DNA of 60,115 nucleotides, the filler included. It is 6 parts of 6 records of this genome, joined end to end, with 100 filler letters (N's around TTAATTAATTAA, not from the genome) between each part and the next. Parts side by side here need not be neighbours in the genome. Positions count along the whole stretch, not along the records: positions 25,162 to 32,163 come from SRR31147125_3439; 5 more parts are not named here. One strand, written 5' to 3'. A program made the position numbers and the translations under genes. Under the pieces are notes generated by a model. It saw nothing but the letters and a program-made list of their open reading frames with translations. It did not search any database and had not been told where the DNA came from. The number at the start of each line of letters is the position of its first letter. Position 1 is the stretch's first letter. Below are positions 1 through 60,115 of this stretch, piece after piece.

Positions 1-659
1 TTTTGAGATCTGGACATTATTTGCTTTGTTATAACGCCAACAATAGGTAAAACCAAAATACAAACTAAAGCTAGTATCCATGATATTGTAAACATCATAT
101 ATGTTATACCAATTATTGTAGCTATAGCAGAAATAATTTGAGTAAGGCTTTGTTGCAATGTTCCTGATATTGTATCAATGTCATTGGTAACACGGCTTAA
201 AATATCTCCATGCGCGTTTTTATCAAAGTATTTTAAGGGGAGTTTTTTAAGCTTAACCTTAACTTCGCTTCTCATGTTGTATATAATTTTTTGTGACACT
301 CCAGCCATAACATACATCTGAACGTAATTCAAAGCTGCACTTATCAAGTAAAGTATTCCAGCGGTGATAAGAATTGTTTTTATCTTTTCAAAATCAATAG
401 AGCCACCGCCTTGTTTTGAAAGCAAACCATCGGCAAGTATTGTTGTTGCATTACCAAGCAGTTTTGGTCCAACAATCATAAAGGCACTGCTTCCTATTGC
501 CATAACAAACACTATAATAAGCGAAGTTTTGTTTCTTCCTATATACGATACAAGGCGTCTAAAGGTCTTTTTAAAGTTTTTTGGCTTTTCTACTGGAACA
601 GCTCTATTATGACCAGGACCGCCGCCTCTTTGTCTTTGGTTTAAGTTTTCTTTGCTCAT
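1..659 (-). CDS. ABC multidrug-type exporter, fused permease/ATPase, second subunit of a heterodimer (5' part only; runs off the window)
   Basis: ATG at 659 overlaps the upstream TGA (ATGA). Translates MSKENLNQRQRGGGPGHNRAVPVEKPKNFKKTFRRLVSYIG..., later GDILSRVTNDIDTI, typical of the TM288/EfrB-like partner. Confidence 0.9.
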   Translation of the reverse strand, partial: MSKENLNQRQRGGGPGHNRAVPVEKPKNFKKTFRRLVSYIGRNKTSLIIVFVMAIGSSAFMIVGPKLLGNATTILADGLLSKQGGGSIDFEKIKTILITAGILYLISAALNYVQMYVMAGVSQKIIYNMRSEVKVKLKKLPLKYFDKNAHGDILSRVTNDIDTISGTLQQSLTQIISAIATIIGITYMMFTISWILALVCILVLPIVGVITKQIMSRSQ

Positions 660-2383
660 GATATCTCCTCCTTACTTAGCTGTGAGGATACAATTTCTTT
701 ATATACATCACATGTTTTTATAAGGTTATCGTGTTTGCCTTTTCCAACTATTTCGCCTTCATCTAAAACAATAATTGTATCGGCATTTTTAACTGTGCTT
801 ATTCTTTGAGCAACTATTATCACAGTAGCCTTGGAAGTTTCAGATTTAAGACATTCGCGAAGTTTTGAATCTGTTTTAAAATCCAATGCAGAAAAACTGT
901 CGTCAAATATATAGATTTCTGGCTTTCTAAGGATAGCTCTTGCTATACATAATCTTTGTCTTTGTCCGCCAGAATAGTTTGCACCATCTTGTTCAACTTT
1001 TGAATCCAAACCATCTTCAAGTTCTGATACAAACTCGTATGCTTGTGCTGTTTTTAAAGCATCAATAATCTCTTGGTCGGTAGCATCTTTTTTTCCATAC
1101 ATTATGTTTTCTTTTATTGTACCTGTAAAAAGGCTGATTTTTTGAGGAACAAATCCAACTTTATTCCGTAAATCTAATCGTAACTGATCTTTGGTATTGA
1201 CGTCATCAACGTAAACTTCTCCTTTAGTTGCATCGTAAAACCTTGGAATCAAATTTACAAGTGTAGTCTTACCGCTACCAGTACTACCTATTATAGCTGT
1301 TGTTTGACCTGGTTTGGCTGAAAAATTTATGTCTTTTAATACTGGTTTTTCAGCACCTTTATATTTAAACGATACATCTTTAAACTCAACATAACCTTTC
1401 TTTGCTTTAGCTTGTTTAGGATGTTGTGGATCGGTGATTTCATTTTCCATATCCAAAATTTCAAAAATACGCTCGGCAGAAGCGGAAGCTCTTGGCCACA
1501 TAACAAAGAGCATTGCACCCATAATAAGTGAAAACATTATCTGCATTGCATATTGCTGAAAAGCCATCATTTCACCAATCTGTAAGGTTTGCATATCTAC
1601 ACGCATAGACCCAAACCATATTATAGCGATAGTTGTAAGGTTCATTACTATCATTATAGCTGGCATAAATATAGACATAATTCTATAAACCTTTATAGAA
1701 TTTTTGGTTAAATCTAAATTAGCTTCTTTAAACCTTTGATCTTCAAAATCTTCTCTATTAAACGCTCTTATAATTCTAATACCTACAAGAGATTCTCTTA
1801 AGACTAAATTGATTCTATCAAGCTTTTTTTGAAACAGCTTAAAAAGAGGAACACCTTTTGAAGCTACTAAGCCGATTATAGATACTAAAACGATGATTGA
1901 AGCGAGTATTACCCAAGATAATTGTATATCAGTTTTAAGTGCCATGATGATTCCGCCAAAAGCAGTCAGTGGTGCCATGATAAACATTGTAAGCAACATA
2001 ATGAGCACATTTTGAATTTGGGTAACATCGTTTGTCGATCTTGTTATAAGCGACGAAGTTCCTATTTGATCGAATTCGTGAAGCGAAAACTCCTCAACTG
2101 TTACAAATATATCTCTTCTTAAATCTTTTGAAACGGCAACTGATGTTTTTGCTGCAATAAGCCTTGCTATTACCATGCAGGCAGTAACTATTAGTACAAA
2201 GCCAAGCATAATAGCACCAGTTCTTGCTATAAATCCTATATCACCGCTTATTACACCGCTATCAACTACCTTTGCCATAAGCATAGGCAGATACAATTGG
2301 CTTAGTATTTGAGCAAGCGTCAAAACAATAAGCAGCGCAACCTTAACTTTGTAAGGTTTTAAATATTTAAAAACTCTAACCAT
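656..2383 (-). CDS. ABC multidrug-type exporter, fused permease/ATPase (TM287/EfrA-like subunit)
   Basis: Six-TM N-terminal domain; Walker A GSTGSGKT; signature YSGGQRQR; degenerate Walker B IFDDS and switch AQR, as in heterodimeric exporters. Confidence 0.93.
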   Translation of the reverse strand: MVRVFKYLKPYKVKVALLIVLTLAQILSQLYLPMLMAKVVDSGVISGDIGFIARTGAIMLGFVLIVTACMVIARLIAAKTSVAVSKDLRRDIFVTVEEFSLHEFDQIGTSSLITRSTNDVTQIQNVLIMLLTMFIMAPLTAFGGIIMALKTDIQLSWVILASIIVLVSIIGLVASKGVPLFKLFQKKLDRINLVLRESLVGIRIIRAFNREDFEDQRFKEANLDLTKNSIKVYRIMSIFMPAIMIVMNLTTIAIIWFGSMRVDMQTLQIGEMMAFQQYAMQIMFSLIMGAMLFVMWPRASASAERIFEILDMENEITDPQHPKQAKAKKGYVEFKDVSFKYKGAEKPVLKDINFSAKPGQTTAIIGSTGSGKTTLVNLIPRFYDATKGEVYVDDVNTKDQLRLDLRNKVGFVPQKISLFTGTIKENIMYGKKDATDQEIIDALKTAQAYEFVSELEDGLDSKVEQDGANYSGGQRQRLCIARAILRKPEIYIFDDSFSALDFKTDSKLRECLKSETSKATVIIVAQRISTVKNADTIIVLDEGEIVGKGKHDNLIKTCDVYKEIVSSQLSKEEIS

Positions 2384-2497
2384 ATATTATCCTTTCCAAC
2401 TAATGTTGCAAGTTCAATTTCCTAAAAAATTCAAATCATATCATTATATATTTTTCAAAATATAATAGTCAATTGAGTAAGGTTTAATTAACAAACA

Positions 2498-2526
2498 GTT
2501 TATATTTAATAAAATCGGTCAATACT
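2498..2526 (+). promoter_or_regulatory. Putative forespore sigma-F/sigma-G promoter for spoIIR-sleB-ypeB
   Basis: GTTTA-N15-GTCAATACT about 50 nt upstream of spoIIR; fits the sigF/sigG consensus and spacing. Confidence 0.55.
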
Positions 2527-2575
2527 CACAATACAATAATTATGAATTAAAAATAACTATTAAGGAAACTTTTTT

Positions 2576-3133
2576 ATGACAAAAACACTACAAAAAATAA
2601 CTTATATATTTTTGCTTTTTATCATATCCTCTAATTTCGCATCCAGTCCGCATAGGGTAAACAGTGACTATTTGCGTCTTAGAGTTATTGCTAATAGTGA
2701 TAGCCATTTAGACCAGAAGATGAAACTTGAAATTAGAGATATGGTTTTAGAGATAACAAAAGACGAGATTAAAAATAAAAAAACAAAGACAAGTGCGTAC
2801 GAATATATAAACAAAAATATGAAAACAATAGATGATGAAGCTAAAAAAATTGTGCTTACTTATGGAAAAGACTATGAAGTAAAAACTACTTTTGGAGACA
2901 CATACTTCCCTGAAAAAACATATGGAAAGCAAGTTTATCCTAGTGGAAAATACGAAGCACTTAAGATTGAAGTAGGAAATGCAAGGGGTGAAAATTGGTG
3001 GTGTGTTATGTATCCGCCTCTTTGTGTAATCGCTTTTGAGGATGAGGAAATAGAAGATGATGAAGTTGTGTATAAATCGATAGTTTTAGAAAAGCTAAAG
3101 GAAATTAAACAGGAGAATAGTGATGAGAAATAG
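2576..3133 (+). CDS. spoIIR: Stage II sporulation protein R
   Basis: Signal peptide; LRLRVIANSDS..DQ..KL, FPEKTYG..YPSGKYEAL and GENWWCVMYPPLC motifs. Confidence 0.93.
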   Translation: MTKTLQKITYIFLLFIISSNFASSPHRVNSDYLRLRVIANSDSHLDQKMKLEIRDMVLEITKDEIKNKKTKTSAYEYINKNMKTIDDEAKKIVLTYGKDYEVKTTFGDTYFPEKTYGKQVYPSGKYEALKIEVGNARGENWWCVMYPPLCVIAFEDEEIEDDEVVYKSIVLEKLKEIKQENSDEK

Positions 3134-3800
3134 TGATAAAACAAGATGGATTAAACTCATTATATTAATATTTGTTGTGTCAATATCGATAGCTAGTATT
3201 GTTATTGTGGCAAGTGCGGCAGTAAAAAAAGGAGATAGTGGCGACGAGGTTAAGGATATTCAAAGTCGATTAAAAAAATGGGGATATTATGAAGGTGCTG
3301 TGGATGGGGAGTTTGGTAAGGGTACGCAGGATGCTGTAATGGCTTTTCAAAAAGCTCAAGGGATTACTGCTGATGGGGTTGTTGGAACTGAGACAGCAAA
3401 CAAGATGGGAATTCAGCTAAAAGGCAGTGACGATGCTTCTAGAGATGATAAAGGAGATGTGTATCTTTTAGCAAGAGTTGTTTATGGCGAAGCTAGAGGC
3501 GAGCCTTATAAAGGAAAAGTAGCAGTTGCTGCTGTTGTTTTGAATCGGGTTGAAGACAGTCAGTTTCCTAACAGTATTTCAGGAGTTGTTTATCAAAAAA
3601 ACGCTTTTTCAATTGTTCAAGATGGACAGATTAACTACACGCCAGATAAAGATGCGTTAAAAGCAGCAAGAGATGCAATGAACGGACTAGACCCATCTAA
3701 CGGAGCGATTTTTTATTATAACCCTGATAAAACGAATAACGAATTTATGAAATCGAGAAAAGTGATTACGGTTATTGGAACACATAAGTTTTGTGAATAA
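3120..3800 (+). CDS. sleB: Spore cortex-lytic enzyme SleB
   Basis: Signal peptide, PG-binding domain (GYYEGAVDGEFG..T..AV..FQ), Hydrolase_2 domain (LLARVVYGEARGEPY.GKVAVAAVVLNRV); directly upstream of ypeB. Confidence 0.92.
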   Translation: MMRNSDKTRWIKLIILIFVVSISIASIVIVASAAVKKGDSGDEVKDIQSRLKKWGYYEGAVDGEFGKGTQDAVMAFQKAQGITADGVVGTETANKMGIQLKGSDDASRDDKGDVYLLARVVYGEARGEPYKGKVAVAAVVLNRVEDSQFPNSISGVVYQKNAFSIVQDGQINYTPDKDALKAARDAMNGLDPSNGAIFYYNPDKTNNEFMKSRKVITVIGTHKFCE

Positions 3801-3811
3801 AGAGGAAAATT

Positions 3812-5164
3812 ATGATTACAAAATATAGATTAGTTTGCATCGTTAGAAAATACCTTTTGCCAGTTATGTTTGGAGCTTTGATTTTGGGACTTATGGCATA
3901 CTCAATAGTTTTGCATACACAAAAAAAGGATTTGGAACTAAAGCTTCAAGCCCAATACGAAAGGTCGTTTCAGGAACTTATGCTTGATATGAATAGTCTT
4001 GAAACAAAGCTTTCTAAGCTTGAGGCCAGTAATGATGCTTACCAAAGCAACATGATTTTGATGGATATATGGAGACAGACTGGTGATACTGAAAGTTCGA
4101 TATCTGCTTTACCTATTTCGTACACAAAAGCATCGCCGTTTATTCAGTTTATAAACAGAACAGGTGATTATTGTAGGTATCTTTCTAAAAAAGTAAGTGA
4201 AGGACAAGCAATTAACCAAGACGATTTAACGCAAGTAAAGCAAATTCGCGAATCGTGTTTAAGTATATCAGAGCTTTTAGATAAAGCTTGGAAGGTAGGT
4301 TACTTACCGCCAATAAACACGACCACGGCAGATTTTATTACGGACACAAATAGTGAACAGGGTAACTTAGATTTTTCAAACAGTAAATATCCAAGGCTTA
4401 TATATGACGGACCATATTCTGAATCTGTTGAAACCAAACAACAGTCCGAGCAGCAAGGTGAAACAATAGATGAAAAGACAGCAAAAGAAAATGTTTATAA
4501 GTTTGTTGGCGAGCAAAATATAACAGAAATTAGCAAGGCGCAAGGTGAGGGAGGTAAAGTAGATAGCTTTGCTTTTGATGGTAAACTAAAAGATGGCAAC
4601 GAGTTTTCTATTAATATTGCAAAAAAAGGCGGCGACGTTATTTGGTATATGCAACAAAGCAATGGCAGAGGTAATGCTGTCCCTAGCGAAGAAAAATATG
4701 AACAGCTAGCAAAAAAAGCAGCCGAATACCTTGAGCAAAAAGGGATAAAAACAGTTGAAGCTACATACGCTCAGTTTTATGGAGGTAACGCTATTATCAA
4801 TATGGTGCCAAAGCAAGATGATGTTATTTTGTACCCGGAACTGATTAAGGTTTGGATTGATATTGAACAGGATAAAGTTGTAGGCATGGATGCACTTTGC
4901 TATGTTTTATCTCACAAAGAAAGAGATATTACAGAACCAAAACTTTCCAAACAGCAAGCGGCAGCAAAGGTTACAAGTAGATTAAAAATTGAAAAGATAA
5001 CAAAAGCGATTATACCGACTGAAACGAAAGAAGAAATACTCTGCTGGGAGTTTCAAGGTAAAATTGATAAACAGGATTATATAATATATATAAATGCAGA
5101 AACAGGCAAGACCGAAAATATATTTATTGTAAAGCACACTAATGAGGGGACATTAGTACAATAA
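3812..5164 (+). CDS. ypeB: Germination protein YpeB
   Basis: N-terminal anchor, YERSFQEL, YPRLIYDGPYSE motif, C-terminal PepSY-like YINAETG; follows sleB. Confidence 0.9.
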   Translation: MITKYRLVCIVRKYLLPVMFGALILGLMAYSIVLHTQKKDLELKLQAQYERSFQELMLDMNSLETKLSKLEASNDAYQSNMILMDIWRQTGDTESSISALPISYTKASPFIQFINRTGDYCRYLSKKVSEGQAINQDDLTQVKQIRESCLSISELLDKAWKVGYLPPINTTTADFITDTNSEQGNLDFSNSKYPRLIYDGPYSESVETKQQSEQQGETIDEKTAKENVYKFVGEQNITEISKAQGEGGKVDSFAFDGKLKDGNEFSINIAKKGGDVIWYMQQSNGRGNAVPSEEKYEQLAKKAAEYLEQKGIKTVEATYAQFYGGNAIINMVPKQDDVILYPELIKVWIDIEQDKVVGMDALCYVLSHKERDITEPKLSKQQAAAKVTSRLKIEKITKAIIPTETKEEILCWEFQGKIDKQDYIIYINAETGKTENIFIVKHTNEGTLVQ

Positions 5165-5237
5165 AATAAGGATTATAAGTATTAGTTTGATAAAGATTAT
5201 GTTCATATATTATTCATAGAAAGTTAAAAAACTATAC

Positions 5238-5267
5238 TTTGACTTTCTTTGACTTATAATTTATAAT
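5238..5267 (+). promoter_or_regulatory. CtsR operator overlapping the sigma-A promoter of hsp20
   Basis: TTTGACT-TTC-TTTGACT (reverse strand AGTCAAA-GAA-AGTCAAA, the CtsR heptad repeat). -35 TTGACT 5239-5244, 17-bp spacer, -10 TATAAT 5262-5267. Confidence 0.8.
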
Positions 5268-5303
5268 ACAGATATAAATAAGGTACAACTATAAGACAAA
5301 AAA

Positions 5304-5722
5304 ATGGAGGATAGATATATGTTTGATTTAATTTCACAAAGAGGAAACAGTATTTTTGATAATTATTTTGGTGAAGACTTTGCTAAGATTATGGATTCTA
5401 CAAAGGGTATTTCAACAGATATTGTTGAATCTGATGAGGGGTACAAAATTAGTATGAATGTACCGGGTTACAGCAAAGAGGAGATTGATATTTCTTGTAA
5501 AAATGAAGTTTTGACTATTACTGCTACAAAAAATAGCGAAGCTAACGAAGAAAGAGACGGCTATGTTAGAAGAGAAAGATTTTTTGGAACAAAGCAAGAA
5601 GTTTTTCGCTAAGAGGATTAGATCAAGAATCAATTGATGCAAATCTTACTGATGGAGTTTTAAGTATAGACATTAAAAAAGACGAAAAATACATTGAAGA
5701 CAAGAAGATTTCTATCAAGTAA
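5304..5722 (+). CDS. Hsp20/alpha-crystallin small heat-shock protein (one frameshift near 5590, probably a sequencing indel; likely start 5319)
   Basis: TDIVE...MNVPGYSKEEIDI...YVRRER continues in another frame as ARSFSLRGLDQESIDANLTDGVLSIDIKK...KISIK*. Confidence 0.88.
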
Positions 5723-5751
5723 AAGTTAATTAAAGAGTACGAATTTTAAAG

Positions 5752-5793
5752 AAGGGTATCTGACATAGTATGTTAGGTATCCTTTTTATTTTT
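5752..5793 (+). terminator. Rho-independent terminator after hsp20
   Basis: AAGGGTATCTGACAT/ATGTTAGGTATCCTT stem with G-U pairs, followed by a T tract. Confidence 0.75.
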
Positions 5794-5796
5794 GTC

Positions 5797-5865
5797 TTGC
5801 ATATAGATAAAATTGGTGTTATCATATACGCGAACATGAACAAACAATGAACAAACGATGAACAG
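5797..5865 (+). promoter_or_regulatory. Sigma-A promoter of the cstA operon followed by three 11-bp-period ATGAACA repeats
   Basis: TTGCAT-N17-TATCAT with an extended-10 TG; then ATGAACAAACA-ATGAACAAACG-ATGAACAG at 5836-5865. Confidence 0.55.
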
Positions 5866-5890
5866 TATTTACAGTTGGCAGGAGTAAACA

Positions 5891-6402
5891 ATGACTTTTG
5901 ATGAATATAAGGACTATATTGTTGATAAGTTAGAATATCAGTTTGATATTAAAGGTGATACTAGTTTTTGTGACATTAATTATGATATTTACGCTGTTTG
6001 TGACGTTAATAATGTTAAATATATGGGGTTTGAAGCCGCTAAAATTTATGAATATAACAATTCTGAACATGTATATATAAAACACTTCGAGGCATTCCAA
6101 AAAAAGATTTTGATTCAATCATTGAAAAAACAAAAGAAAGATTCTATTATGGGCTTAAAGTAAATACAAATCATATGTGTACTCTTTATACCTTGGTTTT
6201 TGTAAGTGATAATAATTGTGAAAAAGAAATAATAAAAACAATTAAAAGATTTTCTAAAATTAAAAATTTTGCATATAGTTTTAAAGGTTATGCAGGGCTT
6301 AGAATCGTTTTGGTGCAGCTTAAGAGCAATGATGTTGTTGTTAGTAAACGCTGTAACAAAAAGGTTTTATTATCCTATAAACCTTTAAATAATAATAATT
6401 AA
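5891..6402 (+). CDS. Hypothetical protein (two ORFs, 5891-6163 and 6175-6402, probably one frameshifted gene)
   Basis: AGGAG RBS; an A-run near 6100 coincides with the loss of frame; the second half reads on (HMCTLYTLVFVSD...FKGYAGLRIVLV). Confidence 0.6.
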
Positions 6403-6418
6403 TATTTAGGAGGTTTAC

Positions 6419-8035
6419 ATGGCAATATTATTGGTAGTAATAGCTATTATTTTTTTCATAATTGCTTATATTGTTTATGGTGGATGGTTAACAAAAAAAT
6501 TGGGTATAGACCCAAACAAGGAAACACCTGCACATACGCTCAAAGATGGTGTGGATTATGTTCCTGCTAAAGCACCTGTTGTTTTAGGTCACCACTTCTC
6601 GTCAATCGCTGGTGCTGGACCAATTACGGGGCCTATCGCTGCGGCTATTTTTGGTTGGTTACCTGTATATCTTTGGATACTTGTTGGTTCGGTGTTCATT
6701 GGTGGTGTGCATGATATGACGGCACTTTTTGCTTCGGTTAGAAACGAAGGTAAATCAATTGGTACTATCATTGAAGATACGATGGGAGATACAGGTAAGA
6801 AATTCTTCTCAATTTTTGCATGGCTTACACTTATTTTGGTTGAAGCTGCATTTATAGCATTAGTTGTTAGCACATTTGTTGCAACTCCTGCTGTTGCTAC
6901 AACATCAATACTATTTGTATTAGTTGCGATTATTTTTGGTGTTATGACAAACAGAATGGGAATGAATACTCTTCCTGCTACATTGATTGGTCTTGTACTA
7001 GTAGCTGCTTCAATGTGGTTTGGTACTAATTTTGGTATTACACTTTCTGCTGGATGGTGGACTGTTATCGTTGCTATTTACATCGTTATAGCATCTGTTA
7101 CACCAGTTTGGATTCTATTACAACCTAGAGATTACTTAAGTTCATACTTATTATATGCAATGCTTGGTGCAGGGCTTATTGGTCTGCTTATCTATAACCC
7201 ACAAATCGATGCTGCTGCTGTTACTAGCTTTGCTCCAAAAGAGGGTTCATGGATGTTCCCGATTTTATTTGTTACTGTTGCTTGTGGTGCTATCTCTGGC
7301 TTCCACTCACTTGTAAGTTCTGGTACAACATCTAAACAGGTCACTAACGAAAAAGATATAAAGCTTATAGGTTATGGTTCTATGCTTATCGAGGGTATTT
7401 TGGCTGTTATCGCTATAATTACTGTTTCATTTGTATTCAAAAATTCAGCAAATGTTGTTGCAGAAGGTGGAGCAGCTACAAAATTTGCAGCTGGTGTTGG
7501 TGAATTCTTGACTGCACTTGGCATTCCATTTAAATTTGGTCAATTGTTTGTGGCTTTGGCTGTTTCAACATTTATGCTTACATCACTTGATACAGCTACA
7601 AGACTTGCAAGATTTATTTTCCAAGAATATTTTGAAAAAGATGCTGGTGAAAACGATAAGACTTCTCCTGTTTCAAGAGTGTTAGCTAACAAATACGCTG
7701 CAACACTTATCTCTGTTGCATGTGGAGTTGCTCTATGTCTAGCTGGATGGAGAGCTGTATGGCCAATCTTTGGTTCTGCTAACCAACTTCTTGCTGCATT
7801 AGCATTATTGGCTGTTGCCACATGGCTTAAGAAAGAAGGAAAAAGCAACAAGTTCGTTACAATTCCTATGATATTTATGGTTGCTGTAACACTATGTGCA
7901 CTTATTCTTCTAATTTATGCTAAAGTTGTTGCGGGTGCTTGGATGCTTGTTGTTATGGCAGTATTGCTATTTATCTTAGCTATTGCATTTATTAAACACG
8001 CATTTGGTCATTTAGGCGGAAACGAAATCAAATAG
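6419..8035 (+). CDS. cstA: Carbon starvation protein A (peptide/pyruvate transporter family)
   Basis: TPAH..DGVDYVP, GHHFSSIAGAGPITGP, ACGAISGFHSL, WPIFGSANQLLA motifs; polytopic membrane protein. Confidence 0.95.
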   Translation: MAILLVVIAIIFFIIAYIVYGGWLTKKLGIDPNKETPAHTLKDGVDYVPAKAPVVLGHHFSSIAGAGPITGPIAAAIFGWLPVYLWILVGSVFIGGVHDMTALFASVRNEGKSIGTIIEDTMGDTGKKFFSIFAWLTLILVEAAFIALVVSTFVATPAVATTSILFVLVAIIFGVMTNRMGMNTLPATLIGLVLVAASMWFGTNFGITLSAGWWTVIVAIYIVIASVTPVWILLQPRDYLSSYLLYAMLGAGLIGLLIYNPQIDAAAVTSFAPKEGSWMFPILFVTVACGAISGFHSLVSSGTTSKQVTNEKDIKLIGYGSMLIEGILAVIAIITVSFVFKNSANVVAEGGAATKFAAGVGEFLTALGIPFKFGQLFVALAVSTFMLTSLDTATRLARFIFQEYFEKDAGENDKTSPVSRVLANKYAATLISVACGVALCLAGWRAVWPIFGSANQLLAALALLAVATWLKKEGKSNKFVTIPMIFMVAVTLCALILLIYAKVVAGAWMLVVMAVLLFILAIAFIKHAFGHLGGNEIK

Positions 8036-8037
8036 TA

Positions 8038-8322
8038 ATGAAGATTACTATATCTGATGAAGCAAAAGAACATATAAGAAAAAAAGGCAAAGACACTATT
8101 ATGGTAGAAGGTGTTGGTGCGGGTGGCTGTGTTGAAACTGCTTTACCATATGTGTTTTATAAAAAGCCAGAAAAAGAATCTGATTTTATTTATCAGAGGA
8201 TAGATGATATAGATATTTATATATCCAAATACTTTCATCTTAAAAATGATACGTTGAGTATTATTGCTCAGGGGAAGTGGGTTTTTAGAGAGATTGTAGT
8301 GAAGGGAATAAAAATATTTTAA
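8038..8322 (+). CDS. Small HesB-like / CC-Se-motif-like protein
   Basis: MKITISDEAKEHI...GGC..P...KKP....DDIDIYI pattern; 2 nt downstream of cstA. Confidence 0.5.
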   Translation: MKITISDEAKEHIRKKGKDTIMVEGVGAGGCVETALPYVFYKKPEKESDFIYQRIDDIDIYISKYFHLKNDTLSIIAQGKWVFREIVVKGIKIF

Positions 8323-8330
8323 TTAAAATT

Positions 8331-8363
8331 AGCACCTAACGATTGATTTTGTTAGGTGCTTTT
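8331..8363. terminator. Terminator between the convergent cstA operon and lepA
   Basis: AGCACCTAAC...GTTAGGTGCT perfect 10-bp stem followed by Ts. Confidence 0.75.
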
Positions 8364-8451
8364 AGTATGTTTGTTTATTTTCTATATTTGATATTTTTCT
8401 GATACGATTACATGATTAAGTTATTTTTTCAAGGTGGACGTATTTTTGAAA

Positions 8452-10254
8452 CTAATCTATTTTTAAAACAGACATAAATGCCTCTGAAGGAACTTCTACA
8501 CTACCAATTTGACGCATCTTCTTTTTACCTTCTTTTTGTTTTTCGAGTAACTTTTTCTTTCTAGTAATGTCTCCGCCATAACATTTAGCCAAAACGTCTT
8601 TTCTAAGTGCCTTTACTGTTTCTCTAGCAATAACCTTTGCACCGATCGCTGCTTGAATAGGGATTTCAAACATCTGTCTTGGTATAACTTCCTTAAGTTT
8701 TTCCGCTATGCTTCGACCCTTTGCGTATGCTTTATCTCTATGGACTATCAGAGAAAGCGCATCGCAAATATCACCGTTAAGCATGATATCAAGCTTCACT
8801 AAATCGCTTCTCTTATATCCATCAATCTCATAATCTAAAGATGCATAACCTCTTGTTTTAGACTTTAATGTATCAAAGAAATCATATATAATCTCATTTA
8901 ATGGCAATTCGTACTTTATAAGAACCCTTGTTTCTTCAAGGTATTCCATATTCTTAAACACACCGCGCTTATCTTGACATATCTCCATAATTGGCCCCAC
9001 ATATTGTTCTGGTGCCATTATACTTGCTGTAGCGATAGGCTCTTCCATATACTCTATTTCAGCAATAGGTGGTAGGTTTGTTGGGTTTGCAACTTCAAGC
9101 ATTTCACCGTTGCCTTTAATTATATTATAACTAACGCTTGGTGCTGTTGTTACAAGGTTTAAATCAAACTCGCGTTCCAGCCTTTCCGTAATAATTTCCA
9201 TATGTAAAAGACCTAAAAAGCCACATCTAAAGCCAAATCCAAGTGCAACAGATGTCTCTGGTTCAAAAAGAAGTGAAGCATCATTTAGCTCTAATCTTTC
9301 TAGCGCGTCACGTAAATCCTCATATTTTGCGCCATCTGCAGGATATACTCCGCAAAAAACCATTGGTGTCGCTTGCTTATAACCTGGTAACGGATCTGAT
9401 GTAGGATTATTGGCATTGGTAACAGTATCACCAACCCTTGTGTCAGAAACGTTTTTAACGCTAGCGCAGATGTATCCAACATCGCCTGCTTTAAGCTGTT
9501 TGACTGGTATTTGGTTAGGAGAGAAAAACCCAACTTCAGTTACTTCGAATGATTTTTCCGCTGCCATAAAGTGTATGTTATCACCTTTAGTAACAGTACC
9601 ATCCATAACCCTAACATAGCTTATTGCGCCACGATAGTTATCATAATATGAATCGAAAACCAAAGATTGCAAAGGACTTTTAATATCCCCGTTTGGAGCA
9701 GGTAAGTATTTTGCAACAGCTTTGAGTACATCATCTATTCCAATACCCTCTTTAGCGCTAATTCTTGGAGCATATTCTGTATCAAGACCCAAAACATCCT
9801 CAATCTCCTTACATACTTCATCAATCCTAGCACCTGGTAAGTCTATTTTGTTAAGAACAGGTAGTATCTCTAAATCATTTTCAAGCGCAAGATACACGTT
9901 TGCAAGTGTTTGAGCCTCAATACCTTGAGCTGCATCTACAACCAAAATAGCACCTTCGCATGCTGCGAGGCTACGTGAAACCTCGTATGTAAAATCTACA
10001 TGTCCTGGGGTATCTATTAGGTTATAAATATATTCTTCGCCGTCTAGATTATAAAGCATTCTAACAGCTTGAGCTTTTATAGTGATGCCTCTTTCACGCT
10101 CAATATCCATAGTATCCAAAAGCTGATCTGCCATATCACGTGAGGCAACAGTATCTGTAGTTTCAATTAACCTGTCGGCCAAAGTGGACTTTCCGTGATC
10201 TATGTGTGCAATTATGCAAAAATTTCTTATATTTGATTGGTATTTGTTTGCCAT
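8452..10254 (-). CDS. lepA: Translation elongation factor 4
   Basis: [29 protein letters not shown]-terminal [22 protein letters not shown]. Confidence 0.99.
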
Positions 10255-10425
10255 TTTATCCTCCGAAAATTACGATTATCCTAAATATTTTTCTAGTTTT
10301 TGATCAGTTTAAAATAATCATCTATATAATAAGGTTAAAGCTTGTAATAGTCAATTAAATATTTGAATGGGTATGACTATTGTGGTAAAATATTTTGATT
10401 ATAAAATTATAAAGGGAGGCGCTTT

Positions 10426-11045
10426 ATGGCAGATATTAATAAAACGATAGATAATCTTAACCAAAAGGGCTTTATTGCAAAGAGTTTTAAAAGCATGTCG
10501 CAGGCAAAGCAGGAGATACTCAAACTGATAGATGCTGATAAGTCTGTTGGTACTGGAGGCACTGTTACGGCGAGAGATTCTGGTATACTTTCTGATCTTA
10601 GAGAGAAAGGATGCGAGGTTCACTCTTATATGTTAGATACTCCAACAGATGCGGCAAATAGAATAGATATTATGCTAAAAGCGATTGCATCGGATTTCTT
10701 TTTGACATCATCAAATGCAATTACAGAAACAGGAACACTTGTTAATATCGATGGTAATGGTAACAGAGTTTCTACTATGAGCTTTGGTTTTTCTGATGTT
10801 ATAGTTTTAGCAGGAAGCAATAAAATTGTTTCGAACTATAATGAAGCAATAAAAGAATTAAAACAGAAAGTTGCGGGAAAAACGCGCGCAGGCTTTCTTT
10901 AGATACTCCGTGTTCGAAGACGGATACTTGTAGCAATTGTAAACCCTCTGATGTGAGAATGTGCAATGTTACAACAATAATTGAATATCCTATGATGAAC
11001 AGAAATTATTATGTATTTATCGTAGATGGGGAATGGGGTTATTAG
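10426..11045 (+). CDS. LUD-domain (lactate utilisation LutC/YkgG-like) protein with a Cys-rich C-terminus; frameshift near 10850-10885
   Basis: FLTSSNAITETGTLVNIDGNGNRV...AGSNKIV continues in another frame as NARRLSLDTPCSKTDTCSNCKPSDVRMCN...GEWGY*. Confidence 0.8.
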
Positions 11046-11053
11046 ACGAAAAT

Positions 11054-13189
11054 ATGGATATGATTATAAATACGCTTTCAAAAGAGCTTGGAATTAGTAA
11101 AACGCAGATAAAAAAAGCGGTTGAATTGTTAGATGAAGGAAACACTGTACCTTTTATTGCTAGATATAGAAAAGAAGTTACGGGCGGTTTAACAGATGAA
11201 CAGCTTAGAGATATAAGCGAGAGACTTGATTATTTAAGAAATTTAAATAAACGAAAAGAAGAAGTTATAAAACTGATAGGCGAACAAGGTAAGCTTACAG
11301 ACGAACTTAATCAAAAGATATTTTTAGCAAAAACACTTACCGAAGTTGAAGACCTATATAGACCTTATAAAAAGAAAAGAGAAACAAGAGCAACAAAAGC
11401 AAAAGCAAAAGGACTTGAACCACTTGCTGATTTAATTTTAGCAAAAGAGCTTAGCGAAAACGCAATAAAAGAGAAAGCAAAGCTTTTTGTTGATTCAGAA
11501 AAAGGAGTAGAAAACGCATCTGATGCTATTAAAGGCGCGATGGATATTGTTGCGGAGGTTGTTTCTGATAATGCTGAACTTAGAAAGAAAGTAAGGATGG
11601 CTGCAAGGCTAAAAGGGAGTATTAATTCTAGTGCTAGTACTGATGAGAGTACAGTATATGATATGTACTACGACTTTTCAGAGCCCGTTTCTGCGCTTGC
11701 TCCGCATAGAATATTGGCGTTGAATCGTGCTGAAAAGGAAAAAGTTTTAAGCGTAAAAGTAGATTTAGACGAAAACGCATGTGTTTCGCTTGTTAAAAAA
11801 TTGGCTGTTGGAGGAAATGGACATTTGACTTTTGAATCTGCTGTTGAGGATTCTTATAAGAGATTGATTTTTCCTTCGACTGAAAGAGAGATTAGAAAAG
11901 AGCTAACGGAAAAAGCAGAACAACAGGCTATAAAGATTTTTAGTGAAAACTTAAAAGGCCTATTGCTTACATCACCGGTTAAAGGCAAAACTGTTTTAGG
12001 ACTAGACCCAGGATACAGGACAGGAAACAAAGTTGCTGTAGTAGATCAAACTGGAAAGGTTTTAGATACTGGCGTTGTTTATATGACTTTGGACAATCAT
12101 AATGTAGAAAAAGCAAAGGATATACTAGAAGGATATATTAAACTCCATCATGTAGATATTGTAGCAATTGGAAATGGAACAGCTTCTAAGGAATCTGAAA
12201 TTGTTGTTGCTGATATGATCCGTGAAAAAAAACTTGATATCAACTATATAGTAGTAAGTGAATCAGGGGCTTCGGTTTATTCTGCTTCAAAGCTTGCTAG
12301 AGAGGAATTCCCTGAATATGATGTATCGCTAAGATCTGCAGTATCGATAGCAAGAAGATTGCAAGACCCGTTGGCTGAGCTTGTTAAGATTGACCCTAAA
12401 TCTATTGGTGTTGGTCAATACCAGCATGATGTTAACCAAAAAAAGCTAAATGAAACTTTGGGCGGCGTCGTTGAATATTGTGTTAATGAGGTTGGTGTAG
12501 ATTTAAATACAGCATCGCCTTCGCTTTTAAAATATATTGCTGGGATATCGGCAGGTGTTGCGAATAATATTGTTGAGTACCGCGATACAAAAGGCGGCTT
12601 TAAAAACCGAAAGCAGCTGATAGATGTTCCAAAACTTGGACCAAAGGTTTTTCAACAATGTGCAGGTTTCTTGCGTATACCTAATGGAGAAAATATTTTA
12701 GACAATACATCAATTCATCCAGAATCATATGATGCCGTTATTTCACTTTTAAAGAGTAAAGACCTATCTTTAGATAAAGATGCAATTGCTAAACTGCGTA
12801 GTGATATGAACAATTATGATGTAGAAGATATAGCAAAATCACTAGGTATTGGCGTACCTACCTTAATGGATATTTTAAGCGAACTTAAAAAACCAGGTCG
12901 CGACCCGCGTGAAGATTTTGAACCACCAGTTTTAAAGAGCGATATTATGCACTTAGAAGATTTGAAAGAGGGCATGATTTTAACTGGTACGGTTAGAAAT
13001 GTTGTTGACTTTGGTGCTTTTGTGGATATTGGTGTTCATCAAGATGGGCTTGTGCATATTTCGGAGATATCAGAAACATTCATAAAGCATCCTTTAGATG
13101 CAGTTAAGGTTGGCGATGTTGTTGAAGTTAAGGTTATGGGCGTTGAGCCAGCTAAGAAGAGGATATCGCTTACTATGAAAAATATATAG
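11054..13189 (+). CDS. tex: Tex-family S1 RNA-binding transcriptional accessory protein
   Basis: LLDEGNTVPFIARYRKE, LDPGYRTG, SIGVGQYQHD, HhH repeats, C-terminal S1 (DFGAFVDIGVHQDGLVHIS). Confidence 0.96.
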   Translation: MDMIINTLSKELGISKTQIKKAVELLDEGNTVPFIARYRKEVTGGLTDEQLRDISERLDYLRNLNKRKEEVIKLIGEQGKLTDELNQKIFLAKTLTEVEDLYRPYKKKRETRATKAKAKGLEPLADLILAKELSENAIKEKAKLFVDSEKGVENASDAIKGAMDIVAEVVSDNAELRKKVRMAARLKGSINSSASTDESTVYDMYYDFSEPVSALAPHRILALNRAEKEKVLSVKVDLDENACVSLVKKLAVGGNGHLTFESAVEDSYKRLIFPSTEREIRKELTEKAEQQAIKIFSENLKGLLLTSPVKGKTVLGLDPGYRTGNKVAVVDQTGKVLDTGVVYMTLDNHNVEKAKDILEGYIKLHHVDIVAIGNGTASKESEIVVADMIREKKLDINYIVVSESGASVYSASKLAREEFPEYDVSLRSAVSIARRLQDPLAELVKIDPKSIGVGQYQHDVNQKKLNETLGGVVEYCVNEVGVDLNTASPSLLKYIAGISAGVANNIVEYRDTKGGFKNRKQLIDVPKLGPKVFQQCAGFLRIPNGENILDNTSIHPESYDAVISLLKSKDLSLDKDAIAKLRSDMNNYDVEDIAKSLGIGVPTLMDILSELKKPGRDPREDFEPPVLKSDIMHLEDLKEGMILTGTVRNVVDFGAFVDIGVHQDGLVHISEISETFIKHPLDAVKVGDVVEVKVMGVEPAKKRISLTMKNI

Positions 13190-13238
13190 TACGAACAAAA
13201 ACCAATAAAAAGAATTAATTTTAAAGCATTTACATATA

Positions 13239-13266
13239 TGAACTGCACCCCAAAAGTTGAACAAAC
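13239..13266 (+). mobile_element. Terminal inverted repeat of an IS3-family (IS150 group) element at the contig end
   Basis: TGAACTGCACCCCAAAAGTTGAACA resembles IS861/IS150-group ends (from recall); the assembly breaks right there. Confidence 0.7.
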
Positions 13267-13366
13267 NNNNNNNNNNNNNNNNNNNNNNNNNNNNNNNNNN
13301 NNNNNNNNNNTTAATTAATTAANNNNNNNNNNNNNNNNNNNNNNNNNNNNNNNNNNNNNNNNNNNN
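13267..13366. other. Artificial contig spacer
   Basis: N44-TTAATTAATTAA-N44 (stops in all six frames). Confidence 0.99.
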
Positions 13367-13367
13367 A

Positions 13368-16319
13368 AAAAAAGAGGGTGATCCGATTGATTTAATCCAA
13401 CACAGCTCAACATGGCCATCCCATGATCGGACGTTTAAAGAATGGATCGATCAGTTTTGCCGTGAAAGTGAATATTCCATTACGGGTGAACAATTTTACT
13501 CTCTTTTTAACATATTGGGATACGGCCTGGGGGAGAACTTCTGCCGCATCCAGGGGGCTTGGTCGAATTCCGGTCAGGCGGTGTGTCGGATCAACCTCAA
13601 GCAGGTTGAGCTCACAAAGCCGTACCATCTCTATCCCGGTTTCATCGATGCCATGCTTCAATCCCTGGTATTTGGCGCACCGGCGGTTTTGAAACAGATG
13701 CAGGAACAAAAAAAGATTTTGATTCCCTTTGCCCTTGAAAAAGTTGATTTTCTGGGCCTACCGACTCAAGAAGATGTGATCTGTCATGTAAAAACAACCC
13801 TCGAAACCGATTTTATCCATGGGGACATTACGGTTTACACGCCAAACGGCCTCCCACTGATCCACTTCTCAGAAGTTACGGTTCGCCTCACGGAAGAAGC
13901 AACGCTTCTCAAAAATCCGGATTTAAGGACTGAGAATAAACACAGATCTTCAGATTCGGCTGCGTTGAATGAGAAACACTTTCCAGCCACTTACACCATA
14001 GAGTGGAAAGAGATTGACACGACACAAAACCTCCCCCAGGATTCCGATTATAATGGTCAAGAAGCTGCCCAGCCCCCAAAAAAATCGGCTCAAACAGAAC
14101 ATTCTTCGACGACTTATCTGATCATCACCAGTACTCCCGACATCGGCAGTGAGATCGTAAAGCGATTGATTCGACTCGGCATTGATAGATCAGCATGTAA
14201 ACTTCTCCCTAAAACGTACATGACGCAGGGCAAAACCAGCTTCGAGTCACTCATCAAATCAAAAAATAACGATCATCAAATCAAAATTTTGTATCTGTGG
14301 GAGACGGATGCGTTAACCGATTTAACCCATGCCACTCATCTGTTCCAAACCCTTGTTGAAACCGGAATTGAAGCAAAATTTTTCGGTATTACTCAAGGCG
14401 CTTATCCGATTGAAAACGATACAACAGGAAACCGGAAAAAGTCAAAATTTCATGGAAGCCTTGAGGAAACAACACTTCCCGGAAACGCAATTCAACAAGC
14501 ATTCTGGGGATTTGGAAAAACTGTTGCATTGGAACACTCTGATCTGTTTGGCGGCTTCATCGATCTTTCAAGCCGTCCCTCTCCAATTGAAATTGATCAA
14601 TTTGTTTTTGATCTCACTTCCGAGCCTTCCATTGATTTGCGTGCTTATCGAGTATCGGCCCATTCGAATCTATCGAATAACAGCCATGTCAGGCCACCTG
14701 CCGCAACAATAGATGCCAATCAAAGCCCGCACAACAGCGGAAATTTTCATATAAACCGTGATAACCGTCAGTGCACCGTTTCGATTCCCACGATCCAACC
14801 GACGTCCTATCCGTCGCATCCAAATAAAAGAGAATTCGGCAACACCTATCTTGATCCCCGGGGAACCTATCTCATCACCGGTGCTTTCGGCGGACTAGGT
14901 CTTCCCATTACCGAAAAACTTCTTGAACTGGGCGCAAAGAACATCCGGCTTTTAGGTCGTAGGGCCCCTTCATCGGAATTTCTCAATGCGTTGACTTTGC
15001 TAAAGCAGCAATACGATGAACGCAGTGACGGCAATGCCGGCGGTGACACCATCACCATCAAAATCGTACCGGCAGATGTCTCAGATCGAGATGACTTGGC
15101 CTGTGTACTGGATGCCGTACCAAATGAACGACCGCTAAAAGGGGTTCTTCACCTCGCAGGTATCAGAAGAGATGCCTTGCTGCCGCGCCAAACATCCGAC
15201 AGCATTACAGACGTTCTGATGCCGAAAGCTCTGGGCGCTTGGAATCTTCACACCCTATTGCAAGATGTTCATCTCGATTTTTTTATCCTATTTTCTTCAG
15301 CCGCTTCCTTTCTCGGCAGTCAAGGACAGGCAAACTATGCGGCTGCCAATGCTTTTCTGGATGGGCTTACTTGCTACCGACACGCCATGGGACTGCCTGC
15401 GCTCAGCATCCAGTGGGGTCCATGGGCAGAGACGGGCATGGCTGCAGTCGAGGGTGCCGTACAAGAAAACCTGACCCGACTGGGATTTTCATTTATTGCC
15501 CCTGAACAAGGTGTGGCTGCCCTTGAAAAGTACCTCACCGCAGATAGTGACGTTCACTTCTCAACGCCTCCCTTTGCAGTTTTGAATTGCAACTGGAAGC
15601 GCTATCTCAATCAAACGGAGCAATACGACGTCTCTTTGTTTAAAGAAATTGGAATTCCGCGTCCTATACGCCAGCCGAGCCGTAACGTCGACGGATATTC
15701 CAAGGCACTCTTATGGCAAGGCCTTCAACACCTGTCACAAGATCATCGGAAAAAGGAGCTCGTCAAACGCCTCTCGGACATTGCGGTGGAAGTGAGTGGG
15801 ATCGATATTCCCATTGATCCCGTCCTCCCATTGATGGAACAGGGATTTGACTCATTAATGGCTGTGGAGCTGCGGAATCAACTTCAAAAACAGTGCGGAT
15901 TTTCTTTACCGGTAACACTGCTATTCACCTATCCGGATGTAACGGCGATCAGTGAATGTCTATTTCGTCGCGCCCCTGAACTGAGTGAGAATCAATCTGA
16001 AATTTCGAATCATCTTCCTCAAAAACCTTCGCTTGAGACAGAACGCCGCTATTCCGACGATTCAGACCCGGAACAGCCCGACGTCAAAGACACTGCCGTC
16101 CAATCACCGTCACAAAATAAAAGCTCACACACGTTTGAAAACAATCCCGGAAATTCAGCGGTAACAATCGCGCCCCTAGAGAAAAATGATACGCTTGTAA
16201 GTAATTCTGATCAAGATGCCGAAATTGATTTCAGCTATCTTGATGAGTTGACTCCGGATCAGCTAAATGCACTCATTTCTCAGGATCTGGATCAAATCAA
16301 ACGAGAATGGACTGAATAA
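13368..16319 (+). CDS. Type I modular PKS, C-terminal part (DH-KR-ACP plus docking domain); 5'-truncated
   Basis: Frame is open from the contig start. DH-like YPGFIDAMLQ; KR GAFGGLG, HLAG, GQANYAAAN; ACP GFDSLMAVEL; C-terminal LDELTPDQLNALISQDL. Confidence 0.92.
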   Translation, partial: KKEGDPIDLIQHSSTWPSHDRTFKEWIDQFCRESEYSITGEQFYSLFNILGYGLGENFCRIQGAWSNSGQAVCRINLKQVELTKPYHLYPGFIDAMLQSLVFGAPAVLKQMQEQKKILIPFALEKVDFLGLPTQEDVICHVKTTLETDFIHGDITVYTPNGLPLIHFSEVTVRLTEEATLLKNPDLRTENKHRSSDSAALNEKHFPATYTIEWKEIDTTQNLPQDSDYNGQEAAQPPKKSAQTEHSSTTYLIITSTPDIGSEIVKRLIRLGIDRSACKLLPKTYMTQGKTSFESLIKSKNNDHQIKILYLWETDALTDLTHATHLFQTLVETGIEAKFFGITQGAYPIENDTTGNRKKSKFHGSLEETTLPGNAIQQAFWGFGKTVALEHSDLFGGFIDLSSRPSPIEIDQFVFDLTSEPSIDLRAYRVSAHSNLSNNSHVRPPAATIDANQSPHNSGNFHINRDNRQCTVSIPTIQPTSYPSHPNKREFGNTYLDPRGTYLITGAFGGLGLPITEKLLELGAKNIRLLGRRAPSSEFLNALTLLKQQYDERSDGNAGGDTITIKIVPADVSDRDDLACVLDAVPNERPLKGVLHLAGIRRDALLPRQTSDSITDVLMPKALGAWNLHTLLQDVHLDFFILFSSAASFLGSQGQANYAAANAFLDGLTCYRHAMGLPALSIQWGPWAETGMAAVEGAVQENLTRLGFSFIAPEQGVAALEKYLTADSDVHFSTPPFAVLNCNWKRYLNQTEQYDVSLFKEIGIPRPIRQPSRNVDGYSKALLWQGLQHLSQDHRKKELVKRLSDIAVEVSGIDIPIDPVLPLMEQGFDSLMAVELRNQLQKQCGFSLPVTLLFTYPDVTAISECLFRRAPELSENQSEISNHLPQKPSLETERRYSDDSDPEQPDVKDTAVQSPSQNKSSHTFENNPGNSAVTIAPLEKNDTLVSNSDQDAEIDFSYLDELTPDQLNALISQDLDQIKREWTE

Positions 16320-16342
16320 CATTGGTATTAAAAAGAAAAAGA

Positions 16343-17268
16343 ATGAACTCATTTAAATTGTCCATATCTCCCCCCATAAAAACCGCATTCAAAAAACCGA
16401 TGGAGCTGGCTGCCGATGCCCTCTTTTTTGCTGCCGACGGGCTATCGGATCTGGCGCGTATTTTACACTACCAAAGGGTGGCGAACATTGAGTTCAAACA
16501 CAGACCGGATGACATTTTCATCGTCACTTATCCCAGATCCGGCACCACCTGGCTGCAAATGATCATGTATCAACTGATCAGTGACGGAAAAATGGAGATT
16601 GATCATATTGCCCAAAAAGTTCCCTGGTTTGAGCGACTGATCCACTACCGAATATGGGGGCCCGAGGAGTTTGAAACGATGCCCTCTCCCAGGATTTTCA
16701 AGTGCCACTTACCGGTAAATGAAATGCCGAAAGGAACGGGAAAATGCATCTATGTGGCTCGAAACGGATTTGATGTGGCTGTCTCTTACTTTGAGTTTTA
16801 CCGTTCACATCTGGATTTCAAAGGAAATTTCGATCAGTTCCTGAAACGATTTATCAAAGGTGATGTTCAATTCGGAAGCTGGTTTTCCCATGTGTCATCA
16901 TGGAAAAGAGTGGTGGAAAAAGGAAACAGCGCTCAAACGGGTGCCCCCCTCAAGTCCTCTTTTTGACATTCGAAGATTTGAAAAACGACTTTGAATCCCA
17001 GCTGGATAAAATCATATCCTTTACCGGATTTGACATTCCCAATAGCCGACGGCCCGGTATTATCGAACGATGCGGATTTGATTTCATGAAAGACCATGAA
17101 GAAAAATTCGATCACATTACAGCTCAAATTTGGGAGAAAAACTATAGACGGGCCGCTTTCATTAGAAAAGGCAACTCCGGCAGCGGTCACATCCAGTTTT
17201 CCAACACCCAAAAAGAAGCATTTCAACGCACATTGAAGCAATTTCACATCGAGACCCTATGCCCATGA
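16343..17268 (+). CDS. PAPS-dependent sulfotransferase (Sulfotransfer_1/SULT-like); frameshift in the C-run at about 16944-16949
   Basis: RPDDIFIVTYPRSGTTW (5'-PSB), YVARNGFDVAVSY (3'-PB), FGSWFSHV, LFLTFEDLK, and RKGNSG in the second frame. Confidence 0.88.
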
Positions 17269-20200
17269 CCCATTCATCCGCCACCGTCACCAACCAGACC
17301 GATACATTAAAACGACTCTACATCACCCTGAAACAGACCCAAAGTAAGCTTTCCAAGCTGAGGGCTGCAGCCAAGGAACCCATTGCCGTGATCGGCATGG
17401 CATGCCGATTTCCAGGAGGAGCGGACACCCCGGAAAAATTCTGGAATCTGCTGATGGAGGGAAAGGATGCCGTCATCGACGCCCCTTCGGATCGATGGAA
17501 CGGTGATGCCTGGCTTGATGAAGACCCCAATGCTCCGGGTAAAATGTTTACCATTCAGGGCGGATTTCTGACGGAACCGGTGGACACGTTTGATGCGGCG
17601 TTTTTCAACATCTCTCCCAAGGAAGCGAGGGCACTCGATCCCCAGCAACGGATGCTTCTGGAGGTGAGTCGTGACGCCTTTGAAAACGCAGGGATTGCCC
17701 CATTCGGGCTAAAAGGCAGTGCCTGCGGTGTTTTCCTTGGGATGTCAAGCGACGATTACGCACTGGCCCATCGTCATTCAGGAGACCACGAAGTAATCGA
17801 CGCCTATGCCATCACCGGCACCACGTTTTCAACCGCCTGCGGACGTCTCTCTTACACCTACGGATTCCAAGGCCCTTCCATGACTGTGGATACAGCCTGT
17901 TCATCGGCACTCACGGCAGTTCACCTGGCCTGCAAAAGTCTTCGAAGTAAAGAGTCCGAGATGGCTTTGGTGGGCGGAATCAACCTGATGCTCTCACCGG
18001 AATCCCATGTCTGCTTTTCCAAACTTCGCGCCATATCTCCGGACGGTCGATGCAAATCCTTTTCCGCTGATGCCAACGGTTACGTGCGGGGTGAAGGCTG
18101 CGGACTTGTCATTTTGAAGCGCCTTTCAGATGCACAAAAAGACAACGACCGAATTTTAGGACTCATCCGGGGGAGCGCCGTCAATCAGGACGGCAAAAGC
18201 AACGGATTGACCGCCCCCAACGGCAACGCCCAGAAAAAAGTGATATTGTCCGCCCTGGAAGACGCCGGGTTGCCGCCGGAAAATGTGGGATTCATAGAAA
18301 CCCATGGGACTGGAACTTCATTGGGAGACCCGATTGAGGCGGAAGCCGTCGGTGAGGTATTCGGCCCCCATTTTTCCATGGACCGAAAGCTGATCATCGG
18401 ATCCTGCAAGACCAACATCGGCCATCTGGAGCCTGCTTCAGGTATCGCGGCCCTCATCAAAACCGTGCTTTGCCTACAACACGGAACGATTCCTCCCAAT
18501 CTCCATTTCAATACCCCCAGCCCGTTCATCCCCTGGGATGAGGTTCCGCTTTTTGTGCCCCGAATGCCCATGGCGTGGAAACCGAATGAAAAGCCACCCG
18601 AGAAGGATCATGTGAAAAATGAACAAAATAGGATTCACAATGGGCAACGGAATGAACAGAAGAGGGGATGGAAAGATGATGAGAAAAAAATAAGCATCGG
18701 TGAACGTGTCGCCGGCATCAACGCATTCGGTTTTTCCGGTACCAACGTTCATATCATTATCAGTGAAACGCCCCTCACCACTTCCGTCCCGGATACCGTA
18801 CATGATTTTAATCCGACTAAAGCCGATGATCGTAGTGAACAAAATGCGTTCAATGATTTAAAAGAGACCGGGCTCGATAACCCATCCAGCCCGGCAAATG
18901 GAAACACCAACCATTTGCTGCCCATCTCCGCTAAAAGCGAAGCGGCACTCACATCATTACAGGATCGTTACCTGACATATCTGGAGCACCCGGAAAATCG
19001 ACATTCTCTTGCAGCGATCTGTAACACGGCGACTTGCGGTAGAGATCATTTCGCTTATCGAATGGCGGCAGTGGGCAGTACTCCCGAAGCGCTCATCAAA
19101 GGGCTTTCCAAACAGTCACCGATCAAAAGCGGCGCGGCACCTTCAACCGCCTTTCTTTTTACGGGTCAAGGGTCCCAATATCCCGGTATGGGGTTTGGCC
19201 TTTATCAGGCCGGATCTGTTTTCAAAGAAACCCTTGATTTATGCAACGAAATCTTGACACCGCTTTTGAACACCTCTTTGACTCAGCTTCTCTACAATCG
19301 GGAATCAAATCCGGATGCGTTGGCCGAAATCTTGAGTCAAACCCGTTTCACCCAACCGGCGCTTTTTGCCGTGGAGTATGCCCTCTATTCGTACTGGCGC
19401 TCTTTGGGAATCGTTCCCGATTTCATGATGGGGCACAGCGTTGGAGAGTATGTGGCGGCCTGTGCGGCCGGGTTGTTCTCTTTGGAGGATGGGCTGATGT
19501 TGATCTGCAGGCGAGCAGAGCTGATGCAGGGCCTCCCCTCAGGCGGAGCCATGGCTGCCGTGATGGCCAATGGCACCCAGGTTGCAGATGTTGTTTCAAA
19601 AGGAGGGTACACCATCTCCGTCGCCGCATACAATGGTCCCAAACAGACCGTCATTTCGGGTGCCGCGGCTGATGTGGACGCTGTCACAAGAGCATTCAAA
19701 GAGCAGGGAATGAAAGTGGCAACGCTTGTCGTCTCCCACGCCTTTCACTCCCACTTGATGAATCCGATTCTCGATGAGTTCGAGAAAACAGCCGCATCCA
19801 TTGCGTTCAAGAAGCCGTCGATCCGACTCATCTCAAATGTGTCCGGAGAAATCGGCGGAGAAGAGATGGCAGACGCCGCCTATTGGCGCAATCACATCAG
19901 ACAACCCGTACAGTTTTTAAAAAGCATGCAGACCCTTCACCGCGAGGGGGTGACGGTTTATGTTGAAGCGGGTCCCAAGCCGACCTTACTGGGAATGGGA
20001 AAAGCCGCCCTTTCCGATACCAAGGCAGAGTGGTTGCCGAGTCTCAGATCCGGACAACCCGACCGCCATGTCCTGTTCACAAGCCTTGGTAAGCTTTACA
20101 CTGCCGGTTTTGAGATCGACTGGAATCCGCTTCATAAAACCGATCTTGGAAAACCGGTGACGCTGCCCAACTACCCTTTTGAAAAAAAACGGTTCTGGAT

Positions 20201-23200
20201 GCCTATCCCATCGGCTTCAGGCCCTGGAGAAAGTTCAAGAATTACCCATTTTGAACGCAATGAACTTCACCCCTCAGGTGTGCGTTATGCCCCCCAAATC
20301 CGCATCAGGCAGATGGATCATCACATGCGCATAATGCGTCATCACGCCTCCATCCTTTGATCGATCGAAAAGTTACCTCACCGCTCCTTCAGAAGATTCT
20401 TTTTGAAACGACTTTCAGCCAAGATGCCCTCCCCTTTCTGGATGATCACCGCATCTTCGAACGAATGGTTGTCTCTGCCGCATCCCATCTCTCTTTACTT
20501 CAAGGGGCGGCAATAAATCTGTTTTCGGAATCAGGGTGCAGTATCGAAGACATTCTCTTCACACAGGCTCTGGTGATTCCCGAAGATCACCCCAAAACGG
20601 TGCAACTGATTTTGACACCGGTGAACGACGCGTCCCCTTCAGTCACCGATGAGTTGTCAGTCGGCATCAAATTGATTCGAGAACAGCATAAACCAAGAGC
20701 AGAAAAAGCCCGGACATTTGACTTTTCCATCATCAGTTTCTTTCCGGGTGAAGACCATTTCACGCAGCATGTCACCGGTAGAATCGCACCAAAGAAGCCG
20801 ACGGAACAAATAGGCCGACTTTCGCTCTCCAACGGGTGGCAACACTGTACGACCCATTGGGATGCTGGAGAGGTTTACGAATTCCAGAAGCAACGTCAAA
20901 TTTCTCTGGGACCGACCTACCGCTGGATCGATTCCATTCGCACCGGCAGCCGTCAGGCAGTCTGCCGATTAGTGCCTCCCATCGGGCTGGACTTCCAATC
21001 CTGGGGTCTGCATCCGGGGCTCATCGATTCCTGTTTCGGCTTGATGGTGACGGCCGCCGGGGGAGATCCGGATGCCACGTACATTCCTTTTGCTCTGGAA
21101 GAATTCCGTTGCCGAAGACAAAGTAAAGGGAAAAACCTCCAAGCCGTCGCTCAAATCCGCCCAACATCTCTTGAATCGAAACCCGAATCCGGTTCTGTAA
21201 CGCCCTCTGAAAAGTTGATTGGCGACATTCAACTTTTTGACCAAGATGGTCTGGTTGCAGAATGGATCGGCCTTGAAGGGCGTCAGGTGGATCCGGCCTC
21301 TTTGTTGAAAGCCGACCTCCATGGCTCAAACTCAGCTCGAGCCGGGGCAACGTCTGAAACGGATGGAATGATTTACGAGGTGCAATGGGAACCCCTTGAA
21401 ATAAATGCCGATACCAGCCCGGGCAATACTGCCCGGGTTGGGCTCAAAGGCGGAGAGTGGATTGTGATTGGAGATACCGATGGGGCTGCAAAATCACTAA
21501 ATGATCGGTTGAACAACATTGGGGCGACATCCAATTGCTGGTCCTGGGATATCCTCTCCGAATTTGATGAAAAGGCCCATGACAATAGCCCATTGCAGAC
21601 AATGCCGGATCCGGATACCGACCTCGAAACTCAACTCAACTCTCCTTCTTTAGAAGGGGTGGTCCATCTTGTATCTTCAGCTTGGGGCAAGAAGGAGGCC
21701 CATGAAAACATTGGGGGGATCAACAATAGGAAGCTGAATTTAAGACTTGAAGCACTGCAAAAAAAAATCTGTGGTCTCCCCCTGACACTTCTAAAAAAAC
21801 TGATTCAACAGAAAAACACCTCAGCGGAAGGACGCCCCCCTCGACTTTTCCTTGTCACCCAGGGGACTCAATCCGTGACTGAAACGGAAAATCGCATCGA
21901 CCCGCATGGCGGGACCTTGTGGGGCCTTGGCCGGGTCATTGCTTTGGAACACCCTGAAGTCAACCTGTCATTGGTAGATCTCGATCCCGATGAAAACATG
22001 GAAATTGCCCTTGACACGCTTGCAGACCTTTTGTCGAAACTTTCTGATGACCTATCCTCTTCAGTAGGAAGCGAATTTCAATTTGCAATCCGGAATAAGA
22101 CACTCTTTATCCCTCGTCTGATACGATCCGGAAATCACCTGTCCCCGACAACCCGATCTACAGCCGATTTTCTAGCCGGATCATCCTCACCATCGAAACC
22201 GGCATTGCCCTTTTCCAAAGCACATAGTTATCTCGTCACCGGTGGAATGGGCGGACTGGGACTGGTGACAGCCAAATGGCTTGCTGAAAACCAAGCCGGT
22301 TGCATTGTCCTTGCCGGGCGTAGTGCCCCTTCAATTGAGGTACAAGAAACCGTTGATTCTCTAAAAGCGAATACCCGGATCTTCGTATCGAAACCCGAAC
22401 GGTCGACATGGCGGATCCCGAGCAGATCAACTCTCTATTCGATGAACTTGAAACCGATCTTCCACCGCTCAATGGCGTCATTCATACTGCCGGCTTCCTA
22501 AACGACGGCATGCTGTCGCAGTTGGAATGGCCGAAATTTTGGGAGGTCATGGCTCCAAAAGTGACCGGCGCCTTTGTGATGGGTCAACGCATCGGCCAGT
22601 TGAAAGAGGATCTCGACCTATTCATCTGCTTCTCATCCATTGTTTCGATTTTGGGGACACCGGCACAGGGCAACTATGCGTCTGCCAACGCCTTTCTGGA
22701 CGGTATCTGCCGACAAAGAAAATCCCAGGGAAAACAAGCTCTTTCCATCAACTGGGGGCCCTTTGATCAAACCGGCATGGCTGCCCGTCTCAGCGAAACA
22801 AATAAAAAACGTATCACTAAACAGGGATTTACATTACTCCCTCCGGAGTTGGGATTGGTTGCACTGGAGAGACTTTTGGCGTCGAATCTCTCGGAGGGTG
22901 CGGTCATGGATGTGAATTGGTACACTTTTATCGACCGATATCATGCCTCTTTATCCTCAACAAGCCGAAGCGGTAATCGCGTTCAACCCGGTGAGCGGTT
23001 CCTGCAATATCTCATTCAATCTGAAAAAGAAAACTCCGAGTCAACATCTGCCAAGTCAAACATTACAGCATCACCACGCACCGAGCGGTCATATACCTGG
23101 CTCACCGAGTTGATTCAAGTCCCCGAATATGACCGTCAAGCGTGGTTATTCAATAAAATTCAGTCCGCGACCGCAGAAAGTCTGGGACTGGAAGAACCGG

Positions 23201-23672
23201 ATGAAGTGGCAGCCGATGCCCGCCTTTTCGATCTTGGACTGGATTCTCTTATGGCGGTGGAGCTCAAAAACACCATTGAGAAAAACCTCGATTGCCGATT
23301 GAAATCGACCCTGGTTTTCGACTACCCCACCGTCGAGACTCTCACCGGTTACCTGATGGAAAACATTCCCATGGAAGCTACTCGGCAAGAGTCGAATTCG
23401 GCAGAGCATCTTGTTCCTTCAACGGAAAAAAACCGGACAAGATTACCGACACTTCTACGACTGAAAAAGAATCCCATTATGATGAGAATTCCTCTTGGGA
23501 CGGAAAATCCCGCCAGTCAACGCCACCCTCAAATACAGAGCAATATCTCGATGAAGGCCGTGACGGTTTCATCTACACAAAGAAGACGGTCGAGGAAGCG
23601 GTGGCTGCTTTGAGTGATGAAGAAGCCGAGATGTTGCTTCTCAAGGAACTGGAAGAGCTCGATCTATCATGA
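17259..23672 (+). CDS. Single-module type I PKS, KS-AT-DH-KR-ACP (about 2100 aa), split by three frameshifts near 20290-20350, 22365 and 23430
   Basis: KS DTACSS/HGTGT/KTNIGH; AT GHSVG and HAFHS (malonyl type); DH HPLI..HRIFERMVVSA..HPGLIDS; KR GGMGGLG/HTAGFLNDG/NYASAN; ACP GLDSLMAVEL; docking tail LSDEEAEMLLLKEL. Confidence 0.9.
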
Positions 23673-25061
23673 CCTACACCCAATCGACATCCAAGCCCCT
23701 ATCCCCAGTCAAACAAGCGCTACTGGCAATCAAAAAACTTCAGGGAAAATACGATGATCTGAAAGCGCAAAAAAACGAACCCATTGCCGTTATCGGTATG
23801 GGGTGTCGATTTCCAGGTGGCGCCGACACGCCCGATGAGTATTGGGAGCTATTGAAAGACGGACGAGACGCCATCATGGAGGTCCCTGATTACAGATGGG
23901 ATATCGATAGCTGTTTCGACCCAAACCCGGAAACACCCGGCAAAATGTATTGTCGATACGGCGGTTTTCTCGGGCCCGTGGATGGATTCGACAGTCTCTT
24001 TTTCGGCCTTTCCCCTCGGGAGGTGGCCCGCATGGATCCTCAACATCGATTGGTATTGGAGGTGGCATGGGAAACCCTTGAACATGCAGGAATTCCCGCA
24101 TCGGAAGTGCATGGTGCGCCTGTGGGCGTTTTCTTGGGTAGTACCGCCTTTGATTACGGAACTCTTCTTTTCGGAGAGGGGGATCTCACCCGCATCGACG
24201 CCTTTTCCGGCACCGGCGGTACCCTCGGACCGGCAGCCGGACGCCTTTCCTATCTATTGGGATTGACCGGTCCGAGTTTCGTACTGGACACAGCTTGCTC
24301 ATCATCCATCGTGTCCGTCCATTTGGCATGTCAGAGTCTCAGAAACCGAGAGTGTGAGATGGCCCTTGCAGGGGGAGTGAATCTGGTGCTCATTCCGGCG
24401 GGTACGATCAACTTCTGTAAAGCGCGCATGCTTGCACCGGACGGACGTTGCAAAGCATTCGATGCTGCTGCCGACGGTTATGTTCGCGGTGAAGGATGCG
24501 GTATGGTGCTCTTAAAACGCCTCTCGGACGTCGTCCCCGATCATGACCGTATTTTGGCCCTGCTCAAAGGGTCGGCAGTGAATCAGGATGGACCTTCCGG
24601 CGGGTTTACCGTCCCATCCGGCCCGGCCCAGGAAAAGGTGATTCAATCCGCTCTGAGTGCAGCAGGGGTATCGCCTGAGCAGATCGACTACATCGAGGCC
24701 CACGGCACAGGAACCGCCTTGGGAGATCCCATCGAAGTGGAAGCTCTTGGTTCGGTATTCGGGCCATACAAAACAGCTGCATCGCCGCTTCACATCGGAT
24801 CGGTCAAGACCAACTTCGGTCACCTGGAGGCGGCAGCAGGCATCGCCTCCCTTATAAAGGTGATTCTCTCCTTGAATCATGACACGATTCCGCCCCATCT
24901 TCACTTCAACACTCCCAATCCCAGGGTGGAGTGGGATGCATTGCCGATTCAGGTCACAAAGGAATCCACTCCATGGAAAGAAAACGGAGACTCCAGGTTT
25001 GCCGGAATCTCATGTTTCGGATTCTCCGGGACCAATGCCCATCTCATTGTCGGGGAAGCCC
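23669..25061 (+). CDS. Type I modular PKS, N-terminal docking domain plus KS; 3'-truncated
   Basis: LSPVKQALLAIKKLQ docking helix, EPIAVIGMGCRFPGG, DTACSSS, HGTGT, KTNFGHLEAAAG, FGFSGTNAH. Confidence 0.95.
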
Positions 25062-25161
25062 NNNNNNNNNNNNNNNNNNNNNNNNNNNNNNNNNNNNNNN
25101 NNNNNTTAATTAATTAANNNNNNNNNNNNNNNNNNNNNNNNNNNNNNNNNNNNNNNNNNNN
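25062..25161. other. Artificial contig spacer
   Basis: N-run containing TTAATTAATTAA. Confidence 0.99.
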
Positions 25162-25271
25162 GGGGCGACGCAAGCCCCCATAATAGATTCAGAATATCAT
25201 TTATCCAAAATCAACACCCATGGTGTCATTATTATCCACCCATAAAAGAAGTATAAACTGTAAATCTAAGC

Positions 25272-25324
25272 TTGGTATCAGTTTTCAAATACCAAAAAAA
25301 TATTTTTTGGATAAAACCTTATCC
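25272..25324. promoter_or_regulatory. Candidate upstream activator sequences (enhancer) for the sigma-54 promoter
   Basis: Inverted repeats TTGGTAT-N10-ATACCAA (25272-25295) and GGATAA-N4-TTATCC (25309-25324), 105-155 bp upstream of the -24 box. Confidence 0.4.
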
Positions 25325-25427
25325 GCTACTCTCTAAATAGAAATAGCTCTCACTTATCACCAAACATCAAAACCCCATAACACATACATCAACCACCTCA
25401 ATAATGAATTAAGCAAAAAAAACGAGA

Positions 25428-25443
25428 TGGCACACCTCTTGCT
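25428..25443 (+). promoter_or_regulatory. Sigma-54 (RpoN) -24/-12 promoter
   Basis: TGGCAC-ACCTC-TTGCT matches TGGCAC-N5-TTGCW exactly; ends about 40 nt upstream of the radical SAM start codon. Confidence 0.85.
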
Positions 25444-25485
25444 AACATCATTCGGCTCAACCCTCTTCAAAAGAAAGGACGGCCG

Positions 25486-26829
25486 ATGAAAGCATCGATG
25501 TTTAATAAAATATATCCATTAAATGAGAAGGGTACTAAATATCTAATTTACAACACCTTTCACGATCACCAGATAATTGTTAGCAACGGAGACATCCTTG
25601 TAACAGATTTTTTTATAAAAATAGCTCAAGGAAAGAAACTAAACAAAGAAGAAGAAAAAGCAGCTTCAGAACTAGCAAAACTGGGAATAATTTTAGAAAA
25701 CGATGTTGACGAACTTGAAATATTTAACAACTGGTTCACAAACAAAATCCGTGAAGATAGTGACTATCTCAATATCACAATACTAACCTCTATGAAATGC
25801 AACCTCAGCTGTGATTATTGCTATGAAAAATCGGTCGCAACCAATGACATAATGGATGATGAGACAGTAAAAACTATTGTCTCTTTTTTATTAAAAAAAA
25901 TCATCTCATCATCTCCCAGCAAGATCCATATCGAATTCTATGGCGGCGAACCAATGACAAACATGGATGCCGTTACATATATTGCCGAAACGATAAAACA
26001 TTATTGCAAGTGGAGTGAAAGAAAAATAACCATAGGGATCACAACCAATGGGACATTACTAACCTCAAAAAACGCCGAAAGACTAAAAACAGCCGGAATT
26101 GACAGGCTTAAAATAACCCTGGATGGCTCCGAAGAATATCATGATAAAAAAAGATTTTTCAAAAAAACTCGAAAAGGAACTTTTGAAGCAATCTTCAACA
26201 ATCTAAACAACAACTCAGATGGTTTTGAAATACTAATCGGTGGCAACTTCGACAATAACAACTATAACAGCTTTCCTCTCCTAATTGAAGAACTCAAAAA
26301 ATCTAATTTTAGAGACAGGATTCGACATGTCAACTTCAAACCTATCATAGAAAATTTTGGTGGCAAAAAAGCATTTTGTCATATGAGCACACAAGATCCT
26401 TCAAATTATTCTAATAAAAGACTTTCTCAAATGCTCTATTTAAGGAAATTAATAAACGCTTCCGGACTGCCAACTTCAAACCAAATAGCTCTAGGCCCGT
26501 GTGAGTTCTACCGAAAAAACTCCCTAACCATAGACACTAATGGAGAAATCTATAGCTGTCCTGCCTTTGTCGGCAGGAAGAATTTCACTATCGGAAATAT
26601 CAACTTAATCAAATATTCAAAGCGTGGAGACTATTTCCACTCTCTCAAACCATGGCAACAAGACGACAATTGTGACAAGTGCGGCTATCTTCCTATTTGT
26701 GCTGGAGGTTGCAGGGCTAACGCATGGAATCAAAACAAAACGATCGAAGACGTTTCGTGTGATAAAGAATTTTTCAACCAAATCATCAACTCTGTGATCG
26801 TGTTACCAAACACAGAACACATTGCCTAA
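25486..26829 (+). CDS. Radical SAM/SPASM peptide maturase with a probable N-terminal RRE
   Basis: CNLSCDYC (CX3CX2C); FYGGEP; SPASM GPC...NGEIYSCPAF...CDKCGYLPICAGGC...SC; about 90-aa N-terminal extension typical of peptide maturases. Confidence 0.92.
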   Translation: MKASMFNKIYPLNEKGTKYLIYNTFHDHQIIVSNGDILVTDFFIKIAQGKKLNKEEEKAASELAKLGIILENDVDELEIFNNWFTNKIREDSDYLNITILTSMKCNLSCDYCYEKSVATNDIMDDETVKTIVSFLLKKIISSSPSKIHIEFYGGEPMTNMDAVTYIAETIKHYCKWSERKITIGITTNGTLLTSKNAERLKTAGIDRLKITLDGSEEYHDKKRFFKKTRKGTFEAIFNNLNNNSDGFEILIGGNFDNNNYNSFPLLIEELKKSNFRDRIRHVNFKPIIENFGGKKAFCHMSTQDPSNYSNKRLSQMLYLRKLINASGLPTSNQIALGPCEFYRKNSLTIDTNGEIYSCPAFVGRKNFTIGNINLIKYSKRGDYFHSLKPWQQDDNCDKCGYLPICAGGCRANAWNQNKTIEDVSCDKEFFNQIINSVIVLPNTEHIA

Positions 26830-26865
26830 ATCCTATTAGTTAACATGAAAGGAGGTGATATCGAT

Positions 26866-26943
26866 ATGACTATTGAAATAGTAAAAAAAGGAGATAACGT
26901 TGATTCTCCTAAGCCACTAATGTGTCTCCCAGTATGGATATAA
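26866..26943 (+). CDS. Putative RiPP precursor peptide, 25 aa, MTIEIVKKGDNVDSPKPLMCLPVWI (absent from the ORF track)
   Basis: Near-perfect SD AAAGGAGGTGA at 26848-26858, 7 nt before the ATG; 36 nt after the rSAM stop; followed by a terminator. Has a leader-like IEIVKKG and a hydrophobic Cys/Trp core. Confidence 0.82.
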   Translation: MTIEIVKKGDNVDSPKPLMCLPVWI

Positions 26944-26983
26944 AAAGTCTTTCCACATAAAAGGAAGGATACAGGGATATCAG

Positions 26984-27017
26984 AAAAAAGAGGAGTCTAA
27001 TTGATTCCTCTTTTTTT
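26984..27017 (+). terminator. Rho-independent terminator closing the rSAM-peptide transcript
   Basis: AAAAAAGAGGAGTC-TAATT-GATTCCTC-TTTTTTT. Confidence 0.8.
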
Positions 27018-27073
27018 GGAACCAGACATACATATATTGCAATAATAGATCATATTAGATATGCCTAATTTTA

Positions 27074-28648
27074 ATGAATAGACGCCCAAAAAGATATTTT
27101 TCATTACTCATATGCTACTTACCGTTAATCTTTTTGTCGACATTACTATATTCACCCGTTTGTAATTCTGAAAGCTATGGTGGGAATTTAGCGATTGGTT
27201 ATTTTGGACAAATCGAAGAAATCAACCCAACAGAAACAAACTCTGGAATAGGAGGGAATTTAATAGATATTGTTTTCGACTCGCTCCTTGAAATAGGGGA
27301 TGATGGAAATTTACTTCCAAGAATATCCGAGGAATGGTCAATTTCACAAGATCGACTTCTCTGGACATTTCACCTCCAAAAAAATATTCAATTTCATGAT
27401 GGGACTCCACTCACAGCCAAAGATGTAAAGTCTACTTATGAAGAAATCTTAAAGAAGAAATCGGGCCCCTATTTCAACTTTCTCAAACACATAAAGAACA
27501 TAACAGTAGTGGATGAGCACACTCTAAAAATTGAACTCAGCCAAAACGACAATACATTTCCCATTGCACTCTATGCAATTGGAATTGCAAAGAATGATGG
27601 GAAGTACATCGGTTCAGGACCTTTTCAACTTATATCGTCATCTTCCAAGGAAGCTTTTCTAAAAGCCAACACAAATCATTTCAGAGGACGTCCTTACTTG
27701 GATTCAGTCACTGTTAGATTTTTTCCAACTCAGAGAGCTAATCTTGCAGCACTTACATCAAAAGAAGTCGATATGCTCTATATCCATGATCAAAATGATT
27801 ACGGAATTCTTCGAAAGATTGCTCATATTAAAGTTTATCCATTAAAAACTCAAACAATGTCCATGGTTTTTCTCAACAACTCAAAAGAAATTTTCAGAGA
27901 CACTCTCGTTCGAAAAGCTCTAAACTATGCAATAGACAATAACAGAATCATAGAAACAGTCTTGAAGGGCAATGGTGATACAGCATTCACATTTGTTACC
28001 AATGAAAATGAATTATTCAATCCTGACATAGAAAAGTACAACTATGCACCTGATAAAGCGCTAGACTTGCTTAACAGCGCGGGATGGAAGAGTAAAGACT
28101 TCATACTCAAAAAAGACGGCGTCCCCTTTGAATTCATCTTAAATGTGATTAAAGAAAATGATCTACATAAAAACGTAGCCAGAGTTATTCAACAGCAACT
28201 AGACGAAATTGGCATTAGAGTACACATTAACCTTGTCCCATTCAACGAATTACTAAAAAACCTTTACAATGACAAAAATTACGATGCAGCAATAATCTCG
28301 GCAAACTTTAGATATAATCTTTTTAACAACTACTCGCTATGGCATTCGTCGCAAAGAGACAAAGGATCTAATTTTTCATTATACAAAAACTTAAAAGCAG
28401 ATATTGCTCTAGAAACAGCCAGAAAAACAAGCGAACATGAAATTTTAAAAAAATCATACATGAAATTTCAAAAAGAGATCAATAGCGACCCTCCTGTCAT
28501 ATTTCTCTTTTGGCTAAACTTTGCACTTGGCATAAACAAAGACTTTAAAAACATACCAGACAAACCAGACCTTTTTTTCAAAGCCTTACCAAACATATGG
28601 CTTGAAAAAGAAGTTCTAACCACAGGAAATCTTAGTTATGGAAAATAG
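27074..28648 (+). CDS. ABC transporter substrate-binding protein, family 5 (OppA/DppA/AppA-like)
   Basis: Signal peptide; family-5 signature WTFHLQKNIQFHDGTPLTAKDV; GSGPF; VRKALNYAID; WHSSQ. Confidence 0.9.
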   Translation: MNRRPKRYFSLLICYLPLIFLSTLLYSPVCNSESYGGNLAIGYFGQIEEINPTETNSGIGGNLIDIVFDSLLEIGDDGNLLPRISEEWSISQDRLLWTFHLQKNIQFHDGTPLTAKDVKSTYEEILKKKSGPYFNFLKHIKNITVVDEHTLKIELSQNDNTFPIALYAIGIAKNDGKYIGSGPFQLISSSSKEAFLKANTNHFRGRPYLDSVTVRFFPTQRANLAALTSKEVDMLYIHDQNDYGILRKIAHIKVYPLKTQTMSMVFLNNSKEIFRDTLVRKALNYAIDNNRIIETVLKGNGDTAFTFVTNENELFNPDIEKYNYAPDKALDLLNSAGWKSKDFILKKDGVPFEFILNVIKENDLHKNVARVIQQQLDEIGIRVHINLVPFNELLKNLYNDKNYDAAIISANFRYNLFNNYSLWHSSQRDKGSNFSLYKNLKADIALETARKTSEHEILKKSYMKFQKEINSDPPVIFLFWLNFALGINKDFKNIPDKPDLFFKALPNIWLEKEVLTTGNLSYGK

Positions 28649-29342
28649 TATTTCAAACATGGAATTGATTGCTTCTTTTTCATTGATAATCATAATTATA
28701 GCAATTTCGAAGATAAAAAATTTCGGCATAGGAAAAGATATTATCTCGTGCTCAATACGGGCTTTTGTTCAACTTATTTTAATGGGTTACGTTATTCAAA
28801 TTTTATTTAAAATCGAAACTACGCCACTCCTCCTAGCAATCCTCCTAGCAATGTCGGCTATTGCTGCCATAAATCCTTCAAAGAGGGCTCCAGAAATCCC
28901 TCATCTATACTGGATTATACTATCGTCTCTATTTTTGAGCTCGGTCTTAGCTCTTGTCCCCCTCACACTCACCGGTGTAGTTGAAAATAACGCAAAAATT
29001 ATTATTCCACTTGGAGGCATGATTATTGCCAATTCAATGGCCGCATCTTCTATTTTCATCGACAGATTTAAATCAGAGCAACTAAAAACGTCTGAAGGTG
29101 ATATTCATTCTAAACTAAAGATTTCATTCAAAACAGCAACAATCCCGGTAATTGACACAACAAAAATAACCGGACTTGTGAGCGTCCCTGGAATAATGGT
29201 TGGAATGATAATGAGTGGTGTCTCACCTATCGTCGCTGTAAAGTACCAAATAGCAATTCTTTATATGATACTTTTTTCATATATAATTTCTTTATTTTTT
29301 ACATTTACAATACTTGGAAAAACAATTTCAAAAAAACGATAA
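28638..29342 (+). CDS. FetB/YbbM (UPF0014) ABC-permease-like membrane protein
   Basis: IRAFVQLILMGY, IIPLGGMIIANSM, GLVSVPGIMVGMIMSGVSPIVAVKYQI motifs. Confidence 0.85.
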   Translation: MENSISNMELIASFSLIIIIIAISKIKNFGIGKDIISCSIRAFVQLILMGYVIQILFKIETTPLLLAILLAMSAIAAINPSKRAPEIPHLYWIILSSLFLSSVLALVPLTLTGVVENNAKIIIPLGGMIIANSMAASSIFIDRFKSEQLKTSEGDIHSKLKISFKTATIPVIDTTKITGLVSVPGIMVGMIMSGVSPIVAVKYQIAILYMILFSYIISLFFTFTILGKTISKKR

Positions 29343-31069
29343 TGAAAAGTATATCGACAAAACTGATAGCCCTACTTACAACAGCTGCAATATTACCGCT
29401 GATTCTATTTGGCATACTCACAATTATAAACGCCAGAGAAACTGCAATAATCAGCATTCAAAAAGGAAATATCCAGTCGGCACGATACGCATCTGGCCAA
29501 ATAATGCAATACATCAATAATTCACTAAACATTCTCGAGTCCCTAGCCCAAAATATCAATAACCCTGATATAAGCTCATATCAGCGAGAGCGAATACTAA
29601 GAAACTATGCAATCAATTTTAAAGAATTTAACTATATAGAGACTGTAAAAATGAATGGCTTCGTCCTAACATCTACCAAACTCGAAAAGGACGGTCATAA
29701 GACAAGAGCATTAATGAGTTCTTCAGAATTCAACCCCAAAGACAACCGCCTCTCAGAGGTCTTTATAACCACCGACAAAACTCCTGCCATGACCATTTCA
29801 ACACCTCTAAAGCATCTTGGAAACACAAATGGAATACTCGTTGCCGAACTTGACCTTATGAACATGTGGCATTTAGTTGATGAAATGACCATTGGGAAAA
29901 AGGGATATGTAAACATAGTAACTGGCAGCGGCCGATTAATTGCAAGTGGCCACCCATCACTAAAACAAGAGATCTTTAAAGAAGGTGTTTATAGAAACAT
30001 AGATACACTTCAAAATTTTGAATCATCTTCAAACAACTCCCTCTTTACGTTACAAAATGGTGACGAAGAGATAACGTTAGCTATAATTAAACTCCCTAAC
30101 CCACTCAACTGGTTCATAGTAATCGAACAACCGGCAAAAGAAGCTTACTTATTAGCAACCTCAATGACGATAAACTTGATAACACTAATAGTGTTATTCA
30201 TATTAATAGTAACAATAACGGGCTACTTCAGTGGTAGAAAACTTTTTGTAAAACCTATTCAAACACTAATTCTAATGACAAAGAAAATAGCTGGCGGAAA
30301 TTTATCTCAACATATAACCTTAAACAGCAATGATGAGCTCGGAGAATTAGCGAAATCATTTAACCAAATGTCCCATAACTTAATTGAACTCAAAGAAAAT
30401 GTTAGAAAAAAAGAACGAATGGCTGTATTTGGACGCATAGCCTCCGGCCTTGCTCACGATCTTAAACATCCTATTCAAAGCATAAAAAATGTATGCAGAC
30501 TATTAACTCAAAACAATAACGCTGACTATTCAGATATTGTTAATTCTACTTTTACCCGTGAATTCCAGAAAATAGACAGCTTCCTAGAAAACCTTCACAA
30601 CCTAACTAAAGACATCCCATATAATCCAGTTAATCTTGACCCAAATAAGGTTTTATTAGAGACTATTATCAATTTCCAGCAACAGCTCATAGACAGCTCA
30701 ATTGAATTACACCTAAAACTTACCGAAAGCCCGACACTAATTCATGCTGATCGTTTTTCTTTAATTAGAATTTTTTCAAATTTAATTTTAAACGCTATCC
30801 AAGCATGCAGCGATGGAGATTCCATCACTATAAAAAGCGAAAAAATGAATCCAAAACTATTTATTATTGAAATAGAAGATACCGGTCGAGGCATCGAAAA
30901 GGACGAAATCAATAATATTTTTCAGGATTTTACAACAACAAAACATAGCGGACTAGGCCTCGGACTTGCCCTTTGCAAGCGAATATTGGACCAACATAAT
31001 GCTAAAATATATGTAGAAAGCAAAGTTAACAAAGGAACGATTTTTAAACTAACTTTTAATAGACTTTAA
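29342..31069 (+). CDS. Membrane sensor histidine kinase (Cache-like periplasmic domain, HAMP, HisKA, HATPase)
   Basis: Two TM helices around an extracytoplasmic domain; HAMP DELGELAKSFNQM; H-box LAHDLKHP; N-box NLILNAIQA; DTGRGI; GLGLGL. Confidence 0.93.
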   Translation: MKSISTKLIALLTTAAILPLILFGILTIINARETAIISIQKGNIQSARYASGQIMQYINNSLNILESLAQNINNPDISSYQRERILRNYAINFKEFNYIETVKMNGFVLTSTKLEKDGHKTRALMSSSEFNPKDNRLSEVFITTDKTPAMTISTPLKHLGNTNGILVAELDLMNMWHLVDEMTIGKKGYVNIVTGSGRLIASGHPSLKQEIFKEGVYRNIDTLQNFESSSNNSLFTLQNGDEEITLAIIKLPNPLNWFIVIEQPAKEAYLLATSMTINLITLIVLFILIVTITGYFSGRKLFVKPIQTLILMTKKIAGGNLSQHITLNSNDELGELAKSFNQMSHNLIELKENVRKKERMAVFGRIASGLAHDLKHPIQSIKNVCRLLTQNNNADYSDIVNSTFTREFQKIDSFLENLHNLTKDIPYNPVNLDPNKVLLETIINFQQQLIDSSIELHLKLTESPTLIHADRFSLIRIFSNLILNAIQACSDGDSITIKSEKMNPKLFIIEIEDTGRGIEKDEINNIFQDFTTTKHSGLGLGLALCKRILDQHNAKIYVESKVNKGTIFKLTFNRL

Positions 31070-31129
31070 GCCAAGCTCATCACTTGGCTCTTGAAAATCA
31101 ACAAGTAAGGTCGTATACTTTCAAGCAAT

Positions 31130-32134
31130 ATGCAAATTGAACATATAAAAGACGGCATCAAACTAAGAGCAACTTGCCCACCTCAAAAAATCGCTAAATC
31201 ACACTATTTCTATAAGCAACTCTTTGAAATATGCAATTTTTCAATCATTGTAACATGCAAGGATTCTGGGGTCATTATCGATGCAAACAATCATGCTACA
31301 AAACTATTCAATAGAGATCTAGTTGGATTTCATATTAGTGACCTTCATCCATTATCAAAATTAAGCGGTTTTGACATTGACGATAAAGATTTTATGCTAA
31401 AAGAACTTGAAATAAGTTCAGAGGATACCAATTTTGCAATATTGATATTATTCCGAGCAATTTATTCACATGATCTCAATTCCGACACGTTCTTAGCAAC
31501 AATGGCTCATGAACTTAGAAACCCTATTAGCGTAATAAAAGTTGCTTCATACAATATCAACAGAAAGAGCTCCAACGAGTCAATTAAGGGAAACCTCTCA
31601 AGAATCGACAAAAAACTTCTTGAGTGTGATGAAATCATTGATGACTGCTTAAACCTCGCAAAAAAAGAGATTAAGAGATTTAAAAAGGTGTCGATACTCA
31701 ATGCTATCAGAGAATGCCTTACTCATTATTCAAAAAAACATAAAGACTGCAATATCACTCTTGATCTAAATAACGAGTCTGATGATGACAACATTCTGAT
31801 TTTTTGCAATCCGACACATCTGAATCAAATTCTACACAATGTCATTAAAAATGCATGTCAAGCTGTGCCAAAAAATTCTGGAACAATAACTATTTCCCTG
31901 CAGACATTTTCTGATGGCAATACCTGCAAAGTTTCCATTGCTAATGATGGTCACACTATTAGTCCTGAAAATTTGGAAAAAGTACTACTCCCCTTCTTTT
32001 CTACTAAACAAGGGGGAACAGGGCTTGGTTTGGCAATCACAAAGCAGCTAATGTCATTAAATGGCGGCAAACTCGAAATAGACAGTAATGAAACAGATGG
32101 GACTACAGTTTCACTGTTTTTCACAACAGCCTAA
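31130..32134 (+). CDS. Soluble histidine kinase with a degenerate PAS-like N-terminus
   Basis: IIDANNHATKLF (PAS-like); MAHELRNP; NVIKNACQA; PFFSTKQGGTGLGL. Confidence 0.88.
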   Translation: MQIEHIKDGIKLRATCPPQKIAKSHYFYKQLFEICNFSIIVTCKDSGVIIDANNHATKLFNRDLVGFHISDLHPLSKLSGFDIDDKDFMLKELEISSEDTNFAILILFRAIYSHDLNSDTFLATMAHELRNPISVIKVASYNINRKSSNESIKGNLSRIDKKLLECDEIIDDCLNLAKKEIKRFKKVSILNAIRECLTHYSKKHKDCNITLDLNNESDDDNILIFCNPTHLNQILHNVIKNACQAVPKNSGTITISLQTFSDGNTCKVSIANDGHTISPENLEKVLLPFFSTKQGGTGLGLAITKQLMSLNGGKLEIDSNETDGTTVSLFFTTA

Positions 32135-32163
32135 TAACTACCCACTCACTTAATCAGTTTTTT

Positions 32164-32263
32164 NNNNNNNNNNNNNNNNNNNNNNNNNNNNNNNNNNNNN
32201 NNNNNNNTTAATTAATTAANNNNNNNNNNNNNNNNNNNNNNNNNNNNNNNNNNNNNNNNNNNN
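32164..32263. other. Artificial contig spacer
   Basis: N-run containing TTAATTAATTAA. Confidence 0.99.
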
Positions 32264-32639
32264 AAAAGGCGTAACGCAGAAGTTGGACTTTTCTGGCAAG
32301 CACTAATTAAAAACCATTTTACACCACCCCGCTGTCGTTTCTCTCCAGCACCCCTCCTCTTCTTACGAAAATGAGGGGAAATATCCGTGCTCCAAACGTG
32401 TTTCATCCTACAATTCTGAAAATTGGAATGCGAACATACTCCACTATTTTGAGGTGGTGGTGGTGTAAAGAACTTCCCAATAATCCAAAATCATTTATGA
32501 TTTTCTCATTCCTATCAGTTTTTCACATTCAAATTTATGGAAAGCAGAAAAATTATCAGCATATTCGCTTATTCAAAGCTTTTTCAAAAGCGTGAACAAG
32601 TTAAATCACTAAGGTACAAATATTTCGCAAAGGGATTTT

Positions 32640-33875
32640 ATGAGCATTTTTCAAGATAAGAAGAACAATTTTACCAAGATTCTATTGGCTACCGAGAAAA
32701 AATTCGGGCATGGAAAATCTTCTGACTGGAAAAATAAGGATTTTGAAAACCTGAGTTTTGAAATTAACCGCGAAACAAAAATTCTGATTAGCCCGGCCAC
32801 ACTAAAACGCTTATTCGGCAAGGTAAAAACCAGCGAAAACTACACCCCTCAGGAAATTACCATTCAGGCCTTAAAAGACTATTCCGGTTTCGTAGAATCT
32901 GTAACAAAAAAACCGACAGGTGCTAAACGCAGACTTTATCTCTCTTTATCGGCCATTCTTCTCTTTTTAATTGCGTTTGGAATTGTATTTCTCACGAAAA
33001 ACAAGGATACAACCAGATTTACAGAAGATTGTATTCTGGAACTTGTAAAAGTAGAGGGGCAAGGACCGGCAACAGCTTTTTTCAAATATTCGGTACCCGA
33101 AAATAACGACAGCATTTTTCTGGATTACGGCGATGCAACCCAATGGACACACATTGAAGGAAAAGACCGCACACGGACACACTTTTATGGAATACCCGGA
33201 TTGTTAGAGGCCGGTATCCGAACACGAACCACACGACTTTCCCACCCTGTAAATGTGTTTATTCCTACAACCGGATTGAAAGCTCTTGCTTATTATTTAG
33301 AGGAAAAGGAAGTGAACCGGTACTACCCCGTTCCACTGGAGGGAAATATAAACAATGGTATTTTTCATGCTTCAAGAAAAAGTCTGGCAGGAATTGGATT
33401 AGACTCCACAAAAATTGTTGTCGTTCAACTGGATAATTACAGCGAGACAAATAAAAACGGAGATTCGTTTGTCTTGAAATCAAACTTTAAAAACAATTCT
33501 TTTTGGCCGGGTATTCGGTGTTATTCTGTTTACTATACTGTGCAAGGAACGTTTGGACAAATCATGTTTAAATTTGTGGGTAAAGGTTGTAGTGGTTATG
33601 GCGAATATGTACTAAGCGAAAAATCGGCTTCGGGTGCCGGTGCCGATCTTTCCGGTTTTGCAGTTAATTTAAACAACTGGTCGGAAATTGAAATCAGGAA
33701 TGAAAACAAAAATGTGAGTGTGCTGATTGCAGGATCTGAAATCTTTAACGATTATTACGAACAATCAATTGGTGAAATATTGGGAACCACCATCATGTTT
33801 CATGGAAGTGGTGCTCTGGATTATTTTTATTTGAATGATGTAAATGGCGACGTTATTTTCGAGGAAGGATTTTAG
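32640..33875 (+). CDS. Bacteroidota-type single-pass membrane protein (helical N-terminal domain, TM, PKD-like/beta-rich region)
   Basis: WKNKDFENLS..I...ISPATLKRLFGK N-terminal motif; TM at about aa 100-118; LDYGD...HFYGIPG PKD-like segment. Confidence 0.6.
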   Translation: MSIFQDKKNNFTKILLATEKKFGHGKSSDWKNKDFENLSFEINRETKILISPATLKRLFGKVKTSENYTPQEITIQALKDYSGFVESVTKKPTGAKRRLYLSLSAILLFLIAFGIVFLTKNKDTTRFTEDCILELVKVEGQGPATAFFKYSVPENNDSIFLDYGDATQWTHIEGKDRTRTHFYGIPGLLEAGIRTRTTRLSHPVNVFIPTTGLKALAYYLEEKEVNRYYPVPLEGNINNGIFHASRKSLAGIGLDSTKIVVVQLDNYSETNKNGDSFVLKSNFKNNSFWPGIRCYSVYYTVQGTFGQIMFKFVGKGCSGYGEYVLSEKSASGAGADLSGFAVNLNNWSEIEIRNENKNVSVLIAGSEIFNDYYEQSIGEILGTTIMFHGSGALDYFYLNDVNGDVIFEEGF

Positions 33876-33892
33876 TAGTTACATCCAACATT

Positions 33893-34648
33893 TTATCTTC
33901 TATAACCACGACTTTGCTTCTCTTTATTCTTCACAAAAATTAGTTTATGCTTGCTTTTATGACTTTCTCGTTGTTCTATTTCAAATTTTCCGGTTGAATT
34001 AATAAGTGGTGTTAATTTCTGGAAACCATAATTACGGGGATCAAAATTTGGTTGTTTCTTTTGTAACAGGCTGCCAACATCGCCTAAAAAAGCCCATCCA
34101 TCATCATCCGACAAATCGTTAATTGTTGTGGCAATAAGTTTTATTTCCTTGCCCGTTATTTTATCGAAAGTTTCTTTGTCGGTATCCTTCACATCTTCCG
34201 ATTCTTTTTCCTTCGATTTAGTTTTCAAAACTTCAATGTACACGAACTTATCGCAGGCAACAATAAACGGATTTGGAGTTTTTTTCTCTCCAATGCCAAT
34301 TACCTGCATTCCGGCTTCTCGTAAACGGGTTGCCAGACGGGTAAAATCGCTGTCGCTCGATACCAGGCAAAAGCCATTTACTTTTCCCGAGTACAGAATA
34401 TCCATTGCATCAATTATCATTGCCGAATCGGTGGCATTTTTACCAACGGTGTATGCGTATTGCTGAATCGGAGTTATAGCATTTTCAAGAAGCATATTCT
34501 TCCATTTAGATAAGCTGGGTTTGGTCCAGTCGCCATAAATTCTTTTAATGGTTGGATTTCCATATTTGGCAATCTCTTCCATCATTTCTTTTACGTGCGC
34601 CGACGGTATATTATCGCCGTCAATGAGTACTGCTATATTTAAATTCAT
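33893..34648 (-). CDS. NYN (LabA/DUF88, PIN-like) domain protein with C-terminal OST-HTH/LOTUS
   Basis: AVLIDGDN, KRIYGDW, GKNATD, SSDSDFTRLA, FDPRNYGFQKL. Confidence 0.92.
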   Translation of the reverse strand: MNLNIAVLIDGDNIPSAHVKEMMEEIAKYGNPTIKRIYGDWTKPSLSKWKNMLLENAITPIQQYAYTVGKNATDSAMIIDAMDILYSGKVNGFCLVSSDSDFTRLATRLREAGMQVIGIGEKKTPNPFIVACDKFVYIEVLKTKSKEKESEDVKDTDKETFDKITGKEIKLIATTINDLSDDDGWAFLGDVGSLLQKKQPNFDPRNYGFQKLTPLINSTGKFEIEQRESHKSKHKLIFVKNKEKQSRGYRR

Positions 34649-34804
34649 TTGTTTCTAAAATTAAATTACGAGGCTTGTTTTTTTGGGTGGGTGACCAAAA
34701 ATAACACAATGTCTTCACTATTTTAATTGATTTGCGAATCACCCGCTTATATAAAGGTACGAAACATTATACTAAAATTACCTCAAAATGAACTTCGCTT
34801 ATAT

Positions 34805-35155
34805 TTACAGGTTAATTTCTCTCTTCTGTTTTCTTAAAATTAACGAATAAGTTATAACAATGTAAGCTGCAAAATAAGTTGGCAAAATTAGAAAATCTAA
34901 TGTTTTATACGCAAGAAACTCAGTAAGCGAAATAATAGTATCAGACAGCAATATGAATGAAATTCCTGCAACGCAAGTCCATTTTACTATTCCCCGAAAG
35001 CAAATTCCTACTGCGGCAGCAAGCGAAATACACGAAATAATTAAATAAATTAAAGTAGCAACCAGTAAAACCTTATCGTTAATTGCCGGATACAAACAAA
35101 GAAAAAAGAATATAAGATATTCCCCCAGTACAATTGCTGATACTATGCGTTTAGT
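34805..35155 (-). pseudogene. C-terminal half of a YhhN/lysoplasmalogenase-like membrane protein; no intact start
   Basis: LIYLIISCISL..A....GISFILLSDTII...LILPTYFAA. The frame is closed by a stop just upstream, and the N-terminal half is missing. Confidence 0.5.
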
Positions 35156-35185
35156 ATTTTAACTTTGGCTTTCATTGAGTAAACC

Positions 35186-36168
35186 TTAATCTTTTAGCAA
35201 GCGCATCCTTATTTTCCAGTCGTCGAGATATTCTTTCCTGAATTTATTAACCGTTTTAGCACCCGGTTTATTGTTTTCAATTAGCGAGTCTGCCGGATTA
35301 TCGGTCCAGTACTTAGGGCCGTGATTATTTTTAATAAATGCGCCTCCCCAACTTTCACTTTCAGGATTATTTATATCGCCATTTAACATGTACAAAACAG
35401 AAGGAGTATCACCCATTTTTATATCTTTTTTCTTTTGCCAAAACAATTCTCCCAACGCACCATAATCCTTTACAAAAGTTTCAACAAAAGAACGATTCCC
35501 ATAATTTCCTTATAGTATCCGCCCATGTACATGCCGCGTAAAGTTGTGTTATTTTCAATCCACCACAAATCAGGGTGATGTTCAAACAGATAATTTCTGG
35601 AATTTGGGTCCTGTTTTGTGTTCCACGTTCCGAGCGAGTAAACACGTATATTCTTTTTTATTTCAGGCTTAAAATGAACCGCTTGTGCAACATCGGTTAT
35701 CGAGCCCCAAACCAAAATATATAAAGGTTCTCCAGTGCTTTTTTTAGCCTCATTAATTATCCATTGTGCGCCGTCGCTTAATTCCGTTGGAAGATCGCCT
35801 GCTTGTGCCTCAATAGCTCCTTGCTTGGTTATACTAAAAAGATAGTCGGGCGCTGGAAAACAATCGGAATGCTTTTGCAGTTTTGGGTAATCTTTTTGGT
35901 AACACTGCAGCACCTCTTTAATATGTGTTATTCTGCCGGCTTGAGGAGGCGAACTAATCAGCCCTTTTATATCGAAGCAGTCGGCATAAACCAGCAAATG
36001 CACCATCGACTGGAAATCATCGGGGTCGCTGCCACCAATGTCGGTACTTACAATAACTTTAGGCCGGTTTTTACAATTAGTTTCATCGAAAGAGGTCTTG
36101 GCAAAACCTCCAATAAAGCCAAACAAAAAGATATTTAGCAGAATAGTTCGTTTAAAAAAATTACTCAT
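35186..36168 (-). CDS. Secreted DUF1593 / nucleoside-hydrolase-like protein (frameshift near 35470-35510)
   Basis: Signal peptide; VIVSTDIGGSDPDDFQSMVHLLVYAD; VWGSITD; second frame KMGDTPSVLY...ESWGG. Confidence 0.8.
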
Positions 36169-36183
36169 ATTTTAGGTTTAGTT

Positions 36184-36941
36184 TTACGGGTATAGTTTAA
36201 GTTTTTCTTTTACCAACTTATAAAACTCTTCATAGTTTGAAAGCATTGCGGGATGCCCACCTGTTTCGAACAAATGAATTTCCAGGCTCTTGTTTTTCGC
36301 TTTAAGGCCGGCATAAATTTTATCGAGGTAATCGCAAAATTCATCTTGTTTGCTGCCGGTTAGAATGGCTGGAACCGATATTTCTGAAATTGATTTATGA
36401 AAAAAAGAAGTGCCCTGTTTATGGAAATTCAAAAGCATTTCAGTATCCAAATCAACCACCTTTTCCCAATCGTTGCCATGATTAAAAGCCCAAAATCCTT
36501 TAAGCTCATCCATTGTTTTTCCGGCTTCACGATCTGCTTTAAGCGAATTAATGTACGACGATAAAGGATATTCGCCCTCGAAACTATCGGCCACCAAATA
36601 TTTAATCTTTTCAGGATACTCCAAAGCTAAATTTATACCTACCAAAGCTCCGCCACTTGTTCCAATCACTGAAACTTTTTCGAGATTTAATTCCTCGATT
36701 AACGCATAACAAACGCACGAATTATAAAACCAAAAATCGGTTTTAAACTTTTCCAATCTATCCGACTTTCCATGCCCCGGAAAATCTATTACAATCACCT
36801 GAAATTCTTTCGAATACATTTCCAGTACTGAATCGAACATCATAGACGATGCTGTGTTACCAAGGCAAACAACAGAAGAGGTTCTCCTTTTCCGGCAACT
36901 TGGTAGAAAACCTTTTTATTTTCGTAGTTAAAATATGCCAT
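36184..36941 (-). CDS. Alpha/beta hydrolase (frameshift near 36865)
   Basis: MAYFNYENKKVFYQVAGKGEPL...GNTASS, DFPGHGKS, nucleophile GTSGG, catalytic GHP. Confidence 0.85.
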
Positions 36942-36981
36942 GGTTTAGTTTTTTTTGTAATACAATCTAATTTCTGCGCTT

Positions 36982-38544
36982 TTAAAAATAGCCATAATAC
37001 AAGTACAATGCACCGTAAGTCCAGTTAGGACCTTTTATGCCCGGATAATTATAACGATCCATCATTAATGCCACATAACGGCAAAAATATCCTTTAGGTA
37101 ACTGAACAACGTTAGGCCAAACGCGCGTTCCGGCCTGTTTATCCCATGGAGGCAAATCCATTTTTAAAGGTTCCATTTCCTTTAATTCAGGATAAGAATA
37201 AACAAATATTTTCCGTTCCGAACTTCCAGAGAAACAATAGCGTTTATCTCCAATTTTCTGAATAGAAGTTCCGGTTGAATTGTGATTTACCGGGCCTGTA
37301 ATTTTCACATAATCTTTATCCCAATAATCAGATTCCATCATAATAGCCTTGTATCCTTCGCCCGCATTTTCGCAGGTTAACATTCTCCATTTCTGAGCGT
37401 CCTCATCGAAAACAATATGCGGGTCTTCAATGTCGCCAACCATACCAAAAGGTTTGGCAGTCATTACCGAGAAACCAAAACGCGGATCTTTCTTACTTTC
37501 TATAGTCAGCAACTGTTTTTTCTCTTTGTCAGGATTGGCATAAGCACTAAAGCCGGTTGTCAGTCCACGCCAAATTTTATCTTTTCTGTCGTAAAAAATA
37601 TGCGAAGCTATTTCGTTTCTGAGTATCCCGTCATTTCGGTCGAACACAATAATTCCTTCCAGATTAATATTAAAAGTTGTTGGATTAAGGCTGAATACGC
37701 CCTGAATATGGTGGGGCAATGCTCGTCCGCGAATAGACATGGTGTACCAAACTTTTCCGTGATCTAAAACAGGCTCTCCATTTTCGTAAGTAATGGCCCG
37801 GATATCGGCCTGACCGGTTCCTGTTGAGAAGCCAATTTTAGCATTATTTACACTAACGTTCCCTTTTTCGAGTTGAATAAAAAGATTGGTATGGAACGAT
37901 TGAATGTACTTTTTCGCCCGTAAATCGATGTATTGGTTATAATCGCCCTGCCCTATTGGCAACGGCAATTCGTTGTCCTTTTTCAGGTAAAGCACAAAAC
38001 CACCTCCCAACATTTGAACGATGAGTTTCCCTTTTAGCTCTTGTCCTTCACCAAAATTTATACCTGCATCTTTTTGAACAGTTTCTTTTGATTTTTTTAA
38101 TACTGAGAATTTTACTCCGGCAAGCATATTGTTTTTGGCCATAACCGAAAGCAACAAAGACTCACTCCTTTCAACATCAGTAAATTCGAAGCCAATTTCT
38201 CCGTTTCCTGAAAACGCTTCCAGGCTGATTGAATACGTTGCAAAGGGATTAAAACCTCCGAGCCAGATTGCTGTTTGGCTTTCCTCATCTGATTCAATAG
38301 TAAGTCTTCCCTCATCGACATTTACAGTGGCTTTTGTTTCGTTTAAATACTCCACCGGATGCATTGATGCCATTCCAATAATATTCTCAGGTTCGAGCTT
38401 GGCCAGAGGAATGGTTTGGTTTTCATCGAAAATTAAACGTTGAACTCCCTGCCGGGTAAAATGCAGATTATTGGGTGATTGCCGGCTGAAAGCATATACA
38501 CCGGCCAATAAGAATAAGGCTAAAAGCAGTTTGGTTTTTACCAT
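36982..38544 (-). CDS. Secreted hypothetical protein with a possible beta-propeller glycoside-hydrolase-like C-terminus
   Basis: Signal peptide; DIRAIT, IEDPHIVFD...KWRML and WPNV repeats reminiscent of five-bladed propellers; family not assigned. Confidence 0.5.
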   Translation of the reverse strand: MVKTKLLLALFLLAGVYAFSRQSPNNLHFTRQGVQRLIFDENQTIPLAKLEPENIIGMASMHPVEYLNETKATVNVDEGRLTIESDEESQTAIWLGGFNPFATYSISLEAFSGNGEIGFEFTDVERSESLLLSVMAKNNMLAGVKFSVLKKSKETVQKDAGINFGEGQELKGKLIVQMLGGGFVLYLKKDNELPLPIGQGDYNQYIDLRAKKYIQSFHTNLFIQLEKGNVSVNNAKIGFSTGTGQADIRAITYENGEPVLDHGKVWYTMSIRGRALPHHIQGVFSLNPTTFNINLEGIIVFDRNDGILRNEIASHIFYDRKDKIWRGLTTGFSAYANPDKEKKQLLTIESKKDPRFGFSVMTAKPFGMVGDIEDPHIVFDEDAQKWRMLTCENAGEGYKAIMMESDYWDKDYVKITGPVNHNSTGTSIQKIGDKRYCFSGSSERKIFVYSYPELKEMEPLKMDLPPWDKQAGTRVWPNVVQLPKGYFCRYVALMMDRYNYPGIKGPNWTYGALYLYYGYF

Positions 38545-38759
38545 GGTTAGTTTTTTAGGTTCAGTTGGTTAAAGTTAGAATTTTAATTCATTTTTTCGAT
38601 GCTGGAGGCTTTTTAGCTTGTATGAAATTATGCTTTTTGACTAACGACGGAATGAATGCCGGAGTTAGTCATTTTAACACAGTATGTTTTATCCGCTGTC
38701 TCAAAAATTACAAAATCAGGCAATGGCTTAAATCCCCATTTTTTTTGCATAATGAAAAA

Positions 38760-38848
38760 GATGCTGAATCCGGCATCTGCCGGACAGCATGACATACCTG
38801 GTATATTTGTAATACTTATTAAGAACGTCACCCTGAACTCGTTTCAGG
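38760..38848. repeat. REP-like palindromic repeats (GTCA-type) at the contig end
   Basis: GATGCTGAA...CAGCATGAC (38760-38793) and GTCACCCTGAACTCGTTTCAGG (38827-38848). Confidence 0.6.
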
Positions 38849-38948
38849 NNNNNNNNNNNNNNNNNNNNNNNNNNNNNNNNNNNNNNNNNNNNTTAATTAA
38901 TTAANNNNNNNNNNNNNNNNNNNNNNNNNNNNNNNNNNNNNNNNNNNN
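38849..38948. other. Artificial contig spacer
   Basis: N-run containing TTAATTAATTAA. Confidence 0.99.
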
Positions 38949-38964
38949 AAAAAGGAGGATTAGT

Positions 38965-40131
38965 ATGAAACAGAAATTTAAACAAAATATATTTCTTATT
39001 TTATCAATACTTATTAGTATCTATATTCCGTTAATAGGAAGTTTGATAAAGTATAATGGAGATATTCCAGGATATGGAGATTTTCCAGCGAAACAAGTTA
39101 TTTCGCCTCCAGGATTCGATCCTATTTTTTTTGGAGTAGGAGTTATAATTGCTTTAACTATTACAATATTTTTATTATTTCCTAGAATGTTTGGATTTAA
39201 AAAAAATAGTGTAGAGAAACTTAACGTAGGAGCAACTTCGTTTCCAGTGTGGTTTAAATATGGAATAATAATATTTACGGTGAGCTTCTTAATATTTTGG
39301 GGAAAAATTCCATTAATTGATAATTTTATAGATTCATTTATGTTTGTTCCATTATGGTGGGGAATGATATTAATATTAGATGGAATTGTGTATAAAAGAA
39401 GTGGTGGGAGATCATTAATAGCTTCCAAAATGAAAACCCTTGTTTTATTGGCAATAGTTTCAAGTGTCGGTTGGTTTATTTTTGAATATCTTAATTTTTT
39501 CATTTTAGAAAATTGGTATTATCCAAATAATAAAGTATTTACTGTTTACGGAAATTACGTATGGTATATGGCTTCATATACGATAATTTTTCCACAACTG
39601 TTTGAGATTTATAATTTATTTGAAACGATTCCGAGTATTAGAGATAAGTACAAATATGGTCCAAAGGTTGAATTTACAAAATCTAAGCAATATCTGATCC
39701 TTGGTCTAGGAATTGTATTCTCATTTTTAATGGGTTTATTTCCTCGGCAGTTATTTTTTACTGTTTGGACAAACCCAGTTCTTATAATGGCGGGAATTTT
39801 AGGACTATTAGGTATTTGGAATCTTTTTTCACCAATGAAAAGCGGAGATTGGTCAAAATTATTATTGATTGGAATAGCTATGGTTGTCTGCGGTCTGATG
39901 TGGGAATTTGTTAATTTTGGGAGTGAAAAATTTTATAATTATGCTCCAGTGAATCCAAGTTACTGGAAGTATGCTGTTCCTTATGTTAACAAGATTCATC
40001 TACCGTTTTCTGAGATGCCGATTTTAGGTTATTTTGGTTATATACCTTATGGATGGGCATGTTGGTTGCAATGGACATTGGCCGCTAAGTTATTTGGTTT
40101 TGATGAGAAAATAAGCATTGAAGATAAATAG
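38965..40131 (+). CDS. Conserved polytopic membrane protein of unknown function
   Basis: AGGAGG RBS; about 9-10 TM segments; repeated E..N....W.Y motifs (FEYLNFFILENWYYP; WEFVNF...YWKYAVPY..EMPILGY). Confidence 0.75.
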   Translation: MKQKFKQNIFLILSILISIYIPLIGSLIKYNGDIPGYGDFPAKQVISPPGFDPIFFGVGVIIALTITIFLLFPRMFGFKKNSVEKLNVGATSFPVWFKYGIIIFTVSFLIFWGKIPLIDNFIDSFMFVPLWWGMILILDGIVYKRSGGRSLIASKMKTLVLLAIVSSVGWFIFEYLNFFILENWYYPNNKVFTVYGNYVWYMASYTIIFPQLFEIYNLFETIPSIRDKYKYGPKVEFTKSKQYLILGLGIVFSFLMGLFPRQLFFTVWTNPVLIMAGILGLLGIWNLFSPMKSGDWSKLLLIGIAMVVCGLMWEFVNFGSEKFYNYAPVNPSYWKYAVPYVNKIHLPFSEMPILGYFGYIPYGWACWLQWTLAAKLFGFDEKISIEDK

Positions 40132-40171
40132 AGAGAAATAAAAAGATATATGCGAATTGGAGGAATTGATA

Positions 40172-43100
40172 ATGTTGCTATCAAACTACGAATTAAATGA
40201 CAAGCTATATGAGAGTAAAATTTCGATAGTTTATCGTGCATTAAGAAAAGCGGATAATAAATCTGTAATAATAAAAATTTTAAATGAGGAATATCCTTCC
40301 AAGGAGCAATTATCTCGTTTTCATTATGAATATAAACTTTTGAAGAGTTTTAATTCAGAAAGAATAATAAAAGCATATAGTTTTGAAAAATACGGAAAAA
40401 GTGTTGCAATAGTTTTGGAAAATTTTGGTGGACTTTCTATTAATCAATATAATTTAAAATCATTAAGTGTAAAAAAAGCATTAGAACTTTTTATAAATGT
40501 AGTTGAAACTATTGATGTAATTCATAAAAATAATACTATCCATAAAGATATAAGTCCGTCTAACATTTTATGGAATGCTAAGACTGATGAAGTAAAAATA
40601 ATTGATTTTGGAATTGCGACTAGATTATCAAATGAAAAACTAAAGTTGATTAATTCAGATCTACTAGAAGGTAAATTGGCATATATATCTCCTGAACAAA
40701 CAGGGAGAATGAACCGTACTATTGATTACAGAAGTGATCTATATTCATTAGGAGCTACATTTTATGAAGTTTTTACAAACCAAAAAGCATTTCCAAATGC
40801 AAAAGATGAAATGGAATTAGTTCATTGCCACTTAGCAAGACAACCAATGGCTCCACACAAAATTAATAAAAATATACCTCCGCAAATTTCTCAAATAATT
40901 ATGAAATTGATGTCAAAAAATGCTGAAAATAGATACCAAAGTATTTTTGGATTGAAGGCTGATTTGTACAAGTGTTTAAAGCAGCTAGAGAAAATTGATG
41001 ATATAGAGAAGTTTGAGTTAGGAAAAGAAGATCATTTAAATAGATTTCAAATTCCAGAAAAATTGTATGGTAGAACAGATGATATAGAAGATTTAATGGA
41101 AGGGTTTAAACGTGTATGTAATGGAAATACTGAAATGATGTTGGTATCAGGTTCTGCAGGCGTGGGGAAATCTGTATTGGTAAATGAGCTTCATAAACCA
41201 GTAGTAAGGCACAGAGCTTATTATATTTCAGGGAAATACGATCAATTTCAAAGAAGTATTCCCTACAGAGGAATTATCGAAGCATTTAAGGAATTTATTA
41301 AACAATTATTGGGAGAAAGTCCTGAAAAAATTGAGGTTTGGAAAGATAAATTTATTGAAGCTCTCGGGGCTAATGCACAGATTATTATAGATGTAATCCC
41401 GAGGTTTGAATTGATAATTGGAAAACAAAAAGCTGTTCCTGAATTAAATTCAGCTGAAGCTCAGAATAGATTTAATTTAGTCGTTCAAAACTTTATTCAA
41501 ACTGTTGCAACAGCAGAACATCCACTAGTTATTTTTCTTGATGATCTACAATGGGCTGACGATGCTTCACTGAAATTCATAGAGATGTTACTTAATGCTC
41601 AAGGTAAGGGATACTTATTTGTAATAGGATCGTATCGTGATAATGAAGTGGAGAAATCTCCTCAATTAGAGTTAGCTATAAAAGAGATAATGGATAACGG
41701 AGTAGCTATAAATAGAATCAAGCTAACACATTTTGGGAAGAAAGAGATATGTCAATTATTGGAAGACTGTTTAAAGAAGGCTGATGAAAGTATTGTTAAT
41801 TTAGCAGACATAATTTTGGACAAAACAGAAGGAAATCCATTTTTTATTAACGAATTTTTATCTTTTATTTATTCAGAAAAGCTAATTACTTTTGACTATG
41901 ATTTACGTGAATGGAAATGGGATGTAGATGATATAAAGAAACTGGGAGTAACAGATAACATAGTAGACCTAATGATCAAGAAAATCAAAAAACTAGATAG
42001 CAAAACTCAGGAGGTTCTAAATCTATCTGCTGTTATTGGAAATAGCTTTGACATTGAAACTTTGGCGACTATATTCCATAAATCAAAAACAGAGACAGCC
42101 ATTGATTTATGGGGTGCCTTACAAGCAAACATAATTATTCCTATAGATGATTCATATAAATATACAAATGATTTAGAAAGTATGAATCCTAGATATAAAT
42201 TTCTACATGATAAAATTCAACAAGCAGCATACTCTCTAATTGAAGAAAATAAACGGAAGGAACTTCATCTACAGCTAGGAAGAAGTATCTCCGAGGAGAA
42301 GCAAGCGGAGCATGTTTTTGATGTAGTCAGCCATTTAAACTTAGCAAGAGAGTTAATTATAGACAAATTAGAAAAAGAGAGATTAGCAGAGTTGAACTTT
42401 AAGGCAGCTATAAAAGCAAAGAGATCAGCAGCTTATGCTCAAGCTTATAATTATATTAAAATTGCTTTTAGTTTATTTGATAATGCTGAATATAGATTAG
42501 AAAACAAGTTATTACTTAGCCTACATATTGAAGGAGCAGAGATTGCTTATTTAAATGCTGATTATAACTATATGCAAGAGCTTGGGGAAGTAGTAATTAA
42601 AAACGCAGAAAATTTAGCGGATAAAATTCATATTTATGATATTCAAGTTAGAACTTATTTGGCTAAAAACAATTTAGTAGAAGCAATTGATGTTGTACTC
42701 CATGCATTGAGTTTATTAGATATAAACATTTGTAAAACACCAAGTGAAGATGATATAACACAAGGTTTATTGAAAATACAAGAGATATGTTCTCAAAGAA
42801 AAGTTGAAGATTTAATAGAACTCCCTCAAATGACAGACTTAGATAAATTGGCAATAATGAGAATTATCTCAACAGTGATGCCAGTAACATATGTTGCAAA
42901 TCCTTCATTAGTTCCGATGTTTGCTTTTACAATGGTAGAGTTATCAGTGAAATATGGAAATGCGCCAGCTTCAGCATTTGGTTATGCGACATATGGACTT
43001 GTACTTTCTGGCTCAGTTGGCGATATTGATACTGGTTATAAATTTGGTGAATTAGCTTTAAATTTATTGAATGAAATAGATGCAGGAGAGTTTAAAGCGA

Positions 43101-46100
43101 GAACGTTTTTTTATGTACATCTATTTATAACACATTGGAAAAAACCTCTCAGAGATACTTTATCTCCAGCTTTAGAAGGTTATAGAAGTGGACTCGAAAC
43201 TGGTGATATTGCAAATGGGACGTTAAATGCCATGCTTTATGGTCATCATGCATATTTATGTGGGAAAGAATTATCAAGGTTATCTATTGAGCTAGAAGAA
43301 TATAGTAATATAATGACGAGATTAAAACAGGAATTTACATTTTCCTATAATGAACTATATAGGTATGCTGTACTTAGCTGGCAAAATCCAGGGAGAAATT
43401 CTCAGGAATTTTATTATGAAGAATATTATGAGAAGATGCTTCCGATGCTGAAAGAAACACAAAATATTTCTGCGATTTGGATAGTTTATTTAAATAAATT
43501 GATGTTTAATTTTGTATTCGAACAATTTGATCAAGCATATTTAGATGCTGTTGAAGCAGAGAAATACATAGCTTCAGCAACTGGTGCAGTAACTCCTTCA
43601 TACTTTTACCTATATGACTCACTAACTAGATTAGTGAGATACTCTAAAGTGAATAGTTTAGAGCAATCTAAAATATTGGAAAAAGTTGAAGCAAATCAAG
43701 AAAAAATGAAAAAATGGGCTGATCATGCTCCAATGAATTTTATGCATAAATTACTACTAGTTGAAGCAGAAAAGGCAAAAGTTTTAGGAGATAATAATCA
43801 AGCAGAAGAGTATTATGATGAAGCGATAGATTTAGCTCAAGTGAATGGATATATGAATGAAGAGGCATTAGCGTATGAGTTAGCAGCTCATTATTACTTA
43901 TCAAAAAATAAAAAAAGAGTAGCCGAATGTTATCTTTGGCAGGCGTACTATGCTTATCAACGTTGGGGTGCAACAGTTAAAGTTGATAGCTTGGCGGATA
44001 AGTATTCAGAGTTTTTATATGAGTCTGATATGCAACATATAAAACCATCAATGACAAAAGAGAGTTCTGTAGGGACAATGGCTACAACAACACTTGACTT
44101 TACAAGCGCCTTAAAGGCATCTCAGAATCTATCCGGGGAGATAGAGTTAAATGGATTGCTTGATAAGATGTTAAGAATAATAATTGAAAATGCAGGAGCG
44201 CGAAAAGCTTTTCTTGTATTAGAAGATGAAGGGCACTGGTTTGTTGAAGCAGAGGGGAAAATTGATCATAATGAGGAGATAGAAACAGAGGTGTTAACAT
44301 CAATTCCATTAGCTGAAGGGAATGATTATTCAGAACGAATAATTCGTTATGTAATCAGAACTAAAGAGAGCATAGTACTAAATAATGCAAGTGAAGAGGA
44401 AATGTTCTTACAGGATCACTATATCATTCAGAACTCGCCAAAGGCAATAATATGTACTCCACTAATCAAACAAGGAAAGCTAATAGGAGTAATTTACCTA
44501 GAGAATAATTTAACAGCAGGGGTTTTTACGAAAGACAGAATACAGTTACTTAATTTACTAGCTTCTCAGGTTGCTATATCTGTTGAAAATGCGAAGGTAT
44601 ATGCAAAGTTAGCTCAAATGAATGAGATTTTAGAAGATAAAGTAGATGAAAAAACACAAGGGATTAGAAACCTCCTTGATAACGCGGGGCAAGGTTTTTT
44701 ACGTTTTGCAAGGGACTATATAGTTGAGGCTGAATATAGTAGAGAATGTGAAAAGCTTTTAGGAGTGATACCTTCAGGGAAAAATATATTGGACTTATTG
44801 GATATTTCTAAAGCGAATCTGGAGGATATGAAAAAAATCCTAGAAGTTATATTTAATAGTGACAAGAAGTTGTCAAGGTCAAGAAAAAATGCTTTAATTT
44901 CATTACTGCCTCAAGAGGTAAAGTTAGATAGCAAAATATTGAACATAGATTATAAATTACTAGGTGATAATCTTTTAGAAAAACACATAATGATGATTCT
45001 TACTGACATTACAGAGAAAAAAGAACTTCAAAAGAAGATGGAAGTTGAAAGAGAAAATTTAAAGTTAATAACAAAAATAGTGAAAAACAAGAGTATTTTC
45101 TTGGAGAGCATTTGTGAATATGAGGAGTTTTGTAATAAACTTTCAGAAAAATATTTAGAAGAAGTAAACTATGATAAGATAGTTGAATTAAATAGAGTTA
45201 TTCATACATTTAAAGGAGATTTTGCACAATGGCATATGAATAATGCTGTTGAGTTATTGCATGCAGTTGAGAGTAAATTAAAATCAATTTTAGAGGGAAA
45301 TAGGTCATTAGATTCCACTTCGATAAAAAATGTATTTAGAAATTTTGAATTTTATAAAACTCTTGAAGCGGACTTAAATATTATCGAAGGATATTTAGGG
45401 AGAGGTTATATGGAGCTCTCTAAAAAAGAGGAGTACTTCAAAGTAAAAAAATCTAAAATTCTTGCTCTAGAGAATAAAATAATAGATTTAAATAGAGAAG
45501 AACTGCAAGACATTCTTTTAAATGTTAGGGAGCTTAGATTAATAGAATTTAGGGAAATGCTATTAATTTATGTGGAGTACACAATGAACTTAGCAAATAA
45601 ACTTGAGAAAAAAATAAATCCTTTCGAGGTAATTGGAGGAAATTTCTTAGTTGAAAGAGAAAACTACAGAAAAATTACCAAATCTTTAGTTCACCTATTC
45701 AGAAATATCATAGATCATGGTATTGAGAATGAAGAGAGTAGGAGAAATTTAGGTAAAGATATTTTTGGTGAAATTCAGTGTAAAATTAGTAAAAATTCTA
45801 GGTTCATAACTATTGAAGTGTCTGATGACGGGAGAGGCTTACAGTTTGAGAAAATAAAAGATAGCCTTATTGAGTTAGGGAAATTTAATAGAATAGAGGT
45901 TGAGGCTATGAGTGAAAGTGAGTTAATAGATTTAGTGCTTAGTGAAAACTTCTCAACTAAAAAAATAGTAAGTACAATATCTGGACGAGGGATTGGACTT
46001 AGCGAAATAAAATATGAGCTTGATCAAATAGGTGGAAATATCGATATCAAAACAAAACAAGATGAAGGAACTCAGGTTACCATTAAAATTCCATTGTTAT

Positions 46101-46102
46101 AG
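40172..46102 (+). CDS. Giant hybrid kinase: Ser/Thr kinase, AAA ATPase, helical region, GAF, PAS-like, Hpt, CheA-type HATPase
   Basis: HKDISPSNIL/DFG kinase; Walker A GSAGVGKS and LDDLQWAD; GAF (YLENNLTAGVF); Hpt IHTFKGD; CheA-type LVHLFRNIIDHGIE, DDGRG, SGRGIGL. Confidence 0.9.
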   Translation: MLLSNYELNDKLYESKISIVYRALRKADNKSVIIKILNEEYPSKEQLSRFHYEYKLLKSFNSERIIKAYSFEKYGKSVAIVLENFGGLSINQYNLKSLSVKKALELFINVVETIDVIHKNNTIHKDISPSNILWNAKTDEVKIIDFGIATRLSNEKLKLINSDLLEGKLAYISPEQTGRMNRTIDYRSDLYSLGATFYEVFTNQKAFPNAKDEMELVHCHLARQPMAPHKINKNIPPQISQIIMKLMSKNAENRYQSIFGLKADLYKCLKQLEKIDDIEKFELGKEDHLNRFQIPEKLYGRTDDIEDLMEGFKRVCNGNTEMMLVSGSAGVGKSVLVNELHKPVVRHRAYYISGKYDQFQRSIPYRGIIEAFKEFIKQLLGESPEKIEVWKDKFIEALGANAQIIIDVIPRFELIIGKQKAVPELNSAEAQNRFNLVVQNFIQTVATAEHPLVIFLDDLQWADDASLKFIEMLLNAQGKGYLFVIGSYRDNEVEKSPQLELAIKEIMDNGVAINRIKLTHFGKKEICQLLEDCLKKADESIVNLADIILDKTEGNPFFINEFLSFIYSEKLITFDYDLREWKWDVDDIKKLGVTDNIVDLMIKKIKKLDSKTQEVLNLSAVIGNSFDIETLATIFHKSKTETAIDLWGALQANIIIPIDDSYKYTNDLESMNPRYKFLHDKIQQAAYSLIEENKRKELHLQLGRSISEEKQAEHVFDVVSHLNLARELIIDKLEKERLAELNFKAAIKAKRSAAYAQAYNYIKIAFSLFDNAEYRLENKLLLSLHIEGAEIAYLNADYNYMQELGEVVIKNAENLADKIHIYDIQVRTYLAKNNLVEAIDVVLHALSLLDINICKTPSEDDITQGLLKIQEICSQRKVEDLIELPQMTDLDKLAIMRIISTVMPVTYVANPSLVPMFAFTMVELSVKYGNAPASAFGYATYGLVLSGSVGDIDTGYKFGELALNLLNEIDAGEFKARTFFYVHLFITHWKKPLRDTLSPALEGYRSGLETGDIANGTLNAMLYGHHAYLCGKELSRLSIELEEYSNIMTRLKQEFTFSYNELYRYAVLSWQNPGRNSQEFYYEEYYEKMLPMLKETQNISAIWIVYLNKLMFNFVFEQFDQAYLDAVEAEKYIASATGAVTPSYFYLYDSLTRLVRYSKVNSLEQSKILEKVEANQEKMKKWADHAPMNFMHKLLLVEAEKAKVLGDNNQAEEYYDEAIDLAQVNGYMNEEALAYELAAHYYLSKNKKRVAECYLWQAYYAYQRWGATVKVDSLADKYSEFLYESDMQHIKPSMTKESSVGTMATTTLDFTSALKASQNLSGEIELNGLLDKMLRIIIENAGARKAFLVLEDEGHWFVEAEGKIDHNEEIETEVLTSIPLAEGNDYSERIIRYVIRTKESIVLNNASEEEMFLQDHYIIQNSPKAIICTPLIKQGKLIGVIYLENNLTAGVFTKDRIQLLNLLASQVAISVENAKVYAKLAQMNEILEDKVDEKTQGIRNLLDNAGQGFLRFARDYIVEAEYSRECEKLLGVIPSGKNILDLLDISKANLEDMKKILEVIFNSDKKLSRSRKNALISLLPQEVKLDSKILNIDYKLLGDNLLEKHIMMILTDITEKKELQKKMEVERENLKLITKIVKNKSIFLESICEYEEFCNKLSEKYLEEVNYDKIVELNRVIHTFKGDFAQWHMNNAVELLHAVESKLKSILEGNRSLDSTSIKNVFRNFEFYKTLEADLNIIEGYLGRGYMELSKKEEYFKVKKSKILALENKIIDLNREELQDILLNVRELRLIEFREMLLIYVEYTMNLANKLEKKINPFEVIGGNFLVERENYRKITKSLVHLFRNIIDHGIENEESRRNLGKDIFGEIQCKISKNSRFITIEVSDDGRGLQFEKIKDSLIELGKFNRIEVEAMSESELIDLVLSENFSTKKIVSTISGRGIGLSEIKYELDQIGGNIDIKTKQDEGTQVTIKIPLL

Positions 46103-46125
46103 TTTGATTAAGAGGGGGATAAAAT

Positions 46126-47164
46126 ATGGCTGAGGCAATGTTAGTAAATGAGGAAAATGAGCTTAAAAAAATTAAAGAATTAAAAAGAGAACTAAGGTCT
46201 TTGAATGTTGAGGTTGATGTTATTGCTACTAATTATAAGAGAATAATTGACCTATCAAAGAGTTTAGTATCAACTCTTGAAGTAAAAGAAGTAGTGAAGA
46301 ATTTATCACTTTTTTTAGGGAGAGTATTGAATTTTAATTTTGGTTATTTCGGTATTGTTTCGGAAAATGGAAATATAAATATAATTGAATTTAAATTTGT
46401 ACATGGGCAGGTATTTTTAGAGCAAAAAACTGTAGAGGGTAATATAGAAAATGAAGAATACTATGAATTATATAAAAATGAAGGTAATGGTTTATCAGCT
46501 AATTCTGATAAACTTGTTGCAGTTAAAATTCTAAAAAATCAATCAAAAGTGGTCATTGTCCTTAAGAGTTTAGTTAAGGACGTATTTACGGAAAGGGAAC
46601 TAAAAACCTTTAGTGATTTAGTTGAATACTCATATATAGCTATAGAAAATGCAATTTTATTTAAAGAGATTAGCGGATACGCAACCACTGATAGTTTAAC
46701 AAAAATATATAATAGAAGATATTTTTGAGATAGCAGAATATGAGGAGTTAAAGTCAAAAAGAAACAAATCTGAATATTCAATAGCTCTAATTGATATAGA
46801 TTATTTTAAAAAAGTCAACGATGCGTATGGTCATCAATTTGGTGATAAAGTACTAAAAAATATTGCTAGCTGTATAAAGGCACAAATAAGAGATATTGAT
46901 ATTTTTGCAAGATATGGTGGTGAAGAATTTATAATCATGTTTATGGACTGTGATTTAAATTACACATTAGAAGTGGCTGAAAGAATTAGAGCGGCGATAG
47001 AGAACTACCAAATAGATGAGATTGGCGTAACTATAAGTATTGGACTTTGTGATAATAATTTTGTAGATTCTAATTTGAATGCTATAATACATATGGCAGA
47101 TCAAGCCTTGTATCAAGCGAAAAATAGTGGAAGAAATAAAGTTATTGTTTATGGAGGCGATTAA
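46126..47164 (+). CDS. GAF-like/GGDEF diguanylate cyclase (frameshift in the T-run at about 46722)
   Basis: TDSLTKIYNRRYF continues as DIDYFKKVNDAYGHQFGD...RDIDIFARYGGEEF; RxxD I-site present. Confidence 0.88.
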
Positions 47165-47531
47165 GATAAAGAGAGTTTTAATTATAGATGATTCTGAGTT
47201 TATCCGAACTTCTTTAAGAGAGATTTTGGAGAAAAACAATTATAGAGTTATTGGAGAGGCCGAAAATGGCGAGCAGGGACTTAAGCTATATAAAGAGTAT
47301 AAGCCAGACATTGTAACGACCGATATAACTATGCCCGTAATGAATGGGCTAGAAACATTGGAGGCGATACTTGAAATAGATGAGGATGCACATGTTATTA
47401 TGGTAAGTGCAATAAGTGAGAGAAGTATGGTTAAAGATGCTATAATATTAGGTGCTATGCACTACATCACTAAGCCGATTAGTGAAGAGGGTGTTTTAAA
47501 AGTTTTTGATGAAGTATTAAGTGATATTTAA
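47151..47531 (+). CDS. Single-domain CheY-like response regulator
   Basis: VLIIDDS, DITMPVMNG, MVSA and KP motifs. Confidence 0.9.
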   Translation: MEAIKIKRVLIIDDSEFIRTSLREILEKNNYRVIGEAENGEQGLKLYKEYKPDIVTTDITMPVMNGLETLEAILEIDEDAHVIMVSAISERSMVKDAIILGAMHYITKPISEEGVLKVFDEVLSDI

Positions 47532-47534
47532 AAC

Positions 47535-47618
47535 AAAATATGGTGACCCAAAAGGACTAAAAGTTAATAAATACAAGTGTTAAATTTATTAGTTTAAGGT
47601 TTTTGGGGCACCTATTTT
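47535..47618. repeat. Inverted repeat (MITE/IS1182-like ends or terminator)
   Basis: GGTGACCCAAAA...TTTTGGGGCACC; a related GGTGACCGAAAAGTCC lies at 60091-60106. Confidence 0.45.
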
Positions 47619-47701
47619 TTATGTCTTTTCCACTCCTAATTTTTAATTAATCAAATTTCAAGCGAGTTCTTAAAAATCTCCAAACTCAATTTGCTAATTA
47701 T

Positions 47702-47801
47702 NNNNNNNNNNNNNNNNNNNNNNNNNNNNNNNNNNNNNNNNNNNNTTAATTAATTAANNNNNNNNNNNNNNNNNNNNNNNNNNNNNNNNNNNNNNNNNNN
47801 N
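47702..47801. other. Artificial contig spacer
   Basis: N-run containing TTAATTAATTAA. Confidence 0.99.
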
Positions 47802-47802
47802 A

Positions 47803-48870
47803 CAGAGTATAATAGATATGAAGTATGAAAAGCTTAATAGTATGGTTAACTACTGTCATACAAGTATTTGCCTAAGAAAATACTTATTAGATTATTTTGG
47901 TGAAATAGAAGTAAAGGATAGTTGCGATAACTGTAGTAATTGTGATTCACAGGAAGAAAAACAAGATATTACACTTGAAGCTAAAAAAATCATATCTTGT
48001 GTGGGACGTGTAAAAGAATCCTATGGAAGTAATATGATAGCTAATATATTAGGAGGCTCGAAAAACAAAAAACTCTTACAAAACAACCTAAATAAAATCT
48101 CAACTTATGGAATCATGTCCGAATACTCAATAAAGGATATTAAAGATATGATTAATCTACTCATTGGTGATGAATACCTAAAAATGACTAATGGAGAATA
48201 TCCACTAGTCAAGCTAACAAAATCAGCTTATGACTTTATCAAGAGCGATGAAAAGATTTTTAAGAAAGTAGTTAAAATTGAAAGCGCTTATGCAGAAGAT
48301 GATGCACTATTAGCCAAACTAAAAGAACTCCGAAAAACTGTAGCTCAAAAAGAAAATGTTCCTCCATATATTGTTTTCTCTGACCAAACACTTAAGGAGT
48401 TAACAAAATATCTTCCAAGTGATAGAGAAGCTATGCTCGATATAAAAGGAATTGGAGAAGTTAAATATAATAAATATGGTGAGCTTTTCTTAGAAATAGT
48501 TAAAAAATATAAAGAAGAAAATAAATTAGAGGAGATAAAAGTAAAAACTTCTACTAAAAAAGATAAAACGCCTAGCTATAAATTAAGCTATGAAATGTAT
48601 TCAACAGGAAAAACCGTGGAGGAGATTGCTTCTGAAAGAGGGATCTCTATACAAACTGCATTTAATCATATTTTAGATGCAGCAATGGAAGGGAAACAAG
48701 TGGATTTTGATTACTTCTTTAGCCAAGAAGAAGAAAAATTAATTCTTGATTCAATAGAAAAAGTTGGTTCTGAAAAACTAAAACCAATAAAGGAAGAACT
48801 TCCACCTGAAATTTCATACAATCAAATAAAAGCAGTCATTTGTAAGAATTTTTTAATGAATTCAAACTAA
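47803..48870 (+). CDS. recQ: DNA helicase RecQ, C-terminal part (Zn-binding, RQC, HRDC, HTH); 5'-truncated
   Basis: CLRKYLLDYFGE...CDNCSNC; STYGIM; VPPYIVFSDQTLKE...KYGELFL; KLKPIKEELP. Confidence 0.92.
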   Translation, partial: QSIIDMKYEKLNSMVNYCHTSICLRKYLLDYFGEIEVKDSCDNCSNCDSQEEKQDITLEAKKIISCVGRVKESYGSNMIANILGGSKNKKLLQNNLNKISTYGIMSEYSIKDIKDMINLLIGDEYLKMTNGEYPLVKLTKSAYDFIKSDEKIFKKVVKIESAYAEDDALLAKLKELRKTVAQKENVPPYIVFSDQTLKELTKYLPSDREAMLDIKGIGEVKYNKYGELFLEIVKKYKEENKLEEIKVKTSTKKDKTPSYKLSYEMYSTGKTVEEIASERGISIQTAFNHILDAAMEGKQVDFDYFFSQEEEKLILDSIEKVGSEKLKPIKEELPPEISYNQIKAVICKNFLMNSN

Positions 48871-48912
48871 ATTTATATATAATAGAAATATTTAGTTTTG
48901 GAGGAGGGAAAA

Positions 48913-49623
48913 ATGAAGAAAATTTTGCTATTGATGTTTATGTTAAATAGTCTAATTTTTGCAGAATATCCCAATTTTATGAAAAAATGGGATTCTGCAT
49001 TAAAGGAACATGTTCATAAAGGAGAAAAAGAGGGAATTAAGCTAAATCTTGTCAGGTATCAAATGCTAGGTATTGACCCGAGATATATTAAGTTAATTGA
49101 TGAGTTAAAAACATTTAATTTGGATTCATTAGAAACAATGGAGGAAAAGTTAGCATTCTGGATAAATGTTTATAACATTGGAGCTATTAAAACTGTGGTT
49201 GATAATTACCCAGTTAAAAGTATACGTGATGTTGGTAGTTTATTTAAAAGCGTTTGGAAACGTGAAATTATAGAAATTGATAGAAAGAAGTACAGCTTAC
49301 TTGAGATAGAGAATGACATCTTAAGAACTATGGGAGAAGATAGAATTCATTTTGCAATTAACTGTGCGTCACTATCGTGCCCAGACCTAAGAATTGAAGC
49401 TTACATACCAAATAAACTCGAAGAGCAACTCGAAGAACAAAAAGAATTCTTAAATGATACAATGAAAGGAATAAAATTTAAAGAAAATACAGTTTATATA
49501 TCAAAAATATTCAAATGGTTTTCTGAAGATTTTGATGAAGGAAACTTACACCAATATCTCGATTTAGACAAAAGTACCAAAATAAAACATTTGAATTATA
49601 ACTGGTCACTTAACGAGTTATAG
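48913..49623 (+). CDS. DUF547-domain exported protein
   Basis: LAFWINVYN, RIHFAINCASLSCPDL, SKIFKWFSEDF, YNWSLN. Confidence 0.9.
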   Translation: MKKILLLMFMLNSLIFAEYPNFMKKWDSALKEHVHKGEKEGIKLNLVRYQMLGIDPRYIKLIDELKTFNLDSLETMEEKLAFWINVYNIGAIKTVVDNYPVKSIRDVGSLFKSVWKREIIEIDRKKYSLLEIENDILRTMGEDRIHFAINCASLSCPDLRIEAYIPNKLEEQLEEQKEFLNDTMKGIKFKENTVYISKIFKWFSEDFDEGNLHQYLDLDKSTKIKHLNYNWSLNEL

Positions 49624-49640
49624 TAATATTATCACCTAGC

Positions 49641-49683
49641 GCCAATTCCTCTAGTAACAATATTGAGGAATTGGGGCTTTTTT
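49641..49683 (+). terminator. Terminator after DUF547
   Basis: CCAATTCCTC...GAGGAATTGG followed by a T tract. Confidence 0.65.
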
Positions 49684-49996
49684 ATTCACTTTTTCAAAAA
49701 AAGTTTCTATTTTTTGAAATATTTTTGTAGTTTTTTCAAACATTTTTTTCATCTTGCTCTATCAACTATTTGACATTTTTCTATTTTTGTTGATTTAAGT
49801 AAAACTTATTTAGATACTCAAAATATTCCCCATTGACAATCCATACTTGAGCAGTTATACTAAAGGTAAGCTTTTGTACAAAAGTAGAATTTAATTTCTA
49901 ATTTAGATTACTATGTTTCGTTTAGGGTCATAGAGCAGGATGACTTTTTGAACAACTTCATATTAATTAAATTACAATCAAGGAGAGTGATGTAGT

Positions 49997-51809
49997 GTGT
50001 TAAAACACATGAGTATCAAATCTAAAATTATACTTCTTGTTACTATGAGTATGATTTTTGGGAAGTTTTAGTCTAATTTTCAATGTGACAAATGAAATTA
50101 AATTGGGAAAAGCTGAAATGGAACATTATCGCGAATCTAGCATGGAGGAAACTAAATCTGAATTAAAAAATTTAGTTGAAACATTAGCTTCTGTAGTTGA
50201 AGGGAAAAACATAGATGCAATGAAAGAGACTATAAAAAATTCAAGATATAATGACGGATCTGGATATTATTGGATTAATGATCTGGGTAAACCTTATGCT
50301 ACTATGATTTATAACCCATCTAATGAAAGTTTAAGTGGGAAAGTTCTAAACGACTCCTCTTATAACCTTGTGGGGAAAAACAAGGAAAATTTCTTTAGTG
50401 TTTTAGCAAATGATGTAAGAGAAAATGGTGAAGGTTACGTTGAATACAAATGGACAAAACCTGACGAGGAAGAAGTACATCCAAAATTAAGCTATGCAAA
50501 AAAGATTGGCGATAATCTACTTATCGCCACAGGAGTTTATATTGATGATATTGAAAAAACAATTTTATCAAAAGAGAGTGATATTAAAAATAAGATTAAA
50601 GCAACAATTATTCGAACAATAATTATTACATCAATCATTACGCTTATCTCAATTTTTATTTTATTACTTGTTATTAATAAAGTTTTTAAACCATTAAACA
50701 TCTTAAATGATAACATGAAAGCCATTGCAGAAGGAGATGCAGACTTAACGGCAAGACTTGATATTAAGTCCAAAGATGAATTAGGTCAATTAGCAAATTA
50801 TTTTAACTCTTTTATAAATAAACTTCAAATCATATTGCAAGAAGTTAGAAGCCTCACATTAACCGTATCCGAGAAAAATTCAATCATACACTATGCAATG
50901 GATAATATCATTTATGGTAGAAACTCTGAAAATTACCACAAATTAGATGAAAAGCTTGATGCTGGAACTATTCATTTACAAGAATATATCGAAAACATAT
51001 TAGAAAACATCAAAACACAAACTGCAAGTAGTGAAGAATCTCTAGCTGGGTTACAGCAAATTTCATTTAGTGGGGAGTTATCTGTTAAAGATTCGATAGG
51101 TATATCAGAAGAGTCCAGAAAAGCTATTCAACTATCAAAAGAAGGATTTTCCCAGATAGAAGAGATGACATTTCAAATGGCAACAATCAATGAAAGTGTA
51201 AAAGATGCAGAGGATAAAATTAAAAACCTACTAACAGCATCAGACAAAATTGGTGAAATAAGCTCAGCTATTAATGGGATTTCAGAGCAAACTAACCTTT
51301 TAGCACTTAATGCTGCAATAGAAGCTGCAAGGGCTGGTGAAGCTGGTAGAGGATTCTCTGTTGTTGCTGAAGAGATTAGGAAATTAGCTGAAAAAACCAG
51401 CAATGAAACATCTAAAATTGAGGGAATTATCTTAACAATACAACAAGAGATTTCAAAGGTTAAATCTGCAAATGACTTCGTAGAAGAAAATGTTGTCTCA
51501 GCACTTGAAGTTAATACTATTGTTAAAAGTAAAATAATGGATATAAATAATATTATCTCAGCTAATGATTTAAAGATAAACAATGTCAATAATTCATTAG
51601 AAGAACAATCTATGTCGATCAATGAGATCACTAGCGCTATGGACAATATCACAAACAGTTCTGCTGAAATTGAACAAATCTCAATAAATACAAATGAAGT
51701 TTCTGTCAAAATAAAAGAAATACTCATGAAAAATTTGGGAGAATTGGATTCATTATCTAATCTTATTAGCGATCTTCAAAATAATATACAAGGATTTAAA
51801 ACGGAATAA
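49997..51809 (+). CDS. Methyl-accepting chemotaxis protein with a Cache sensor and HAMP (frameshift in the T-run near 50055)
   Basis: GTG after an [29 protein letters not shown] (Cache_2); [47 protein letters not shown]. Confidence 0.92.
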
Positions 51810-51952
51810 AGAGCTTTGTATTACGCTATGCAAAACTCTTGAGTAGTTCAAAATTATTAGTTTTTGGCTCTAATATACTTTATAAAAATTAAGAGTGACT
51901 GCAAAGGTTGTTCTCATCCTTATTAGCTACTCCATTTATGTTACATTAATTT

Positions 51953-51985
51953 AGGCCAGAATAGAGTTCATCTCTATTCTGGCCT
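51953..51985. terminator. Hairpin between the convergent MCP and dmpG genes
   Basis: AGGCCAGAATAGAG-TTCAT-CTCTATTCTGGCCT, a perfect 14-bp stem. Confidence 0.7.
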
Positions 51986-52048
51986 CTCTTGACTCTGTCT
52001 TCTCAAATAAAATATTTTTTCAATAAAATATAAAACATAGCCTGAGAA

Positions 52049-53065
52049 TTAATTTTCAGAAGACTTTTGAGATAAAAAATATGCTACATCAATAATCATA
52101 TCTTCTTGTCCTCCAACCATTCTTCTTTTTCCTAATTCAACAAGAATCTCTCTCGGATTTAAGTTATATTTTTCTGCAGCGCGATAAGTATGAAGTAGAA
52201 AACTTGAATAAACACCTGCATATCCAAGCATTAACGATGAACTATTTATTACTTGTGGCCTCTTCATTATTGGCTCTACTACTTGCTCTGCAAGGTCCAT
52301 TATTCCATACACATCCATTCCTGTATTATATCCCATTCTATCTAATACCGCTGAGAGAACTTCTATTTGTGTATTTCCTGCGCCTGCTCCCAATCCACGA
52401 CATGTTGCATCAATATAAGTGGCTCCTTCTTCTATTGCAGCTATTGAATTTGCTACAGAAAGCCCCAGATTATTATGAGAATGAAACCCTATAGGTATAT
52501 CAATAGAATTTTTTAATAAACTTATTCTTTCTCTGACATCATTTGGTGTCATATATCCTGCTGAATCTGCTAAATTAATATAATCTGCTCCTGCATCAAC
52601 AAATATTTTAGCCTGTTCCACTATTTTTTCTGGTGAAGCCATGTGTGACATCATTAAAAATCCAGCTGCCATCATATCCATATTTTTTGCTGCTTGTATA
52701 TGTTGAATTGCAATATCGGCTTCTGTTACATGAGTAGCTACTCTAACTACTTTTACTCCTATTTCTTTTACCTTCTTCAAGTCTTCTATAGTTGCTATTC
52801 CTGGAATCAACAGAACTCCAAGATTAGAATTTTTTATTTTTTCATTAGCTTTTTTTAATAATTCTAATTCGTCTGTTTCCGATAGTCCATAATTTATAGA
52901 AGACCCTGAAATACCGTCACCATGACTTATCTCTATAATATCAACTCCAACTTGATCTAATCTTTCCACTATATTTTCGACCTGTTCAACAGAAAATGAA
53001 TGGCTTACAGCGTGACTTCCATCTCTTAAAGTTGTATCAACTAAATTTATTTTTTGTTTTGTCAT
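52049..53065 (-). CDS. dmpG: 4-hydroxy-2-oxovalerate aldolase
   Basis: DTTLRDGSH, HGDG..GSSINYG, RVATH.TEAD, HSHNNLGL, LGYAGVYSSFL, MVGGQEDMIID. Confidence 0.93.
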   Translation of the reverse strand: MTKQKINLVDTTLRDGSHAVSHSFSVEQVENIVERLDQVGVDIIEISHGDGISGSSINYGLSETDELELLKKANEKIKNSNLGVLLIPGIATIEDLKKVKEIGVKVVRVATHVTEADIAIQHIQAAKNMDMMAAGFLMMSHMASPEKIVEQAKIFVDAGADYINLADSAGYMTPNDVRERISLLKNSIDIPIGFHSHNNLGLSVANSIAAIEEGATYIDATCRGLGAGAGNTQIEVLSAVLDRMGYNTGMDVYGIMDLAEQVVEPIMKRPQVINSSSLMLGYAGVYSSFLLHTYRAAEKYNLNPREILVELGKRRMVGGQEDMIIDVAYFLSQKSSEN

Positions 53066-53938
53066 TTATTTCTCCTCCTTCCGAATCATGTCATATGCTG
53101 TTTTTTCTGCCACTGCTACTGCTGCAGCATTTATTATATCTAAATTCCCTGAAAATTTAGGAAGGAAGTCTCCTGCTCCCTCTACTTGAACAATTACTGT
53201 AACTTTGTTTCCATCTATAGTAGGAGGAACTCTTAATTTATACCCTGGAACATATTCTTGAACTTTTTTTACAATTTCATTTACTGCATTTATTATTTTT
53301 TCTTCATCAGGATTTTTAACAATAGAATAAATTGTATTTGTCATCATTATGGGAGGTTCTGCAGGGTTTAGTATAATAATAGCTTTAGTTTTGTCAGCTC
53401 CACCTATTATTTTTAAAGCATTTGCAGTTGTTTCCGTAAATTCATCTATATTTGCTCTTGTTCCTGGTCCTGCACTTTTTGAAGACATTGATGCAATAAT
53501 TTCTGTATACTCAGAATCAGCTACACTATTTATGGCATATGCTATAGGAATTGTTGCCTGCCCCCCGCATGTAACCATATTGAAATTGTCTTCGTGAGCA
53601 ATGCTTTCAAGATTTACACAAGGAACAACATATGGTCCTACTGCTGCAGGAGTCATATCCATTACAATCTTTCCTGCTTTTTTTAATAACGGTGCATGTA
53701 TAGAGTGAGCTTTTGCACTTGTTGCGTCAAAAACTATCTTTATTTCAGGATCGTCTAACACTGCTTGAACACTTGTTATTGCTGTATTAAATCCTAAATT
53801 CGAAGCTCTTTTTATTCCTTCAGTTTCTTTTACTCCTGTCATTAGATGCATCTGTAAATACTTACTACGCATCACTTTATACATTAAATCTGACCCTATA
53901 TTTCCAGGACCAATTATTCCTACTTTTATTTTTTTCAT
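53066..53938 (-). CDS. dmpF: Acetaldehyde dehydrogenase (acylating)
   Basis: [47 protein letters not shown]. Confidence 0.94.
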
Positions 53939-54047
53939 AATGCTTCTCCTTTTGTACTATATAGTAGGGAATCATTTTATTTATATAAACGATTCTCTAC
54001 TATAAAATATTCGTTGTTTTAATCAAAAATAATGCTTCTAATCAAAT

Positions 54048-55726
54048 TTAAAAATCAATAATGGCTCCTTTATCTGCAGAAGAAGCTACTTTAGAATATA
54101 ATCTAAGGTATCCTCTAGGAATATTCTTTTGAGGTATTTTAAGAGTTTCAAAACGTTTTTTTATTTCGTCTTCACTTATTCTAAGTTCTATTTTACCTTC
54201 TATTACATCTATAAATATTTCATCTCCATCTTCAACTATCGCTAAAGGTCCACCTTCCGCAGCTTCAGGAGAAATATGCCCTACAAAACAACCATTATTT
54301 GTTCCTGAAAATCTACCATCTGTTATAAGTGCCGTACTTTTATTCAATCCCATTCCATAAAGATATTTCATTGCTTTGAACATCTCTCTCATTCCAGGTC
54401 CGCCTTTTGGCCCTTCATAACGAATAACAACAACATCTCCATCTGTTATTTTTTTATTTAATATTGCAAATTCCGCTTCTTCTTCACTATTAAATACTTT
54501 TGCTTTACCTGTAAATTTATGCAATAAAGGATTTATTGCACCTGGTTTACTAATTCCTGTATTAGGAGCTAAGTTACCTTCGAGTACAGAAATCCCACCT
54601 GTTTTGCTAAATGGGTTATCAGCAGTTTTAATTATTTCAGAGTTTTCAGGATACACATATTTATAAATATCCAAATTTTCCTGCATAGTTTTTCCTGTAC
54701 ACGTCATTACAGAAGTATCCATAATATTACCTAAACTTTGAGTTACTTTTGGTATTCCGCCAGCTCTGTAAAAAGCTTCCATATCCCATTTTGCAGCAGG
54801 ATTTACTTTAGCTATCTGAGGCGTTGTTTTATTTAATTCTTTAAACTCTTTTACTACATTCATATTCAGTTCTGCTTCTGCAGCTACTGCACTAAGATGT
54901 AATACAGCATTTGTAGAACCACATATTGCCATTGTCATTTTTATAGCATTTCTAAGTGCTTCTTCTGTAATTATTTGACGTGCGTTGATTCCTTTTTTGC
55001 TAGATTGCATATTGCCATTCCGGAATAATATGAATGTCGCAATCTTTCAGAATACGTAGCTGGAATCAGGGCTCCTCCTGGTAAAGTCATCCCCATAGCT
55101 TCTGTTATACAACACATTGTATTAGCTGTTCCAAGAAAAGAACACGAACCACAACTAGGGCATGCTACATCTTCTAAAGATTCATATTTTTCTTTTGTAA
55201 TTTTTCCAGAATAATACATACCTTTCGCTTCATCAATTGATGTAAGATCTGATTTTCTTCCATCAAATTCTATTCCACCAGCCATTGGGCCACCGTGAAC
55301 TATAATTGCCGGGATATCTAATCTAGCAGCAGCCATAAGCATTGCAGGAACTATTTTATCGCATGATGCCAACATGACAATGGCATCTAATTTATGAGCT
55401 TGGACTTGTATTTCTATTGAATTACAAATAATTTCTCTTGATGGAAGAATATAATTCATTCCTAAATGTCCTTGAGCTATTCCATCACACGCAGCAATGA
55501 CACCGAATTCTACAGCAGTTCCTCCTCCACTATAAATTCCTTTCTTTACAAATTCAGATATTTGATTAAGATTAAAGTGTCCTGGAACGAGTGTATTCCA
55601 ACTATTAGCTATTCCAATGATTGGCTTATTATTTAATTCATCATCGGTATATCCCATTGATTTAAAAAGTGATCTATAAAACCCATTATCTTCTTTTCCG
55701 AGTATTTCTGAGCTACGATATTTCAA
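54048..55726 (-). CDS. IlvD/Edd-family [Fe-S] dehydratase (frameshift near 54990)
   Basis: TTG start after AGGAGG; CDG, CDK, CGSCSFLGTANTM, GSTN, YEGPKGGPGMREM, TDGRFSG. Confidence 0.9.
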
Positions 55727-55816
55727 TTTACTTTCCTCCTACAATTTTTATTATCTATTTTAAATATTCTTGGATACAATGGTTATGTTATTTTCAAATA
55801 TGATGTTTTTGATTTT

Positions 55817-57231
55817 TTATATTAAACCAAAATTAACAAATATAAATAAACTAACTATACAGAATATAGATGCAATGGCACATGGAAGAGTAATATATTT
55901 TACTCCTTGTTTTGTATCCAAATTAAAGAATTGCCCCATTACCCAGAAACCACTATTATTAACATGATTTCCCATCAAGGTACCTGTACCTATAGCAAGA
56001 ACTGCCGCTAAAGGACTTATACCTAAACCAGAAACCATCGGAAGAACTATTGCTGCTGCCGTCATCCCTGCTGTTGTCATAGATCCTACCGCTGTCATTA
56101 ATATTGCAGCAATAAGGTATGGAACTAGTAATGGAGGAATTGGACTACTAATTATCAACTCACTAAGTCCTTTTATGGCTGGAGAGGTTTTTAATACATT
56201 TCCCATTGCTCCTCCCATTGCTGTAATTAAAAGTGCCGCAAGTGCTACTTCTAAACCTCTAGCGACCCATTTATTGAATAAAATTTTCTTTATTCCACTT
56301 TCTTTATCCCCTGTTATATCACCATGACTTTTTATAACATTCTTTTTAAATTTATATCCTAAAAATATACTATATGCTACTGCAAGAAGAAGAGCTATAA
56401 CTCTATCTCCTAAAATACTTGATATTGTTCTAAAAATATTTCCTTCTGGAAGATATACTTTTGAGAAAGAGGCAGCTGATATAAGTATAACAGGTATAAG
56501 TATTGGTAAAAGTGATAATACAACGTTAGGAATATTATCTTCTTTAATTAATATTTCCTCAATTTCATTAGATTCTGTGGATTCTATCCCTCCAACAAAA
56601 TCTTCATGCGGAAGAATCATTTCTTTTTCTGTCCATTTTTTCATTACCAACCATGTCCCGAAAAAACCAATTAATGAAATTATCGTTCCCCATACAATTG
56701 TTAATCCTAAGTCAGCATTAAACATAAGAGCTATCGCTAATATTCCAGGTGTAGGTGGTACTAAACCATGAGTCAGAAAAAGCCCTAATCCAGTGAAAGA
56801 AGCCATTGTAGACATAGATATTTTTTTCTTACAGATAAAGCTGATGCTATTGGTGCGGTTAAAATCATAGCAATATCACCAAAAACAGGAATAGAAACTA
56901 TAAAGGCTGTTAATGATGGAGCTAGTTCTAAATTTTTCCCTCTAAATAATCTAATAAAAAAATTCGAAATAGCTTTTGTGGCTCCAGTATCTTGTATTCC
57001 CATAGCTAGAATAGACCCCAAGATAATTGTAATACCTACTCCTTTTAATGTATTCCCAAATCCTGCATTAATTTTTGCTGCAGTTTCTACGGGACCATAA
57101 CCAAGTGCAATTCCTATCAATAGCGATACACTCAGTAAAGCTAAAACAGGGTGAAACTTTCCTTTAATGATAAGTAGCATCAATGACAAAATAGAACAAA
57201 TCAGAATAAAAACAAATAAACCAGTTGACAT
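55817..57231 (-). CDS. GntP-family sugar-acid:H+ permease (frameshift in the T-run near 56820)
   Basis: KFHPVLALL, GFGNTL, SIPVFGD, HGLVPPTPG, GSMTTA, HVNNSGFWV. Confidence 0.9.
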
Positions 57232-57307
57232 AATATTTCCTCCTTATTTTAATTGATTGTAAAATAATTTAATATCTAGCTATGAAGAATTTCGGCTAAA
57301 ACGTTTG

Positions 57308-57322
57308 TTCTATAATATAGAA
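57308..57322. promoter_or_regulatory. Candidate IclR operator upstream of gntP
   Basis: Perfect 7-1-7 palindrome TTCTATA-A-TATAGAA; a degenerate copy TTCTATATTAAAGGA lies at 58191-58205 upstream of the regulator. Confidence 0.5.
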
Positions 57323-57400
57323 TGTCGTTCGGGTTATTAAGGATTTTAATCCGCATGTCTAAAGCATGCGGATTATTCAACAGTCTAATCTATAACAGAT

Positions 57401-58162
57401 TTAAACATAAAGTAATTTTTGTGATATTTTATGTGATATTTCTTTTAACCTTAAGGCAATCTTCGAGATATTTTCTTCATTCATTCTTACCGTAGGTCCC
57501 GAAACACTAATTGACATAATGATTTCTTTATTTGCATTAAAAATAGGAACAGCAATACACTTCAACCCTATCTCTATTTCTTCATTATCAATGGCATAGC
57601 CTCTATTTCTTATCTCTTCTATTTCTGTAGCTATTTCTTCCTTTGTAACAAGAGTATTATAAGTCATTGCTCTTAATGGAGTTGATAAAATACTCTCAAC
57701 TTTATTTTTAGGTAGGTATGCTAAAAAACATTTCCCCACACCTGTACAATGTATATAATTTTTCGTTCCAACCTGCGATTTTATATAAAAAGATTTACTT
57801 GACTCTATTTTATCAATGTATATGACTGAGCCACCTTCTTCAATTGCACAATGACATGTTTCTTCAAATTCTTCTGCTAACTCCTCTAAAAATGGTCTGG
57901 TAATCTGAATAAAAATATTATTTGATTGAACTGCATTTGATAATTCAAGTACCTTCATACCGAGAAAATACTTTGAATTCTCAGGATTTTGTTGTAAGTA
58001 ACCTTTATTTGCAAGAGTATTTATAATTCCAAAAGCAGTACTTTTACTTAAATCCATTTCCATAGAAATTTCTTTTACACTATATTCAATTTTTCCATGA
58101 TTATACAATTCAAGAATCCCAAGAGCTCGTGATATAGATTGAATATTTTTTGTTGTAGCCAT
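57401..58162 (-). CDS. IclR-family transcriptional regulator
   Basis: IQSISRALGILE, LSKSTAFGIINTL HTH, HCTGVGK, RGYAIDNEEIEIGLKCIAVPI. Confidence 0.95.
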   Translation of the reverse strand: MATTKNIQSISRALGILELYNHGKIEYSVKEISMEMDLSKSTAFGIINTLANKGYLQQNPENSKYFLGMKVLELSNAVQSNNIFIQITRPFLEELAEEFEETCHCAIEEGGSVIYIDKIESSKSFYIKSQVGTKNYIHCTGVGKCFLAYLPKNKVESILSTPLRAMTYNTLVTKEEIATEIEEIRNRGYAIDNEEIEIGLKCIAVPIFNANKEIIMSISVSGPTVRMNEENISKIALRLKEISHKISQKLLYV

Positions 58163-58468
58163 TATTTTCTCCTCATTTTTTTCTAAGTCATTCTATATTA
58201 AAGGACGTCATCCTCATTTTCTATCTTACTACACTTATTTTGGTTTGTCAATATTTTTATCAAATTAATCCGAAAAAGAACATAATAACCTATTGCTAAT
58301 CTGATATATGGGATTTAAAAAGAAGAAGAGGAGCTAAAAATATAATTAGGAGTTTTGATTAGGTGTAGGCAAAGTAGAAAAGTAAACAAGGAGACAAGCA
58401 TACATGTGTAGATAGATACTCAAAATATCTAATAAGTAACCTCAGAAAAGATAGAAAGTGATTAATGA

Positions 58469-58513
58469 TATGTTGAGAAGATATTTTCTAATGGAAACAA
58501 TCTTCTCAACATA
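58469..58513. terminator. Inverted repeat downstream of the GGDEF gene (possible terminator)
   Basis: TATGTTGAGAAGAT...ATCTTCTCAACATA, 14-bp arms. Confidence 0.45.
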
Positions 58514-58616
58514 AACTGAAAGTATAATAGATAAAGCAATAAGATTGATAAATTTGACGCAAAAACACTTAGATTAATTGATAGCATTTGAAGGATTTTG
58601 GGAAGAGGCGTTGCAC

Positions 58617-59783
58617 TTAACTTGACAATATGACAGTAGTTTCTTTAGATTTTTTCTTTTTCTTTTCTTTATACATTAACTTATCAATATACATAAAATA
58701 ATCTTCCAAGTTCATTTTCTTTTCATTATCATAGATATCATAACCTATGCTAAAACTTATCTCATATTTTACATAGGAGTTCATATTGTGGTACTCAAAA
58801 TTATCCTTTATTCTTCTAACTATCTCTTCTAATACGCTCTTGCTTCCGGTATCTAGTAGTACGGCAAACTCATCTCCAGCATATCTAGCTATAAAGTCAT
58901 TCTGTCTAAGAGAATCCTTCAATATCCTAGCAGCTGTCTCAAGGGCCAAATCTCCCTCATGATGCCCATAATTATCGTTTATCTCTTTAAACTTATCTAA
59001 ATCAAGAATTAATAATGCAAATAATTTATTTTTACTTAAACTCTCTTTTATTTTCATCTCTAAGTGACTCTCAAACCTCTTTCTATTAAATACACCTGTT
59101 AAAAAGTCTGTATTCATCTCATTATTCTGGATATTAATAAATATCAATATAAGAGATAGCGCCACTCCAGGCCATAGAGTCGATACTCCATAAAAGAAAA
59201 TTTGAACTATACCTCCAAAAAATGGTGGTATAGAGAATAGTAACAATGCATAAAATCTTCTATGATCAACCGTTTTTCGGTTTCTTAAAATTATAATTAG
59301 TGCATAAGCTAAAAGGACGTAGCAGATAGTAGCAGTTAACCACAAGAGATCTCCTCTATGATAAATATTTGCTTCATCAATATAATAAATAAATTTAAAG
59401 GTAGGGCTAAGCAATACCATAAATGCATGAATCACGGTTAAGCTACCTAAAACCTTTAATATTTTTCCTACCCTTTGCTTATTTTCATGAAGCTGATAAT
59501 CAGCATAGCTAACCCAAAGTAATGGTGGAATTGGATTTAGAGTTAAAAAAAGTGTTGAGACTACTACATTTAACTCTCTCCAAACACTACCTAACCTGCC
59601 ATCTATAAGCCACATTACACCTTCAAAAAAAAGTACCATAATTGTACTCAAAAGCATAGAGATAAATAATTTATAGTTAAGAAATTTTCTTTCATCTTTG
59701 TTATACGAACTTATCAGAACTACTAATAAAGTCAATAAAGCATAAAAATCCAAATCAGATTTTACTATTCTTGTTATTTCCAT
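58617..59783 (-). CDS. Membrane diguanylate cyclase (about 7 TM plus GGDEF, AGDEF variant)
   Basis: TDFLTGVFNR, LDLDKFKEINDNYGHHEGD, RQNDFIARYAGDEF. Confidence 0.9.
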   Translation of the reverse strand: MEITRIVKSDLDFYALLTLLVVLISSYNKDERKFLNYKLFISMLLSTIMVLFFEGVMWLIDGRLGSVWRELNVVVSTLFLTLNPIPPLLWVSYADYQLHENKQRVGKILKVLGSLTVIHAFMVLLSPTFKFIYYIDEANIYHRGDLLWLTATICYVLLAYALIIILRNRKTVDHRRFYALLLFSIPPFFGGIVQIFFYGVSTLWPGVALSLILIFINIQNNEMNTDFLTGVFNRKRFESHLEMKIKESLSKNKLFALLILDLDKFKEINDNYGHHEGDLALETAARILKDSLRQNDFIARYAGDEFAVLLDTGSKSVLEEIVRRIKDNFEYHNMNSYVKYEISFSIGYDIYDNEKKMNLEDYFMYIDKLMYKEKKKKKSKETTVILSS

Positions 59784-60115
59784 TTTTCACCCTTACTATA
59801 TTTCCTTGTATAATCAAAAAATATTTCGACTGAACATAGTTAAAATTTTTTCTCACATTTTATATTATAACACACTATTCAATTTTTAAGAATCTTTAAA
59901 ATATAAGAGCTTTGTTTTTCTACTGTATCTGTAAATAAATATTTTTTTCTCATTTTTTCCTTTGAAAACTTTCCAATACCATAGTTAAATTAACTTAATT
60001 TGGATAGTTATTATTCAAAATAATTTAAATATATAGACAGTTATTATTACGATTTGAGATATTTATATTTTACTAAAATTTGAAAAAGAGGGTGACCGAA
60101 AAGTCCATTTTCAAT

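Follow-up and report, generated by a model that had tools for sequence, protein, structure and literature searches.

A conserved radical SAM peptide cassette, apparently a new type of peptide signalling in bacteria

Does a short ribosomal peptide, encoded behind a radical SAM maturase, act as a signal for the binding protein and sensor kinase that follow it? This question is raised by a 7,002-nt contig (positions 25162-32163) of the window, the whole 60,115-nt stretch of DNA that we analysed, and our best reading, a RiPP autoinduction loop in which the product is sensed by its own maker, is one that we hold with moderate confidence. The elements on which an earlier note had built the same idea, i.e. 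promoter, maturase, peptide ORF, terminator and three overlapping genes, were all recovered in place (Table 1), including the exact match to the sigma-54 consensus.

Table 1. Features of the cassette contig, in window coordinates
Feature	Position	Strand	Basis or remark
Palindrome CCAAAAAAATATTTTTTGG	25292..25310	.	127 nt upstream of the -24 element
Sigma-54 (-24/-12) promoter	25428..25443	+	exact match, TGGCACacctcTTGCT, TGGCAC-N5-TTGCT
Radical SAM/SPASM peptide maturase, 447 aa	25486..26829	+	Pfam Radical_SAM, Fer4_12, SPASM
Shine-Dalgarno of peptide gene	26850..26857	+	AGGAGGTG, 8 nt before the ATG at 26866
Precursor peptide gene, 25 codons	26866..26943	+	product MTIEIVKKGDNVDSPKPLMCLPVWI
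Intrinsic terminator	26984..27017	+	A-run, 8-bp GC-containing stem, 5-nt loop, U-run
Family-5 solute-binding protein, 524 aa	27074..28648	+	SBP_bac_5, 251.8 bits
UPF0014 (FetB-like) membrane permease, 234 aa	28638..29342	+	PF03649, 168.6 bits
Sensor histidine kinase, 575 aa	29342..31069	+	dCache_1-HAMP-HisKA-HATPase
Second cytoplasmic kinase, PAS-HisKA-HATPase, 334 aa	31130..32134	+	domain scan

The window is made up of six contigs with N44-TTAATTAATTAA-N44 linkers between them, and the DNA flanking the 7,002-nt contig belongs to other contigs, a point absent from the earlier note. One neighbour carries sporulation genes, tetranucleotide correlations between the cassette contig and its window neighbours range from 0.43 to 0.63 and the neighbours of the permease in the atlas, few records only, are most commonly from Pseudomonadota. 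With six contigs joined here and mixed compositional signals, the probably Gram-negative host that the earlier note had proposed is not supported for this contig. Our best explanation is that the contig carries a divergent version, low in GC, of a cassette that is conserved in several phyla. A second assembly provides a 15,231-nt contig that reaches 8.2 kb past the second kinase but only 13 nt upstream of our contig start, so that both assemblies stop about 266 nt upstream of the sigma-54 promoter. In agreement with the earlier note, which had placed the response regulator elsewhere, a Pfam domain scan of the cassette contig detected neither a receiver domain nor a sigma-54 activator, and the Sigma54_activat domain is absent from all 41 window ORFs scanned.

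The maturase combines a CX3CX2C core with a SPASM auxiliary-cluster domain, as typical of the radical SAM/SPASM superfamily (Radical_SAM, PF04055, 63 bits; SPASM model TIGR04085, 62 bits against a cut-off of 27), and its core cysteines (C105, C109, C112) are invariant among 30 relatives together with those of the SPASM domain (C339, C358, C396, C399, C405, C409, C425). Its best NCBIfam match, TIGR04280, aligns with residues 1-439 at 277.7 bits, below the cut-off of 400, and is followed by CefB (192 bits), PapB (150 bits) and SCIFF (105 bits); the nearest solved chain is 5wgg, which we take to be CteB. The peptide gene behind it, unannotated and backed by a Shine-Dalgarno sequence as the earlier note had pointed out, encodes an MTIEIVKK leader and a single Cys followed by the five-residue tail LPVWI. 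A homologous gene lies directly 3' of the maturase in 52 of 61 eligible loci, and the family shares an MKIxIVKK leader, an aromatic, hydrophobic core and a Cys that is invariant in 54/54 peptides. The pair shows what is expected of a radical SAM/SPASM RiPP maturase at superfamily level, a short precursor next door in which both leader and target residue are conserved. A small thioether ring is the probable product, with the maturase joining the invariant Cys to a residue slightly further along the core. When 11 cassette peptides were compared to NCBIfam models at E values up to 10, none matched, the geopeptide precursor model included, with the one exception of methanobactin, which aligned with eight leader residues of a single relative at chance level (E 0.99).

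Signals on both sides frame this operon. The sigma-54 site lies 58 nt before the maturase start codon, exact matches occur twice in the window (0.05 expected from 100 shuffles) and 28 of 55 related loci carry a site no more than 300 nt upstream of the maturase, compared to 9 sites over 1.17 Mb of background sequence, or 0.0023 expected per 300 nt; our pattern search returned no site for the other 27. At the 3' end, a 91-nt stretch including the terminator folds at -31.4 kcal/mol (z -5.9; 0/200 shuffles as good) and a terminator-like hairpin with U-run follows the peptide gene in seven of eight relatives folded. That sigma-54 sites are conserved in front and terminators behind the peptide gene agrees with a biosynthetic unit that can be induced and a sensor unit that follows it. 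The palindrome further upstream is a weak candidate for an activator-binding site. Palindromes of the CCAA/TTGG type also precede the sigma-54 sites of two relatives, L082 and L083, but at differing spacing and position, and a shared activator-binding palindrome was rejected on account of this inconsistency.

The sensor unit opens with a binding protein whose signal peptide ends in Cys30 and which is secreted and probably lipid-anchored. Among named proteins it is closest to binders of peptides and nickel of the NikA, Opp and AppA types, yet it stays below every NCBIfam equivalog cut-off (NikA 171 vs 393, Opp5A 150 vs 600, CntA 138 vs 800 bits), and a domain scan of the contig revealed no BPD-type permease, no ABC ATPase and, as the earlier note had stated, no Opp-type genes. 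Hence, neither the score nor the adjacent permease and ATPase that mark a nickel or oligopeptide importer (NikA, Opp, Dpp, CntA) are found. Its gene overlaps the permease gene by 11 nt, which in turn overlaps the kinase gene by 1 nt. The permease qualifies for the broad Pfam family UPF0014 only: it scores 124.6 bits with the FetB model TIGR00245 (cut-off 410) and a FetA-type partner ATPase is absent from the contig. Although the earlier note had counted it as a part of the system, it falls outside the conserved core, being present in no other cassette examined, while PF03649 is without a match in any of five cassette genomes; judged by this distribution, it is a lineage-specific insert between the binding-protein and kinase genes. 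The kinase proceeds from TM1 through the extracytoplasmic dCache_1 domain to TM2, HAMP, HisKA and HATPase, and its best NCBIfam matches, AtoS and ZraS, are kinases that pair with sigma-54 activators. Its sensor region (residues 1-300) gave no match in a word-indexed protein search, while a full HMMER search did find relatives. A predicted complex of the sensor domain (residues 38-268) with the binding protein (33-524), run without alignments, scored 0.01 against a mark of 0.34, a value that speaks neither for nor against binding. The second kinase, which the earlier note does not mention, is not conserved in related loci.

What carries our reading is the conservation of the cassette across 66 related loci, defined by a maturase match of at least 200 bits. 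Among 24 loci with at least 5.5 kb of downstream sequence, 22 encode a full-length kinase orthologue and 20 combine a binding protein, lacking a cognate ABC permease or ATPase, with a kinase that aligns through its extracytoplasmic sensor domain; by tblastn the binding protein is missing downstream in four, two of which are also without the kinase. Upstream sequence of 2.3 kb or more is available for 38 loci, and in 28 of these a REC-Sigma54_activat-HTH_8 gene stands directly in front of the maturase. In relatives, signal gene, sensor kinase and response regulator therefore occur together, albeit with the regulator off contig in our case, and the class of the signal-operon promoter, a sigma-54 site here, matches the Sigma54_activat domain of the linked regulators. 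Cassette domains were checked by Pfam in nine examples, the binding-protein and kinase genes of relatives often overlap by 4 nt, and RpoN is present in 5/5 cassette genomes. The synteny of maturase, peptide, binding protein, kinase and activator that the earlier note had proposed to look for also emerges when the search is started from the sensor. In four of five cassette genomes the sensor domain has one match per genome, located inside the cassette, and it matches 10 of 301 sampled genomes of one phylum; seven of nine new matches lie in a complete activator-maturase-binding protein-kinase cassette, another is cut by a contig end with the binding protein retained and the weakest lies outside any cassette.

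The arrangement recurs in Acidobacteriota, Omnitrophota, Auribacterota and unclassified bacteria. Nitrospirota-type relatives (L016, L018, L024, L033) encode a TonB receptor, maturase, PF04392 binding protein, sCache_4 kinase and sigma-54 activator, in other words the same slots are filled by binding-protein and sensor families that, by their domain assignment, are non-homologous to ours. TonB-dependent receptors are also found in L001, L015, L082 and L159 and in 17 of 36 more distant loci. Within 22 complete cassettes, mean pairwise identity is 32% for the binding protein, 36% for the peptide core and 42% for the sensor domain, compared to 53% for the maturase, 56% for the kinase core and 65% for the activator. 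Divergence is fastest in the peptide core and in those parts that lie outside the cytoplasm, a ranking that is only suggestive because periplasmic proteins generally evolve faster. Partial Mantel tests show no specific co-evolution of peptide and receptor, since the peptide core correlates with the binding protein (r 0.46) no better than it does with the cytoplasmic kinase control (r 0.51).

From this gene context we infer how the cassette may operate. The sigma-54 promoter would drive a two-gene operon of maturase and 25-residue precursor that ends at the terminator; the maturase would form a thioether ring from the invariant Cys, the leader would be removed and the matured product would leave the cell. 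There, the family-5 binding protein, which has no transporter of its own, would capture the product, dock on the dCache kinase of the adjoining downstream gene and signal to it. This kinase in turn would phosphorylate an NtrC-type sigma-54 activator, encoded next to the maturase in relatives and off this contig, which by turning on the maturase-peptide operon would close a positive feedback loop around the cell's own peptide. For the product itself, we favour a role as cell-to-cell pheromone.

Alternatively, binding protein and kinase may sense an outside cue (oligopeptides, nickel or another solute), with the peptide acting elsewhere, e.g. as an antimicrobial, and no self-sensing at all. RiPP clusters are commonly under two-component control by such cues, and the top named matches of the binding protein would suit them. 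A fixed outside ligand, however, lets one expect a receptor that is conserved and also used in other contexts, whereas binding protein and sensor domain are all but confined to the cassette, keep pace with the peptide core in their divergence and give way to unrelated families in the same slots. Added to this, the TonB receptors of non-acidobacterial cassettes fit re-import of a bulky self-made molecule, so that we consider sensing of an outside cue unlikely. Less likely still, and very much so because of the conserved synteny, is that two functionally unrelated operons, one for maturase and peptide and one for binding protein, permease and kinase, simply lie side by side, the second being part of an ordinary transport and regulation unit; the strong terminator between them and the permease between binding protein and kinase could be read in this way, but the arrangement recurs across phyla and in both search directions, and the terminator itself is conserved.

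Between these two in probability, and improbable in our view, ranks a metal-binding product, a metallophore comparable to methanobactin, whose metal-loaded form would be taken up or sensed by TonB receptor and binding protein and whose availability the kinase would report. Here, the TonB receptors listed above are in support, as are the FetB-like permease at this locus, the nickel and opine-metal binders among the top NCBIfam matches of the binding protein, its weak relationship to MbnE (5icq, E 4.9e-15) and the insignificant leader likeness to methanobactin. Yet the single Cys is probably consumed in the thioether, the core is aromatic and hydrophobic, an inner-membrane importer is missing on the contig and the binding-protein gene typically runs straight into the kinase gene, MbnB/MbnC-type genes are absent from the contig, the UPF0014 permease is absent from other cassettes and no NCBIfam metal-binder model comes anywhere near its cut-off. 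Sensing of the cassette's own modified peptide by binding protein and kinase remains the reading we prefer, and this probable self-detection is why the cassette looks like a novel type of peptide signalling in bacteria.

Peptide signalling between cells is textbook knowledge for Firmicutes, rare and poorly documented in diderm phyla and, to our knowledge, almost nothing is known about communication in the abundant soil Acidobacteria. A literature search, whose scope left aside subscription journals and supplementary files, retrieved no description of this cassette. Tentatively, and with somewhat less confidence than in the loop itself, we envisage a family of pheromone circuits across phyla whose members mostly have two membranes and for the larger part have not been cultured (Acidobacteriota, Omnitrophota, Auribacterota, Nitrospirota-type relatives and the low-GC lineage of this contig): an rSAM-cyclised mini-peptide would be secreted, re-imported by TonB receptors where there is an outer membrane and relayed from binding protein via Cache kinase and NtrC-type activator to the sigma-54 promoter, which would yield more signal, and the fast-diverging core, binding protein and sensor could represent private 'dialects' akin to Agr pherotypes. 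The cassette is compact, a six-part circuit whose promoter and terminator are defined, and it could reveal an rSAM-made pheromone, a binding protein that serves as peptide co-receptor for a kinase and sigma-54-driven autoinduction. Should the product turn out to be a metallophore or self-inducing antibiotic instead, it would still offer a new class of regulated RiPP with a built-in biosensor, useful for natural-product discovery.

Among known systems, the maturase resembles the thioether-forming rSAM/SPASM enzymes (CteB of SCIFF, PapB of ranthipeptides, CefB) in its CX3CX2C motif, seven-Cys SPASM domain and Cys-bearing substrate, but scores far below their equivalog cut-offs, and its precursor has one Cys where theirs have many. 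With the NCBIfam 'geopeptide' system (maturase TIGR04280, a hypothetical equivalog) it shares the top-scoring family and an adjacent short Cys-bearing peptide gene, and more distant relatives are labelled geopeptide in NCBI records; in contrast, the maturase stays under the TIGR04280 cut-off and the cassette peptides do not match the precursor model, presumably TIGR04229. As neither 'geopeptide' nor 'TIGR04280' was found in the literature searched, we regard the name as a mere database label without known function. Methanobactin operons comprise MbnA, MbnB/C, the TonB receptor MbnT and MbnE, a family-5 binding protein without known permease, and are controlled by an extracytoplasmic-function sigma factor. 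A modified ribosomal peptide, a TonB receptor (in cassette relatives) and a family-5 binding protein are common to both, whereas the cassette relies on a radical SAM maturase, kinase and sigma-54 activator control and a one-Cys aromatic core, and MbnB/MbnC domains occur in none of the five large proteins of the contig.

In its proposed logic, the cassette parallels Agr-type (AgrBDCA) and lantibiotic (nisin, NisRK) systems, in which a membrane kinase senses a small, modified, Cys-containing peptide derived from a leader-core precursor and a regulator then activates the operon encoding that peptide; the short, ring-sized C-terminal stretch behind the Cys is also reminiscent of Agr peptides. It differs from them by radical SAM maturation, by sensing through a separate binding protein and dCache domain, by its NtrC-type activator and sigma-54 output, by relatives in diderm phyla with TonB receptors and by the absence of immunity genes from the cassette. 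Kinases that depend on binding proteins are familiar from LuxP/LuxQ, TorT/TorS and chitin-binding protein/ChiS, and the cassette is like these in pairing a periplasmic binding protein that has no importer with an adjoining, often overlapping gene for a kinase with an extracytoplasmic PAS/Cache-type sensor. What sets it apart is a binding protein of family 5, or of PF04392 in some relatives, and a presumed ligand that is the locus's own ribosomal peptide.

The contig at 25162-32163 holds every element listed for it in the earlier note, and in addition HK2, a second, cytoplasmic PAS kinase absent from that list. Exact copies of the sigma-54 promoter sequence number two in the window versus 0.05 expected, and AGGAGGTG sits 8 nt 5' of the peptide ORF. 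The genes of binding protein and permease overlap by 11 nt and those of permease and kinase by 1 nt; the signal peptide of the binding protein has Cys as its last residue, and two transmembrane segments bracket kinase residues 40-266. No response regulator is found on this contig, and the Sigma54_activat domain is absent from all 41 window ORFs scanned. Sequence 5' of the promoter stops after about 266 nt both in this contig and in an independent 15.2-kb contig from the one run containing this DNA; the latter extends 8.2 kb past HK2. The independent contig also has one A and one T more (positions 26983 and 27010) in the homopolymer arms of the terminator, lengthening its stem by one A-U pair.

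Positions of the cassette parts, the adjoining kinase gene and the linkers in the window
Feature	Position	Remarks
Sigma-54 promoter TGGCAC-N5-TTGCT	25428-25443	exact match, 58 nt 5' of maturase ATG
Maturase, 447 aa	25486-26829	radical SAM core and SPASM domain
Peptide gene, 25 codons	26866-26943	encodes MTIEIVKKGDNVDSPKPLMCLPVWI
Terminator hairpin flanked by A- and U-runs	26984-27017	stability far above shuffles, z -5.9
Binding protein SBP_bac_5	27074-28648	family-5
Permease UPF0014	28638-29342	
Kinase dCache_1-HAMP-HisKA-HATPase	29342-31069	
HK2, cytoplasmic PAS kinase	31130-32134	last gene of contig
Linkers N44-TTAATTAATTAA-N44	13267-13366, 25062-25161, 32164-32263, 38849-38948, 47702-47801	stops in six frames

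The five linkers cut the 60,115-base window into six contigs and, since they join separate contigs, gene neighbourhoods spanning them are artificial; the cassette lies wholly inside its 7,002-nt contig, so nothing beyond these bounds counts as its genomic context. ORFs seeming to enter a linker (e.g. 23669-25117) are truncated genes. The contig at 13367-25061, whose genes are unrelated to the cassette, encodes a modular polyketide synthase (13515-25061; KS-AT, DH, KR, ACP) along with a gene carrying a sulfotransferase domain, which together resemble terminal modules of the curacin/olefin-synthase type. At 50% GC versus about 33% elsewhere, this contig may be foreign to the remainder of the bin. 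Contig 1-13266, likewise with genes unrelated to the cassette, carries sporulation and germination functions: YpeB, SpoIIR and a SleB-like hydrolase of the spore cortex are encoded next to each other at 2576-5164, which points to an endospore-forming Firmicute as the source of this contig. On the coding strand, G exceeds C in contigs 1-13266, 38949-47701 and 47802-60115, whereas C exceeds G in 13367-25061 and 25162-32163, a difference in GC skew that suggests a mixed bin; neither these skews nor tetranucleotide correlations (0.43-0.63) tie the cassette contig to the one with the sporulation genes. A 1,981-aa protein (40157-46102) fuses a Ser/Thr kinase with AAA_16 ATPase, GAF and histidine-kinase ATPase domains.

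The maturase has no close relative, its top match being 46% identical. Scans guided by a profile, run on a single genome for each species and on metagenome contigs, gave 160 loci (L handles); in 66 of them the maturase matches at 200 bits or more (tblastn). That the genes would keep company elsewhere, as the autoinduction by a self-made peptide proposed in the earlier note would have it, is borne out in both directions. Downstream, binding protein and then kinase follow in 20 of the 24 loci having at least 5.5 kb there, and a kinase aligning with that of the window from its first 120 residues onward is present in 22; among the four exceptions, L010 and L011 keep the kinase (L011 with its binding protein upstream) and L014 and L142 show neither gene by tblastn. 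Upstream, a full-length gene for an NtrC-type activator (REC-Sigma54_activat-HTH_8) lies directly 5' in 28/38 loci having at least 2.3 kb, and in L001 and L082 it is one gene more distant, beyond a TonB-dependent receptor. By named records, 12 loci with the cassette belong to Acidobacteriota/Vicinamibacterales, two to Omnitrophota and one to Auribacterota; L001 comes from an unclassified bacterium. Queried in reverse with the kinase sensor region alone, four of five cassette genomes returned the cassette kinase as sole match and the fifth one weak additional match. The same query matched 10 of 301 sampled genomes from the phylum of locus L003, once each (E up to 1e-8), and of nine new sites seven have the complete activator-maturase-binding protein-kinase row, one is cut by the contig start with the binding protein still present, and the weakest (24% identity) has no cassette within the 10 kb retrieved. 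For the window's binding protein and kinase, the nearest database relatives are each most alike cassette-borne copies.

Regulatory signals recur as well. In 28 of the 55 eligible loci, the 300 nt 5' of the maturase contain TGG[ACT]A[CT]-N5-TTGC on the coding strand, against a background of 0.0023 per 300 nt (9 sites in 1.17 Mb of the rest of the loci); the other 27 have no match to it in that interval. The nearest four relatives with upstream sequence (L081, L082, L083, L159) carry TGGCAC or TGGCAT sites 56-70 nt 5' of the start, as in the window. Seven of eight relatives folded have a U-run-bearing, terminator-like hairpin after the peptide gene, a 4-nt overlap of binding-protein and kinase genes is frequent, and RpoN is present in 5/5 cassette genomes. 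Promoter, terminator and gene-order data thus describe a conserved layout: sigma-54 promoter, maturase, peptide, terminator, binding protein and kinase. Five loci (L081:1985-2020, L082:11490-11520, L083:2054-2080, L159:11498-11525, L001:11535-11570) have a near-identical terminator stem, GGGGAUUGAA ... UUCAAUCCCC, in common, their flanking proteins being just ~35-60% identical. CCAA-N-TTGG-type palindromes 5' of the sigma-54 sites (window 25292-25310; L082 ~9787-9802; L083 ~437-473), whose spacing and distance vary between loci, are possible activator-binding sites.

Directly 3' of the maturase, 52 of 61 eligible loci have a small ORF whose product starts in the MKIxIVKK manner and contains Cys in its C-terminal core. 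One Cys is invariant in all 54 distinct peptides collected from these loci and the sole Cys in 50, usually with Lys-Pro at -5/-4 and, just before it at -1, an aromatic residue. In ten peptides, those of the window and its nearest relatives among them, the chain ends 4-6 residues past this Cys in an aromatic-rich tail (C-LPVWI, C-AAYYF, C-EWSYW, C-WWMIYK, for example), and acidobacterial ones have 11-16 residues after it, frequently in the form C-P-W-x-[IV]-D-[DE]-P-P. None of 11 peptides tested was matched by any NCBIfam model. Some acidobacterial loci have two tandem near-identical precursor genes (L102:2346-2595, L110:6090-6324). The maturase scores best with TIGR04280 (277.7 bits versus a cut-off of 400), followed by CefB, TIGR04463, PapB and others, and its nearest solved chain is 5wgg, the thioether-forming CteB; based on these kinships, a single Cys-to-carbon thioether ring is the most likely chemistry.

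Relatives add further genes: a TonB-dependent receptor in non-acidobacterial cassettes (L001, L015, L082, L159), with outer-membrane receptors present in the nearest cassettes, an ABC exporter (L011, L015, L127), an MFS gene (L001), a methyltransferase (L085) and HD-GYP-type proteins (L082, L159). HD_5 (HD-GYP-like) proteins in or beside the nearest cassettes (L082:11567-12163; L082:883-1863, minus strand; L159:15700-16818), two with receiver domains, hint at cyclic-di-GMP output. The permease, previously counted into the system, is a lineage-specific insert rather than a core part: no UPF0014 gene turned up in another cassette, the one further tblastn match (L014) lies 7 kb off on the opposite strand, and PF03649 has no match in 5/5 cassette genomes. 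Perhaps it fills a transporter slot.

We lean, by a modest margin of belief, towards a self-sensing loop, each functional step of which we infer. The binding protein would capture the matured peptide outside the cytoplasm, the dCache kinase would report it to the NtrC-type activator, and the activator would switch on the maturase-peptide operon from its sigma-54 promoter. Top matches of the kinase core are AtoS and ZraS, partners of sigma-54 activators. That the sensor instead answers an unrelated external cue seems unlikely to us. Over the 231 pairs formed by 22 cassettes whose five parts are all complete, mean pairwise identity is 65% for the activator, 56% for the cytoplasmic part of the kinase, 53% for the maturase, 42% for the kinase sensor, 36% for the peptide core and 32% for the binding protein. 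Receptor parts and peptide core hence change fastest, which fits with signal and receptor co-diversifying, although exported proteins often diverge likewise. A partial Mantel test of core versus binding protein given activator distance (r 0.46) is non-discriminating, since r was 0.51 for the control with the cytoplasmic part of the kinase.

A metallophore-type product, its metal complex being sensed or imported, would account for the TonB receptors, a binding protein weakly akin to MbnE and the FetB-like permease at the window locus, but it sits poorly with a peptide that has a single Cys and an aromatic core, with the lack of an inner-membrane importer and with metal-binder models all below threshold; we regard it as improbable. 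Hardly credible, to us, is that maturase-peptide and binding protein-kinase units are unrelated neighbours. In more distant relatives from Nitrospirota/Thermodesulfovibrionales (L016, L018, L024, L033), a TonB receptor and maturase, in some cases with a methyltransferase behind them, precede a PF04392 binding protein, an sCache_4-HAMP kinase and a sigma-54 activator. That unrelated families of binding protein and sensor occupy corresponding slots argues that peptide synthesis is coupled functionally to the binding-protein/kinase/activator sensor and not by chance inheritance.

The literature full text, in the parts accessible to us, yielded no description or occurrence of the cassette, of 'geopeptide' or of 'TIGR04280'. 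Membership in TIGR04280, NikA/Opp/CntA or FetB was rejected, all scores being below cut-off. The cassette may be a peptide autoinduction circuit, as judged from its sequences. Its gene set is reminiscent of methanobactin operons, yet it is without MbnB/C genes. In logic the putative circuit is like Agr and nisin autoinduction, and in its sensing arrangement like LuxP/LuxQ or TorT/TorS.

What the first reader, a model, noticed from the sequence alone, without database searches (positions are those of the whole stretch)
26845..26943. Hidden 25-aa precursor MTIEIVKKGDNVDSPKPLMCLPVWI with a C-x3-W core
Seen: too short for the ORF track, but it has a near-perfect SD (AAAGGAGGTGA) and sits between the maturase stop and a terminator. 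An in-frame ATG at 26845 would add MKGGDID but lacks a good SD. It has a beta-strand-like leader (IEIVKKG, the kind RREs bind), a polar/Pro linker and a hydrophobic core with one Cys and one Trp four residues apart. Trp is penultimate, so the aromatic-X-X triceptide pattern cannot form from it, and it is not Cys-rich like SCIFF. Inference: one small macrocycle (Cys thioether to a carbon, or a Cys/Trp crosslink), similar in ring size to agr autoinducing peptides but made by radical chemistry.
Basis: partly seen in the sequence, partly recalled or inferred. Interest (0 to 1): 0.85.

Follow-up and report, generated by a model that had tools for sequence, protein, structure and literature searches.

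The report
Hidden radical-SAM peptide precursor with sensor genes
The 25-codon gene is real: it encodes the one-cysteine substrate of the radical-SAM enzyme just upstream, belongs to a widespread family that nobody has studied, and nearly always sits beside a peptide-binding protein, a sensor kinase and a sigma-54 switch, so the cell may make and sense its own modified peptide.

Summary
ORF 26866-26943 (25 aa) has an 11-nt Shine-Dalgarno match. It lies 36 nt after the stop of an RRE/radical-SAM/SPASM gene (25486-26829) and before a strong terminator hairpin.

It is not a chance ORF. A peptide profile found the same kind of small ORF in 35 related loci, always just downstream of the enzyme homologue on the same strand. 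No such hit occurred anywhere else among 32,209 six-frame segments. A profile search of 1.84 billion proteins gave 277 further clusters.

The family has a leader MK(I/V)x(I/V)(I/V)KK, an invariant Cys, and Asp/Glu at Cys+5. The window's peptide and five others end exactly at Cys+5.

The enzymes form a clade that is sister to the "geopeptide" maturases, which are named in databases but unstudied. Neither geopeptide model is met.

Most loci carry a sigma-54 response regulator, a sigma-54 promoter, a family-5 solute-binding protein and a dCache kinase. The window has a perfect sigma-54 promoter at 25428-25443.

Best reading: a single Cys-to-(+5) thioether macrocycle that serves as the ligand of a self-sensing circuit. 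The chemistry and the ligand role are inferred. The Cys-Trp idea is not supported. The PKS genes lie on another contig.

The parts
25062..25161 (.). Contig joint (N44-TTAATTAATTAA-N44). The cassette contig starts at 25162, so the PKS genes upstream are not true neighbours.
   Evidence: GC is 50.1% for 13367-25061 and 35.1% for 25162-32163.
25428..25443 (+). Sigma-54 type -24/-12 promoter TGGCACACCTCTTGCT, starting 58 nt before the rSAM start codon.
   Evidence: Two matches to TGGCAC-N5-TTGCW in the window against 0.05 expected. 24 of 33 family loci have a site scoring at least 9 of 11 within 300 nt upstream, against 1.2% of background windows.
25486..26829 (+). RRE / radical SAM / SPASM peptide maturase, 447 aa.
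   Evidence: CxxxCxxC at C105/C109/C112. Seven SPASM Cys are invariant. Best NCBIfam model is TIGR04280 at 277.7 bits (cut-off 400). The closest solved structure is 5WGG/5WHY.
26849..26859 (+). Extended Shine-Dalgarno AAGGAGGTGAT, 6 nt before the ATG at 26866.
   Evidence: The closest relatives L081, L082, L083 and L003 carry the same extended SD.
26866..26943 (+). Precursor peptide gene, 25 aa plus stop: leader MTIEIVKKG..., core ...PKPLM-C-LPVWI.
26845..26865 (+). In-frame upstream ATG extension (MKGGDID). Probably not used.
   Evidence: It overlaps the SD itself. All homologues begin at the position of the inner Met.
26983..27017 (+). Intrinsic terminator hairpin with a U-run after the precursor gene.
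   Evidence: A hairpin followed by a T-run also follows 10 of 36 family peptides.
27074..28648 (+). Family-5 (peptide/nickel type) solute-binding protein with an N-terminal signal sequence.
   Evidence: An SBP homologue lies downstream on the same strand in 28 of 32 loci with enough sequence.
28638..29342 (+). UPF0014 / FetB-like membrane permease. It overlaps both neighbouring genes. It was not found in the other loci.
29342..31069 (+). dCache_1-HAMP histidine kinase.
   Evidence: A homologous kinase follows the SBP in 12 of 14 loci with at least 2400 nt downstream.
31130..32134 (+). Second histidine kinase (HisKA + HATPase_c, no recognised sensor domain). The contig ends 29 nt later.

Best explanation
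ORF 26866-26943 is the precursor gene of an unnamed family of radical-SAM/SPASM-modified peptides. This family is the sister branch of the database-only "geopeptide" family.

Transcription starts at a sigma-54 promoter (25428-25443) and runs through the maturase and the peptide gene to a terminator. The maturase binds the beta-strand leader (MTIEIVKKG) through its N-terminal RRE-like domain. It then uses radical chemistry on the invariant Cys20.

The most likely product has one thioether from the Cys sulfur to the residue five positions on. In most family members that residue is Asp, which would react at the carbon next to its side-chain carboxylate. In the window's short form it is the C-terminal Ile25, whose own carboxylate would play that role. 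The result would be a six-residue ring.

The product is then probably the ligand of the adjacent extracytoplasmic family-5 binding protein. That protein would signal through the coupled dCache kinase to a sigma-54 response regulator, which turns the same promoter on, giving a self-sensing loop.

Shown: the gene, its conservation, the enzyme architecture, the linkage and the promoters.
Inferred: the type and position of the crosslink, export, ligand identity and the feedback loop.

My odds: real precursor of this enzyme 0.9; Cys thioether 0.6; acceptor at +5 0.4; product sensed by the SBP-kinase pair 0.45.
For: Gene and family:
- 35 loci plus the window score E<1e-3, all just downstream of the rSAM on the same strand, with no hit elsewhere in 32,209 segments.
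- 277 clusters match in 1.84e9 proteins, nearly all of the best 150 being 29-34 aa.
- SD-like motif at 36 of 36 starts.

Enzyme:
- CxxxCxxC plus the full SPASM Cys set is invariant.
- The SPASM domain model is met at 62 bits against a cut-off of 27.
- The AF2 model has pLDDT 88.7 and an N-terminal three-strand/three-helix domain.
- The best structural matches are 5WHY/5WGG, TM 0.64-0.70, then TigE 8VPO. Passages of PMC10878394 describe RRE domains in both, with substrate bound in CteB.

Clade:
- The 38 enzymes with a downstream peptide are monophyletic (support 0.885) and sister to the upstream Cys-Cys geopeptide clade. The joint node has support 0.979.

Chemistry lead:
- Cys is present in 36 of 36 and 150 of 150 peptides.
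- Position +5 is Asp/Glu in 25 of 36 and 146 of 150.
- Six of 36 peptides, including the window's, end exactly at +5.
- PapB links Cys to the carbon next to a carboxylate of Asp/Glu, or of a C-terminal residue, and a carboxamide is not processed (PMC12373016, abstract and section 5).

Circuit (confirmed by Pfam):
- Sigma-54 response regulator upstream in 22 of 29 loci.
- SBP downstream in 28 of 32 loci.
- dCache kinase in 12 of 14 loci.
- Sigma-54 site in 24 of 33 loci against 1.2% of background windows.
- The SBP is closest to the oligopeptide binder AppA, 1XOC, E 3e-49.
Against: - No chemistry, expression or binding was tested.
- The window's core (C-LPVWI) departs from the family consensus C-P-W-x-[VI]-D and has no acidic residue.
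- PapB did not process C-terminal L-Ala, Lys, Phe, Asn, Ile or Gln. It accepted only Gly, D- or beta-residues. A C-terminal L-Ile acceptor would therefore need a different active-site geometry.
- L142 ends at +6, L015 ends at +4, and L009 and L022 have Ala or His at +5.
- No exporter or leader peptidase is conserved in the cluster.
- The window's contig is cut 324 nt upstream of the rSAM, so its own sigma-54 regulator is not seen. No whole genome is held.
- The enzyme is below the cut-off of every named NCBIfam maturase model.
- The SBP also resembles nickel/metallophore binders. The closest GTDB locus, L001, has a TonB receptor in place of the regulator.
Confidence: 0.6

Rival explanations
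1. The modified peptide is a metal-binding or metal-delivering molecule (metallophore-like). The SBP is its uptake or recognition protein, and the kinase and regulator report metal status or the loaded peptide.
For: - The best NCBIfam hits for the SBP are nickel and staphylopine-metal binders: NikA 171 bits, CntA 138 bits, all below cut-off.
- PDB hits include NikA at about 1e-24 and MbnE (5ICQ) at 5e-15.
- A FetB-like permease sits between the SBP and the kinase in the window.
- L001 and most loci of the Cys-Cys sister clade carry a TonB-dependent receptor.
Against: - The SBP is much closer to the oligopeptide binder AppA (3e-49) than to NikA or MbnE.
- One Cys, probably consumed by the enzyme, is a poor metal site.
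- Most loci of this type have no importer permease or ATPase. They have a translationally coupled kinase instead.
- The FetB-like gene was found in none of the 37 other loci.
Confidence: 0.15
2. The peptide is an effector, for example an antimicrobial or a membrane-active peptide. Its production is switched on by the SBP-kinase-regulator system in response to some other external peptide or nutrient, not to the product itself.
For: - Many rSAM/SPASM thioether peptides are antimicrobials (general knowledge, recalled).
- The regulatory linkage shows control of the operon. It does not show what the ligand is.
Against: - No immunity gene or dedicated exporter is conserved.
- The tight order enzyme-peptide-SBP-kinase recurs across phyla. 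The same theme appears with a different SBP family (PF04392) in the sister clade. That is easier to explain if the SBP recognises the product.
Confidence: 0.15
3. One reading: the enzyme makes a Cys20-Trp24 crosslink, or another modification on Trp.
For: The window's core has one Cys and one Trp. rSAM enzymes that crosslink Trp exist (listing and general knowledge, recalled).
Against: - Trp at +4 occurs only in the window among the 36 peptides.
- Position +4 is V/I in 26 of 36 and 138 of 150.
- L001, L081 and L014 have no Trp after the Cys.
- The nearest solved enzyme is a thioether former.
Confidence: 0.06
4. The ORF is a chance open frame in an intergenic region and is not translated.
For: It is only 25 codons. 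No RNA data set was listed for this DNA.
Against: Conservation of position, strand, leader motif, Cys and SD holds in 35 loci from several phyla and in 277 protein clusters.
Confidence: 0.02

Closest known systems
Geopeptide system (NCBIfam TIGR04229 peptide + TIGR04280 'geopeptide radical SAM maturase'). It is defined computationally. No paper in the searched library contains either term.
   Same: - The best-scoring named model for the enzyme.
- Sister clades with joint support 0.979.
- Related beta-strand leaders ending in K/E-G. The two peptide profiles cross-hit weakly.
- Both travel with a periplasmic binding protein and a Cache/HAMP kinase.
   Different: - The enzyme scores 277.7 bits against a cut-off of 400.
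- The peptide does not match TIGR04229 at all.
- The peptide gene lies downstream, not upstream.
- It has one Cys with a C-x4-D/E or C-x4-end core, not Cys-Cys.
- The SBP is family 5, not PF04392.
- A sigma-54 regulator replaces the TonB receptor as the usual upstream gene.
CteB (thermocellin) and PapB (freyrasin) thioether-forming rSAM/SPASM maturases (sactipeptide / ranthipeptide enzymes)
   Same: - RRE + rSAM + SPASM architecture.
- 5WGG/5WHY is the top sequence and structure match. 5WGG appears together with the name CteB in 13 papers (search listing only).
- The donor Cys lies N-terminal to a carboxylate-bearing acceptor, as PapB requires.
   Different: - About 20% identity to 5WGG.
- PapB model 150.5 bits against 340, SCIFF model 105 against 425.
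- Spacing is C-x4-D rather than PapB's C-x3-D.
- There is a single site rather than six.
- A signalling gene context.
Staphylococcal agr autoinducing peptides (recalled, not tested here)
   Same: A short peptide in which a Cys lies a few residues from the C-terminus and forms a small C-terminal ring. It is sensed by a histidine kinase that induces its own operon.
   Different: - agr uses AgrB protease chemistry to make a thiolactone, with no radical SAM enzyme.
- In agr the ring is Cys plus four residues. Here it would be Cys plus five.
- Here sensing would go through a separate binding protein and a sigma-54 regulator.
- No AgrB or AgrD family was seen on the contig.
Binding-protein-dependent kinases such as LuxP-LuxQ, and RiPP systems with a family-5 binding protein such as methanobactin MbnE/MbnT (both recalled). 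MbnE 5ICQ appears as a weak hit.
   Same: An extracytoplasmic solute-binding protein encoded next to a sensor kinase or an uptake receptor for a small secreted molecule.
   Different: Neither involves an rSAM/SPASM-modified one-Cys peptide or a sigma-54 loop. MbnB and MbnC are absent.

Membership tests
Geopeptide system (TIGR04280 + TIGR04229) | The maturase reaches the TIGR04280 cut-off of 400 bits. | tested here: not met
   277.7 bits, E 1.7e-82
Geopeptide system (TIGR04280 + TIGR04229) | The peptide matches TIGR04229 (cut-off 30 bits). | tested here: not met
   No hit at E up to 10 for the window peptide, L001 or L004. The Geotalea peptide in L029 scores 40.5 bits as a positive control.
Geopeptide system (TIGR04280 + TIGR04229) | The precursor lies upstream of the maturase and has a Cys-Cys core, as seen in 17 of 17 profile-positive loci here. 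| tested here: not met
   The window peptide lies downstream and has a single Cys.
Radical SAM / SPASM RiPP maturases | CxxxCxxC radical SAM cluster motif. | tested here: met
   C105, C109 and C112 are invariant in 24 sequences. PF04055 scores 63 bits against a cut-off of 29.5.
Radical SAM / SPASM RiPP maturases | SPASM domain with seven Cys for two auxiliary clusters. | tested here: met
   TIGR04085 scores 62 bits against a cut-off of 27. C339, C358, C396, C399, C405, C409 and C425 are invariant.
Radical SAM / SPASM RiPP maturases | N-terminal RRE-type winged-helix domain for leader binding. | tested here: met
   The model has strands 7-11, 18-23 and 28-33 and helices 39-48, 54-65 and 76-89. 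There are full-length matches to 5WGG and 8VPO. RRE domains are described for both in PMC10878394 passages. Leader binding itself was not tested.
Ranthipeptide / PapB family | The enzyme reaches the NF047865 cut-off of 340 bits. | tested here: not met
   150.5 bits
Ranthipeptide / PapB family | Thioether from Cys to a non-alpha carbon of a downstream Asp/Glu. | not testable with these tools
   Only the sequence pattern is available: C-x4-D/E in 146 of 150 relatives. The window peptide has no acidic residue after its Cys.
SCIFF / sactipeptide maturases | The enzyme reaches the TIGR03974 cut-off of 425 bits and the precursor has six Cys. | tested here: not met
   105.1 bits. The peptide has one Cys.
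New downstream one-Cys family (defined here) | Small ORF within 300 nt downstream of the maturase, with leader MK(I/V)x(I/V)(I/V)KK and a single anchor Cys. | tested here: met
   The window peptide scores 34.4 bits, E 2.7e-8. It was one of the 16 seeds, so this is partly circular. Its enzyme groups inside the clade with L001 and L081, support 0.967.
New downstream one-Cys family (defined here) | Core C-P-W-x-[VI]-[DE]. | tested here: not met
   The window has C-L-P-V-W-I and then ends. It belongs to a short subtype with L001, L081, L082, L083 and L014.
Sigma-54 / SBP / dCache-kinase sensing module | Sigma-54 promoter before the maturase, with a family-5 SBP and a dCache-HAMP kinase downstream. 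| tested here: met
Sigma-54 / SBP / dCache-kinase sensing module | NtrC-type sigma-54 response regulator upstream. | tested here: inconclusive
   The contig starts 324 nt before the rSAM. No such gene was found on the other contigs scanned. No genome is held.

The most novel reading that the evidence does not exclude
The window's short-form peptides would be natural examples of C-terminal thioether macrocyclisation: Cys20 sulfur joined to the alpha-carbon of the last residue, with the free C-terminal carboxylate standing in for the Asp side chain used by the rest of the family. That reaction is so far known only from PapB acting on artificial substrates.

The resulting six-residue ring peptide would be the autoinducer of a previously undescribed circuit made of an rSAM peptide, a binding protein, a Cache kinase and a sigma-54 regulator. 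This would be a radical-SAM analogue of agr signalling, and it is spread over Acidobacteriota, Omnitrophota and other largely uncultured phyla.
Probability: 0.2. Interest if true: 0.85.

Novelty: new variant of a known kind. Interest (0 to 1): 0.66.

Why it matters
This defines a large peptide family that has no family model. At least 277 clusters at 50% identity match it, and it has a sharp, testable core motif (C-P-W-x-V/I-D, or C-x4-end).

The family links a radical-SAM peptide to a dedicated binding-protein/kinase/sigma-54 module. The MAG records that carry it are labelled mostly Acidobacteriota, and peptide signalling has hardly been described in such largely uncultured lineages (my recollection, not searched).

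If the product is the ligand, this would be a new kind of peptide autoinduction. If the short forms are cyclised onto their C-terminal residue, it would be the natural counterpart of a reaction now being developed as a peptide-stapling tool (PMC12373016).

Each step is open to simple bench tests: co-expression with mass spectrometry, SBP binding and a promoter reporter.

Tried and rejected
- The genome search for relatives: no whole genome is held for this window.
- Complex prediction of the SBP (residues 32-524) with the 32-aa ORF: 'no answer', score 0.02, controls not run. This is not evidence either way.
- The look-up of sequencing runs: only the probable source DNA sample holds the contig. 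No RNA holder is listed, so there are no expression data.
- Rfam scan of the contig at E up to 0.1: nothing.
- Protein Atlas on the enzyme: only generic rSAM/SPASM clusters, with no help on taxon.
- Taxon of the contig: not resolved. The closest enzyme and SBP relatives are 46% and 45% identical and unnamed. The other contigs of the window differ in GC and include Firmicute sporulation genes, so they cannot be used.
- Literature: 'geopeptide' and 'TIGR04280' each gave 0 papers. Combined searches for rSAM/RiPP with sigma-54, SBP, kinase or TonB gave nothing relevant. 'Ranthipeptide' with 'quorum sensing' gave 76 papers, of which I saw the listing of 20, and none was on this family. Supplements were not available.
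- The simple terminator scan missed the hairpin, so folding was used instead.
- PKS adjacency is rejected because of the contig joint.
- Rows left out: L034 and L011 (long read-through tails) were left out of alignment A2. The sigma-54 count dropped L002, L090 and L108 because they have under 60 nt upstream.

Full report
OBSERVATION

Window 26845-26943 (+) translates to MKGGDIDMTIEIVKKGDNVDSPKPLMCLPVWI*. The inner ATG at 26866 is preceded by AAGGAGGTGAT (26849-26859) and a 6-nt spacer. The upstream ATG at 26845 lies inside that Shine-Dalgarno stretch. The ORF starts 36 nt after the stop (26827-26829) of a 447-aa radical SAM gene. It is followed by a 15-bp hairpin with a U-run at about 26983-27017. 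That 91-nt stretch folds at -31.4 kcal/mol, z = -5.9, and 0 of 200 shuffles fold as well. The simple terminator scan did not list the hairpin.

CONTEXT CORRECTION

The window is not one piece of DNA. Five N44-TTAATTAATTAA-N44 linkers join six contigs whose GC content is 34.5, 50.1, 35.1, 37.9, 30.6 and 30.8%. The cassette contig is 25162-32163, which is 7,002 bp. The polyketide synthase genes at 13367-25061 lie on a different, 50% GC contig and are not neighbours. The first contig carries SpoIIR, SleB and YpeB. No whole genome is held, and the taxon of the cassette contig is unresolved. The nearest enzyme and binding-protein relatives are only 46% and 45% identical and unnamed.

THE ENZYME

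- Pfam finds Radical_SAM and Fer4_12.
- The best NCBIfam model is TIGR04280 'geopeptide radical SAM maturase' at 277.7 bits, below its cut-off of 400. It is followed by CefB (192 bits against 600), TIGR04463 (173 against 525), PapB (150.5 against 340) and SCIFF (105 against 425).
- The SPASM domain model is met, at 62 bits against 27.
- In an alignment of 24 relatives, C105/C109/C112 and seven SPASM cysteines are invariant.
- An AlphaFold2 model (pLDDT 88.7, pTM 0.87) has an N-terminal domain of three strands and three helices.
- Its best structural matches are 5WHY/5WGG (TM 0.64-0.70, about 20% identity) and then TigE 8VPO. Sequence profile searches agree.
- Passages of PMC10878394 describe the RRE domains of TigE and CteB, and substrate bound to the CteB RRE in 5WGG.

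The enzyme is therefore a complete RRE/rSAM/SPASM peptide maturase, nearest to a thioether-forming one.

IS THE SMALL ORF A GENE?

I fetched 80 loci from genome contigs and 80 from metagenome contigs around relatives of the enzyme. A first scan showed small ORFs of the form MK(I/V)x(I/V)(I/V)KK...C... just downstream of many of them.

A profile built from 16 of these, including the window's, was run against all 32,209 six-frame stop-to-stop segments of the 160 loci and the window. It found 36 hits at E<1e-3: 35 loci plus the window. All lie 30-298 nt downstream of the enzyme on the same strand, and there is none elsewhere. Twenty of the 35 loci were not seeds.

All 36 starts have an SD-like 4-mer within 20 nt. 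The closest relatives (L081, L082, L083, L003) share the window's extended AAAGGAGGTGA.

All homologues begin at the position of the window's inner Met, which supports the 25-aa form.

The same profile, run against 1.84 billion representative proteins, found 277 at E<=1e-3. Nearly all of the best 150 are 29-34 aa long. Neither Pfam nor NCBIfam has a model for them.

RELATION TO GEOPEPTIDE

A second profile, built from Cys-Cys peptides found upstream of other relatives, hit 17 loci, all upstream. The Geotalea member (L029) matches TIGR04229 'geopeptide' at 40.5 bits. The window-type peptides do not match it.

In a FastTree of 69 enzymes:
- The 38 enzymes of the downstream type form one clade, support 0.885.
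- The upstream Cys-Cys type forms its sister clade, support 0.905. The joint node has support 0.979.
- The window groups with L001 and L081, support 0.967.

Eight of the 38 tips lacked a profile hit:
- L008 and L109 do carry a divergent peptide.
- L020, L102, L095 and L089 are cut at or near the enzyme's end.
- L007 has a fragment.
- L103 is unclear.

The window's system is thus a member of an unnamed sister family of geopeptide, not of geopeptide itself. No paper in the searched library mentions 'geopeptide' or 'TIGR04280'.

WHAT THE PEPTIDES SAY ABOUT CHEMISTRY

I anchored the peptides on the Cys.

In the 36 locus peptides:
- Cys is present in 36 of 36.
- Position +5 is Asp in 24 and Glu in 1.
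- Six peptides (window, L001, L014, L081, L082, L083) end exactly at +5.

In the 150 best database representatives:
- Cys 150 of 150.
- +1 is Pro in 109.
- +2 is Trp in 83.
- +4 is Val or Ile in 138.
- +5 is Asp in 131 and Glu in 15.

The family core is therefore C-P-W-x-[VI]-[DE]. The window's C-L-P-V-W-I belongs to a rarer short subtype in which the only carboxylate after the Cys is the C-terminus itself, at the same distance.

PapB, a related SPASM enzyme, joins Cys sulfur to the carbon next to a carboxylate. The carboxylate can be the side chain of Asp/Glu or, in vitro, that of a C-terminal Gly, D- or beta-residue. A C-terminal carboxamide is not processed. [quoted passage not shown]

My inference is therefore a single thioether from Cys20 to residue +5. 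In the long forms the target would be the Asp beta-carbon, and in the window the alpha-carbon of Ile25. The caveat is that this needs a different stereochemical preference from PapB.

Trp at +4 is unique to the window, and three short forms have no Trp after the Cys.

GENE CONTEXT

On the window's contig the order is:
- sigma-54 promoter
- maturase
- peptide
- terminator
- family-5 solute-binding protein (27074-28648)
- UPF0014/FetB-like permease (28638-29342)
- dCache_1-HAMP histidine kinase (29342-31069)
- a second kinase (31130-32134)

The three genes from the SBP to the first kinase overlap at their junctions.

Pfam scans of 19 related loci and a tblastn census of the 37 other loci show the same module. 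Each count is over the loci with enough flanking sequence:
- An NtrC-type sigma-54 response regulator lies upstream on the same strand in 22 of 29.
- A family-5 SBP lies downstream in 28 of 32.
- A dCache kinase follows it in 12 of 14.

The window has TGGCACACCTCTTGCT at 25428-25443, starting 58 nt before the maturase start. The pattern TGGCAC-N5-TTGCW occurs twice in the window against 0.05 expected. The other match lies inside a PKS gene.

With GG and GC fixed, 24 of 33 family loci have a site matching at least 9 of 11 consensus positions within 300 nt upstream of the enzyme. Only 1.2% of random 330-nt windows from the same loci do so.

The SBP is closest to 8EFZ and to the oligopeptide binder AppA (1XOC, E 3e-49). 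Its similarity to NikA (about 1e-24) and to MbnE (5e-15) is weaker.

The sister Cys-Cys clade shows the same theme with other parts: a TonB-dependent receptor, a PF04392 binding protein and an sCache/HAMP kinase. In L013 and L017 the parts are a family-5 SBP, ABC exporters and a dCache kinase. Earlier notes of this scan on other genomes reported that sister arrangement. They are leads, not independent evidence.

HOW IT MOST LIKELY WORKS

The steps shown by sequence and comparison are:
- a sigma-54-dependent operon encoding the maturase and a strongly translated precursor;
- an enzyme with all the parts of a leader-guided thioether-type maturase;
- conserved linkage to a binding protein, a Cache kinase and a sigma-54 regulator.

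The inferred steps are:
- the leader strand docks on the RRE;
- Cys20 is crosslinked to residue 25;
- the peptide leaves the cell by an unknown route, since no exporter or peptidase is conserved;
- the SBP binds it and activates the kinase;
- the regulator activates the 25428 promoter, closing a positive loop.

RIVALS

- A metallophore-like role. In favour are the NikA/CntA-like hits, the FetB-like gene, and TonB receptors in L001 and the sister clade.
- An effector peptide controlled by a system that senses something else.
- A Cys-Trp link.
- A chance ORF.

My odds are given in the Rival explanations section.

WHAT DID NOT HELP

- The complex prediction of SBP with the peptide gave no answer.
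- No RNA run is listed.
- Rfam found nothing.
- The window's own regulator is missing because the contig starts 324 nt before the maturase.

VERDICT

This is a real, conserved and unmodelled RiPP precursor of a sister family of geopeptide, with an unusual short core and a conserved sensing module. I rate it a new variant of a known kind, with interest 0.66.

Noticed in passing
window 13267-13366, 25062-25161, 32164-32263, 38849-38948, 47702-47801: Five N44-TTAATTAATTAA-N44 linkers show that the window is a pseudomolecule of six contigs. Their GC content ranges from 30.6 to 50.1%, and one contig carries Firmicute sporulation genes. Gene adjacency across the joints is meaningless, and the bin may be mixed.
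   Followed up: yes
window 17259-25061: The type I PKS genes are broken up. The KR domain is split between ORFs 20357-22501 and 22408-23613, and the last KS is cut by the contig end. This points to a frameshift or an assembly error in a modular PKS on the 50% GC contig.
   Followed up: no
window 54051-55726 and 55820-57231 (-): ilvD is split into two overlapping ORFs, and so is a gntP-type transporter. These are frameshifts, caused either by indel-prone assembly or by pseudogenes.
   Followed up: no
window 25290-25313: An AT-rich near-palindrome, TACCAAAAAAAT/ATTTTTTGGATA, lies about 115-138 nt upstream of the -24 element. A related arm sits at 25200-25210. This is a candidate binding site for the missing sigma-54 activator.
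   Followed up: partly
window 28638-29342: A UPF0014/FetB-like permease is wedged between the SBP and the kinase and overlaps both. tblastn found it in none of the 37 related loci. No partner ATPase is present on the contig.
   Followed up: partly
L015 4862-7111: One 750-aa open frame carries both the C-terminal part of the family-5 SBP and the dCache domain of the kinase. It may be a natural SBP-kinase fusion or a MAG sequencing error. A true fusion would support a physical partnership between the two.
   Followed up: no
L013, L017 (loci): These basal members of the Cys-Cys clade combine a family-5 SBP upstream, the peptide, the maturase, one or two ABC exporters and a dCache kinase. This is the most complete make, export and sense gene set seen.
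   Followed up: partly
window 40157-46099: A 1,981-aa ORF combines a Ser/Thr kinase N-terminus, a TOMM-kinase/cyclase-like middle and a CheA-like histidine kinase C-terminus.
   Followed up: no
window 8038-8319: A 94-aa protein matches the CC/Se motif (seleno)protein family NF041239 at 65.9 bits (cut-off 40).
   Followed up: no
window 19571-19586: A second perfect TGGCAC-N5-TTGCA match lies inside the PKS KS-AT gene. It is probably a chance match in GC-rich coding DNA.
   Followed up: no
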